Shown here piece after piece: positions 1-64,000 of a stretch of DNA of 64,000 bases. The stretch's first letter is position 1, and every line of letters begins with the position of its first letter. The notes below the pieces were generated by a model, which was given only the letters and a program-made list of their open reading frames with translations, had not been told where the DNA came from and did no database searches. A program made the translations under genes and the position numbers. This DNA is from Cirrosporium novae-zelandiae (Eukaryota), in the NCBI GenBank assembly GCA_026023565.1, contig JAPETS010000007.1, positions 496,001 to 560,000 on the forward strand, given 5' to 3'.

Positions 1-1030
1 TAAAATTTTTTAGATTTATTTTTTTTTTTAAAAAAATTAATATATAAAACGATTATATAACGTTTTTTCGATATTTTTTTTTTATATATTTTATTTCTAT
101 TTTTCGGGTAATTAAATATTTTCCGTCCGTGGCTATATAGAGGTCTAAACAGTTTATGTATTTCAATAAAATATATATATAAGCCCCCGTATACACGGAT
201 TTATATTCTATTATCCGATATTAATAATTTTACGTTTCGTATATTTCCGTATATATCGTGTATTTAGAGGTTTTATTTCTATATTCCAAAAATAATTTAT
301 ATTTTAATTAAACGTATTTTAGATACGTTTTATTTATTTTTAACGTAAATTATCGGATATATCGAAATTTACGTCCCGTTAAATAATAATTTTCGATTTT
401 TTATTTTTCGTATATTATAAACGGAAATCTTATTTTAATTAAAATAATATATTTTTTTAATATAAATCCGGTTCGTACCCGTTTTTAGCGGTATTTTTCC
501 GGCGTTATTTATACGATTATCGTATTTCGGAATAATTAATAAATATTTTTTAGATTTTTATTTAATATAAAATTTTTAATAAATATATATTTATTATTAT
601 ATTATTTATTTTTATTATAATTTTTAAAATTTTTTATTTATATTTAAATATTAATATATCCGTATTAATTTTTTTATCGAACGTAATTTTTAAATTATTT
701 TTTTTATTAATATAGATTTCCCGTACCCGTAATTCAGGCGGTACGTTTAAATTAATTAAATTAGCGTTAATCGCCGTTATTATTAATATTATAAAACCCG
801 AATATTCGGTTTTTTTTTTATTAAAAATCAGTATTTTCTGATTTTTAATTTTTATATCCCTGTTTACGGAACTAATACGTTTTTTTTTATAGGATTTGAT
901 TATTTATTATTTTTTATTAAATTTGTCTGTTATTCTACTGGCTATTTTGATATAAATAAATCCCGTAAATTCCGGCGTTATTTTTACAGAAATCTATTTC
1001 GGGGCCTTCGGTATTAGCGATAGAGTTTTT

Positions 1031-3092
1031 TATTTGGCTATTTTTGCCGTTTATTAAAGGCTTTTCTGGGTTTTTTTATCCGTTTATATTATTATCCGCG
1101 TATTAGATGTTTACGATCCGGTTATTATATCCGCTCGGAATATTATTAAAAAAAATATTATTTTTTTTTTTTTTATTATTTGTTCGGGCCTAATTATCGG
1201 GGTTATATAATCTTTATTTATAGAATTTTTTATCCCGTTATACGTAATTTTTACGGTCTTTATCTGGGTCTATAATATCTGGATTATTATTATAATTATT
1301 TTTCTAATTATTAAAAATTTTTATTTAATCGTATATAATTTTTTCTAATTTTTTTTTTAAATTTTTATAATTTTATTATATCGTTTTTTTAAAATAATTA
1401 TTCGGATTTTTAAACCGAATAATATTTCCTATAATTATACCGTAAAATTATCGGTTTTTAGAATTTAATATATTTTTTCTCTGACTACGGGAAATATACG
1501 TATTATTATATATTTAGCCGTTTATTTAATTAAAATACCCCGGTTATTAATTTATTTTTTTTTAGAATTTTTTTTTTTTCGTGAAATTTTTCGACGATAT
1601 TTTTTTATTTGATCGTTTTTTTTCTAGAATAAAAATCGTAATACCGAATCGCTAGATTTTATTATAAAATTTTATTCCGGTTCGTTCGATTCGTTTTTTA
1701 AACGTTATCGTTTTTTCGTATCCGTTTAATTCTCGTTAACGGCACGTATTTTTTTAATCTCCGATATTTCTTTATTACTGTTAGATTTTATAGACTTTAA
1801 ATAAACGTTAATTGTTTCGTATAACGGTCGTCACAATAGTGAATTGATTTAGTGGCGCGGGGTCACCAAAAAACGTTTTCTTTATCTAGTTATTTTTGCC
1901 GTCTATTGAGGGCCTTTCTGGGTTTTTTTATCCGCTTATATTATTGTCCGCGTACTAGATACCTACGATCCGGCTATTATATCCGCTCGGGGTATTATTA
2001 GAAAAAATATTATTTTTTTTTTTTTTATTATTCGTTCGGGCCTAATTATTGGGGTTATATAATTTTTATTTATAGAATTTTCCGTTCCGTTATATATAGT
2101 TTTTACAGTCTTTATCCGGATTTATAATATCTGGATTATTATTATAACTGTTTTTTTAATTATTAAAAATTTTTATTTAATCGCGTATAATTTTTTTTGG
2201 TTTTTTTTTTAAATTTTTATAATTTTATTATTTTATTTTTTTAGAACGATTATTCGGGTTTTTAAATCGAAAAATATCTCCCGTAATTATACCGTAAAAT
2301 CGTCGGTTTTTAGAATCTAATATATTTTTTTTTTGATTACGGGAAATATACGTATTATTATATATTTAATCGTTTATTCGATTAAAATATTTTAATTATT
2401 AATTTATTTTTTTTTAGAATTTTTTTTTTTTTATAAAATTTTTCGACGATATTTTTTTATTTAATTATTTTTTTTTTAAAATAGGGATTATAATACCGAA
2501 TCGCTAGATTTTATTATAAAATTTTGTTCCGGTTCGTTTAATTCGTTTTTTAGGCGTTGTCGCTTTTTCGTATCCGTCTGGTTCTCGCTAACGGCACGTA
2601 TTCTCCCAGCTCCCGATATTTTTCCATTACTGCTAGGCTTTATAGACCTTAGATAAACGTTAACTGTTTCGTATAACGGTCGTCACAATAATAAATTGAT
2701 TTGATAGCGTGGGGTCACCAAAAAGCGTTTTTGATAATTTATTTTTATTATTATATATTTAATTATTTATTCGATTAAAATATTTTAATTATTAATTTAT
2801 TTTTTTTTATAAAATTTTTTAATAATATTTCTCCGTTTAATCGTTTTTTTTTTAAAATAAGAATCGTAATACCGAATCGCTAAATTTTATTATAAAATTT
2901 TATTCTGATTCATTCGATTCGTTTTTTTATATCCGTCTGATTCTCGTTGACGATATATATTTTTCCAGCCCCCGATATTTCCCTACTGCTGCTAAACTCT
3001 ATAGATCTTAAATAAACGTTAAATATTTCGTATAACGGTCGTCACAGTAGTGAATTGATTTGGTGGCGCGGGGTTACCAAAAAACGTTTTTT
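1031..3092. repeat. Tandem direct repeat: two ~850-bp copies (~1031-1880, ~1883-2731) plus a partial third (~2740-3092)
   Basis: The motif ataacggtcgtcaca..gaattgattt.gtggcgcggggt.accaaaaa.cgttt recurs at 1821, 2673 and 3032; the preceding sequence is colinear between copies. Confidence 0.9.
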
Positions 3093-3101
3093 ATTCCTCT
3101 C

Positions 3102-3360
3102 TAAGCGATATATAGACATAAAACAATGAATAATCATTATCATCATAGCGCTAAAAAACTATCCGGTTAAATAAATCAAATAATTTTAGGAAACCCAAAA
3201 AAAGGGGGAAACTATATAGCCGAATTAAGGAGGTAATCCTTACTATCTTAGTTAAAAGTAAACCCGAAAAAAGATATAAAAAGGCCTGAAATCCCTAAAT
3301 AGAGTCCGTCATAGCTTTTAAGCGATATATAGATATAAAATAATGAATAATCATTATCAT
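3102..3360. repeat. 42-bp direct repeat pair (3102-3143, 3319-3360)
   Basis: taagcgatatatagaYataaaaYaatgaataatcattatcat is present twice and differs by two C>T changes. Confidence 0.85.
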
Positions 3361-4029
3361 ACGCGTTTAGAAACGTTCAGACTATTTATAAGTAAAAATA
3401 AATAGAAAATTAATAATATATTACCGTAGAATTTTTAAAAAATCCTAAATTCCTTTAAATTATATAATTCTCCGAAACGTTTTTATATTTCTGTTCAATA
3501 AATTTTTTATAATATCTGGAAATTATAAAAAATTGGAGCAATTAATCGAAAATTTGGATATTATTAAAAATAACGATAAAAAAATATTATAGAATAAAAT
3601 TAAAAAATCAATCTAAACGATTATTAGAAAGAAAATTTTAAAAACAATTAAATTAATTATTTAAACGGAAAAATTAAATAAATTACAAAATATAAAACGT
3701 ATTAAAATTAAAATCGATTTTAATACGAGATTTACAAATAAAATTATAATAGAAAAATCGAAAAAAAAAATTGTAAACGAAACAAAACGGGAAAACTTTT
3801 TAGAAAATATAAAACCGCTAGAATACTAAAAATAAAATTAAGGGAGGGGCTAAAAAATTGACAAACGCTTTTTCGGAGCCATTTAATTGACATTGTATAT
3901 TGCAATTTGAATTAGAATAGTATATGACTCTAGGAATATAAGACGTTGTAGAAATGGTCGAGGTTTGGGAGGCTTGATGAGGCTCGCTTAAAGGTGGCAC
4001 ATTAATCCGGCCGTCACACTTCGAGGGTC

Positions 4030-4986
4030 GCGATTCTATACCAAATGCTATTTGAGGGCGAACTCTGTCTTGCTCCTATCTCCACACATCCGCAGCGAGT
4101 TCTCGATCTTGGAACAGGCACCGGTATTTGGGCAATGGACTTTGCCGAGTAAGAACGTGTGTTCTATTAATCAACGCTGAGTTATACTGACCAGATCTTA
4201 ACGGATATAGCGAACACCCATCTGCATAGTTTATTAGTATGATTATGTGTTTGATTAAACCTAACAAGAAGCTAATGTGTATAGGCAGGGATCTAAGCCC
4301 GATTCAATCTTCATGGCAAAATCATTCCTGCTTACCGTCCCGGTCATAGCAGACCAATCATTTCAGGGCTCCACTCAATTGTGTTTGTGAGGTTGATGAT
4401 TATGAGGCGGATTGGCCTTATTCTCATAAATTTGATTTCATCCACGGGCGTGAACTATTGGGGTGTGTTGCAGATTATGACCGCCTATTTACACAATATT
4501 CAGACATTTACATACCGGAGGTTACGTTGAAATGCAGACCACGACACTACAGCCCTACTCCGATGATGGTACTTTGGACAAAGCTAAGAACCGTAAGGAG
4601 TTAGTGCGCTAGTTATATAACGCTAGCAAGACCTTTGGGAAAGGTATGACAATTGATATCGTGGATTCTTGGGAGGAACGCATCTTACAAGTAGGATTTG
4701 TGGATGTGTGCCGAAAGATTTATAAGGTGTGTATGATTATCATTTTTTCCATATATTGACTCTTCTTGGGGCCGTGAAACTGAGAGCATCCCAGCTGCCG
4801 TTGAGTCCGTGGCCTAAGAACCCCAAGTTGAAAGAGCCTGGGCGATATCAACAAATGCAACAGTTACAAGCTATAACCTCCAGGGAAGAAATGGAAGTAT
4901 TGCTGTCGGGCGTTCGTAGAGAGCCGAAAGATCGGTCTATTCATATATATCTCAAGGTGCATATTGTATACGCTAGAAAGCCTTGA
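4030..4986 (+). pseudogene. LaeA/TAM-like SAM-dependent methyltransferase pseudogene, 5'-truncated
   Basis: Translates as LAPISTHPQRVLDLGTGTGIWAMDFA, DLSPIQ, EVDDYE..W...FDFIHGREL and PLSPWPKNPKLKE. Has an in-frame TAG at 4227, a damaged splice donor (gcaaaa), an apparent internal deletion near 4880 and no N-terminus. Confidence 0.85.
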
Positions 4987-6117
4987 GTGTTAAATACATA
5001 TCTACATAACGAAATGAATATGCGGGGGTATCAATAACCATAATAAATGCAAGTACTACTATGGATATGTGTCTTAATAAGATTTGGAAAGGTTGGCTGC
5101 CCCAGGAGTTATGATGCGGGTCGTGCTGAAACATACGTACATAATACCTAGATTTATCCGAGACTAATCCTATTTAGGTTAAAGGACGGCACAGCGGTTC
5201 AAAAGGTTCCACCCGCAAGTTGCATCATTTCTTCTACCAAGTACATCAACGCCAACAAAACATCATGCTCGTAATTATACTGTCGAATCACGAATTTACC
5301 GTGGCTAGAAGCATGATTCTTGACCAATACCAGGGCATTATTCGCCCAGCCGCAATCATCGGCGAACATCTCTTCCCCTTGATCTTTTGTGCCGAAAACG
5401 GAAACTTAACCAAAGCAGCCTTTAAATGGAAAGTGGATGAGGGTATTGTGAGATGATCTTCAGCTACGCTAATGGCTTTGTATTATTCAGACAAGACTAT
5501 GCTACAACACCATCAATTTCACTGGCCTTGGAGGCCTATGTGGAAGATGTAGAAGTGTCTGGTGCTCTCCATGATGCGCATATTCCACATGGGTTACACC
5601 ATGTTTGACGCACCAACTGCATCTCCTGCCTGCGAAACATAGGGTCTAAATATCAAGTGAGTGACAGTACCACAAATATAAACAATTATATCGGGGCAAA
5701 ACATGGATTTTCTTAGATAATTGAGAAGTGTTCAGACACAAGTGGTAGGTTAAACATCCGTTTTAAACTCGCATACATAATTAATCACTTATCACTCGTG
5801 TTCGTTTTCAGCCACAACACGAAATCAGCCGGTACTTTCGCCCTTCATTCAATGGACGCCAACATGTCCGCAAACCAGCTTAATCAGTATTGGGCTGCTG
5901 AACGCGTATCCGGCTTTGATGTCGCCATCGCATGTCTGATGGAATCAAATATTTAGCTACTTGAATATGCTTGCCCGAATTTAATTAGCTGATTTGCTTA
6001 ATGTTTTAAAACTCAGTTTTACCTCGATCCTAATATCAAAGTCACCTTTCTCTTTCACGTCTTTCCTATTTATTCACTCGACAAAGCTTGCAACTTTCAA
6101 TCGCTGTCCTCGCTAAA

Positions 6118-7384
6118 ATGCTTGCCAATGGATGTATAGTGATAGCATTCCTAGGCTTAATCTATATATTTTTCCTTTTTCATTTCGACAAGCCAGAGTA
6201 CCATCTTGATACCAATAATATACAATCTCCTGAAACTAGCATCCGTACTTCTGAGGAGTTGCAAAAGCACAATCTTCACGATAATCTCGGTGCTATTAAA
6301 AATGATACGCTTGGGGTATGTACAGCTCTCTTTTTATATTCGCAGTTCGATTTGACTCAGTCATCAAACAGTTCGAGAAAATTTTCGTCGTTAGCCTTCC
6401 AGAGCGGGGTGATCGTCGTGATGCATTTACTCTCACATCTTCCCTGACGGGCTTCAATTTCGAATGGGTGGATGGTGTCAAAGGAGCGGATGTGCCAACA
6501 AAAGCACTGCCATCGGTATGCTTGATTTCTTATAATTCAACGAATATCTTTCCCTAGTGAATCACTCACAAATTGTAGACTTTTAATCGTGAATTGGGAG
6601 ATAATGTCATCGGATGCTGGCGAGCCCATATGAATGCCGCAAATGCGTATGTTCCTCAACGCCCTCTCGATAAACAGTTGCTGATGACTAACTGTTTATA
6701 TATTTCTATAGCGTCGTGAAACAAAGACTCTCGACCGCCCTGATCATGGAAGATGATGCAGATTGGGACGTCTCCTTAAAGTCCCAACTGAAGCAATTCG
6801 CCCTCGGCTCCCGATTTATTATGAACACCACCCAGAGGTCCACTCCGCATTCGCCATATGGTGATGGCTGGGATCTGCTTTGGATTGGACACTGTTCGTC
6901 TCAAGCTCATCCCAACGATGACCGTCGGTATCTCATAGAACATGACCGGACTGTCACACCTCCGAGCAGACGTGCTAATTGGGGCCCAGTGCCTGATATG
7001 TCTATTTATGATAATAACACTCGAATCATATACCGCGCCTCTGGGGGCGTGTGCCTATATGCATACGCTCTTTCTTTTCAAGGAGCACAGAAACTACTCT
7101 ACCACCTCTCGGTCAAACCATTCTCCAACGCGGTTGACCTCGGGCTTCTCGATATGTGCAATGACGACTCTAGAGACTTTAAATGCATTAGTGTGTTCCC
7201 TCAAATCATTGGGGACCACAAGGCAGCGGGACCGACGGACCGGGATTCTGACATCGGTCAAGCAGCAGAGGGCCAAAGAGACAACGGATTTTCATGGAAC
7301 GTTGTATATAGTGCGAGGCTTAACCTAAATCAGTTATTACGAGGGCAGACAGCGTTTGAACGGCAATGGCCGGAAGATGACTGA
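6118..7384 (+). CDS. Glycosyltransferase family 25-like type II membrane protein (3 introns)
   Basis: N-terminal TM anchor; FEKIFVVSLPERGDRRD, GCWRAHMN, ALIMEDDADWD and WDLLWIGHC motifs; GT-AG introns at ~6317-6371, ~6516-6578 and ~6647-6711 join the ORFs. Confidence 0.9.
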
Positions 7385-8984
7385 ATTTTACGATAACTAG
7401 GTAATAGGATATTTAATTATTAATATTAGAGATAGGTTCATTATACACAATATAAGAGCTGTTAAGTCCAACAGCTAAAAGGGAAGCACTAATGCTTTAC
7501 TAGTGGGTCTTGGGACGTTTACCATGTCCCTCTGGGCCTTGAAGATGCTAGACAGGTTAATGATAGGGCCAAAATCTGACGATGAGAATCCTAATAGATC
7601 AACACGAAAGAAAATTTCTTTGAGATTCTTTTGGTTTATCTTTGATATCTTAGCTATAGTCTATACTTAATGAAAAATGACAAAAGTTAATCTTTCGTGT
7701 TATGATGAGGACCAGATCCTAATAATATTCGTTTCGATACAGGTAGCGTTGACTTAAGATGTGAATTTCACCATGAAAAAAACCGCCTTCTCAGGTCTTT
7801 AACGCGTAAGGGATGATATGTCAATTAAGACATTATCTAGGATTACCTATAGATTTATCCACTATTTACTAATAAACTGTTCTCCAACAAAATTCGTGGG
7901 TTCCTCGGCCTATCTACTATATTTAAGGATTAGCATTATATAAATAAGCTATATTTACGATACACAGCTTCAAGGCTTACGCGATTTAAGCAAGTACAAT
8001 GCCTCAGACAGCAAAGTGAGTAAGCATCGCAATAACCTCATGTGTTTAGTTCATGACCATGGATGCCAGTCCGTTTATGTAGACTAAGCCATATCTCCAC
8101 AGATACGCTTATACAGGCACGTTTACCTACGACTACAAAAACTACAGACTCCACTTTGAAACAAACGCGCAGTTCAGAAGGTCCAGAATTAGAAATAATC
8201 GTAATAATATCGCCGAATCTTCCATCAATGATCGTATAAACGGGACATATAGATACGAGTGCGTTAACCTATCAACGGATAAGCTATGCAACTTCCAGCT
8301 CATTCGCCTCTAAAGACTCCTGCAATATGAGAGCCGTGAGATGTTGAAAGTCCCCTGGCTTGGAATGAGGTGAAGATTAGATTCAGCTAAGTTTTCTACA
8401 AACGAACTAAACATCAACAGGGTGTGCTCGTGGGATGAGAGTATTTCGAGTAGAGCCCGGGGGGTCGATAATCCTATCCAGTTCAAGCACAAGTAGGTTT
8501 TTCAACGTGTGCACAACGGCAATCTGTTATTAAACATTAAATCGCTTTAGAACTAGCACATATTAATAACTCGCAAACACCCTTATAAACATATATGAGT
8601 TAGCCTGCTTTGGGTGGGCCTTGTGGTAAGCAAAGTCGGGGACAATGGCTAAGGGCGATAGAAGGTATTCTCTTTTGCTTGGCCCAAATTTCCTCCTTAT
8701 GAATGCAGTCCTTTCGAATCCCTTCCCACTCTAGATTATTATACATAGTTGCAGCCACCTGTTTAGTAGGCACCTTTCTTCTTATCTCCCATATATTTGG
8801 CCTTAATATTAGTAATTAAATGGTCTATGCTCGATGCCTTGCTTTGCAATGATGTGATTCTTCGGGGTACTGGCAAACTGTATGCCTGTAATCCTTCCGA
8901 CCTGACACTGTGGAATCCTCCATTTGATTTCCCTACAGTAGCTAGGCCGAGATGCACAGAGTCCCATAGTTATGTACATAGAGA

Positions 8985-11200
8985 TTCCTGGCATCGCCTT
9001 CGGGGTGTAACACATCCCAAGGTTTCACACAAGTAGATCCTTTACAAGATTTCAAAACTAAAAGTAGGGCGTCTAACCGCGATATTACTTGCAAAAGGGG
9101 ATGGCCTAGAAAATATATGTTGGAGTAGTAGGAGGTAGGGTAGATATTTGCTAGCCCGTAAGGGTCGGTCTAAGGGGTGAGTTGATGGCTCTTAGACTTA
9201 CGTTGTGATTATAGTTGGTGTTTATCATCACACCAGGCGGAGTAATAAAGATTATAGTCCTCTTCTATGATGCGAAGTGCTTTATAGGTATTATTTAGAA
9301 TGAAGCCGAGGGGCAGCTATTGAAGATCCATGAGTAGTTAATTATAATACTCAGTTGTAAAAACGGCTTACCAGCTTGGCCTTCTTCAATCGCTATCTCC
9401 CAAACCGTCTACAAATGGCTATCGCTAGCAGAGGTGACATGTAAGAATTATAATAGGTCAGATAACTATTTTCAGACAGAATCAAGCATCAAGTTCTTTG
9501 ATAAATAATATTAAACCTCAAGATCATATCATTAGACTAATAAACCTTTCAGCATAAACACTATACTAGCAATAACCATTTTTGGACGGGTTAGGAAATG
9601 TCTCAATATTCGAAATTAAGATTCTCATGTTTTTCATAAGTATGCTCTGGTGCAAATTCCTTTCGACTGCTTAACAATGAGATCGGGATTCCATCAAAAC
9701 CTCCTTTTTGCTCAATACTCGCAATTTTAAAGAGCGTTGGGGCCAAATCAATATGGGGCGTCACTTTATTTATAGCCATTCCTTTGGAATTCCCGGTCCT
9801 TATACCACGAAGAGAACTCTAATATCTTTTTCAAAGACGCATTCTTTACTAAGTTAAAGTCTGTGTTGGCTAATATGGTAGCTGTTGTCGGAGGTGTAGA
9901 TGATGTAGGTATTGGTCAGGATATCTTAGAACTGGAGATGGCTCAATATGCTAGGGACGAGTTCATCGACTGATTGGAGGGCACGGAGGTGGGGGCGATA
10001 AAAATGGTCATTGTAATCGACATTAGATTGATTTTGTTTGAAGATTTTGTTGGTCCAGTTGACTTTGCTGGGCTATAGGATACTCTATCGTTAGCATATC
10101 TCGGCTACATATTGGGGGAAGAGTTCGTAGTCATAAGATCCAAGCCATGACGAGGTTGAGTTGGGTTCGAACCCCTTCGAGATCTTATAGAGAAATGCGC
10201 CAATCATGAAGTCGAATTTCTCCTGGAGCATCTTGGATAAGCCTGAAGTATGGTTCTCTCATTTTACACGATTAAGTCTAGCTTAGGTCTACTCATCATA
10301 TATAATTTATCAATGAAACTAATATTACCTTGACTAGATTGAAGTGTGGTGTTCTAGGAACCTTAACGCCTTTGAAGAGATGTTCATGTCGCGTTGCCAG
10401 AATCGGTGCCGAAAAGGCCAAGTCAAGGCTGCCGTGGTCGATATTACTTCTTTGCACATCAGAATGCAGTGCGATTGGTGCAATCCATAGGAAGAATGAT
10501 TGATCGGCTGCCGCTGCTGCATCTAAGAATCTATGTGCCTTCCACGCTGTGAAGCCCTTCATAGCTGACTGGAGAATCATGATTTCGCTGGAAGGTGGAA
10601 TTTAGATAGTTGGACTGGTACGGATCGAGGGCGTTCGAGTCATTGAATGCGGCAGCATGAAGAGCATCATAGTTGTAAACCGTATGCGCATTGAATAGCT
10701 TTCTTGTAAGATATGTATGGTATCCAGCTTCTTGCAACGAAAGGTGAAGATAGTTGGAGTTAAAACCTTAACACAAACTTTGGATAGTCACCTAGGTATA
10801 GAAACTCTGTCAGAACCCTATCGGGTACATGGTATAAAAACAAGCTAACCGTAAGGTGGATAAACATTAGTCACGTTGGTGTTATACGCATAGCAGCTAG
10901 TTCATAGGTTCACTCGTGATGGACAGCATAGAGCTATGGTGACGAAATGATTCTTGAAGAAAGTCTCTCCTTGGAGCAAATCCTTTTGTACGGAAGGCAT
11001 ATAGGCCAAGGAGTTCATCTGAAGGGCCCGGTCATCAATGAGGATGAAGATGATGTTGGGCCGCTTGGGCGAATCAATATAGTCGTTGTTTAATTTGTTG
11101 GACGGCAATTATTGGAGACCGTTAAGGCCTAGGGGAGAGAGGCTCTGATAAGAGATGCTACTAATCCGCAGAGAACAGTGACGAGGAAAGCAGATTTCAT
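8985..11200 (-). pseudogene. Secreted arylsulfatase pseudogene
   Basis: Signal-like start MKSAFLVTVLCGLV; RPNIIFILIDD, ALCCPSR, FFLWIAPIALH, NNTYKALRI..YNLYYSAWC and LDALLLVLKSCKGSTCVKPWDVLHPEG. Interrupted by stops (e.g. TAA at 11109-11111) and frameshifts. Confidence 0.9.
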
Positions 11201-12023
11201 GTTAGCGACATATGATAAGAGAAAATAACTTAAAGGGAAATATATTTCGATACATGGATATGGTATGCACCAAATGACACCGCTTCATTCTGCAAAATTA
11301 GTAGCTTTCGACGCCATCGATTGACAGGGTTCTGTACGTCGATCACGTCGTTGGTTAACTCAGTGGTGCAATCAAATCAAGGGGAATCTACCATCAAGGT
11401 TCTGCAAGGTTCACTCTGCAGCGGGCCGAAGTTAATCATCTTTTGTTTAGTGAGTTTAGTTGTGGAATTGCGATGAAAGGGACAACAATCACGCCTTCAA
11501 TAGAGTCGAGTAGCAAATAGGGGGAGGGGGGTGTGTGTGTAAAGATGGTGTAGGGATCAGGGAGGAATTAAAGAGAGGTTGAGAAAGATGACATCAAACC
11601 CATAGAACCACAAACGTCCACAAATCATCTACACACACCAAATCAAGAGATATTAACATACTCTACAAAATATCCACCCACACCACCCAACCTTATCTTG
11701 ACTCCCTGAATCCCCCCCCCCCCCGAACTAACTCCCCTTCTGATATAATCTACAATTGCGTTATGTATTGTGCATTTCATCTCCCTCATCACGTTCATGG
11801 CCTTCAGCGGTGTAATTAATGCTAAAATATGGATCCTCATCCATCACCACCAATGAATAAATTGAAATCGACTCGATGGGTCTTGGCTTGTCATCCCGGG
11901 AACACAGAGGGGACCTGCATTTCTGATGCCCATTCCCCCTCCCAATATCTTGAACAATCTTCTGAGGAATAATTCTTTTATCCTTGAAGGTCCTTTGGTT
12001 GATGCTGCTCTGTGACTCTCACC

Positions 12024-14093
12024 ATGTTGGCTAAAATAGACTGCAGCATACCCAGCCAGCCCCCAACCGATGGGGAAGCGGCACCTCTCATGGTTCCTTT
12101 GAGTCCCCCTGGCTGCGGTATTTCGGCATATGAGTCGATAGACGATGAATTAGCATCCAACCTCCCAACATACAATGGCGAAGCCCTTCCATGGAACAAA
12201 ATTGATTCTCCGCCTGAATATTCACACGTCGCTAGTGTTATCCCTTTGCTGTTTCTCGGTAATGTAACTCAGCCCTTAACCATTATTATAAATATACTAA
12301 TAGTTTTCCTATATAGGTATTTTCATCGCAGCTGCTGATGCTTCGTTACTGGTTGCAACAAATGGGAACATTGCTTCTGAATTTGGAAGGCTTCAGGATG
12401 GAAGTTGGCTCATAAATGCCTACATCCTGAGCATGTGCGCGATCCAGCCCATAGTAAGTCTTTCCAAAAGCCAACAGTTAATCGAGACTACGCGTATTCT
12501 GACTCTTCATAATATATAATAGTATGGAAAATTGGGCGACATTTATGGTACAAAACCTTGCCTCCTGATTGCCTATGCTTTTTTCGCATTCGGTTGCTTG
12601 ATCTGGTGCGTTGTTCCAAGCCAGAAGTCGGAAGTAACTTCAGTATTCTGCTTCAACAATCAAGGTTCATGCAGCTAATCTCCCATTGTGAAATAGTGGT
12701 CTTGCATTCGAGATATGGGAGGTCATTTTTGGTCGAGCTGTAAGTGGAATTGGCGGTGCTGGCATGATATCACTGGTTTCAGTTATAATTTCAGGTAACT
12801 ACTCCATACCATCTAATGGGCACTTTGATAATCAGTCGCTGACTCTTCCTACCATAGATATTGCACCAAAAAGAGATGTTGCATCGTGGAGGAGTTATGT
12901 CAATCTCTGCGTAGCGATAGGTACCAGCCTTGGAGGCCCAATGGGGGGTTTTATGGTTGACACAATTGGCTGGAGATGGATGTTCTTCATCCAAGCACCC
13001 CTTACAGCCCTCGCCGCCATCCTCGTAATATTCGGACTGAATATCCCACACCCAGACGATGACGTTCATTTTGAATACGACAATGTCGAATCATCGTCAT
13101 TCTGCTCCAAGTTCGGCCGCATAGATTTTCTCGGTACTTTCTTTCTTGCAGCCTCTATTGTCGCAAGCATACTGCTTCTTAACCTCGGTGGGCGACAGTT
13201 CAACTGGATCTCCATTCCTGCATTTTTCCTGGCAAGTACCAGCCTCATCTTCGCCACCTGCTTCATGCTCGTAGAAGTATATATAGCAAAAGAACCGATC
13301 ATCTGCCTACATCTTTTGCGGAAATCCAACGTGGTGGCCAGCTACCTTATAACATTCCTCCAGATATCTGCCCAATTCGGCCTTATGTTTTGCGTACCAT
13401 TATATTTCCAAGTGACTGCGCGATCCTCCGCCACAGCCGCAGGTGCGCATCTTATTCCCGCCATCATGGGTAACGCCACAGGGGGTATTTTCGTCGGCGC
13501 ACTTGTCAAGCATACTGGGAGGTATAAAGCGTTCATCATATCTGCAGGCCTGATTGCCAGCATAACATACATCTTCCTTCTCCTATTCTGGAATGGGTCC
13601 ACTGGCTTCTGGGGCTCCCTCTACATCATCCCAGGTGGTTTCGGAACTGGCGTCGTACAAACGGCCGTCTTTGTCGCCATGAGCTCGAAATTAGAGCCGA
13701 GAGATATTGCAATGGCAACAGGAGGATTATTTCTCAGCCAAAATATTGGAATGGTGGGTGGGATCGCCATGACGACTACAGCGTTACAATCAGCACTCCG
13801 GCAAGACCTCATTAAAAGAGTTCAGGGGAAGGATGCAATGGAAATTATCAATCGTGCCATGTCGGACGTGAGGTACATTGAAACGCTGGAAGGAGACTTG
13901 AGGGAAATAATCGTGTCGTGCTATGTGGCAGGGCTCAAACACACATATAGTATGTTGGGTCTCCATCTCCCCCAACTAACACCCCACAATATCAACAAAA
14001 GCTAACATGTATCATCAATATAGTCGTCTCACTCCTATGCGCCCTCCTCGCATTTGCGGTCTCACTAACCCTCAGAGAACACCGAGTCATATA
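12024..14093 (+). CDS. MFS transporter, 14-TM DHA2/Vba-like family (several introns)
   Basis: YGKLGDIYG, GRAVSGIGGAG, GGFMVDTIGWRWMFFIQAP and PLYFQV motifs; multiple hydrophobic helices; last exon 14023-14093. Confidence 0.9.
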
Positions 14094-14701
14094 GGCCGGC
14101 GGAGCTTCACGGACTATCTAGTCCCTTTTTCGTTCAAAGATACCACTGTCAGGCGAGCAGCGCTTGCCCACCAATAATCCCATTCATATCAATATTATAT
14201 TTTATAGGTTATCAGAAATAACTTCGTTACCTAAACCCTGGATGTAATTAAACCTTTCCCCTATACTTTCGTTCTGGCTTTATTAGTTCATGCTATCGTA
14301 CGGTACAATACTCTTCCTCGATATATAGTATCTATCGACGGACTGTAGCCTCTTCAAGTGATCATGAACATGATACATCCACAAAAGAAAATAAAAGATA
14401 GGTTAAGGCAGTGAATTCGTTCTTGTATAGGGATCCTGTATAACACTGGTAAGTATGTAAGACCTCCACTTTGGCCCCATATTTAAGCGATAGTAATGCC
14501 AGCTATGTCTACTTTCGAGTGTTGACTAGGGATAGAGTAGCAAGACTCGGTGGAAAACTCCTATTAAATCCGCGGGAAGGAAAATTGATAAAGAAAAATA
14601 GAAATCTAATAGTCAATAAACTCGGGAAATATTTTTAACATAACATTCAAATCATCGTCTTTTATTTTATTTTCATCTTGAAACTTCAATCACTTATGAA
14701 T

Positions 14702-16892
14702 CTAGAGATTGGGGTTGATAATTTTTTCCACGATTCCTACCTCAACCTCGGGCTGAAAATAAAATAGTTTCCTCCAACTTTTCCGCCACTCCTGCCCACC
14801 TGAGGCAGGAACCGCAAAAGCACGGCTAACAAGCCATATATCTTTGCCCGCCTCGATATCCCCTAGGAACGACGGAATTACGGTCTTTGGTGTCATAATG
14901 TTTGAATTTGGATCAGCGTTGATGATTTCCCCACGTCCAGTTTTCAAACGATTCTTCGAAGTTGGGTATGTCAAGGTGAGGATTCCTGAGGCACCAGCCG
15001 AGGACACGGCAAGTGCATATGTGCTAGTAGCCTGTGTACCATCAACATACGGGTTTAAGAGTTCCAAATCGGATGCAAGTTCACAGTTCGGGAATGGAGT
15101 CAGAGCACGAAGGTTGGAACCCATGCCATATAGAGAAAAGCTACCTTCGCAGGTCTTTAGATCGCGATTTGTGCGGATGTGATGGATGCGAGTGTGCCAG
15201 TTGGGTGAATGTTCCAAGGGTGGAATAAGCCAAGTTTGGACCTCAACGTCTGACCAAGGTTTCCAATCGGCTACAAGGACAGGGGTGTCGCCGTGTTTTT
15301 CAATTCGCGCATTGTGAGGATTTGACCGTGGTTTCCACGTCTCACCATTATCATCCGAAAGGGCAAACACGGAATCCAAGCCGGACTGGGAAAGACTTGG
15401 GCCGGTAGGAACGGAGTATCCAAAGGATGAGGAGTATGCGAATTTGCCGTATTTTGCTGCGCCGGCTTTAAGGTCATAGTGTGAGGATTGGCCTGAAGAG
15501 AGAAGGAATGTGTGATTGCCAAGGTGAGATATGATGTGCTTTGGTGGATCCAAAGGCACGGTTGTGTGTACGTGGGAAGTCGGCCAAGGAGCCTCTTTCG
15601 CAGACCAGAAGGGATGTGTGGTGGGGAGGGCTAGTGTTAGAAGAGATATGCAAGCCCAGTAAGGAGATTGGGGTGAATTGTAGTTTTCGGCAAGGTACAT
15701 TTGAGAATACGTATAACCGATTGTTAAGGTGCCACTAGGGGAGAAAATTCCCGGTTGCATCGCCCACCAGCGAAGGTTGCGGAGAAGAAGACCTCGGATA
15801 TGAGACCAGGTCATAGGAGCTGGTGGGTCAACATCGGCGAAGGCAAAGGCAGACCAGAAGGAGGCCATAGCGAAGCGGTAAGTTAGTGATCGACCAAAAG
15901 GGATAGCGCGACCTGAGGGAAAGTTAGCCACGCAATGGGGCCAAAAGATAAAACCAACCTTCTGGATCAAAGTAATGCACAAAAGCCTTTGCATAATCCT
16001 GTGCTCGAATTTTATATGTCTGACAGCGCTTTGGGTCAATATCAACAGCAAATTTCGAGTATAGGAGTTGTAGATATTGGATTGCAAATGAGCCCGAGTA
16101 GTAGTCCATTTGAACATGGTCTTTGGAGCCATCATTGGAGAAGCCTTCAGCAACGTAGAATGTATCAAGATGCTCCACATCTGCTTTGATGCGGTCGATG
16201 GAGTGGGGAGCACCATTATATTTCAGCCCAAGATTAGTAAATACTCGGAACCAAAGCCTGTATCATAAGTGTAAGTTGATGAGTTAGATGGTGGTACAAA
16301 GAGAGTCGTGCGAGTGGGATAGGTTCAGTGGATGGGCTTCTGGTACCAATTATTATTCGGCATCTATTCAATTAATCGATCAGTAAACATCACAAGCAGC
16401 AGCTTTCCAGTTCTCCAGCTTTCTCACCTTCTTCTCATTGATCTTCCCAAGCCATTCAGCGACATTTTCCTTTTGCTTCTCTGTCAAAGGGTTCCAGAAA
16501 GTGTCTGGGGCAACGATCAACATGAAGCCAATTGGGCACATCTCCACCATCCTCTGATCAACATCCTCTACTGCCCCCCAATATTCAGCATGGTTCGGAT
16601 CAGTTCCGTTGATCAGCCCTTTAACCCATAATTTTGTACCATCCCATTCATATCCTCCTGCCACCAAGGCACACAAGGCCCATAATGGTCGCGCATATCC
16701 TTCGAGTTGAGCAGCACTTTCGTCAAAGTGTGCGGCCGTAGTTCCGACTTTAATACGAGCTTTTTCAGGGGAAAAGTGTTGGGTGAGAGGTTCGAGAAGA
16801 GCAATACAGGCGTCTTGCAAGTCGGTCTTGGTCCGAAAAGGTAAGTTGCAAAAGGGGGAGAGGTAATTATATTTACTTTCGGAAGAAGACAT
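14702..16892 (-). CDS. DUF2264-domain protein (family containing GH154 glycoside hydrolases), 3 introns including a 17-nt micro-exon at 16347-16363
   Basis: [69 protein letters not shown] and [10 protein letters not shown] motifs; splices into an uninterrupted frame. Confidence 0.9.
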
Positions 16893-17094
16893 GGTGGCGA
16901 AATAGTTTTAATTGGAGTAATAAATGGCAATGAGATGAGACGTAGTTAGATTTAGATGGTGGGACATATTTTTCTAATTTGAAGCGAGGTCTTGGGGAGG
17001 TCAGCCATCAGCCCCGCACCCCGCAGTGAGATGAGTACCTAGGTTGGTGGGCAAGTACATAGATAGCTGATTCATAGGATAATTATTGACTTAG

Positions 17095-17156
17095 TATTGT
17101 GTATTGTGTGTATTGTGTATTGTGTATTGTGTGTATTGTGTATTGTGTATTGTGTA
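17095..17156. repeat. Minisatellite (TATTGTG)n with TG-expanded variants
   Basis: About 8 consecutive tattgtg/tattgtgtg units. Confidence 0.95.
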
Positions 17157-18931
17157 CCATAGTTCGGTTATTATTGTTTGGTGGTCATGTGATTACACTA
17201 GCTCAGTAGCCTATAAAGGAAATTCTTGGCCTAGACATAACTGGGACAGTTCAACTTCTGCTTCAGTTGCTTAGCTAAACTATTACTATGTATGGTATCA
17301 GGCGAAATATTCCCGAGTACGGTGGGGGGGTAAATTACTCCACACGGAATTTAGCTACTTCAAGTGTAACCATTAGGCAATATTTGGTATACTGAGCCTA
17401 CTCATTAATCTTAGAATTCTTGTTTTAGACAAGGGTTGGACGGCTTGTGCACGCTAAACTTCATTACGTTAAAGTCCATGTCATATAACCGTATTTTTCA
17501 ATGAAATATAAAAGAAAAGTAACGAAACAGGAAATATTTGGTTAAAATACAGACAACCAGGGACCCTGTCAAAAGGCGGGTCTGAAACAAGAATTCTAGG
17601 ATTAATGAGTAATGTCTACTCAAGTAATGTCGTTGGACTCGAGTAACCATCATCAAAGTCAACGTTCGGGGGATCTTTTGTATTTCCGGGTCGTACACGT
17701 GACTACACGCACGTGACACAGCAGACAACAACCTACCACCTACTTAGGTAGTTTTCTGAACTAGATTATTTTAAGGAGAAAAGGGGTGCTGGATAAACCA
17801 AACCGAACTTACATCCTCGACACCTTAGCAGTTGGATGTAAAAGTAATTGACTACATAGTTAATTATCTAAACAGAAATCTGCTTCAACCAACCAACTAT
17901 TTAGCTGGGTTTGGTTGAAATAATTATTGAAATCTTCCTTTGTTGCTTATCCCTTCTTCCTTCACCTGGTCTCACCCGGTCTCACTAGGTGTCTTTCAAC
18001 CGTACAAAAATAGGATTTGTGAGTCGCACACTGGAGAGTATACATACATTGATACGATATGCCCTCCCTGTTGCCAATAACTACACTATATTTAATTCGA
18101 GAAGTTTTATGGGTTAAAATAGCCTATTCGTTAACCTGGTAATAGGGATTGGATTAGATGGCCTACGCGGCCCACACAGCACTGTCCAGTGTCCAGTGTT
18201 CAGTGGCGGTCGGCCCGATAGACTAGACTAGATGAGATGAGATTGAAACTAACCGGCTAGTTTTCCCTTGGTTAATGAACCGTACAAATAATTTCCTACC
18301 AAATGCGACCGTTGGATATTGCAGGGACCAAAGTATCCTTGTTACTATTAGTAATTACGTTTACGAAGTTTGCTTCCAAACTGGCACACTAATGGTTACC
18401 ATCTAGCAGGGGATTCCATGGAACGTTTGGAAACTGGGGTTCATTTACAGTAGTGTGCCATCGACGGCCTAAGACATCGTTAACTGAACCTTCAACTGAC
18501 AACAAGTCGAAAATGCACATACCCCAGAACACGAAAAGATCGACTACCTCGGTTGTACGCAGCTACGAGTTTAAGGAATAGAGATTAAAGATCGGACTAT
18601 TCCCTAAACGTTGCAGGAATGCCTATCAATCTCGCGTTATCTGAAGGATTATTCGTGTGATCCACACTCGTCTAGTAAATTGATGCTATGAAATTGTTTC
18701 CCCATGCTATCAAACGTATGTGCGCGCGCACGGCACCATAGGTAAAGATTATCATTTCTTGAATCCAAAGTAAAAGAGTGATCGGCCCAGATCATACCAA
18801 ATACGTATCTATATTATCCCCCCAACGTTACCTGGTAGTTATCCAACATATTCCCCAACCAACCCTGCAGCTCTCTGCCCAAGAATATTGAAGTTATCTC
18901 CCGGCTTATGAAACAAGGGGACATAATTCCC

Positions 18932-20403
18932 TTAGAAATTATTGTAGTTTTGCCTTCCCATCCGACTTCCGCTCCGTGTGCTCCCTTCCCTTTCGTAATC
19001 CACGTACACATCCGTCTTGATATTGATGTTCTTCTTTCCGCTCGGTAAGATATCCTCCTGACTTGATGTCTCAATATTCGCGACGGTGTCGCTGCCATCA
19101 TCTGTAGAGCGACCCGCGTGCGTGGTGGGGGCAGTGGTACTGCCCTTGGCGCCATATTCGACGGAAGAGAGGGGCATGGATTTACCACGGGAACGACTGC
19201 GGCTATAAGCACCGCCAATATCGTAGGAGTTGCTATGTGTTGTAGTTTTGTTGCGAACGACCGAGTAGACAGGTTTGAGAGCTGGAATAGTGGCGCAGAT
19301 GATAATAACGTACATCTCGGCCGTGTACCAGACCGTAATCTCAGCCCAAGCCCCTATTAAAAGCTGTTAGTAAAGCTTTCTCGATTTTCTGCATAGGAGA
19401 GATCGCACAGGTAATATCAGACTGGTTGGGCAAATTCTGCAGCAGGACAGCTTTCACGGTAGTAGCTGCCGCGGCACTAGAAACATAGAATTGTCAGCTA
19501 GAACGCCCGATAATGACGAAACCAGAATTTGATCATTTATAATGGTGAACCATGAAGCCACATCTATACAATGCAGATAAAATAGGCGAGCACTTTCTTT
19601 TCCTAACCATGAAGAAAGCTAGAGACGGATATTTGGGAAGCACTGACAATACGCCCACGCCTGTAACTGCTGTCAAACTAAGTTTCGTCTTGAGGTCCAT
19701 ATTCAAGGGCCAGAAAATTGTGATCGGGAACAGGGCTAATACTAAATCGGAAATCGCATTGTATGCTGATGGAAATTGTTAGCTCGACACCCATATTCGT
19801 AAGTTAAGAAGCCCAACCTACACGCTTGGATGTACGCTCCGATTAGTTGATCTTGAACGGTCATACAAACTCCAGGTACCGATGGACGCCAAATTTTCTC
19901 GGCTGGTACACAGAACCCAATAATGACAATGATACAAACAACGTTGGTGATAATCAAAATTAGGCTTAGTATGTAAAGGAACCACTTTTTCATTTTCGTC
20001 CCCCCCTGGCCCATTATTGCGAGTAGAAAGAAGACAATTGAGATCTTCCCCGTTGTAGTGCTAACCATGCAGAAAATTGAAGGAAGGACGGTATATTTGT
20101 ATGCCATGATTTGCTGTTCGGGGTCTTCGATGGACGCATAATGCCTCCCCAATCCATAATGAACACCTACAGTATCTAATGATGTGCAGACAATGGCAGA
20201 AAGCTATAGCGCATGAGTGGTCATTCAATATACGAGTAGAGAAGGTGCCTTACCAAAGAGAAGACAATGAAAAAATCATCCCACCCGGCCCTTTTAACGA
20301 CCATCAGGCGAATCCATAATCTCATTGCAACCACAATTATGGCAAGAGATCCTAGGACCCAGCCAAGGGTCTCAATAAGCGGACCTTTATTATCTGTAGT
20401 CAT
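18932..20403 (-). CDS. PTH11-like/SAT4-family rhodopsin-domain integral membrane protein without CFEM (4 introns)
   Basis: MRLWIR..GWDDFFI, YGLGRH, GKISIVFFL, C.PAEKIW...VPGVC, SDLVLALFP and E.YVIIICATIPALKP motifs; hydrophilic C-terminal tail. Confidence 0.9.
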
Positions 20404-21910
20404 CCTCGTAAATGATCAGGAATATAAGAAAGAACGTAGAAACAAAACTGGATATCGGAAGCCAGACTCTTTTAATATTGGGGAAAGATATATATAACGT
20501 AGAGTTCAGGTATCCAAGGTCAAATTCGATGACTGGTCCCCTAAGACTTCATGATGCCCCCCGAATGTCTTGATAAGTACTGGGTGACTTATCGAAGCAG
20601 GTGATCCAACGGTGGTTTTCAGTGGTCATGGCTATTGGCTGTTAACGTTCCGCTCTTGAACGTCAGGGATTTTCGGGGATAGATGATTCCTATTAGCGTC
20701 TGTTACAGAGCCAGAAACGATATGCAATGTAAAGAATTTAGAGTTGGGCAGGTCCCTTGTGCCTTGACATTTCCCTTGACAAATGTCAAAATAGGAACAA
20801 TTGACTTTGTAACCGAAGCCAACGTATGCGACATGCTGTGTAGGGAAGTTGGGGAACTGTGAAATGGACGTAAAGCACCAACGGCTCCTAAGGATATACA
20901 GTACCTACTACCGGGAGCAGCCTAACTTCCCCGGCATCCGGGGCTAACAAAAAACTAAGGGATCGCTCTTGTCAAAATAAAATGGGGCACGCCAAACCGT
21001 TACTGGTGACTGGTAATGATGCCAGACAAGCTTCGACAGACGCTATGAATTTTAATCAATAGCAGTGGGAGGATTCGAGGAAGTATTGTTTGTAGCTCTT
21101 GGTAAGGTCTTGGAAATTTGGTAGCAATGACCGATCCATTTCCATCTTGGGTAATCATCGCTTGTAGTCTCAAGTCTGAATATGGGTTGGAAGGAATGCT
21201 TAATGTTCTCTGCAGATTAAGGATATTCATGATTTGATTATTTCTGCAGGAACAATCAACTGCCGAACGCGTAAGAAGCCCATTAGGTAAGACGGAGATA
21301 GCCTCATATAGGTGTGCAATCCTAGTTCCAAAACTTCTCATAGCGAATACAGAAGTTGGTGGTAATCATAGAATGGAAGGCACAACTATATAGTTGGTCG
21401 CATATAGTTGCAGACGATACTTTCGACTCACTATCAGTCCGCCGTTGTTCCACTGTTGAAAGATACCATTAGCCCAATATGTCCCGCTTTCCGCGGTGGA
21501 GATCAGCCGGCACCGACTTTCTGATCACTAACTGCCCCCAGTCCCAAAAGCCCACCCCATAAGAATCAGATGCTCAATTGAGCCTATGTTCTGAGAGGCG
21601 CAGATTATACTTCACTAATGCACGTTAGCATTAGAAGGTTTCGTCTATCACTGAATATGGAGCTACGAAATCTCTCAAAATTACAATCAAGACACTATCG
21701 CCCTCCGAATAAGGTTCAAATGAGAGCCCATTTGAGTCTTATCATGCGAGTCCTTGAATAGATCGAATCGAAGTTGGAACAATAGTGTCAAGAAAGTGAC
21801 AACCGGTATTGGGCTTTTCCCATCCTTAAATAAGGGACATGGTCCCAGCTGTAGCAAGCTCTGACCGTATTATGAAAACTACCCCTCCTTTTCTAAACTG
21901 ATATTCGACA

Positions 21911-23525
21911 ATGACAGTTCAATCCCAAGCTGAAGAAGTGTTGAGACTCGTAGGTGAGATTGATACAGCATCTCAAGGGTTCAAAGACTCTGCTCCCTCC
22001 GAAACGACGAGAATCGCCACATTGGAAGCAGCAAAGAAATTAGTGGCTACGTTAGACAAGCCAGAAGATACTATATACAAGCATGCTTACCTGGTAATCT
22101 TCATGATGCATAACCCGCGTGTTGTTGTTGTGGTTTTCAGGATGCTAAGCTTGCTTTTCAACTCTTTAGCCTACCCAAACCTTTGCGTCGAGAGTAGCCA
22201 TTGACCTCGATATCTTCAATATTCTCATGAAAGCCGATGGCCCCATGACTGCAAAAGACTTGGCCGAAGTCACCGATGCTGATCATGTTCTTATTGGTCT
22301 GTATCTAAGATTGCTTCCATAAGGTATAAAGTCATGGGTGCGCTAATATTTTCCCTTATAGTTCGAGTAATGCGCATCCTTGCGTTGATCAATTTCGTGA
22401 CAGAAACTGGGCCTCAAACTTATGCACCATCGGCTCTAACAAAGACGTTGACAGATAAATTCATCCGGGGCATGCTCAAATCAATGTATGTTATTATTAA
22501 TACCCAATTCACCACTCGCAGTAAGCCAAATCAGGCCAATTTCATGCCGATCGGTTTGTCTGAAAACCTCCCGGTACGTCGTGCGGTCCAATCGACTCCG
22601 AATTTAGGACATGATCTGGATCTGCTCATAGTACACTGGTGATGGCTTCAGGCACAACCGATAAGCCCCAGTGTTCATGCTTGCTGCACATTGATTTATT
22701 ATAATCACCCGTCTGATCAATCTAGTCGTTATGCTGATGATCAATATTCATATTAGATATGATATAGGGACCTTGGTATTGGCAAGCAGCCCGCAATACC
22801 TCAGAAACATCAAGCATCAGAACCACTTAACTCAATCCAAAGGCCCATTCGAATTTGCAAACAGAACAGACTACAACTTATTTGGATGGCTTGGCACTCA
22901 TCCCGAGGCCTTTGATGACTTCAACACTTTCATGGAAGGCAACCGTGGAAGCAGGCCGGCTTGGGTGCATTGGTACCCAGTTGAAAAACAGATTCTCGAG
23001 GGCTTCGATAGCAAGGAAGATGCAGTGTTGTTCGTGGATGTTGCTGGGGGACGTGGACATGACCTGGAAGTATTCAGGTCAAAATTCCCGCAAGCTCCTG
23101 GTCGACTAGTACTTGAAGATCTTCCGAGCGTAATTGATGATTCCAAGGGTTTAAACGAACGCATTGAGAAAGTCAAGCACGACTTTTTCACACCCCAACC
23201 AATCAAAGGCGCTCGTGTCTACTATATGAAGTTTGTTCTCCATGACTGGGAAGATGGGAAATGTGGAGAAATTTTAAAGCATATCACTGCAGCCATGACT
23301 AAAGGATATAGCAAGCTCATTGTGGAAGATTTTATTCTTCCGGACGTTGGCTGCCCTCTTCTACCGGCCATGTGGGATATTGAAATGATGGCCTTTTGCA
23401 ATGCTCTGGAGAGGTCAAGACAGCAGTGGTTGGATCTTATGGAATCTTGTGGTCTTGAGGTTAAAGGGTTCTGGCCTCCACCTGGAGATGGCCAAGGAAT
23501 TATCGAGGCGATGCTGAAGGAGTAG
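21911..23525 (+). CDS. Fungal SAM-dependent O-methyltransferase (secondary-metabolism type), 3 introns
   Basis: FVDVAGGRGHDL, LVLEDLP, HDFFTPQPIKGARVYYMKFVLHDW and ERS..QW motifs; introns ~22094-22169, ~22297-22361 and 22486-22756 preserve the frame. Confidence 0.93.
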
Positions 23526-24316
23526 GATGTGTATCTTTGGGGGTAGAGTAGTCTCTCCACTAAGAATTGGCAAAGCCTTTGTGAATCTAATTGGGATAGA
23601 AAGCCATGGGCGTGATGTATTTGCCACCAAATTCGTATAGGAGGGATTTTTCGGAAATAGATAGTTGTAAATTGCCTAATAAATGTTAGACCATTTATTG
23701 ATAAACCTAACCTTTAACCTGCCACAGTTTGTATTGCATTAATATCCTTTGATGTGTATGGTTTATAGGGCGCTGGTAAGGAGCTCGGCATGGATTTTGG
23801 AGCACAGCTGGCATCTAAAAGTAGTCAGCCTTAAATGCCAAGTTTGGCGCTAAAGCTTAAACTTGTAGCCGCCACTACCACGACCCTTAGCTACTTCGGG
23901 TAGTTTCTTAAATCCTTTAAGGTGTACCCGTTACAGCACTTACTTCCTATTGGTCAGCCGTCGGTGACCGAACCCCCTAAGAATGAACTTCTGGTTCCTA
24001 TTTTCTATATATGAATTCAAGGGTGGCTTTTGATTCGGCAATAATACACAGACTGCCATCATACACCCGATCTATACTTTTTGCGCAGCCAAACATTTCA
24101 GCTGCTCCCTTGCGAGCATAAGATCTTCAAAATCAATATCTCTTCTATCATGCCCGTTGATCTCTTGCACCGTCATACTAGACGCCCCTCTGTTCGGAGC
24201 TTCAAATCCCCCTCTTGCTAGTTCATATAACGTAATTCCTCCCTCACTTCCTTCCATCACATCCATAATTCTCATATTTCGAGAACAAAAGAAAGCGGTC
24301 TGAAGTATTATCTCTA

Positions 24317-26059
24317 TCATTGTCGTGGTTCCATACCATAAAAAGCATTTGCAAATTCTTCTCCATTCCCTATTCCTCCTACATATCTTGCGTCCTGGGT
24401 CCCAACCCCTAGTGCGCTTAATTGTAACTGGTCACCGATCAACTCACCATCTCCTTCCAGACCAGACGAACTGATACCATCCATCTGCATCATTCCACCC
24501 ATCTCAGCTGCAGGTGCAAGTGAACTTACCGCGATGGCTGACTCGAGATCGGTTTCAGGATCAAGTTGGACTGGATTGGCGGACGATGATGTGTCTTCGG
24601 AGGAGTTGGGGGTGGGATTCTGGTTTTGGTTCTTGGTATTAGGCTGAGGCACTAATGATGATGGATGGTGATGGTGAGAGCGAGAAGAGTTAGATGGGGT
24701 ACGCTGATACGCCGATGGGGGATAGCCTTGTTGAGTTGCGGTAGCCATGCTAGTCATGATCTGTGGGTCTAGAGGAATGTTCGGATATTCCGGTGGAACA
24801 CCTTGATGAAGGTGGTGATTCGAAGAGGAAAACGTTTGGCGGGCGTTAGTGTCGGCATCCACCATTGTAAGATCTCCGACCGGCTGAGAAGGGCTATGGC
24901 GTGCTTTGGAGTCGACAATGGTTTTTGCCTGTCCTTGTACATCCATAGCGTTGCCACGTCTTGATGGTATGGAGTCAGAGGATCTTGTAGCAATAGGCGC
25001 CTTGTTCAAATCTTTGCACTCGGCGCAGTTTTTGATAACAGTGCTGACTGTTTCTTTGATCCGAACCCAATGATACTTTTCAGCAATTGTTGCTGTCGTT
25101 TTGTTAATTCCGCCATGATTCTGGGCGTGCACTTTTCTCGCGATATCATACTGAGCAGCTGGGTCGGCAATGACCTCTTTGTCTTTCAGCATCAGAATTT
25201 CTTCACCGTTGTTGTCAGATGCAACTAGTTTATAGTGTGTTGCAGCACTTCGAAGGCGTGATTTTTCCGCTCGATCAGCGCCACTTGGATATTTTCCGTG
25301 CTTCAAATAAAAGCGTATCTTGTCAAATCGTTCTTCAGAGACAAGATCTTCTCCTTCTTGCCCTAGGTCTCGACCATAAATGATAGCATCTATAAATTCA
25401 TCTGGATATGAACGAAGCTGCCCGCAGCCCTTAACACGACCAATACGCTTAAAGCCTAGGGCTTCCCAGATCCGACAAGACGCTACGTTGGTTTCGTAAA
25501 CAAGATTGAATACTGAATAGGTGTAACCTAGTTTAGGTGCCCAGTCAAGATAGCATTCACCCATTAAACGCCCAACGCCTCGATTTCTGGAGGTATCCGT
25601 GACAAGAAAACCTCCATTGCAAACATGAGAACTGCGACCTGGGTAGTTTGGTTTGATGTAGAAGCTGCCAAGGCATACCTTCTCCCAATCGGTACGAGTT
25701 TGCTCCATTTGTGAGACAGTAGAGGTATCTGCAATGTTGCCAAGGAACATGATAGCACCAAAATTTGCAAACCAATAAGGGCCAAAGAGTTCTATGGGCA
25801 ACGGAGAATTCATTGGGTAGGTGTCACCTTTTTCGATTTCACGATTGAGCTGGTCGCAAAGATAGACAAGGAGAGACTGGGGAACTTGAGAAGGACATGA
25901 AAACGGAACAAGCGTTGCAACAGTAACACGGTCACGAAGAGTTACCTGACGTGAAGAGATTGCAAGCGGCAGCTGAGGATTCCCGGGGTCTGGATAGGGT
26001 GGTTGACCGGATGTGCGGTAGAAGATTGGAGTATTTGGATCATCCAGCATGGCCGGCAT
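24317..26059 (-). CDS. SPT10: Spt10-like histone acetyltransferase (GNAT domain plus HHCC zinc-binding domain)
   Basis: LGSFYIKPNYPGRSSHVCNGGFLV, RNRGVG, YSVFNLVYETNVAS, then H..NHGGINKTT...KYHW...C..C; intronless 580-aa ORF. Confidence 0.85.
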   Translation of the reverse strand: MPAMLDDPNTPIFYRTSGQPPYPDPGNPQLPLAISSRQVTLRDRVTVATLVPFSCPSQVPQSLLVYLCDQLNREIEKGDTYPMNSPLPIELFGPYWFANFGAIMFLGNIADTSTVSQMEQTRTDWEKVCLGSFYIKPNYPGRSSHVCNGGFLVTDTSRNRGVGRLMGECYLDWAPKLGYTYSVFNLVYETNVASCRIWEALGFKRIGRVKGCGQLRSYPDEFIDAIIYGRDLGQEGEDLVSEERFDKIRFYLKHGKYPSGADRAEKSRLRSAATHYKLVASDNNGEEILMLKDKEVIADPAAQYDIARKVHAQNHGGINKTTATIAEKYHWVRIKETVSTVIKNCAECKDLNKAPIATRSSDSIPSRRGNAMDVQGQAKTIVDSKARHSPSQPVGDLTMVDADTNARQTFSSSNHHLHQGVPPEYPNIPLDPQIMTSMATATQQGYPPSAYQRTPSNSSRSHHHHPSSLVPQPNTKNQNQNPTPNSSEDTSSSANPVQLDPETDLESAIAVSSLAPAAEMGGMMQMDGISSSGLEGDGELIGDQLQLSALGVGTQDARYVGGIGNGEEFANAFYGMEPRQ

Positions 26060-26662
26060 GTTGGATGATGCTGGATGATGAGAACGAGGTAGGGTTGCCC
26101 AGAGTCAGCTGATTGATATGAATTACTCAAGCTGGGGGGAAGTCGGGTCAAGAACAATGAGATTGTGCGGGGGAGGGGGAGGGGGGGGATTGTCAAATTT
26201 GACCTTGATGGTAATATCAGATTCTGAATGGGCCCCACTAAGCACAGAGCAATGCAATTGAAAGAGCGTATGCAAGGGCATAAAACGAATATCAACAAAA
26301 TTCCTAATACAGGGTGAAGGCTTGTCGTAGGCTGTGGCAGCTTGAGATTGTTTGCAGGAGAGTAGTGATAGATTCAACTCTCAAGGACTGTCGAGTACTC
26401 ATGATCATCAGCCTCGGGAGCCAGTTGACGCTGATGGGGGGTTCTCACTTGCAAACGTGTGGCATTCGTGGTGCCCAAGTTTCTCCAAGTTTGAAGTTAA
26501 CTAGATACAAACTACGACTACAGCGAGTGCTACGATCGTCAGTTTGTTCGCTTAACACATACCACCCTTACGGTAAAGTATACAGGCACGTGCAATATTA
26601 CATACAGCATAGATGCCTAAGGTGTTGATTTTAATTATCTATTTATAATTTAGACTATCTAG

Positions 26663-29600
26663 TTATGTACTCTGCCTTTTCTTCATGTACTCTTCCACCT
26701 CGTGATATGTCGGCCACCCACCCCAGCTTTTTTGATTCTTGATCAATTCCTGAATTTTTAGCATCACCTCCTTATGAATAGGAGTCCCTTGGTCATCGCA
26801 TTGCTCCAGAAATATCCTTATACATGTCAAAGTCCTTCTCATAAGTCTATCTCCATTGGCATATTGCTTCCGCTCTTTTTCAAGCTCCTTATCATGAATG
26901 CACATCCATTTAATGAGATCTACCAGAGTCTCGTAATCGTTGGCTGACTGCAGAACCTGTATGAACACATGTAGGTGAGCTGGGTGAGGGATAGCCAACA
27001 GCCATGGAAGCTCAGTCGAAGAGTTATGGGCATTTGACTGAGCAGAATCTGTAATCACTGGTTCACCTTGGCCAAACCTGGATCCGACTAGTCTATTGAA
27101 TATCACCAGTATGTCCTCCATACTAGGAGTAGCATCAGCACCCCAACTTGAAAGCTGTTTATACCACTTGCTCTCATGCTGTGGATCCTCCTTATAAGCA
27201 TGCTTGAGGCCTTGGACCCTTTTTAAGAAACATTCGCATACATTACTGAATAATTCAAAGTTGAGGTGCACCCCAGCTGCTATCATGCAATTTACGACTT
27301 TGACCGTGATTGTCCAAGATGCAATGTCCTGAAAAGTTGTATTCTGTTGATGCAGGTGAGGGCATATCACCCTCCCTGGCTGCTTTAAGGCATGCAGTAT
27401 ATGATTCCAGTCTTTCCCGCCCGTCGACTGTCGCAGCCTTGTGAGGTGGATAGCATGGAAAAGAGGATTGTTGATTGGAGAACGACGCCGTGCCCATTGA
27501 ACCCAAGAGAAAGCGGTAGGGGCTGAGGTACAGAGTACCCTAATCCACTGACAGAATATTTTCTCGGGTATGTTCTTTACATTGCTTGTAACAGATACAT
27601 CGGTACACGACAAAACGTCAATTACCTCTCTAGGTAATGTACTGGATTCTAGATACCGAAAACCTTCATTTAGGGTTTCAGTATATCGAAAAAAGCCACC
27701 CAAAATTTCCTCTGTTGGTCGGAGTCCGATTTCCATCATCTGGTTGAAGAAATTATCAACCGATGGAGGTGGACTCCGCGGGTACACAGCTTCCTGAGGA
27801 TCCGAAGACTGAACAAAGAGCTCCTTCCTATCTCCTGGGAGAACATTGGTGCGGTGTGTTACAATATTAGAACCAATAAATTCAACCCTTTGACGCTTTC
27901 GTTCTAGTGCAAGTTTTTCAAAAATTGAAAAATAAACGTTTAAAGAAGGAGGAAGGGAAGAATCTTTATAGGCCAAGAAGCAAGCCCAGGCTTCCTGTAT
28001 TGTTCTTGTAGCCTTAATACGAGCTACCCAGGAATGCGTATTATCCAGCACAGCACCAGAACTTGGCTTATCCTTAACAGAAAAGCGCCTCATAATCGTG
28101 CGAGTCTGGATAGTAGGACTTCTGTCAGTATCCCAGCCAGCAAAAATATTTGCCTCTTTCTCCCAGGCAGTATGAGTGTATCCGGAATTCATCATCTGTG
28201 CCAATGTTTTCGTAGCTCGGCTCAATCCCATTTCTTGTGATATCCTTTCGGAGTCAATTCCTAGTTTGTCCTCCCTCCAAGGAGGCCATGATTTTGCTTT
28301 CATCTCAGCTCGTTGCCGTTCCTCCGGACTCTTTTTATCAGCAAGCTGGACACTTGCAATCGCACGGTAGGCCTCTCGGCTAACGACCAATAGAATTCCT
28401 AACTCTTTTGAGATGTGATCCATTGTTCTCAAGATATGGAATTGCGCTTGTTGGCGATATGTTGCATGTGCAAAAGGATGTTCAGAGGACGGTAAGGACA
28501 ATAAACGAATCATTCGACAGAACATGAAATTCAGATTCTTTAACGTCGGTGTGCTTAATTTATGGTGTTCTCCAGAAGCTTGCCACAGCAGGTTTTGAGA
28601 AACAGCGCGACAAAACATTGATGCAATCCAAGGAAGAGCTTCTGGCCAAATACGTCGAGCATGGCGCATGAGTCGTATTACTATCACTGCTATTGTTGTA
28701 GGGTCAATGGTTGATGGGTGTAAGGGAGAAGCCGGAAATAACCTATCGCGAGTATAGCTATATGTTTCGGAAGCTGGAAGCATTTTTGATTCGCATACTG
28801 GTTCCAAAAAACTAGAAGCATATTCCGTTAGGATTTTCAATGCATGTACATTAATATCCTTTCTTCGGAGTAGAAACCCGAATATTGATGTTGGGACTCT
28901 GGTTCTTTGGCAAGCAGGAGCCCTGCAAGAGATTGATACAAGCCTTTGCGCAGCTTCTTCGGCGGTATCGGAAAGAATCATCGATGCCCAAGGCATTACA
29001 TCGAGTATATCTAGACCTAGTCTTCGTAGGTATTCCTTGTTCTCCTCTCCATAGGCATTTTGCAGCGCACCATTAAGGTCCAAATCTGGAGACGCACGTT
29101 TCAGTTTTTTTTTTGATAAGAAAGGTTGGACAAATCGAATATGATCTGCCAATATAGTAAGAGAGGACCTTCTACAAGGTAGTGCCAACTGCCTAGAAGG
29201 AAAATAAACGCTCTTCGTAATAGTAGTTGTTGATGAAATATCTGTTGTTAAATTGAGAGGAAGTTGGCTTGGGTCAAACCGAGAGAGATCTCTCTTGTTT
29301 AGTTTAACTTCCCGGTAGGGGACGGCGGCTTGGCTTTGTATATCCTCCAGCGCCGCAATTAAATACTCAGATGGTGTCACTGTCTTCGTTCTATCTCCTC
29401 TAAAGCTCCCACCTTTGCCTACCCGGACCTTGTCAAAGTTATGTATTGTAGGAGAGGCCCCAGCGGGAACATTTTCTGCGAGGTTCTTTCGTTGGCTATC
29501 AGTGGCGGTTGGCATGATGCCACCGTGATTTGATCCACAGCTAGGAAATTCTCCATTGCAACGACTCCCTGAGGAATAAAGCCTTGGTGGCTGTGACGTG

Positions 29601-29798
29601 GGTCTCAGGTTGAAACGTTTGGAAGGGCCCTTGGCTGTGATGGATTCCTAGAAATATCTTAATTTATATGCTCAAGAGATGGAGTAAATGATTAATACTT
29701 ACTTGAAAATATTGAACAGCTGGAAGAAAATAAAGAGTGGTTGGAGATATTCTCTCCAGCGTGGAGCCGAAAGTTGTAAAGAATATAGACCGGGGCAT
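26663..29798 (-). CDS. Large conserved-type hypothetical protein, possibly mitochondrial and helical-repeat (PPR-like)
   Basis: 950-aa ORF extends upstream in frame through a phase-0 GTAAGT..CTAG intron (29702-29648) to an ATG at 29798 (MPRSIFFTTFGSTLERISP...). Function is a guess. Confidence 0.7.
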
Positions 29799-30735
29799 TC
29801 ATCGATCCATATCAATTGAATCGAAGAAACAAAATGGTAGAATATTTATTTGAACAAGAGTGGGGATTGGGATAAAAGGTGGGGGGGGTTAGACTACCTC
29901 ACTTTATCAAATTTGAAGCTTCTGCAATAAGAAAAAAAAATTAAATCATTTACAAGTATATGTAAGTATACAAATACACATGTAAACGGAAACAGACGGG
30001 AAATGTTCTACCTCAGTACATAGAAGCACCTTAATAATTATGACCTTGGAAGCATTCTGGCGCAACAAGCTACTTAGAACCCTGTAGCGTAAGCGAAAAA
30101 AACGATATCACGTGATGCTTCCATAGAATGCCACGGCTAATTCCATCTAACTTTACAGCCCATCTGGCCTGGCTACGCATGACTGCCCCCCCGAAAGTCC
30201 CCCCCCATGTCCCTTGTCTTTTCCAATCCCACTGCAAATTTTGACATCGATGAAAATTCTACCATATTGAATATCAAACTACTCTTAGACTTAAGATTTT
30301 ATTTTATGTTTCAGAATTAAAATTTGTTCAGGTTAAGCTGTTATTCACGTTCTCGGCGCGACAACTTCCTCTCCTTGCCTCAACTTTTCGCGAATGAACT
30401 ATCCAAACCAATCGAAGGATCCCCGGATACCCTAACTGTTCACGTTCAACTTCACGTTCAACGCCCAACTCAGCCTAAAGAGCTAAATCTCCATACTGTC
30501 TACAGATAACAATCTTTCTGTATTGAATGTTATCTCTCCCTAGGCTAGTATCATCTTTATTGATTTGACTAGTGAGTGGAGGAGAAGTGAGAGAGCAACT
30601 CTCGACACTTCAAGCTAAAAGGGTTAACAGTTGCGATAGAATCCCGGGTCGCGAAGAATCTATTTCGCGAGTACCAACCATCATTCTGGATTCGCAAAGA
30701 ACATTAAACGCGCGACATCACCTTTCCCTACCACG

Positions 30736-33442
30736 ATGTCTGCGCTGAACGGGATATTACCCTCCTTCCCAAATTCTCTTACAAATTCTCTTCAACGTTC
30801 CGAATCAACCGCATCTCTACCCACCCCAGGAAAGCGGAAACGCGAACCAAGTATTGAAAACATCTCACCGAATGGTGTTGCTACCGATGCGAATAAGGCT
30901 AATAGCGTCGATGACATAAAGCTCAATCAGTTCTTGAAGGATGTCTTGATAGTTTTAGAGAGGTAATTCATTCTCACTTAAGGCTGAGTACAAGTTTAAC
31001 AGCATATTATTTTCTGATAGCTATGATCCTACTTCCCTTATCCTGAACTATGCACTCCCGTTAGAAAATGTCGAAGAGCCTGAGACAAAGCGCGCAAAGC
31101 TCTCAAATGCGCCAACAGATCCTACCATTCGAACCCGCATAAACGCAGAAGAATACCAGTCATTGGCGCAACTGAGATTCGATACGGAGAGGGTTGTTCT
31201 TACTGTGATAGAGAGCCTGACAAAAGATGTTAATGGCCATCGTCATTCATCCCTTTCATCAGAAGCACAGGAGAAGGTCTCCACAGCTTTGGCTTTCAAA
31301 GAAGCCTTGATCAAGCTTGCTTCTCGAGAGGCAGTAGAATGCTCCTTAAAAACAGAAAAGGGAGAAGAAGAACATGTTCTAGGGCAAATACCCGATCATG
31401 ATGCAAAAATTATTGATCAACAAGGTCGGACGGTATTGACAATTTATGGAAACGCCCCAAGTGCACGGCAACTCTTTTCCAGTTTGCAGAGGCCTACTAA
31501 GGTCCGGCCAAAGGATGGATCTCTTTTGGATTCAGTTGAGATATACACCCCTTTGCGGGAGACTGGATTGCCACCGCAAATCTCAGTTACTAAAGTTCTC
31601 CCGGGCCAGCCTTTGGATGGCGAGGAGAAAGCAGCCAAACCTACATTCAAGGATCTTTTTGCCCCTCCATCTACCCTTCCGCAATTGACTCCACCACAAC
31701 CGTCAAAGCATACTACAACTCGGAGCCAATCCGTGAATTGGTATAACCCTAAGGACTTAGATGAACGGCTAGAAACACCCTATATACCTAAAACAGGTCG
31801 ATCTGACAAAGCCTTTTATTGGTCCCAGTCGCATCCTACAACACAGTGGTTAGGATATAATGTTGCGCCATCAACCGATCAACTCTCATCTCCACAAGTC
31901 AAGCGAAAACAGAGAGACCGTGCTTTAAGCATTGGTGATGGAAAACCAGCGGTGTCAGATGAGATACTAACAGCCCAGAAGCAACTGAAAGAAGATGCCC
32001 TGTTTCGAAGTGCATATTCGAGTTTTGCCCCTACAGTTGACTCAACTTCAGCGCTCGTATCCAACCAATCTAAAGATGCTCTTTGGTGGAGGAAAACGGG
32101 ATATGGGCGCTTTAGGAATCTATTTCCACCAGAGGTCTGGGTAGTAGACGATATCTCTGAACACGATCAGTTACCGAAGCACGATATTGAGGAGGAAATG
32201 CTATTTGAGGAAGCAGTTAACTCATTTAGTGGTGGGCCCCAGGGAATTTCAGACGCTATCCCAGAAAAGTCTATCGGTTTGAATGATAAAGATGCGGATG
32301 ATATTTTGAACGATATCTCGGAACTCCTTGGGCAATTACATTCATATCAGCGTATTCGACATGCATCTCTAAGTTCAAACTCGCTCACTAGCGTCGGTCA
32401 GAATCAACAACGGGATCCCTTGACATATGACCCATCCATGCCTTCTACGGCGGAGTTCGACATATATGACATGCTGAAACTTCAGCTAGTGACAATAATC
32501 AGTTCCCTACCTCCATACGCTATTGCAAAACTTAACGGTGATCAACTCTCTGACCTCAATATAAGTGCCAACGTGGCCCATGAAATTCAAAATTACAGAG
32601 GTACAATGGAGGAGGACGAATGGACTGCTAGATTAAAACAGACAGCTACTGGAACATCCGGGGTGCCACGTACTAGTACTGCAAGTTTGAACCCACGGCC
32701 AAGTCTGTCAGCTACTAGTCAATATGGCCACCGTACAAGCTATACGAACCAGAACCAGACATCAAGAGCTACCACAAATACTGCCAACTATCCATCGCAA
32801 TATTATGGTCCTCGGGGATCTTCCAACCAGCAATACTCGACTCCGCAATTTCAACGGTCGACTTCAGCAACAGCATACAATAGTGGATATCCCCAGTCTG
32901 GCCAAACACAATATCCTCAAAATGGAAACGCGGGATATTTTCAGCGCGCCGCTCAGAATGGGTATACGCCCGGGCACAATTATTCTCAGCCGCAGCTTCA
33001 AGCTTCGCCGTATACTCAAAGGCCTAGTCAGCCTGGGTACCAGCAGCGGGCTCAGAACAGCTACCAGCATGCATTAGCTACAGCTACTGGGCGTAGTGCT
33101 TCTCCTATGAAACAAGCGGCCTACACGCCACAGCCGACACCCTCAAGGCAGGCTGGTGGATATGCTCCTCCTACGCCTACAGCAAATATGCAGTCTTATG
33201 TCTCTAATGGTTCGCAGTCAGCTCAGTATAGCTCGTACGCAGCTCAAACTCCCACACCTGTGACAGCTCCAGGAAATTCTAGCGGACAATACCAGGTGAC
33301 TACGAATCAAGCAGTCATGATAATGCATACCAAATCACAACCGGGACATGGACAAACTTCAGGGGCGTCTCAGCCTCCAAATGGGGTTTATAGTACGGCG
33401 ACGCCGACACAAGTGAGTGGAATAGCAAGCGAAAATCGATAA
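30736..33442 (+). CDS. Nuclear hypothetical protein with BRD7/Rsc58-like motifs and a Q/S/Y/P-rich C-terminal IDR (1 intron)
   Basis: Exon 30736-30962 (PGKRKRE NLS) spliced to 31021 onward; YSSFAPTVDST and ISELLGQLHSYQRIR..PS.AE..LPPYAI motifs. Confidence 0.8.
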
Positions 33443-34326
33443 GTAGGGGGGCTATGGGCATGTTTTGGCGTTGATTGGAGATTCTATCGAGATTTAATTG
33501 GATGAGAGTTAAGGGGGAGGTTTTGAGAAGAGAGGGAAGATTCGGCGGGACATGGAGGAAAGGGTGTTTGTGCAGAAGGAAAAATGGGGTGTTTGACGGT
33601 CGGGGGAGAAGGGTATTCCCAAAGTAGAATGGCAGCAACTGTACACAGTATTCAAAACAATGCCGGCACTCATGGTCGTATAATTTTTCATGATGACATA
33701 TTCTAGGGCATAGGACCTAGATCAGTGATAATAGGGAGAGGGGTGGGGTTGAGAAATTCTTCATAATTATCAATTGTATACTATGTGTGTGCTTGTACAT
33801 TAGTATCAAACGATAAGATATTGCAGTATCGTGGAATACTTGGCACGATCAGATGCTTTTTCTCTCTCTATTATTTTCTTTTCGTCGTTTTGTGGTATTA
33901 TTCGTTGCCTTGAGAGTTAGGTGTCAGGATTGAAAAGTCAATTGAGAGGCATGAGAGGTTAGGTTGAGACAAGGGAAGGCATGGAGGCATGATAGGCCGA
34001 GGGAAGGGGGCGTTAATGGGCCAAAAAGGCCCCCTCGGCCGCTCGGGCGTTACTGATGGGGTCCGAGAAATCCCTTTGGGCAGCCAACACATCGTCCAAC
34101 TACTGTATCTATGGCCCAATTGACAGTTGACCTGCAACACAACCCACACAAGGAATTTCCATGCGAGACATGCTGAGAATTATGAAAAGATGAATGGAGA
34201 GTTCCAGAGTTACAGAGTTACAGACTGACAAGATCGGGCACCTTTACTTACCATACACACACAGAGAAGACCCTCCCCCGCCCCTTAGTCCTCTTGCCCT
34301 TCTCCCCCCCCCAGCTAGAAATGCTT

Positions 34327-34366
34327 ATCCTTCCATCTTCTTCATCTTCTTCATCTTCTTCATCTT
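34327..34366. repeat. Short (CATCTTCTT)n tandem repeat in a pyrimidine-rich leader
   Basis: catcttcttcatcttcttcatcttcttcatctt. Confidence 0.8.
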
Positions 34367-34914
34367 GATACCTTCCCTGCCTCATCTTTCTTTCTTTCCT
34401 TCTTTCTTTCTTCTTTTCTTTTCCTACTCCTTTTTACCTGATACTAAAAGAATCATTTTCCTTAGGATTCCGCGTCTTTCCATTTCCTTCAATTCAACAA
34501 AGTGGCGCCATACCCTTTTTGCATCATTCAACGAACTGACGGTGAGAGGAATCAGCAACAGCGTGTGTGCATGTGTTGGCTCAGCTACAAACTAGAAGAT
34601 CGAGATTGGAAATCTCAACTCAACCCTATACTCTCAACCTCTTGTATCGTGTACTCCATGATCGATTCAATTCAGGGAAAACCAAGTTAGATTAGGTATT
34701 CTCAAGGAAAACGTTACACCAAACCTCCAACTCGTCATCTTGCGTCGCACCAGACCTTGTTGGTCTTGGCTTCCTTATCCTTCTTGTCTTCCACAACGCT
34801 GGCGTTCAGCTGACATCCCATCACCCAATTTAAAGATTAAAGATAGCCGACTCCATCTTCCTCCTACTCTGCCTTACCTTCCCAAGACTCGCTAGACATC
34901 TCATCAATGGCCCA

Positions 34915-36705
34915 ATGGCCTCGTCTACCCACAGGCCACGCTACGTGCGCACCCGCAGTGGCAGCCGTGTAGAATCGCACCCCAACCCAAGCAAGCCGCC
35001 AACTGCTCCTATCGCGTCTCCTTCCATGATATCGCTTCTCTCCTCCTACAGCAAAGTCTCTGGCCAATCTAGCTCCAGCGGCTCCACAATTACTCAAGAG
35101 TCGATTACAAGGTCCAAGTTAAGAAGGGCATCAAAAAGTTCAAATTCCAGTTCATCAGGGTCGGGAAAAGAACATCACAGTCACAAAAAAAGGGAAAGAG
35201 AAGGGAGAAAACGAGATAGAAGGGATAAATCTATTAAGGATCACTCTCTCGCTGTCAAACCAGTGAAGGCTGATACAATGCCGGAAACCGTGCCTGATGT
35301 CTTCCAATTCCTGGAACCCCCTTCACCCCCACATAGCCCACCACTGCAAACGCCAACGTTCAAAATGGAATCCCCTCCATCACCCATCCTTGAAAACCCT
35401 GGCACTCCCGATAGTGGAATAACGGAGAGCATGAGTTCATCTATCAGCTTCCACTCTGACTCGGGGATCTCTATTCAATCTAATAGCCCTGAGCGCTGTC
35501 AATGTGACGAAGGCTCCCCATTATCGTCGAGTATGGGTACGCCAGAAGTCATGTCCAAAGCCAGAATCGTTTCGGATCCATTGATAGTGAGTTTAGACCG
35601 CCATCAGCAAACACCGCCATCATCAACACCTACCTCGGGTAATAGACAGCGTTTTGATGAAAGTAATTACATGTCTTCACCCTCTCCATTGACACGTGCT
35701 CCCATCCCCCCATCGATAATGGGGGCGCATGAAGGATATCAAATGGATTTACCTCCAGAGGCATACTATATTCCCTATCCCTACCACCAGCCTTTCGCCC
35801 CTCCTCCTATTCCGCCACCCCCCCCTCCTCCCCAATTTGACCCCCGGCCATTCCACTTCCCCCCACAATATCTTCCGCAACCGCTACCCGTCCTACCAGC
35901 ATCAGTACAGTATCCACCCTCGGAATATAGCTGCTCGGACGGGGAATCCTCAGACGATGAATACGACCCCCAGTCTACATCTCTCCTCTACTCGCATATT
36001 GCCCATACGTTTTCTAGCTCCGATGCTCACCGACCAATCCCTTTATACCGGAAATTCTCCTGCCTTAATCACCGGCTCTTGTTGCATCTCCAATCGGAAC
36101 TCGGCAATCTCGAATTGGAACTCGATGCACTAGATAACCAATCCTCGATTCACTATTCGGAATTCCACCACCGCCGTCTTGACCTTATGAGCCAAATATT
36201 CTCGAAAACGCAACAGTACAACCGTGCCCTAACCTCATTCCACTCAATAATGAAAGATTTTGAACCCACAAAAGCAGGTGATTTACATCGGTATCGGAGA
36301 TGGGTGGACAGTCATGTTCAGCCAACGCCGGCCACAAAAGCAGGTTTTGATTTTTTGAGGCATCCCTCAGACCTCCTACCCTTTGACACACAGACTTGTT
36401 CATGCTCTACAACATCAGGTGTCTCATGGAATCGGCTTATTCCTCCCAGTCTGACAAGGCTTGATGCAGCTGCCACACTCCTTACAATGATTGTCTTATT
36501 GCTTGCCGTCATTCTACCGATTCTAGCATTTTCTAGTATTTCAACCATTGTTGGTCGATTGATATTAGTTATGCTTGTGGCGGGATCTGCAATTGTGTTC
36601 TTGAGTCCCAGTCGGATCAGCGAAGTGGTAGGGAAAGATGAAGTGGCTGGCGTGGGGATGATTTATGCGGGCTTGATGGTTGGACTTGCGATGTTTATGA
36701 GATGA
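34915..36705 (+). CDS. DUF6594-domain protein (S/P-rich N-terminus, C-terminal TM helices)
   Basis: LYRKFSCLNHRLLLHLQSELGNLE.ELD.LD, Y..AL and DL motifs followed by three hydrophobic helices. Confidence 0.8.
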   Translation: MASSTHRPRYVRTRSGSRVESHPNPSKPPTAPIASPSMISLLSSYSKVSGQSSSSGSTITQESITRSKLRRASKSSNSSSSGSGKEHHSHKKREREGRKRDRRDKSIKDHSLAVKPVKADTMPETVPDVFQFLEPPSPPHSPPLQTPTFKMESPPSPILENPGTPDSGITESMSSSISFHSDSGISIQSNSPERCQCDEGSPLSSSMGTPEVMSKARIVSDPLIVSLDRHQQTPPSSTPTSGNRQRFDESNYMSSPSPLTRAPIPPSIMGAHEGYQMDLPPEAYYIPYPYHQPFAPPPIPPPPPPPQFDPRPFHFPPQYLPQPLPVLPASVQYPPSEYSCSDGESSDDEYDPQSTSLLYSHIAHTFSSSDAHRPIPLYRKFSCLNHRLLLHLQSELGNLELELDALDNQSSIHYSEFHHRRLDLMSQIFSKTQQYNRALTSFHSIMKDFEPTKAGDLHRYRRWVDSHVQPTPATKAGFDFLRHPSDLLPFDTQTCSCSTTSGVSWNRLIPPSLTRLDAAATLLTMIVLLLAVILPILAFSSISTIVGRLILVMLVAGSAIVFLSPSRISEVVGKDEVAGVGMIYAGLMVGLAMFMR

Positions 36706-37573
36706 TGGGTAGAAAAGGATAGAGGGATAGGTAAAACGGGCAAACAGGATTGGGGAGGAGAACGGGATTAAAAGGTTCAAAAAGGGAGACAAGGAAAAGG
36801 TAGGGGCAATTAATAGTCTATATGATAGTGTGTATTTGGTAATGAATAATGGCTTAATGAGAATATGGTACTCTGATATTGTATTATGATACTATACCAC
36901 TGTAGTCGGAGAGGATCCATGGTTGAATCATGGTTCCATCGGGGGTTCCTATCGCTGGCTCTAACCGGATTAGAATATTTACATAACCAAATCCTACCAT
37001 CTCTCTTCCACCTGCGCTTAGGGATATGCGCCGGCTGTACCTGAACTTAGAGGTCTAGTCTCTACAATTATCAATCCCTAAAGGCAACTGCAGGCTTCAA
37101 AATTTCCAAAACCCCACCAAAGAAAAGTTAGCGGTGAGAAGTAAAATGTACTTTAATACCATTGGATTGCCTATAAATACCTGCCGAAATCCCCTCCGTC
37201 CTAGAGGAATCAGAAGAACCCAGAAAACAGAGACAAGAGCTGAGACAAAGAAAGACAGAGAGAAAGAACGCAAAAAAGACAAAAAAGATCAAAAAAGACT
37301 AATAAGAAGCATCCAAAGCATTTTCGCCCCCGAGCCTTTGAAAGACAAACTCTCCTGTCAACTCCTGTCAACTACTATCTATCCTATTATCCTATATCTT
37401 CTTGGCCTGATCTCTCTCTTCTCTTACTCGGCATCTCTTGTTCCTCTCCCCTTTCTCCTGATATTGTTTAAACTATTCTCTTCACCTGTGGTCTCTTCTC
37501 AGTGTCCAGTCATTCAAACAACATCGTATTCCATCCCACTCGTACTTAATCTATCTTCCTTCAAGCCATCAAA

Positions 37574-38811
37574 ATGACTGCACCATCAACAATTCCCCAA
37601 AAGTTTCTTGCGCGCCCCTCTGATCTAGGCGTCGTCGCCGTCGACTTCTCAGGTGGCCAGGTAAGGATATCTCTCCCACCACCATACCTATATCTTATCA
37701 ACATCGCCAACCATTCTCACACAGTGCAAACCCGGTGTCGATGCTGCTCCCCAAGCCCTCATCTCATCGGGTCTCTTGTCCCAACTCTCTGAAGACCTCG
37801 GCTACACCATTAATCATGACCAAACTGTGCACTCCTACTCTTCTATTATCCCCGCCGAAGACCCTCCGCATCGCAACATGAAGAACCCGCGTGCCGTCTC
37901 TGCCGTCACGAAACAACTATGTAAGCAGGTGTATGAGCACGCGCGCGAAGGCCGCATGGTGCTCACCCTCGGCGGTGATCATAGCATTGCTATCGGCACG
38001 ATTGCAGGGACAGCGCAGGCCACAAGGGAGAGACTGGGTAAGGATATTGCGGTCGTGTGGGTAGATGCGCATGCGGATATCAATACACCGGAGTCGTCTG
38101 GCAGTGGGAACATTCATGGGATGCCCGTCTCCTTCCTTACAGGATTGGCAGAAGAGGAAGATGAGAGTATGTTTGGATGGTTGAAGGAGGAGCAGAAGAT
38201 TAGCGTGGGTAAATTAGTATACATCGGACTTCGAGACGTGGACAGAGGAGAGAAGAAAATCCTGAGGCAGAATGGCATTAAGGCATTTAGCATGCATGAT
38301 ATTGATCGGTACGTCTTTCCCTTCCTTCCTTTCCTTCTCATCCCCGCCTACAACCAACCCACGCCCTCCTGTGTCATCTCGCTAGATCCTAACTATCTCC
38401 CATAGCCACGGCATTGGCTATGTCGTTTCGCAAGCCCTCTCCCACATTGGCTCTAACACCCCTATCCACCTCTCTTTTGACGTCGATGCCCTAGACCCCC
38501 AATGGGCTCCCAGTACCGGTACCCCCGTCCGCGGCGGTCTTACATTGAGAGAAGGCGACTTCATCGCTGAGTGTGTGCACGAAACTGGCCAGCTGATCGC
38601 GATGGACCTCGTGGAAGTAAACCCAAGCTTAGAGGCTATGGGGGCACAGGAAACTATCCGGGCGGGATGCAGTCTTGTAAGGTGAGTTTGTGGTTCCGCC
38701 ATATCCATTGTACCAATTTTCTCCAAGTTCGAAGTTAAAAAAAACCCACTCGTTTGGCTAACAGATTTATTTTTTTACAAAAGGTGCGCTTTGGGTGATA
38801 CCTTGCTATAG
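37574..38811 (+). CDS. CAR1: Arginase (3 introns)
   Basis: GGDHSIAIG, WVDAHADINTP, SGNIHGMP, IGLRDVD and HLSFDVDALDP..APSTGTPVRGGL motifs; ends RCALGDTLL*. Confidence 0.97.
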
Positions 38812-39380
38812 ATGCATGTCTTTTCAGCAAACGGAATAGCTGAATACACCAACAAACACAGGATGGGTCATACACCCCATGTACAAACAACCGAACTGAA
38901 TACGAATTACGGCGTGGGGTGGATGGATGAATGATTAGAAAAATATCCCCCCAATCATGTATCTTTCTTAGTCTTTTGATGTCCCCTGTATTCCTAGGAT
39001 TTGTATCGTTTCTATTTCTTCAATGAAGTAGAAAACCGCATCAAGAGAGACAGGAGAGAGAGCGTGAATCCCAAAACGCGATTGATTGATTAATAGTGCA
39101 TATACTTTCTCTCTATACTGTATTTATGAACTAGGCTATTTTCGCAATATATTATCCTCCAGCCTTAGATCAATCCCGAATACCGGAGAGAATGAGAGAG
39201 CGGGTAGGTTAATTATCTTTTACAATAGATAAGACCGGATTTAAGCCATAATATTTATATATGCTTCCCGGATTCCATAATCTAAGTTTGCAAAATTCTA
39301 GTATAAATATCCTAGATTTTAATACACTTGACCTATATAGATATGTGTGTGCATGTATACCTAGCAACAAATCTATTTGG

Positions 39381-41230
39381 CTACCCCTCCTTCAGCAACA
39401 TCCCTTCTAGAATCACTCTCGCCTTGTTCGCTTCCACTCTCCCCTCTTCCCCTCTCCTCATCATTTGCCCCACAAACCACATCACCTTCTTCTCGCCCCC
39501 AGGCTTCCGGACCTGTTCCACCATATCCGGATTTTCCCTCATAATCTCCTTTACCAGCTCTTCATATTCCTTCAATGGTAGCGGACTAAAAATTAGGTTT
39601 TCTTCCTCAACTATCTGGGATATAGGTCTCTGGTCACCTTCAAATACCGCCGGGAGAAGCTGTTTAGCTGTGCGACCGGTGATGCGGTTGAAGAGGAGTT
39701 CGTGGACGATGTCGGCAACGGCTTGTGTTGGAATCGGGTTTTCTTCCCAGGAGGTGTCTGACTTTGAGAGCAGGCCACCGAGTTCCATTAGGACCCTATA
39801 CCTCCACGTTAGAAGAGAATTGATCGGCTAATGCAATAAAGTATAACATACCAGTTTGCAGCCATCCTGCCTGCCTTCTTGAGTAGTACCAGGTTCGTAA
39901 TTCGTGATTGTAATATCTCAACAACATCTTTATAGTATTCCAAGCGTGCGCCATCGTCTAATTCCACGAGTGTCTTTGCATCTTTGTTGTTGACTCCGTA
40001 GGAAGAGTCTTCCACGAGTTGTCTTACTTCTTCATCGGGCATCACTGGAAGCGAGGTTCGGAGGTGTGTAAGAAGGTCTTTTCCGATGATAACTGGTGCA
40101 AGATCTGGATCGGGCATATATCGATAATCTACCTCCCCTTCCTTTCCACGAAGGCGTCTGGTTTCTGTATCGCCTAAATTCCAGCCGCGAGTCTCCCCAT
40201 CAATAACTCGGCCGTTTTCTAACAAATTGATTTGCCGATTTCTCTCAGCGACAATGGCGTCTTCCACGGCCTTGAAACTAACAAGATTCTTTATCTCAAC
40301 ACGTTGGCCTAGGGCCTTTATGCCAGAGTACTCGTGTGTTGCATCGTTATTTCCAAGACCGTCGCGTCGTCGCACAGAAACGTTGACATCCGCTCGGAGA
40401 CCACCCATCTCGATTCCGGTGGTATTTACATTTACGGCCCGAAGCACAGTTTGGATTTTCTTGACATATGCGGCAGCCGTGGCAGGATGATGGATATGCG
40501 GAAGTGTAATTATTTCTATCAAGGGATGGGAGACACGGTTGAAGTCTAGGAGATGTGTGGAGGGAGGTTGCTGTATTGTTTTCGCTGTGTCTTGCTCCAT
40601 TTGTATTTGCTTGATTCCAATAGATACTTCTTTCCCGTCTGCCGGGTCAATTCCATCATGGTCATAGAGCGTAATAGTGCCATTCCTTGCAAACGGCTCG
40701 TAGTATTGTGTTATCTGATATCCATTTGGCTGATCCTGGTAAAAGTAATGCTTCCTATCAAACCGGCTTACGCACTGGACTTCGCAATTAAGTGCCAGCG
40801 CAGCTCTTACGGCAGGGAGAAGAGTCGCTTTCTGGAAACGAGGCTGGCTCCCAGGAAGCGCGAGATCGAAGAATGCAATATGGGTATTCGGAGGATCGCT
40901 AATGGAGGTCTCAGCGGAAGAGAAGAGCTTGCATTTAGTGTTCAGTTGGGCGTGTATTTCGATGCCAACGGTTAATTCCCATTTCTTGAGGCGAGGGTCT
41001 TCTTGCTCTCTGCCTTTCTGCTTCCTCGAGAGGGCTCGCTCTTGCTTGGCTTCTTTTTTTAGTTGTTTTCGGAGGGGAACGATGTCTTCATTGGGGCTGG
41101 GATTTTGGAGGTGGAGGTGGAGTTGGCGGGCAAGTTGGGGCCATAGTCGGGGGTTTAGTCGGAAACGGGGAAGGAGGGCAGATGTTAATAACACCTGCTT
41201 TAAGTCTGGAGGAAGGCGGAGGAATGACAT
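39381..41230 (-). CDS. PET112: Mitochondrial Glu-tRNA(Gln) amidotransferase subunit B (1 intron)
   Basis: [49 protein letters not shown] and [10 protein letters not shown] motifs; C-terminal Yqey-like WFVGQMMR. Confidence 0.95.
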
Positions 41231-41561
41231 CAATTCGGGCTTCGTTGTAGAGCTCCAGAGAATCTACGAAATAGTCTTAGATAGACTATTATAGATGGGA
41301 AAGGACGCTAGTCCATTGATAGTTAGATATAGTAACACTAATCAAGTACTTCACTTCTACACCAAAAAAGCATTGATTAGCTTATCATTAATTATATTAT
41401 TATAATTTATCTATAGTCTACTGCTAGGCCCATGAATCTTCAGCCATTTCATAATATAAAAACCATTGAACGCCCCAACCCAATATTCCCAAAACCTTTC
41501 GACCTTGCCACTACCATCATTTCTCCTCTTATTTTAGAAGACTCAAATAACCCCTCTCGAA

Positions 41562-41802
41562 TCATTTCACATCTCCCCCTTTCTTGAAGTAATGCTTCCA
41601 CCAGTCCTTGAATTTTTTTCCACTTCTCACTGGTTCCGAACAGCCCTTGAGCCTTCTAGCTGCACATCTACTACAAGCTCGAAATCGGCGTTCCTTCAGT
41701 CTCTCGTTGCATTTTTTTTATAGCTTTATCTCTAGCAAGACATATCTTAGTATGCGTCTCCGTGGCGCCACAAAAGCATCTTATGGTATAGTCGGTACAC
41801 AT
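41562..41802 (-). pseudogene. Small Cys-rich (putative Zn-binding) protein gene with a +1 homopolymer frameshift
   Basis: MCTDYTIRCFCGATETHTKIC...AIKK continues as CNERLKERRFRACSRCAARR...KKGGDVK* if one A is removed from the A8 run (plus-strand T 41712-41719). Confidence 0.5.
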
Positions 41803-42559
41803 TTTGCGGACTCGAACGATCGCGTTGACCTAACCCTACTAGATTAGCGAGAGACCCAGTAACAAAGCACTAAGGATTCATGCCGAGCGAGTTTAGGAAG
41901 AAGAGGCCTTGTTCCGTTTGTCGCTTCTCGACTGTGAAGCCGATATCAAATATATGTAATGTAATGGCTTAGAAGGTTGTTATGGATATTGAACGCGTGA
42001 ATATATGAATGGATACAGTGAATACTTGAGGCTTGAGGCCTGAGAAAATTATGGAATAAGAGAGAGATGCGAGAAACTTAAGTTAAGGTCCCGTTTAGAA
42101 AGCCGCGTTTGAAGATGACGATCTTGGCCACTACCTAACTGATAAGTTCCATAACCGGAAGAAACGAAGAAAACACCATAGAGGTTGCCACCAACAGCAA
42201 CTCTAGGATGAAGGTTTGGAACGGATCTTAACTTTTCATCGTGATCACCTATATAGGTACCTTACGATGGAGAGCTCATGAACACACAGACCCAACGTTC
42301 GATTGTCTGCGGCTTAAATGAGATGGTGAAAAGGCCTCATATCGTCCACTTGACTCTGATTGAAGGTCAAAATTTTTTTTTGGTATGTTTGCTCAAGGCC
42401 TCCTAGCATCCAGCCGTGGAAGTAATCTGGTTTGATGAGACTATTTATTTCATTTCTACATCGTTAATTAACGTGAGTAAGCAAGTATAGCTAGTCTCAA
42501 ACGAGTTCAGGAAGTTTGAAGCTGGAGGCTAGTATTAGCTCACATCGCTTGGCTATGGC

Positions 42560-45018
42560 ATTCGACGATGTCCTAAGACGTCCAAGGGGCCAAATAATCC
42601 TTTCGTCCTCATTTTGAAAAATCACGGTGTGCTGTTCAATATCTTCTCAAGGTGGTCGGTCTCTCAAGATAGCTTTATTCTAGAGCACCTTCTACCATAT
42701 GGAAACGGTAATGCCTTTGACTCAACCAGTATTTGGTTTTCGGACTGCACCACCTAACATTTAGTCTTTCCGATGCCCATAAGAATAAAAGAGTCAAACT
42801 CATTCAAAGGAAAGTGGTACAGTGGGATTGCACCAAGGCTTCACGTTTTTCTCCAACCTATACCTCGGGCATGCGCTATATATCCCCATCGAACATATTA
42901 CCTAGGTAATTAGTAAATGTTCTAACCCCTTCACGACCATTAAAAGAACCGCGACGAGGTGGTTAGATATCTTCACACCTCATCCCTTCTCTGTGTCGTT
43001 TATACGAGCCGATAGCTGCAACACTAAAAGGCTAGTATATAATAAATCCCCATCTTTTCCGGAGGAAGGGTAGCTGGCTACGTACATCGAAAGCACTAAT
43101 CGCCTCTTTCGTAGATTGAAGGTCATTCTCAATTTCATTCTCCTGCACTAGTGGAATGCGTCGGAATCTATACAAAGGACCCAAGGCAACAATGGACAGG
43201 CTATGGACAAGAATCGAGAATAGCAGCAACCAGTAAACGACTACACACGTAGCTAGGTCAGATACTGGGAAAGACGCCTTAAGCCTAGGGATTCTTACCG
43301 GGAATTACTAGAGCAGTCAAATTATTCTCTCTATCACATTCACTTTCGCTGGGTTGGGGAAATGAAAGACGGATATCCTCAGCGTGAAACACTGCTCCAA
43401 GTCCTGATAGAGTATTAAAATCCCGCTCCTATCACAAAGCGAGCCAACATGTGGACTCACCAATGGGAGCAAAGGAGCCCATGAACAAGGCTTCCTTCCA
43501 ATCGCTACATACGTTTGGTATAAATTTATATACCATAAATATAGCTAGTATACGGCGGAAGATCAAGACAAGAACACCAAGAACGAATAATCTGGTCATA
43601 GTGATTCCACTAGTCCGAGAAAGCTGGAATACTTCCCAAGGAATAATTGTCCCGATATATAGGAACCCCCCGAAATTTAGGAATGTCTTAATGTAAAAAT
43701 TGACTTTGTCATGTCGGATGGTCGTTTCCTTCAAATACTGTCCATCCCAGTTTAACGCGTTGCCCGCAACGAAGCAGGCCAAAACATCATGTGTGCCAAG
43801 AGCACCAGTGGTTCCTACAATAAAAAGCTAGGTTCGGCAAGGTCAGCCATATAAACCAAAGGAAAAGGGGAGGTTTCATACACCCATAGCAACAGGCCAT
43901 AGTAGATATCTCTTATTCTCGATTAGCCCCCTAAAACAGGTGAGTATTTGTTTCTGGTTTTATGCAAGCCTAACCGACCTTTTTAAGGAGAATTCAAGAA
44001 GCTTACAGCTCCCAATCCCAACAAAGACACCGTATGAAATGCTGAAAGCGACGCACAGCCATCCTCCTAAAAACCGCGGCTCTAGTGAATTGCGAGATTC
44101 ACTCCCAAATATTCCCATCTGACTTTTGGCTAATAGAGGAAATAACTTCCCTGTATGATCATTTTCTACTGTGTATCCGCGAGTCTCTGTAGCAGCGTGC
44201 TGAATCTGAGAGATGGCCAAGAAAAACCATGGGAATCCAAATGCGGCATTTGCGCCCGCCTCAGAGGAGATAATTTCGCAGAGCGGACGACTGAGATATT
44301 TTTGTGCAAATGGCCCTCTCGGAATGGCTTGCGATAGCAGAGGGTCAGTGTATGCTAAACAAGATCCGATGACGAGACGTGAAAACTGAGAGAATTAAAC
44401 CGGCATTCTTTAGTAGTGTGTGGAACTCTAACTCACTAGAGTAAGGTTTGGAATGGTCAACCATATACAGGCTGTTGTGAAGAGCCATTGAATCAAGACC
44501 ACTGGGAACAAGCATATTATCATTTCTCGCCATCGTTTTCTTTGATACCGCGCTGGTAACTGAAATCCTGCAATGACAAGCTGAATGCCAATTATTACAC
44601 GACAGAGATCCTTCATTAGTTAGTATATCACTTGTATATAAATCCCTGTGATCAGAAAAGGGGGCATTTTACAAAGGTAAGGAAGCTTCTTGGTCCGAAA
44701 GGGTTGGAACCCCATCGGTCTTGGTTGAGGAAATTGACTCCGACAGGGCCCAAGGCTATGCCACATATGACGGCAGGAACTGCAGTTATACACAGAATTT
44801 TCAAAACTCGACTTCATTTCTGCGGTACCCCGTGGAAGGTACTGACGAGCTTCTCCAAGATACCAAACTTCCGTGGATTTTGTAGCAATTATGCCACAGG
44901 GAATAATGAAAGCGCCTAGGAAAGGAAAGCGTTAACGTTGTTCTTGGTTAGTTTGACGAGATAATATACCTAAGACTGTAATGATTATATTCAGCTCGTT
45001 CACATCTATTGAAGGCAT
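42560..45018 (-). pseudogene. CPA1/Nha1-type Na+/H+ antiporter pseudogene (3' limit approximate)
   Basis: MPSIDVNELN, WYLGEA, RVIIGIQLVIAGFQLPARY, EIISSEAGAN, ACFVAGNALNWDG and WKEALFMG.FAPIG fragments; frameshifts and eroded TPTDP/NDG motifs. Confidence 0.85.
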
Positions 45019-45797
45019 TGCTGCTGGAAATAACGGTGAAATGTATTAGATGGAAGATAGATCGAAAATCAAGTGGGCCTTAGAGGAAGGTAGGTCGACG
45101 ATATAAGAAGTTATCGTGCCAAGGTAAAACAACCAGATGCAGAACCCCAGAATACACTATGTATCGAGGAAAAAAACATCACGCAGGCATAGTAAAAAGG
45201 CCGGTGAGCACAGATGCAAGAAACTTGGACATAGGACTTGATAGCATAGTTAGGTACGTGGTTGGATGATTGAAAAAAGCTGAACCAAACTTGGCGGTGA
45301 TGAAAAAAATCCAACAATTGCCATTCTAAGCTCTTGGCTCGATGTGTTGACAAAGAGTTGAATTAGCAGAAATGATAATAGTGGGTAACAATATATCTCT
45401 TGGTGCTTGGCTCTTCGCGGCTAAAACTTGGCGCTTCTTCAATTGCGCTTGTAGAATGATTTATAGTCACAACAACAACCACAATACAGATTCCATCAAC
45501 CCTAAGGCAATGCATTCCCATGGTAACGCCGTTTCTCCAATTTGACTGAATCAGAAATGTATTCAGATGATTAAAAGACAAAATGAAAAGAGATGAGGAA
45601 GGGATTCACATGCCAAGCCTGATGTAGGACATATGAGATACGCCAAGTAGCTCGCATGCATAGGCGTCTTGCTATGAGTTGGGGGGTAGCGATCTAAGAA
45701 GGTCGCATCGGAAAGAAGTGTTTAAAAATGGCTATATCTACATCTCCTCCCAGGTCTCCAAAAAATAATCAACTGCTCCTACTATTTTTCATTCAAT

Positions 45798-48700
45798 ATG
45801 GTCCAGGGGAACGGAGCAATCAACGAAAGACAAGTCTCCGGACAGGCTAATAGCCCTCTCTCCCAACCACCGCATGCCCTGCCTCATCACATTGTTGCCG
45901 ATATCATTAGAGCTGATATTCAAGATGGCCTAACTACTACTGAAGCCGAGATTCGGCTGCAGGAATATGGCCCTAATGAACTTGATGATGGACCTGGAGT
46001 TCAACCAGCTAAGATCCTGTTTCGTCAGATTGCTAACGCCATGATGCTAGTTAAGCAAATCATAAACTCCATATGGACAATTCCGTCAAGCTAATTCTGC
46101 CTTACAGGTGCTGATACTGGCTATGGGAGTCAGCTTTGGCATAGGATCATACATTGAAGGTGGTGTTATCAGTTCTGTGATTGCTCTTAATATTGTTGTT
46201 GGATTCTTCCAAGAATTCAATGCAGAGAAAACCATGGACTCGTTGAGGTCTCTGAGTTCCCCGACAGCTAACGCAGTAAGAGACACACAAAATCGCACGG
46301 TACCCACCTTTACATTAGTACCGGGTGATTTGGTAGAACTGAAGACTGGAGACACTGTTCCCGCTGACTTGAGGTGAGGAAAGAAACCCATATGCAAATT
46401 CTGATAGATAGTATTCTGACTTAAGCCAAGGCTCATTGAATGCGTCAACTTTGAAACAGACGAGGCCTTGCTTACTGGAGAATCGCTACCCATCCTAAAA
46501 GATTCCGAGACCGTCTTTCATGCAGAAGCCAGTCCAGGTGATCGTCTCAATATTGCTTTTAGCTCCTCTACTGTAACTAAAGGTCGCGCCCGCGGGATTG
46601 TTATTGCCACGGGGATGAAAACCGAAATTGGGAGCATTGCGGCCGCCTTGCGCGCGTCTGGAAAGAAGATCCGTGCAGTCAAACGGAGGCCGGACGGAAG
46701 CGCCAAACCATACCGCTATGCTCAAGCATGGGGCCTGACCGCAGGTGACCTCGTGGGCCATTTCTTGGGTGTCAATGTCGGTACACCATTGCAGAGGAAG
46801 CTTTCCAAGCTTGCCCTGTTGCTATTCTGTATTGCTATTGTCTGTGCTATTATTGTCATGGGAGCAAACAAGTTTTCAAGCAACAAGGACGTTATCATCT
46901 ACGCCGTAGCCACAGGCTTGAGCATGATACCTGCGTCTTTAATTGTCGTTCTAACTATCACCATGGCTGCGGGGACTAAAACAATGGTTGAAAGGAACGT
47001 CATTGTCCGCAAACTCGACTCACTCGAAGCTCTAGGAGCAGTAACAGGTAAGGTGGGCAGACCTTGAATGGGATATGTTGAACTAATTTTGATTACAGAT
47101 ATCTGCTCTGACAAGACGGGGACACTTACCCAGGGGAAAATGGTAGTCAAGAAAGCATGGATTCCTGCTAAAGGGTCATATTCTGTGGATATTTCAAGCA
47201 ATCCGTTTGATCCAACAACTGGGTTGTTGTCGTACAGTCCACTACCCCCAAATGAGATTGATCTTAAATCATGCACGGACAAAGACACGTCTATTCTCCC
47301 TGAAGATCTTCTTCAGGATAATAAATACCTACAGGACTTTCTCAAAGTTGCCTCGCTAGCTAATCTTGCTAAAGTATACCAACATGACGGCATTTGGTAT
47401 GCTCGTGGTGACCCCACCGAGATTGCTATTCAGGTATTTGCCTCACGCTTCAATTGGAATAGAGACCGATTTACCACTGGAGAAGAGCCTTTATTAACCC
47501 AGGTTACCGAGTTTCCGTTTGACTCGGATCTGAAGAAAATGTCAACTATTTTTCAGCTAAAGGATTCTGATAAACAAGTAGTATTCACTAAAGGTGCTGT
47601 TGAGCGCGTGATCAGTTCCTGTACCACAGTTTCATGGGACGCCAAATCACCGCTGATCAAGATGACAGATCAGCTGCGTGAGCGCATCCTTAACAACATG
47701 GAGGCATTAGCTTCCCAAGGACTTCGGGTGCTTGCGCTTGCTAGTAGAGAATACTATGACTTTAAGATGAGTGAAAATAGCGCCCAGCAGCGAGCCGAAA
47801 TAGAAAGTAATCTGACCTTTCAAGGGCTCGTCGGGCTCTACGACCCCCCACGCCCAGAATCTACCGGAGCCGTTAAAGCGTGTCATCACGCCGGAATCTC
47901 AGTTCACATGCTCACAGGAGATCACCCTGGCACCGCTAGAGCGATTGCCGCACAAGTTCAGATCCTCCCATTAAATATAGAAGCCATTCCCAGAGGTATT
48001 GCAGATACTATGGTTATGACAGCAAGCGAATTTGACAGGTTGTCCGACGATGGAATTGACGCGCTTTCGAAGCTTCCTCTGGTTATAGCTCGCTGTACTC
48101 CGACTACTAAAGTTCGTATGATTGAGGCTCTCCATCGGCGCAAATACTTTGTAGCCATGACGGGGGATGGGGTAAACGACTCGCCATCACTGAAGCGCGC
48201 AGATATTGGCATTGCTATGGGCCAGGGAGGTTCTGATGTTGCTAAAGAGGCTTCTGACATTGTTTTGACAGACGACAATTTTGCATCAATCCTTAATGCC
48301 GTGGAAGAGGGTCGTCGGATGTTCGATAATATCCAGAAGTTCGTTCTCCATTTGCTTGCTGAAAACATCGCCCAAGCATGTACGCTTCTCATCGGCCTAG
48401 CTTTTAAAGACAATAACGGCCTATCTGTATTCCCTCTTGCCCCAGTCGAAATTCTTTGGGTAATCATGATCACGTCCGGGATGCCTGACATGGGTCTTGG
48501 CTTCGAAATCGCAGCACCAGATATTTTGTCACGTCCACCGCAATCTTTAGATAAAGGTGTATTTACGGTCGAAGTCATGCTTGACATGCTTGTCTATGGA
48601 TTTTGGATGGCATGTCTCTGCCTCTCAGCTTTCTGCCTAGTTTTATTTGGCTTTGGCGACGGCCACATTGGAGATAACTGCAACGCTAAATACAGCTCCG

Positions 48701-49209
48701 ATTGTGACACTGTGTTCCGCGCCCGGGCTACCACATTCGTATGCCTGACCTGGTTTGCCCTGTTTCTAGCATGGGAAATGATCAATATGCGTCGTTCTTT
48801 CTTTCGAATGCAACCCAAAAGCAAGAAATACTTGACGCAGTGGATCCACGACATTTGGCGAAACAAATTCCTGTTCTGGGCAATCATCGCAGGCTTCGTC
48901 ACAATTTTCCCCACTCTGTACATCCCCGTCATTAATCATGACGTTTTCAAACACGAAGGTATCTCCTGGGAATGGGGCGTCGTTTTTATGGAATCTCTCC
49001 TATTCCTTGCCGGTGCCGAAGCCTGGAAATGGGGGAAGCGGATCTATTTCCGCAGGAAGGCCAAGAGTGCCATAACTGCCGCTACTACTGACGGAAATGA
49101 CAATAACCCTGAGATTAACAACCGCTTCCACGGGTACTTGGAAGGACATTCCGGTGAGGGTTCAGGAGCAACAACGGATAATGGAGATGTCGAAAAGCAA
49201 ACGTACTGA
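45798..49209 (+). CDS. ENA1: P-type IID Na+/K+-exporting ATPase (3 introns)
   Basis: LTGES, SMIPASL, DICSDKTGTLTQGKM, KGAVE, DPPR, TGD and GDGVNDSPSLK motifs; ENA-type C-terminus. Confidence 0.95.
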
Positions 49210-49914
49210 CAACTAGAGGACGGTGAAGCCGTTGCAATGCCCATGTTTCTCGTTATGCGATATGGTAGATGGTGGACTAGATATTCGATGAGTATTGATA
49301 AAACAATGATACTCGGGTTCGGTGATCATATCCCTAGCTATATAATGAATCAACCTAACACATATTGCATCACCCGAACCCGTCATTCTGCATTCAACCC
49401 CCCAATAAATGGATCCAGACAAAAAGTAAACCGTATGATCTTTTATAGTAAATGATTGGAGCAGCTTCTAGATCTTTCATGTGCAACTATTATACATTCC
49501 TTATAAAATGAAACCAAGTAAATAAGCGGCCTAATTATGATGATAATGAGCTAGATATTCATATTATAGACCTAAAATACGACTAATCCATCCAAGTACA
49601 CATGCACTTTTATGAAATAGGAATGCTTTAAAAAAAGACAGACGCCTATTTGCTATTTGATGTTGGGGAGAGTCATCAGTAGAGACAGTCATATAGCAAA
49701 AGGGAGTACATATGTATGTAGACTGCACTGAAATAAAAACGCCTATCGCTTATCGCCTTCCTCGAACCCGGCCCCATCCTGTTGCAGCCGTACAATTGTC
49801 GTTATCAAAGAAATACAAAAAGAAAGACAAAATTAGAGAATTGCATGAGGGCTATCACTTTGACACAACTACACATACGTTTTATTATGCTTTGGCTTCA
49901 TCTTCGTCACATCT

Positions 49915-52900
49915 CTAGTTCCGATCGTCCATCAATGCACCATACGCTTTTACCTCCTCCTCGATCATATCAATCGCCTCGCCTAAATCGCCATTGCTAG
50001 CCGCAGCATACAAGCTCAATCTCTGTCCCACTCCATATTTTGCTTTGTCATATCCCAAGGAGATGAGATCACTGATGCAATTATCAGTTTTTGGAGAGCT
50101 GGGGAAGGTTGCTGTTCTAGAATGGGTAGCTGGGACTCTTGGGTGAGTAGTAGTAATTGTCTTAGAGTGGGGGAGATGTGGTGGTCCTGTTATAGCGGTC
50201 GTTGGCGAAATCATTGGTTGGGTTGGTTTAGCGGTCGAAATAGTGGAGTCGCGACGGTGAGGAGGAAAAGATGCTTTTGGGTTACTTTGGGTGGTTATAG
50301 AACGGTATGGTGCGTACCAGTCTTCTAAGCTAGGCGCTGAGGGGCTGTGATCCTGAGGTTGATAAAACAACGGCTCTGAAGCCGTTGTTTGGAATCGACT
50401 CGGCATTGAAGCAGGCCCTATCACGTCTACTCGAGGCGCAAATGAGACAGATGGTTTGGGATGTAATTTGTTTGCTTCGTTTGCTGATGAGGCTGATCTA
50501 TCAAGAAGTGTTGTGCGATCCCAGCCCAAAGAACTTTGTGAAGAGAAAGGCCTGCTTTGGCCCCTTTGTGTATTAATTGGGCCGAAAAGTGGAAATCCAG
50601 AAGAGCGAGGATATGACTTATTATTCACTTCAACTTTAGAGCTCGAGCTGGAGGATGCATCACTTTGAATGGTGGTAGGCCTATGGAATGTTGATTGTGC
50701 TGCCTGATGGAATGCTTCAGAAGACTTCTGGGTGACCTGGATAGAATCGGAGTCATTGTCCTCGGGTAGTGCGCTAGGCGCGAGATCCGATAAAGGTTTC
50801 ATTGATGGAAAGGGTTGCGTAAGTTTAGGCTGGTGAATAGTTAATGGCGTTTTTGGTGGTACGCTGGGACCCTTCGAAGACTCAAGCTGGGCTCGAAACG
50901 TAGATTCTTCAAATTGAGCAATTGTGGGGAAACGTTTAAAATGAGCATCCAAGCCTGAGTACGGGTTATCCAAGTCATCTGCTAGGCTTAAAGAAGATCT
51001 CTTGGTAACACTGTCCGTGAGCCTATAAGGGGAGCGTCTGCGGAGACTAAGACTACCCATTGAATGTCGATGACTAAGGTCATGTGCATCTCCGAATTTG
51101 AGCTTCGGGTGAGTTGCCTTCCTACCCCTTTGAATCTCTCGATGCGGGCCGCGAATCTGGTTTTTGCTGGCTAATTGGTGAACATTAGGGGGTATAGGTG
51201 GACAAGGATCAACACCAGAAGTGACCCGATTTTGCCGAGATGTAGAGGTATTCGGGAAAATATTAGCAGGATATTTCCCTTTTAGTTCTTCGGTAGTCGG
51301 GGTTGGTGGCTTGGGAGGCTTTGACATTTCAGTAGTAATGTTTGAGTTTAAACCCGTCCTACCATTTGGCTGACTCTCTGTTAACAAAATAAGTGGTTCT
51401 TCAGGCTCTGTGCTTTTCTTAGTACCCCCATGCTTGAGAGTATCGGAAAGCACTGGGACTACCGATGATGGCTCAGGTATGACATTATGTTGATGTGTAG
51501 CTGCAGCCTCAAACGATGCCAGAAGTCCTTTACAGAGAGACTCAACCCCTTCCAGCATGTGGTTGATTGCTTCAACGTTTGCATTCCTAATATTATCCGC
51601 AGCTAGGCCCGTTCGAATCGATGCATGAAGCAAAATATCACCAAAATTGTGCATTTTGATTCCTAGGTCAGAGAAATCATCTCGAAGATTAATAATAGCA
51701 TCATTAACTTTCTGAGGAGCATCTTCCTGAGCATGGAGAAAGCGCTGATGAGCTGCTGGAAATTTATCTCGTAATTCAGAGACCAAAGCGTCAGTGCAGA
51801 TAACTAGAGCTTGAGCAGAGTCGTCAACAAGACCACGGGCATTTGCTGCAAGGATGTCTTCTGGGGTTAGTGGTTTTCGGAATCTTTCATACCATCCAGG
51901 TCTTGTTAAACAATCCTCTTCAAGGGATGCTTTGGTAGCTTGGGGAGGGGTAGAAAGCCGAACAGTAGAATCAGCTGGTAGAAAAGGGCCATTTCCTGTA
52001 GTCATGGGAGAAAATGGATTGGTTGCAGGTTTTAATGCGGCTTTAGGGGGAATAATAGGTGGTTTGGATTCTGCCTCGGCTTGCTTTGCTTCAGCATGAA
52101 GTTTCGCAATCTCTGAACTGAAGCCATCTAACAAAGGCTGATCTGGTGCCGATGGCTTTGGTGGGCTCCCCGAATCCTTTAGAATAGATGTGGAATTCTC
52201 AGGAAGTGGGACCGTTGGAAATGCAAAAACTCCCTTTCGGACGTTGATAATTGCATTTAACAACTGTACGAGTTCCTGGACACTGCCCTCAAACATGGGA
52301 TTAAAGAAGGATGCCCTTTGTTCCACGGAATTCAAAACTAGTCTTCCAGAGAGAGAAATCATATTTTCCGGCCATTCAGACGAAGGATTGTATATAGAAA
52401 GACTGGATAGAAATTCGAGTATATCGGTGGCAAATCCCTCAAACAGCATTCTTCCATCAGATGTCTTTACTTCAAGCTTCTCAGACGCTATCCTATCCCT
52501 CACCCAATTAGGGACTTTCCTTAACGAGGGACCAAGAGCAATCTCCTCTTTCATGGACAATTCTAGGTTTTGGTACGGTAATCCAGAAACGTGGAGCTCA
52601 TCTAGAATATTGGGAGGTTGAGGAGATCCATGAGATGCTTCAGGGTTTTCCGTTCCCCACGTTGGTCCTGAATCTGAGGTCATCTCACCACCGCCACGCT
52701 TGTTTGCCTCTGAAACCTGTTCAGTGTGTTTGGGAAATAGCGTAGAAGATGAAGTTGATTGGGGAGATTCTCGAGAGACTTGAGATGGAGCTTCTGGTTT
52801 AGCGATTTGGAAATATTGGGGTGAGCTATAAGATGCCCAACGATTGGCAAGGACATTCATGGGTTGTTTTTGTTCAAATTTTTGATCTCGTAGTTTTTGC

Positions 52901-53772
52901 CCTAATTCTTGGGCAAACTGCCTACCTTCTGGGGTAAGAGCTGTGTTCGTAGCAGATTGGAAGGCGTCCTTGGAGTTTTGTGTCTTCTTAAAATGCTGGT
53001 ATAGACTTTCAAATGAGGGAAGTGTTTCAGTGTTTTTTGGCTTTTTTGGCGGAACCTTAGGTGGGTCAGAGGATAGAAAACGGCGGTAACGGTCATCCAT
53101 GAGCTCTTTCCCCATTTCCAATCTTCTTGCAATTCCATCTGCTGGGTCAATCCCTATATTAAGATCAGGTAGCACATTGGCACCCGCGTCCACAAAAGAC
53201 ATTTGGTCAATAGGCAGTTGACGATCAACTTTCTCTTCGGATATTTTTTGGGGCGATATGGTGCCAGAGATGACTTCAAGGGAAGAAGTACGTTCCTTTG
53301 GATAAGCCTGATCTCGATTGCTCCGTTCTATGTTTCTCCATAAATCAACCACCGAGCTCCGCCGTTTGATATCGAAGATGTGCAGGGGTACTTCGACCAG
53401 GGATTGCTGAGGATCAGAATCGTGAGGTTTCGGTCGAGTTGGAGGAAGCGGAGATTCATCTAGCCGTTGAGATAGCTCCAAGGCGGATCCAGCCTAGAAT
53501 ATAGCGTCAATTATGAACAGCAACGATAAGGTAGGGGGTAATCATACAACGACGAGCTCTCCATCGTCAGGATCCAGATATCTCAAAGACGCTTCAGGAT
53601 GGTCGGAAACAGTACGCTCATATTCGTTGGATGGAATCATAACCTTGGGGCAGCCGTGGGATGAAGGACTAGAGGGTCGGCCTGACCAGCCTCCAGACTT
53701 ACGAGCAGTTTCTTCGTCATATAAGTTTCGAACTCGGAAAAGAGCCAACATGTCGCTGTTATTCTGGTCCAT
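49915..53772 (-). CDS. Large disordered protein with PB1-like N-terminus and UBA-like C-terminus (1 intron)
   Basis: Exon 1 from ATG 53772 (..LRYLDPDDGELVV) spliced via ~53545-53495 to VGSALELSQRLDE; C-terminus CISDLISLGY..RLSLYAAASNGDLGEAIDMIEEE. Confidence 0.75.
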
Positions 53773-54773
53773 GGCTCCTTCCTTGTTAAGATGACGGTGC
53801 GTGCTTGGGTAAGATGGCTGTTTGATGGACCGAAAATCAGGAGTAGCCCCAGAATGAGCGATGTATAGCTGAACTGAATTCAAGAGAACATTTATAAATT
53901 CTAGAATCGGGAGTTTGAGGGATGTTGGGGAAATGAGACGAGAAGATAGATATATTGCGAGACGTGGGCTAGGCAGCCAAGTTAGGACAGACACGACAGG
54001 GTAAGAGTTTTTGGGCTGACGAGACAAGGCTGGCGAATAAGATTTTACTTGTGAATTATCTGTCAAGGCAGAAATAAATGAAGAACTAAAAATGATAATA
54101 CAAAGTAGAAAAACGTATTCAGGATGTTCAGAGTAATGTGGAACGTACAGAGTAATACAATCGTCTATGAGCTCAAGCGTCAAGCGGGGCTCCATCAGTT
54201 CCCATCTGCACAACAGCCATAAACGCCGCTACTGTGGCGTATGCTATGGGGGTGGCTTTAAGTAGGAACATTCCGCGCCTAGATTAGATAGTATAATTAC
54301 ATAGATAGCGATATTTCCCCCGACCTTCCCGAATTCAATCACCGAGGTCGGTGTCGGCGATGGATGAGAGATGGAAAGTCAAAGTCCGAAGACATCCGCG
54401 CCCCGCCAGCCAAATAGACTCCACTCATCCATCCGTCAACTCGTTAAAAGAAGCTGAAATTTATCAGCTAATTATATCCTTTATCCTTTGGTGGGATAGT
54501 CAGAACGCATTGAACTGTTAATTACTTCGCGTCTTCGAATATGCTGATCAGTCCAACGTCATCCTTTCGTCCCTTTACCTTCCGGTCGGGTGGAGGTGGC
54601 TTAAAATCATTTTCGTCCAAAAGCAAAGAAGAAAATGGAGATGCTTCCTCACACAGTCCATTCTTAAATAAATCTCTTATCTTCTCTCATTTTTACACGT
54701 GAAGGAGCATGTGCAATTCTTCTTTTCTATAAATTCTTAACTTCTTGTACCATAATACATTATATATTATCAA

Positions 54774-56668
54774 ATGGCTTCATTACTCTCGAAACGGCAG
54801 CTTCGCCAGCTCCCGTCCTCCCTTGTTAATAAATTTTCAATATCGGGTGTAGCATCACCATTATCACTAAACCCCAGATCTCTTATATCCGGAATACAGA
54901 AACGAACCATTGCTTCAGCTGACATCGATGCCACCAAAGGTGACAGGGAGCGGGTCGTGGTGCTGGGAAGCGGCTGGGGAGGTATGCATAACTAATTTAA
55001 ACCTCATCTAACCTAGCTAACCAGCTCTGCTTTGCTCTTAGGTCATGTTTTTGCGCGCAATCTCAATCCAAAGAAATACCAAGCTGTGGTTGTGTCTCCT
55101 CGTTCCTATTTCGCATTCACACCACTCCTCAGTGATGCCTGTGTTGGTAATTTGGATTTCAATGCCACAATTGAACCTATCCGAAATAAACGCAGCAATG
55201 CCGAATTCTTTCAAGCATGGGCAGACGATTTGGACCTGAAACATAAGCGTTTAACAATTGAAGAAAATATTCTTGATCCCCGAAGTACCAGTGCGCTAAT
55301 CACCGATCGATTCGAAGGATTAAGTCCGGATAGGGTACAACTTGAACGCAAGCACAAGAAAAAGCAGGGGCAATTATTCGATATTACATATGATAAATTG
55401 GTTATAGCTGTGGGCTGCTATGCCCAGACTTTCGGTACCAAAGGTGTCAAGGAATTTGCCTTCTTCCTCAAAGATGTTGGTGATGCACGAAAGATTCGCC
55501 GCCGTGTATTCGAAGCTTTTGAAATAGCCGCCCTCCCAACCACGTCCAATGAAATGCGAAAGGCGCTTTTACATTTCGTGGCAGTAGGCGGTGGACCCAT
55601 TGGTATGGAATTTGCCGGAAATCTTTCTGATCTCATATCCCAAGACCTCTTGAAAATCTACCCCTTCCTTGAGCCATTCGTTAGAATAACCGTCTATGAT
55701 GTCGCCCCCAAAGTGCTCAGCATGTTCGATGAATCCCTGGGCGAATACGCCATGAAAATCTATAAACGTCAAGGTATCAACATTCGTACTTCTCACCATG
55801 TAGAAGAGCTTCGACCTGGTCTTCCCAACGAGCCTGGTGAAAACATCACTGGGGTTCTCACAATCAAAACGAAGGAGGAAGGTGAAATTGGTACTGGCAT
55901 GTGCGTCTGGGCCACCGGCAATAAGGCCAATCCTTTTGTCAGAGCACAGCTTGAGAAACCTCTCACCCACGCAGAATTCCCTTACAAAACAGCCGAACTC
56001 ATTAAGGGGCATCATCACGAGCACACAAAGGAGGAGAATGAAGTATGGAAATTGAAACAGGATCCGAAGACAAGATACATGATGGTCGATCCATACTTGC
56101 GAGTCAAGATGCAGACCCAAGCGACAGAAAAAGGCGGGGAAAGGCAAAGCGAGGCTGTATTGAGTGATGTTTTCGCGCTAGGCGATTGTGCCATCAGGGA
56201 GAAGGATCCTCTGCCCGCGTTGGCACAAGTAGCAAGTACGCATTCCCTTAACCTAACTATCTCCAGGCAAATCATTTTCAAAAATATCCTGCTAACCTCC
56301 CACAGACCAACAAGCCATCTGGCTAGCCAAACATCTTAACCGCCTGACACACACAACCTATAGCCGAACTGGATATGGCAAGCCCTTTGAATTCCGAAGC
56401 AAAGGCGTTACAACGTATATTGGTTCTCAGAGGGGGTTGTTCCAGAGTGCTGGAGGAGGCAAGATGGAAGGTCGGAAAGCGTGGCTCGCTTGGAAAGGAA
56501 CTTACATTTATCTGAGTTTGAGTTGGCGGAGAAGATTGATGGTGGCTAGTTATTGGTAAGTTTGGTCCCTCCCTAGGGAGAAAGAAGTTTAAGAGAAAAG
56601 GAAAAGCAAGGCTAACCTGATATAGGATTCTGAACGCGATTTGGGGACGTGATGTGTCAAGGTACTAG
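54774..56668 (+). CDS. Mitochondrial type II (alternative) NADH:ubiquinone oxidoreductase-like protein (3 introns)
   Basis: Presequence-like N-terminus; VVVLGSGWGG, FTPLL, YDKLVIAVG, VGGGPIGMEFA and VFALGDC..LPALAQVA motifs; ends WGRDVSRY*. Confidence 0.93.
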
Positions 56669-58267
56669 CAGAACCGGGAGGGTCCAAACTCTGAAACTAT
56701 TGGGTCTAGATGTCTAGATGTGTCCATACATTTTGCGTATATGTATACTATCTAAGAATTGTTTGCTTTAATTGCGCAATAGACAGCGAGGAGCATTCGG
56801 AGGCTGATATTTGGATTTTGTCTAGCTACAAACAATGAATAACAATTACAATGATAGCAAGTTATAAAATAACCCATCACTACAATATCCCATAAAAAGG
56901 GGGATCCCCATCTCAGCATCTACATATCTGCTAAATACGGTCAATCAGCCCAACACCAAGACCTAAAAAATGTATATGCTCACGTATATAAAACAAACAG
57001 ACACACACAGTCATATGCCTCTCTCCCTACCCTCGTCAATTTACTCAAAGAAAAAACCTTTTACATCTTGCCTCGCGTCACTTTTTTTCTTCGCAACACA
57101 ACACCAAGCTCAATCCCGAATTTCCCCGATCTCCGACATCATACCTTATATTAGGATCGGGTCAACTCGGAACAATGTTTTCTTTCCGTAGAATAAAGTA
57201 CATGACTGCCATTTAATTACACTAGATTGGACCGAATAGCCGAGGGTACTTTTCCATCTGCGTGCATGCGAGCGTGTGGTGAATATATTTCCAAAATAAA
57301 AAGAGCCAAGATTAAATAACAAACTAAAAATCATCAACGATACTTTTATATAATAAAATAAGGCTTTAGTTTAGTTGTTTACATGTCACTACGGGTTACT
57401 GGAGCGAGCTACATCCGCCTCAAGCATCTACAAGTGACCAATCATGTGACCAGGTGACAGATCTCAGTCATCAATATTTTTTCCTGGCCATCATAACAGT
57501 AATATTAAGTTAATCTTTTTTTGTTGGATAGGCCAATATCCATGCCCGATAGCTAGTAAATTATAACAAATAGTCCCTTAAGCGATTACGGAATTACCAT
57601 TTTCCGCACCGCTATCTATACTCGAAAAGTAATACACGTAAATATAGAAAATATACATTACTTATACTAGGGGATTCATAAAATCCATGTTGATAGTATC
57701 CTCTGATCAATACCATCTCCCGCAATCCATCATCTTCAATTATCATACTTCATTATAGAGGAATTTGAGGAATCTAAACGTGGCATTTAGCCACATAACC
57801 ATTTTAGGTATGGCTATAATTGCAAGACTTGGTCGATTCCACTGACCAATATTGGCAATGGAGACGTATTATGTTATATTAGTGGAGAATTATTAAGACT
57901 CTGACCATACTGCCTTAGAATATAGATCTCACAGTCTCCAGACTGAAGTGATACACGGTTTAGTTCATGCGAGAGATGTTTTCTTTTCAAGACCTAAGTT
58001 TTCAAGCTAAGTTCGACTTGGAACTAGATACACCCTCCCTAGTGTATATTTTATGATATTTAACCAGCCCATCTGTCTCGCTCTCAAGCACTACACGTCC
58101 TTGATTTTGAATGCTAGTCTAGAGAAGAAGAGCGCCTCTCCCTAAACTGCTACCTTGTGGTCGGTATCCTCCAAGCCTAGGCATTGCTGCTCCAATGCAC
58201 ACTTTCATATAGTGGAGTCATAAAATATTTTTTTATATCCGTCCAACAACCCATAAACTATAACGAA

Positions 58268-59053
58268 ATGCAACCGGAAGAGACATCCTCCACCGAATGC
58301 CTTCTGAGAAAGCAGCCCCTGTCATCAGTTTCACAAAAGTGCAAATCATTTTCGCCCGACCCTTCACCGCTCGGAAACTTCTCAAAGCTATCTCCTGAGA
58401 TTCGCTGCATGATATGGGGATTCTGCAGACCAGAGAGGGTACAGGTGCTTGGCCCAAATCATGCAGGTACTCTCTGGGAAAACGTAGAAGGCCTATTTCG
58501 AAACCTTAAGACACACCGCCGTAAGCGAACCACGCTTGCCATTCTTCGCACCAGCAAACACATATATGCTGAGGCCAGTGTGGGGATATACCGCCAAGTT
58601 ACCCTGTTGTTCCATCCATCGGGGTTGTTTGGTAAGGATGTTCGATATGGCGCCTTTCCATTGAGCAAGTTTGAGCGAGTACTTATCCAACTCCGTCTCT
58701 CATATTATCCATTCTACTTGAAGAATAACTATGATCGGTGGATCGCCCCTGATGTTTTTCGAAGTATCCATTATGCCCATCGATGGGGTCCAGCAAGAAA
58801 TCTCACCGTTGTGGAATTTCTGGTGATCAGCCGTGGGACCAAAGTGCCAGAAATAAGGACAACACTCGTTTTAGACGGTCTTGTGGCGTCATGGTGTGTG
58901 GATCTTGGGGTTTCAACATGGAGAAAGCCGCCTAATAAACAGCCTTGCAGAGAGAAAATAGTGACATGGGAATTCAAGCCGAAGGACATCCTACACGACA
59001 TGGTAGTCATTTCTGGAAAGCAGCGAGTGATCGATTTGGGGCCCCTTGATTGA
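58268..59053 (+). CDS. Hypothetical protein with an F-box-like/2EXR-like N-terminal motif
   Basis: FSKLSPEIRCMIW and ILRTSKHIYAEA..IY motifs typical of this fungal family. Confidence 0.6.
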   Translation: MQPEETSSTECLLRKQPLSSVSQKCKSFSPDPSPLGNFSKLSPEIRCMIWGFCRPERVQVLGPNHAGTLWENVEGLFRNLKTHRRKRTTLAILRTSKHIYAEASVGIYRQVTLLFHPSGLFGKDVRYGAFPLSKFERVLIQLRLSYYPFYLKNNYDRWIAPDVFRSIHYAHRWGPARNLTVVEFLVISRGTKVPEIRTTLVLDGLVASWCVDLGVSTWRKPPNKQPCREKIVTWEFKPKDILHDMVVISGKQRVIDLGPLD

Positions 59054-59091
59054 TAGGGTGTATGGAACGACGGAGATACGACGCTCAACTT

Positions 59092-59960
59092 CTATGGTTT
59101 TATATGATGGTTTAACAATCCTGGGATTAATCTTAGTATTGAGCTGTAAAAACTCCACAACTGATCCAACGAACCGAGTACAATATTAAAAGGTTGAACT
59201 AAAGCAGTTCCACCGTCCCATACCCTATCAGGTTTCCTACGTTTTTGTTCAACTTCTTGATAGGACCCACCAACTCTAAAAGCGATTCTGTTGCGCTCTT
59301 CAAGATGTTTGTCCGGCCCATTAGTATGCCATCTATGGGTAACCTTCATCGATGGCCTCGAGGTATATTTCGAGTACCTTGAGGTTTTCATAACTTAACA
59401 GTCCAGCCGGACACTGCTTTCCTTCACAAATATTTGCACGATTCAAATGCACCGAGGGTCTTTGCATGTATCGTCCCTAAGATGTGGTACCAAGTGAGAA
59501 TATGGTGTAATGGAATAAAAATAGAGAGCGAATTCTCTTTGAAGAATATATCTGCTGCTTCCTCGGCTATTTGTTGTGTGGAATATTTGTGGTCCAGGAA
59601 TTTCACGTTGTATTTGAGAAGCTAGACCTTATCTACGTACCGATAGGTCCCCAATGAGGATTAGAATTCGTTGCTTCACAGCCAAGTGATATACCATATC
59701 GCGAATCTCTCGAGGTAGTTTTAAATAGGACGTTCTCCTAGATAACTTTGTCGAAGGTGCCGAATAGTCGCTCATTATGGATCCTAGAATGTTTCCGAGC
59801 TAAATTTCCGAGCCCATAATTGTAGTGCTTACAACAAAGACATATGCCAACCGGAACTGTCAGGAAACTCTTCAGAATTCCATATGCGCATTTCAGTCTG
59901 AAGTGAACATTTGCTTTTATGTATGAGATTCCGTGCATACATTTCAGCATAATCATATCT
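59092..59960 (-). pseudogene. Possible degenerate relic of a related F-box-associated hypothetical gene
   Basis: Three short minus-strand ORF fragments; one has QIAEEAADIFFKENSL, resembling the EA..IFY..N motif. Confidence 0.3.
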
Positions 59961-60549
59961 AGCTATCAACTTACTTGAGGTTATATATAGTATGGCCTAT
60001 GGAAGGGTGGCAAAGTCCGAGTAGTGAAGCCTTGTTAATGATAGCAAACAGCTGGAGATTGATGACGAATGCTGAAGAAAAGACAGTCGGGCTTGCAATT
60101 ATATAGTCGATATATTCAAGGAGAAGAAAAGAAAGGATATGAATGATCTTGATGAAGGGATCAGGTGAACGGAATATCTCGCCCCATGCTGTAACAAGAA
60201 TAGAAAGTCAAACATTACCGTCATAGAATCCATACTGTCGAAGGCTGGGAATGAAAGTCAAGGATCTGATTGAGTGGAATCCTGCATAATAATTAATTAT
60301 ATTCCAATGGCGGTCATGTCCATTGTCCTGTATGTAGGAATCTCTTTGTTCCCCGGAGATGTAATATAAGCGTTTGAAGACGATGTTACTGTATGGTATC
60401 GCCGCCTTGAGTGTGCTGCCTTAATTACTAGCGTTACTAAATAGCTTAGCTTATCACTAGGCCCACTAGACCCCATCTACCACCCTATACCTTACAGCTT
60501 ACTTACAGTACCACAACGTTATAGAGTAGTCGATATCATCATCATCATT

Positions 60550-62092
60550 ATGGCCGGTTATCGCTTTAAATCCAAAGCTATTCCTCCACCTCGACAGAAA
60601 TCTTGTAATGCCTGCATACAAGCTAAACGTCGCTGCGATCTGCAGATTCCAACATGTTCACGATGCACCAAACGAAACTTGACCTGCAATTATCTTTATC
60701 CTCCAGAACGACCACGAAGCCTCACTAAAGAACCACCCCAAAATACATCAATTCTAGCATCTCCAGAATTGACCCGTGTGGATTTGCCCAATCCAACCGA
60801 GTTGAAACCTTCATCCCAACCATTCAACTTTAATATGGATCTCGGCCTCGAGAATGCGCCTACAGCATTCAATCCTTTTGATTCGTTCTCTACTATGTTC
60901 CAGACTAGTTGGCAAGATGGCCCAAAGTCCTTGACACCCAGAGTTCCAAACACATATCCGTTGAACCTTTTTGAGAACCAGAATCCGGATATCTCCTTTG
61001 TAGAGAGCCCCGACAGACTGGATGCCCTTCTACGAGACAATGGAATCCCTATTGGGAAGTCATTGGAGCCTAGAGTGACAGCGACAACTGCACCACCAGT
61101 AGAACTACTTGAAGGGATAGCTGTGTCTACATCTACCCCTTACGGGCCTATAGAGGAATATTTCACAGATGCTACGTCTCGAGTGAACTATAGTACAGAG
61201 GTTATCAAAGCAATACCTTCCCTTTTAGTGAAGAAAAATCAAACCGAGTGGATGCATCCTGTGTTGTATGTTGCCCAGAAATAAACAGTTATGACATACT
61301 TTTGCCGTGCTGATGTCTATCTACACAGATATAAAAGTTATATGCCACCTTCAATACGAGGTAAATGGCCAACTCAACAAAGGCCTCTCCCATATTTATC
61401 AAACTAATACATTTCGGTCAGATGCTCAGGCTGCATGTTCTCTTTATGTGAACAAAAACTCCGAAAATGAAGCCAGTGTATTCCGTTTTATTGATATCAA
61501 AGTTAATGAACTGGTTGCCTCCGAATTCCCACACATACCAATTGATATGCTCGCGCGTGTTCAAGCAATACTCCTTTACCAGATTATTCGTCTTCATGAT
61601 GGTAACATCCGACAGAGAGCTAACGGGGAAGCTCAAAATCAATTACTGCTTGAATGGGCTCACGACTTACATAAGTTTATAACAAGACAAGATATCGAGA
61701 GCAGTTCATCTCCTGATAATCCAACCTCAATACCACAATCTTTAGAATCCTGGGCATTGTTTGAGTCGGCACGTCGAACAAGCCTATTCTGTTCCTTTTT
61801 CTTGAGCCAATATAACATCTTAAAGTTCGGCCATTGCGACCAGGACCTATGTCCTTTTGCCAACTCGACTTGGACTGCCTCCGCTCATTTGTGGAATGCC
61901 CAAACCACCTTTGACTTTAAGATAGCATGGAATAATCATCCACGTTTTGTGGTGAAGGATCTTAACATAAAAGACTTCCTGGAAAATGCAAAGGCTGATG
62001 ATGTCGACGGTTATACCAAACTCATAATGGTGACCTGCATTGGCACAGATAACGTTAAAGAGTGGCTACTTGAAAAGGGCGGTATGTTTTAA
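60550..62092 (+). CDS. Zn(II)2Cys6 transcription factor (2 introns)
   Basis: SCNACIQAKRRCDLQIPTCSRCTKRNLTCNY; LARVQAILLYQIIRL, W...ESARRT and HLWNA motifs; small internal exon ~61329-61360. Confidence 0.93.
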
Positions 62093-62879
62093 CAATTATC
62101 ATTCTTCTAATACCCAAGAAATATGATCTTTTAGGGCGCAATAGATCTTTATAAAACGCTATCTGATAGCAAGATCTGGACTTTGATTTCATATTCACTA
62201 TAACTATCCTCTGCAAGCCCCCGTTAAAGACTTAGCTAGAGGTTTATTTACCACCATGGGAAGGTATCTTCGGGCATTGCCGTCCACTCTCACTTCTTGT
62301 TGTGACCCCACAAGCCACGAACGCCTTACTACATATAAAAACTCGTACAAATAGCCCTTCCACTAGCTCAGTGAGCTGGTTCCCCACAATTTCGCTCTAG
62401 GCAGAAGTAGTCCATGGCAGCATACGGTTACTGCGGTATTATAACACATGTAGATGTAGATAGGCACGTGATAGGCTTGCAGAAAGTCGCATATAACTCT
62501 CGCTAAACTTGGTTTATGCACTCAGTTATGCCCACATATGACAGAGTTCTATCCAATCGCTAACTTTCCTGCCGGCCACAGTTTTCCGATGGAGAAACCC
62601 TTCAACACTGGAATTTCCCGTCGGAGTCTACATGTGGCCTAGATAATGAACAATAGACTTACCATTCCACTTGATATCTGAGCCTGCTATAAAAACCCTT
62701 AAATAGATTGATGGCTACTTATTTGTGTTTGATAAACTCTTCTTGCAGTTTACCATTTGTTGTTTTGTCAGCATTTCAACCTTAGCTATTCTTATATCTA
62801 TACCGGGGACTTCTCAACAGTCAATTTTGTCAGTGGGACTAGAATCTCTAGTCGTTTCGTTGTCGCAAATACTTCAGCC

Positions 62880-64000
<1,121 letters not shown>

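What the first reader, a model, noticed from the sequence alone, without database searches (positions are those of the whole stretch)
22486..22756. Oversized O-methyltransferase intron filled by a ~170-nt rod-like RNA hairpin
Seen: intron 3 is 271 nt, whereas most introns here are ~50-80 nt. Bases 22518-22687 pair nearly end to end: gcagtaagc (22518-26) with gcttgctgc (22679-87); atcggtttgtctgaa (22550-64) with ttcaggcacaaccgat (22647-62); cctcccggtac with gtacactggtgatgg; gtcgtgcggtccaatcg with tgatctggatctgctcat; closing on tcc-gaattta-gga. The arms are not clean DNA inverted repeats: the differences are G-U wobbles and single-nt bulges, which favours pairing in the sense RNA. Inference: a selected RNA structure. 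It could be an introner-like element (known from Dothideomycetes as long hairpin-forming introns), a milRNA/mirtron-like precursor, or a cis-regulatory splicing switch.
Basis: partly seen in the sequence, partly recalled or inferred. Interest (0 to 1): 0.8.

Follow-up and report, generated by a model that had tools for sequence, protein, structure and literature searches.

The report
Old fungal intron enlarged by hairpin
An old, normally short intron of a fungal methyltransferase gene has grown about fivefold through extra sequence that folds back on itself; this is probably a tolerated insertion and not a new kind of RNA element.

Summary
The 271-nt intron (22486-22756) and its 170-nt hairpin (22518-22687) are real. 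The spliced gene reproduces a 400-aa O-methyltransferase annotated in a Cirrosporium novae-zelandiae MAG. The hairpin beats its own shuffles on the sense strand (z -3.25, 0 of 200; antisense z -1.40).

It is not exceptional at window scale. It ranks 14 of 2128 GC-corrected windows, and equally good palindromes turn up 0-7 times per shuffled 59.5 kb.

The G-U argument for sense-strand selection fails: 5 G·U against 4 A·C, plus 10 other mismatches and 15 gap columns.

The intron site is old. Eight homologous loci carry a phase-2 intron at the same codon, 50-58 nt long, so this is not an introner-born intron.

I found no second copy in the window or in the source run's 35.7 Mb of contigs at 80% likeness or more, and no Rfam match.

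Best reading: a single-copy, GC-richer palindromic insert in an ordinary intron. It loops out like a yeast "zipper stem". A 10-bp helix covering the 5' splice site stacks on its base. Interest is low.

The parts
21911..23525 (+). O-methyltransferase gene (400 aa; Pfam Methyltransf_2 in the last exon). Exons 21911-22093, 22170-22296, 22362-22485 and 22757-23525.
   Evidence: The spliced CDS equals P0001. P0001 is 100% identical and is named as a hypothetical protein of a Cirrosporium novae-zelandiae MAG. Exon map by tblastn. PF00891 E 3.7e-20.
22486..22756 (+). Intron 3: 271 nt, phase 2, GTATGT donor, TAG acceptor. The site is shared with homologues, where the intron is 50-58 nt.
   Evidence: Same-codon phase-2 introns in L002, L003, L005, L021, L022, L023, L024 and L027.
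22518..22687 (+). Imperfect palindrome, predicted as a 170-nt rod hairpin with 56 bp. GC is 0.51 against 0.31 in the intron sequence on either side.
22478..22487 (+). Last 8 nt of exon 3 plus the GT of the 5' splice site. This is the 5' strand of a perfect 10-bp helix.
   Evidence: Inverted repeat I2. Pair probability 0.73-0.88 and duplex energy -8.6 kcal/mol. A 10-nt perfect complement is reached by 10 of 2000 shuffles of the flanks.
22688..22697 (+). The 3' strand of that helix. It begins at the base immediately after the rod, so the two helices can stack.
22734..22738 (+). Likely branch site CTGAT, with the branch A at 22737, 19 nt before the acceptor. A second CTGAT lies at 22713-22717, 40 nt before the acceptor.
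   Evidence: Motif scan. The CTRAY consensus is recalled, not taken from a call.
22491..22505 (+). Left copy of an imperfect 15-nt direct repeat (12 of 15 identical); the right copy is at 22696-22710. Removing one copy and everything between them leaves a 66-nt intron. The repeat is not above chance.
   Evidence: Family D2. 262 of 2000 shuffles score as high.

Best explanation
Intron 3 is an ancient intron with a conserved position, and it is about 50-60 nt long in relatives. In the Cirrosporium lineage it took up roughly 200 nt of extra, GC-richer sequence that is a degenerate inverted repeat with arms of about 80 nt. The source was either a foldback or MITE-like relic, or filler or inverted duplication laid down during break repair.

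The hairpin is therefore first of all a by-product of a DNA palindrome. Nothing shows that it is an evolved RNA gene.

Mechanistic consequence (inferred). In the pre-mRNA the insert pairs with itself and loops out. The path from the 5' splice site to the branch site then falls from 251 nt to about 81 nt, or about 50 nt if the 10-bp helix between the exon end and 5' splice site and the base just 3' of the rod also forms. That keeps a fivefold oversized intron within reach of a short-intron splicing machinery, as zipper stems do in long yeast introns.

Shown: the intron model, the age of the intron site, the predicted fold and its statistics, and the absence of other copies at 80% likeness or more. 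Inferred: that the extra sequence was inserted, where it came from, and any effect on splicing.
For: (1) The gene model and intron borders reproduce the annotated protein, and homologues align across the junction without a gap.

(2) Of the 22 best homologous metagenome loci, 10 break at residue 145-147. I modelled 9 of these; L025 was left out because its layout matches L023. Eight of the nine gave a GT..AG phase-2 intron of 50-58 nt at the same codon. Five of 29 ORF fragments in the protein database also begin their homology at residue 145 or 146.

(3) The other two introns of the gene are 76 and 65 nt.

(4) Rod GC is 0.51 against 0.31 for the 101 nt of flanking intron, and 0.37-0.41 for introns 1 and 2.

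(5) The rod folds better than its own shuffles, 0 of 200 as good, with pair probabilities mostly 0.9-1.0.

(6) Only the self-match was found in the 64-kb window. Only 1 of 157,048 contigs of the source run lies on the region at 80% likeness or more.

(7) Linkers of 32 nt (5' splice site to rod) plus 49 nt (rod to branch A 22737), or plus 28 nt (to A 22716), total 81 or 60 nt. [quoted passage not shown]

(8) The 10-bp helix over the 5' splice site is in the MFE of the wider context and has pair probability 0.73-0.88. Chance reaches it in 10 of 2000 shuffles.

(9) Repeats inserted into regular fungal introns are on record (PMC3609843, section 0 part 1). A MITE-like element with 32-nt TIRs lies 5 kb away at 17399-17611.
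Against: No TSD abuts the arms, and the 15-nt flanking direct repeat is at chance level (262 of 2000). No second copy was found. Nothing therefore positively identifies a transposon.

No orthologous intron from a close relative is available, so insertion is inferred only from the length in distant homologues and from composition.

Palindromes this good arise 0-7 times per shuffled 59.5 kb, and the rod ranks only 14 of 2128 in GC-corrected stability. Part of the pairing could be chance.

Arm identity of 53 of 72 ungapped columns implies either old age or an imperfect founder. Keeping about 200 neutral nt for that long in a short-intron genome is itself unexplained.

The 10-bp helix buries the GU of the 5' splice site (unpaired probabilities 0.01 and 0.10). 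That could hinder splicing as easily as help it.

The zipper-stem criteria come from S. cerevisiae. No RNA data exist for this organism, so splicing itself rests on annotation and homology.
Confidence: 0.55

Rival explanations
1. A selected, functional RNA structure. One form is a splicing switch, in which the helix covering the 5' splice site, stacked on the rod, gates U1 access and so controls intron retention and methyltransferase output. The other form is a Dicer substrate, a mirtron-like milRNA precursor.
For: The sense strand folds better than the antisense strand (z -3.25 against -1.40). A perfect 10-bp helix sits exactly on the exon end and the GU, and exactly abuts the base of the rod. 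It has pair probability 0.73-0.88 and chance reaches it in 10 of 2000 shuffles. A retained intron would end the protein before the methyltransferase domain, because the exon 3 frame meets a stop at about 22640. The extra length has persisted although the arms have diverged.
Against: There is no excess of G·U over A·C (5 against 4), and the crude G·U-aware score is higher on the minus strand. Stability is not unique in the window. No Rfam family matches. No conservation or covariation data can be had. After allowing for the several coincidences one might have noticed, the helix's p of about 0.005 is only borderline.
Confidence: 0.15
2. Chance or neutral drift. The intron simply grew through small insertions and slippage, and the best fold of about 200 nt of unselected sequence happens to be a rod. 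There was no palindromic founder and there is no function.
For: Equal or better palindromes occur 0-7 times per shuffled 59.5 kb and at 7-9 real loci. The rod ranks 14 of 2128 in GC-corrected MFE. The whole intron has only z -2.21, 7 of 200 shuffles as good. The arm alignment has 19 mismatched and 15 gapped columns against 53 matches.
Against: None of 200 shuffles of the 170 nt fold as well. For a region fixed beforehand (this intron), the chance of such a rod is roughly 1% or less. The rod and its flanks differ sharply in GC, 0.51 against 0.31, which suggests a discrete foreign block. All 56 pairs form a single rod.
Confidence: 0.2
3. An introner-like element or another proliferating intron, such as the symmetrical (stw)introns of Hypoxylaceae. 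On this reading the whole intron was created recently by insertion of a mobile, hairpin-forming intron.
For: It is longer than regular introns, has a stable predicted structure and carries canonical splice signals. These are features of ILEs (PMC3609843). Its arm identity of about 74% resembles the roughly 73% TIRs of the Hypoxylon sister introns (PMC8469720 section 3.5).
Against: The intron site is shared, in the same phase and codon, with eight homologous loci that carry 50-58-nt introns there, so the intron was not gained here. No other copy was found in the window or in the source run's contigs at 80% likeness or more. The arms are internal, 32 and 69 nt from the intron ends, and not terminal.
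Confidence: 0.04
4. An intron-hosted snoRNA of H/ACA type: a hairpin followed by ACA at 22688-22690.
For: The location is intronic. An ACA triplet directly follows the basal stem, and a large internal loop sits above a 9-bp lower stem.
Against: No Rfam snoRNA match falls inside the intron, even at E up to 10, and nothing in the window reaches a gathering score. There is one 170-nt rod where the usual architecture has two short hairpins with an H box (architecture recalled, not from a call). The host is a methyltransferase gene of a family linked to secondary metabolism, not a highly expressed housekeeping gene.
Confidence: 0.02

Closest known systems
Zipper stems of long S. cerevisiae introns (e.g. 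RPS17B, RPL7B). PMC12350175: passages read. 10.1101/2025.03.14.643126: abstract start seen in a search listing only.
   Same: [quoted passage not shown]
   Different: This is a 56-bp, 170-nt rod and not a short stem. It sits in a Pezizomycotina gene whose normal introns are about 50-80 nt. An added helix buries the 5' splice site itself. There is no probing or mutational evidence and no sign of conservation.
Introner-like elements of Dothideomycetes (van der Burgt/Collemare). PMC3609843: section 0, part 1 of 3 read.
   Same: Longer than regular introns, a stable predicted structure and canonical splice signals.
   Different: ILEs are near-identical multi-copy introns tied to intron gains. This one appears single-copy and sits at an ancient intron site.
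Repetitive elements inserted within regular spliceosomal introns, noted for Rhytidhysteron, Fusarium graminearum and Sclerotinia in PMC3609843; and MITEs in general.
   Same: An existing intron lengthened by a discrete, inverted-repeat-bearing block of different composition. A clear MITE-like element lies 5 kb away.
   Different: No second copy, no TSD next to the arms, and no sequence match to the neighbouring MITE-like element.
Internally symmetrical sister (stw)introns of Hypoxylaceae. PMC8469720: abstract and section 3.5 read.
   Same: Imperfect inverted repeats at about 73% identity that could make the intron RNA double-stranded, and no flanking target duplication.
   Different: Those repeats are terminal, 45-55 nt long, multi-copy and at novel gene positions. 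Here the arms are internal, about 80 nt long and single-copy, in an old intron.
Short 8-12-bp inverted repeats between an exon end and the far end of inserted intron DNA, seen in gained introns of fungi and Daphnia. PMC3596301: passages read.
   Same: A 10-bp inverted repeat with one arm on the end of exon 3 (plus GT) and the other at the 3' edge of the extra block.
   Different: That paper concerns newly gained introns. Here the block lies inside an old intron, and the paper's proposed guiding role is itself a hypothesis.

Membership tests
Introner-like elements (ILE) | Many near-identical copies in one genome | tested here: not met
   Only the self-match in the 64-kb window. One of 157,048 contigs (35.7 Mb) of the source run lies on 22200-23000 at 80% likeness or more. 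The whole genome is not held, so copies below 80% remain untested.
Introner-like elements (ILE) | Associated with intron gain (a lineage-specific intron position) | tested here: not met
   A phase-2 intron at the same codon in 8 of 9 modelled homologous loci, 50-58 nt long.
Introner-like elements (ILE) | Longer than regular introns, with a lower predicted folding energy | tested here: met
   271 nt against 76 and 65 nt. Whole intron z -2.21, rod z -3.25.
MITE | Terminal inverted repeats bounded directly by a target-site duplication | tested here: not met
   The bases next to the arms differ (CTC to the left, ACA to the right). The only flanking direct repeat lies 12 and 8 nt away and is at chance level (262 of 2000 shuffles).
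MITE | A multi-copy family | tested here: not met
   with the same caveat that the whole genome could not be searched.
Zipper stem (as defined for S. cerevisiae introns, PMC12350175) | [quoted passage not shown] | tested here: met
   56-bp rod. Linkers of 32 + 49 = 81 nt (branch A 22737) or 32 + 28 = 60 nt (A 22716). The criteria were read. The branch site is predicted from a motif only.
Zipper stem (as defined for S. cerevisiae introns, PMC12350175) | Forms in vivo and promotes splicing | not testable with these tools
   No RNA run is listed for this organism. There is no probing data.
Symmetrical sister (stw)introns of Hypoxylaceae | Terminal inverted repeats of 45-55 nt that reach the intron ends; multi-copy; at novel positions | tested here: not met
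   The arms start 32 nt from the intron's 5' end and stop 69 nt from its 3' end. The block is single-copy and the site is old.
Any Rfam family (snoRNA, miRNA, ribozyme, cis-regulatory element) | A covariance-model match | tested here: not met
   Scan of 21800-23700 at E up to 10 gave 3 weak matches, none inside the intron. The whole window at gathering thresholds gave 0 matches. ARAGORN found 0 genes in 22300-22900.
milRNA or mirtron-like precursor | Discrete small RNAs of about 19-25 nt mapping to one arm, dependent on Dicer | not testable with these tools
   No RNA or small-RNA data.

The most novel reading that the evidence does not exclude
The rod and the stacked 10-bp helix that buries the exon end and the GU of the 5' splice site form a structural splicing gate in a filamentous fungus. 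When folded, the 5' splice site is hidden, the intron is retained and the protein is cut short before the methyltransferase domain. When the short AU-rich helix melts or is unwound, the rod acts as a zipper and the oversized intron is spliced. The same rod might alternatively feed Dicer as a mirtron-like milRNA precursor. Either would be an evolved function for a palindromic insert in a little-studied fungal class (Xylobotryomycetes).
Probability: 0.1. Interest if true: 0.55.

Novelty: new member of a known kind. Interest (0 to 1): 0.2.

Why it matters
If the best reading holds, this is a routine example of how a short-intron fungus can tolerate a large insertion in an intron: the insert pairs with itself, so the splice signals stay close together. 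That supports the idea that zipper-like intron structure is a general permissive feature outside budding yeast. It does not open a new question.

The practical value is negative. The intron should not be counted as an introner or as evidence of recent intron gain, and its hairpin should not be annotated as an RNA gene without RNA data.

The one element worth a bench test is the 10-bp helix over the 5' splice site.

Tried and rejected
Whole-genome copy search: no genome is held for this window. As a substitute I laid the source run's contigs on 22200-23000 at 80% likeness. Only the source contig matched. Two other runs of the same study gave nothing, and the tool warns that this can be a false blank.

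RNA evidence: no RNA holder is listed.

Earlier findings of this scan: nothing by sequence, nothing for this genome, nothing nearby. The word search 'intron hairpin' returned only prokaryotic and phage tRNA or group I/II intron cases, which have no bearing here.

Orthologue covariation: the nearest protein relative is 55% identical. The eight homologous introns show no similarity to this intron above shuffles; the best is L002, with a fraction of 0.03 uncorrected over 8 tests. blastn of the intron against the 80 fetched loci (380,713 nt) gave only 14-16-nt chance matches. A covariation test was therefore not possible.

TSD reading of the 15-nt direct repeat: rejected as chance (262 of 2000).

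Stwintron reading: the donor context is AAT|GTATGT, not the G|GT form needed for a donor-split nested intron. An internal GTACGT at 22575 has no CTRAY-plus-acceptor partner that I could see by eye. I did not pursue this further.

C/D snoRNA reading: the UGAUGA-like and CUGA motifs are in the wrong order and coincide with the branch-site candidates. Rejected.

tRNA or SINE origin: ARAGORN found nothing.

BLAST self-comparison for inverted repeats was too insensitive and missed even the candidate. I replaced it with a banded dynamic-programming scan.

Two fold scans failed on time or connection and were rerun at coarser steps. The minus strand was not scanned with RNAfold.

Intron-length survey of the whole window: not done, because there are no gene models. 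The statement that regular introns are 50-80 nt rests on this gene's two other introns and on the eight homologous introns.

Full report
WHAT IS THERE

The region belongs to a four-exon gene on the plus strand, with exons 21911-22093, 22170-22296, 22362-22485 and 22757-23525. The spliced translation is letter for letter the 400-aa protein P0001. The database lists P0001 as a hypothetical protein of a Cirrosporium novae-zelandiae metagenome-assembled genome. That species belongs to Xylobotryomycetes, Pezizomycotina. The last exon carries the Pfam O-methyltransferase domain (PF00891, E 3.7e-20).

The introns are 76, 65 and 271 nt. Intron 3 (22486-22756) starts GTATGT and ends TTAG. It splits codon 145 after its second base. 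It has two CTGAT branch-like motifs, 19 and 40 nt before the acceptor. Homologous proteins align on both sides of the junction with no residues missing; for example P0006 residues 103-149 map to 22355-22495 and residues 147-397 map to 22758-23510. The 271 nt are therefore non-coding. No RNA run is listed for this organism, so splicing rests on annotation and homology.

THE HAIRPIN

The energy is -58.9 kcal/mol against -44.8 ± 4.3 for dinucleotide shuffles (z -3.25, 0 of 200 as good). The reverse complement reaches -52.7 kcal/mol (z -1.40, 17 of 200) and loses part of the rod. The whole intron gives z -2.21 on the plus strand (7 of 200) and z -1.29 on the minus strand (21 of 200). In a 371-nt context, the basal stem and most of the core have pair probabilities of 0.9-1.0.

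The description 'nearly end to end, differing only by wobbles and single bulges' is too generous:
- 112 of 170 nt are paired, and a large internal loop (22527-22549 / 22663-22678) is open in the centroid.
- A DNA-level alignment of one arm with the reverse complement of the other has 53 matches, 5 G·U, 4 A·C, 10 other mismatches and 15 gap columns.
- G·U and A·C are balanced, and a crude G·U-aware pairing score is higher on the minus strand (44.1 against 41.0). The sense-strand argument therefore fails.

HOW UNUSUAL IS IT?

Against its own shuffles the rod is clearly unusual. Against the window it is only moderately so.
- Raw MFE: 9 of 1064 plus-strand 170-nt windows reach -58.9 or lower.
- After a quadratic GC correction, the candidate ranks 14 of 2128 (z -2.18), even though its own borders were on the grid.
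- A banded palindrome scan of 4501-64000 (the AT-rich first 4.5 kb was left out) finds 9 loci (strict scoring) or 7 loci (lenient scoring) at or above the candidate's score. Six block-wise dinucleotide shuffles per scheme give 1-6 and 0-7 such loci.

A rod of this quality is thus expected a few times per 60 kb by chance. It is expected with about 1% probability or less in one pre-chosen 271-nt intron. Two things remain distinctive. All 56 pairs span the centre; the largest other value I saw was 51, in the top-15 list of the coarser scan. The rod also accounts for the excess length of the intron.

THE INTRON SITE IS OLD

I fetched 80 homologous loci from metagenome contigs and mapped P0001 on them. 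Among the 22 loci with a long match of at least 38% identity:
- 10 break at residue 145-147;
- 9 read straight through: L001, L018, L020, L026, L028, L030, L039, L040 and L044;
- 3 are uninformative: L007, L037 and L038.

I built spliced models for 9 of the 10 loci that break; L025 was left out because its layout matches L023. Eight gave a GT..AG intron in phase 2 at exactly the same codon, just before the conserved [YF]-D motif. Their lengths are 52, 58, 50, 58, 58, 56, 55 and 55 nt (L002, L003, L005, L021, L022, L023, L024, L027). L004 gave no credible model because the contig starts too close. L021-L023 are close relatives of one another, so about six independent lineages share the site.

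Independently, 5 of 29 short ORF fragments in the protein database begin their homology at residue 145 or 146, behind unrelated residues.

The intron was therefore not created here. It is an old intron that is about five times its usual size in this lineage. None of the eight homologous introns resembles it in sequence.

THE EXTRA SEQUENCE LOOKS LIKE A DISCRETE, SINGLE-COPY BLOCK

The rod has GC 0.51. The 101 nt of intron on either side have GC 0.31, and introns 1 and 2 have 0.41 and 0.37.

The intron matches nothing else in the window; the next best hit is 25 nt at E 0.9. When the contigs of the run that holds this DNA (157,048 records, 35.7 Mb, probably the source) were laid on 22200-23000 at 80% likeness or more, only one record matched. 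It is an 8,629-nt contig that runs straight through the intron. Copies below 80% cannot be excluded, because the genome is not held.

An imperfect 15-nt direct repeat brackets the block (22491-22505 and 22696-22710, 12 of 15 identical). Removing one copy and everything between them would leave a 66-nt intron, which is attractive. However, 262 of 2000 shuffles of the flanks do as well, so I do not count it as a target-site duplication. No duplication abuts the arms themselves.

Rfam gives nothing in the intron at E up to 10 and nothing in the window at gathering scores. ARAGORN finds nothing.

A HELIX ON THE 5' SPLICE SITE

The last 8 nt of exon 3 plus the GT (22478-22487) are perfectly complementary to 22688-22697, which begins at the base right after the rod. 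In wider contexts this 10-bp helix is part of the MFE. It has pair probability 0.73-0.88 and a duplex energy of -8.6 kcal/mol, and it leaves the G and U of the splice site unpaired with probabilities of only 0.01 and 0.10. A perfect 10-mer complement between these flanks arises in 10 of 2000 shuffles. That is notable, but borderline once one allows for the other coincidences that might have been noticed.

A paper on fungal and Daphnia intron gains describes 8-12-bp inverted repeats between an exon end and the far end of inserted DNA (PMC3596301, passages). The resemblance is a lead about origin, such as repair-mediated insertion. It is not a test.

HOW IT MOST LIKELY WORKS

The linear distance from the 5' splice site to the likelier branch A (22737) is 251 nt. 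With the rod closed, the path is 32 + 49 = 81 nt, or 60 nt to the alternative A at 22716. With the 10-bp helix also closed it is about 50 nt, similar to a normal intron of this gene.

My best reading (0.55) is that a palindromic block entered an ordinary intron and is tolerated because it zips itself out of the way. The origin of the block is open: a foldback or MITE relic, or repair filler or inverted duplication. A MITE-like element with 32-nt, 94% TIRs lies 5 kb upstream, and an integrase-like ORF lies just downstream. The region has therefore seen mobile DNA, but neither element matches the rod.

RIVALS

- A selected RNA, either a splicing gate acting through the buried 5' splice site or a milRNA precursor: 0.15. 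Kept alive by the helix and by the persistence of the block. Weakened by the balanced G·U and A·C counts and by the lack of any conservation data.
- Pure chance or drift: 0.2. Supported by the window-scale controls. Weakened by the 0 of 200 shuffles and by the jump in composition.
- An introner-like or proliferating symmetrical intron: 0.04. Rejected on the age of the site and on copy number. The ILE definition is from PMC3609843, section 0 part 1. The Hypoxylaceae elements are from PMC8469720, abstract and section 3.5.
- An H/ACA snoRNA: 0.02.

VERDICT

The interpretation as a selected RNA or an introner is not supported. This is a new instance of a known kind of thing, an intron lengthened by an inverted-repeat block that folds out. 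Interest is 0.2. The only feature that deserves a bench test is the helix over the 5' splice site.

Noticed in passing
window 17399-17611: A 213-nt MITE-like element with 32-nt terminal inverted repeats, 94% complementary and 149 nt apart. Both ends read TA, which would fit a TA target duplication (a Tc1/mariner-type habit, recalled and not from a call). There is no other copy in the window and no similarity to the intron hairpin.
   Followed up: partly
window 1-4500: A very AT-rich block (GC 0.257 against 0.445 for the rest of the window), full of low-complexity palindromes. It looks like an AT isochore or RIP-type degraded repeat region. I left it out of the palindrome background scan.
   Followed up: no
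window 24317-26101 (-): A 594-codon open frame directly downstream of the methyltransferase gene, with H2C2 integrase zinc-finger domains (PF09337 E 1.2e-16, PF17921). It is probably a retroelement relic or a domesticated integrase. The neighbouring 993-codon frame at 26663-29644 (-) has no Pfam match.
   Followed up: no
window 22283-22642 (+): The exon 3 reading frame stays open for about 52 codons into intron 3 and stops near 22640. A retained intron would give a protein that ends before the methyltransferase domain.
   Followed up: no
window 50268-50527 (+): A cluster of four overlapping 170-nt windows among the best GC-corrected folds. The 260-nt stretch folds at -87 kcal/mol (z -2.06, 5 of 200 shuffles as good) and contains a perfect 11-bp hairpin. 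I did not check whether it is coding.
   Followed up: partly
loci L001-L044 (metagenome homologues): The intron at codon 145 is polymorphic across the family. It is present in 10 and absent in 9 of the 22 best homologous loci. Many loci share another break near residue 296 that the window's gene lacks.
   Followed up: partly
window 12692-16907: Upstream neighbours are an MFS transporter frame (12692-14002, +) and a DUF2264 protein (14702-16219, -). A fungal rhodopsin-domain fragment lies at 19742-20200 (-). No polyketide synthase or other core biosynthetic gene turned up among the eight large frames I scanned with Pfam.
   Followed up: no
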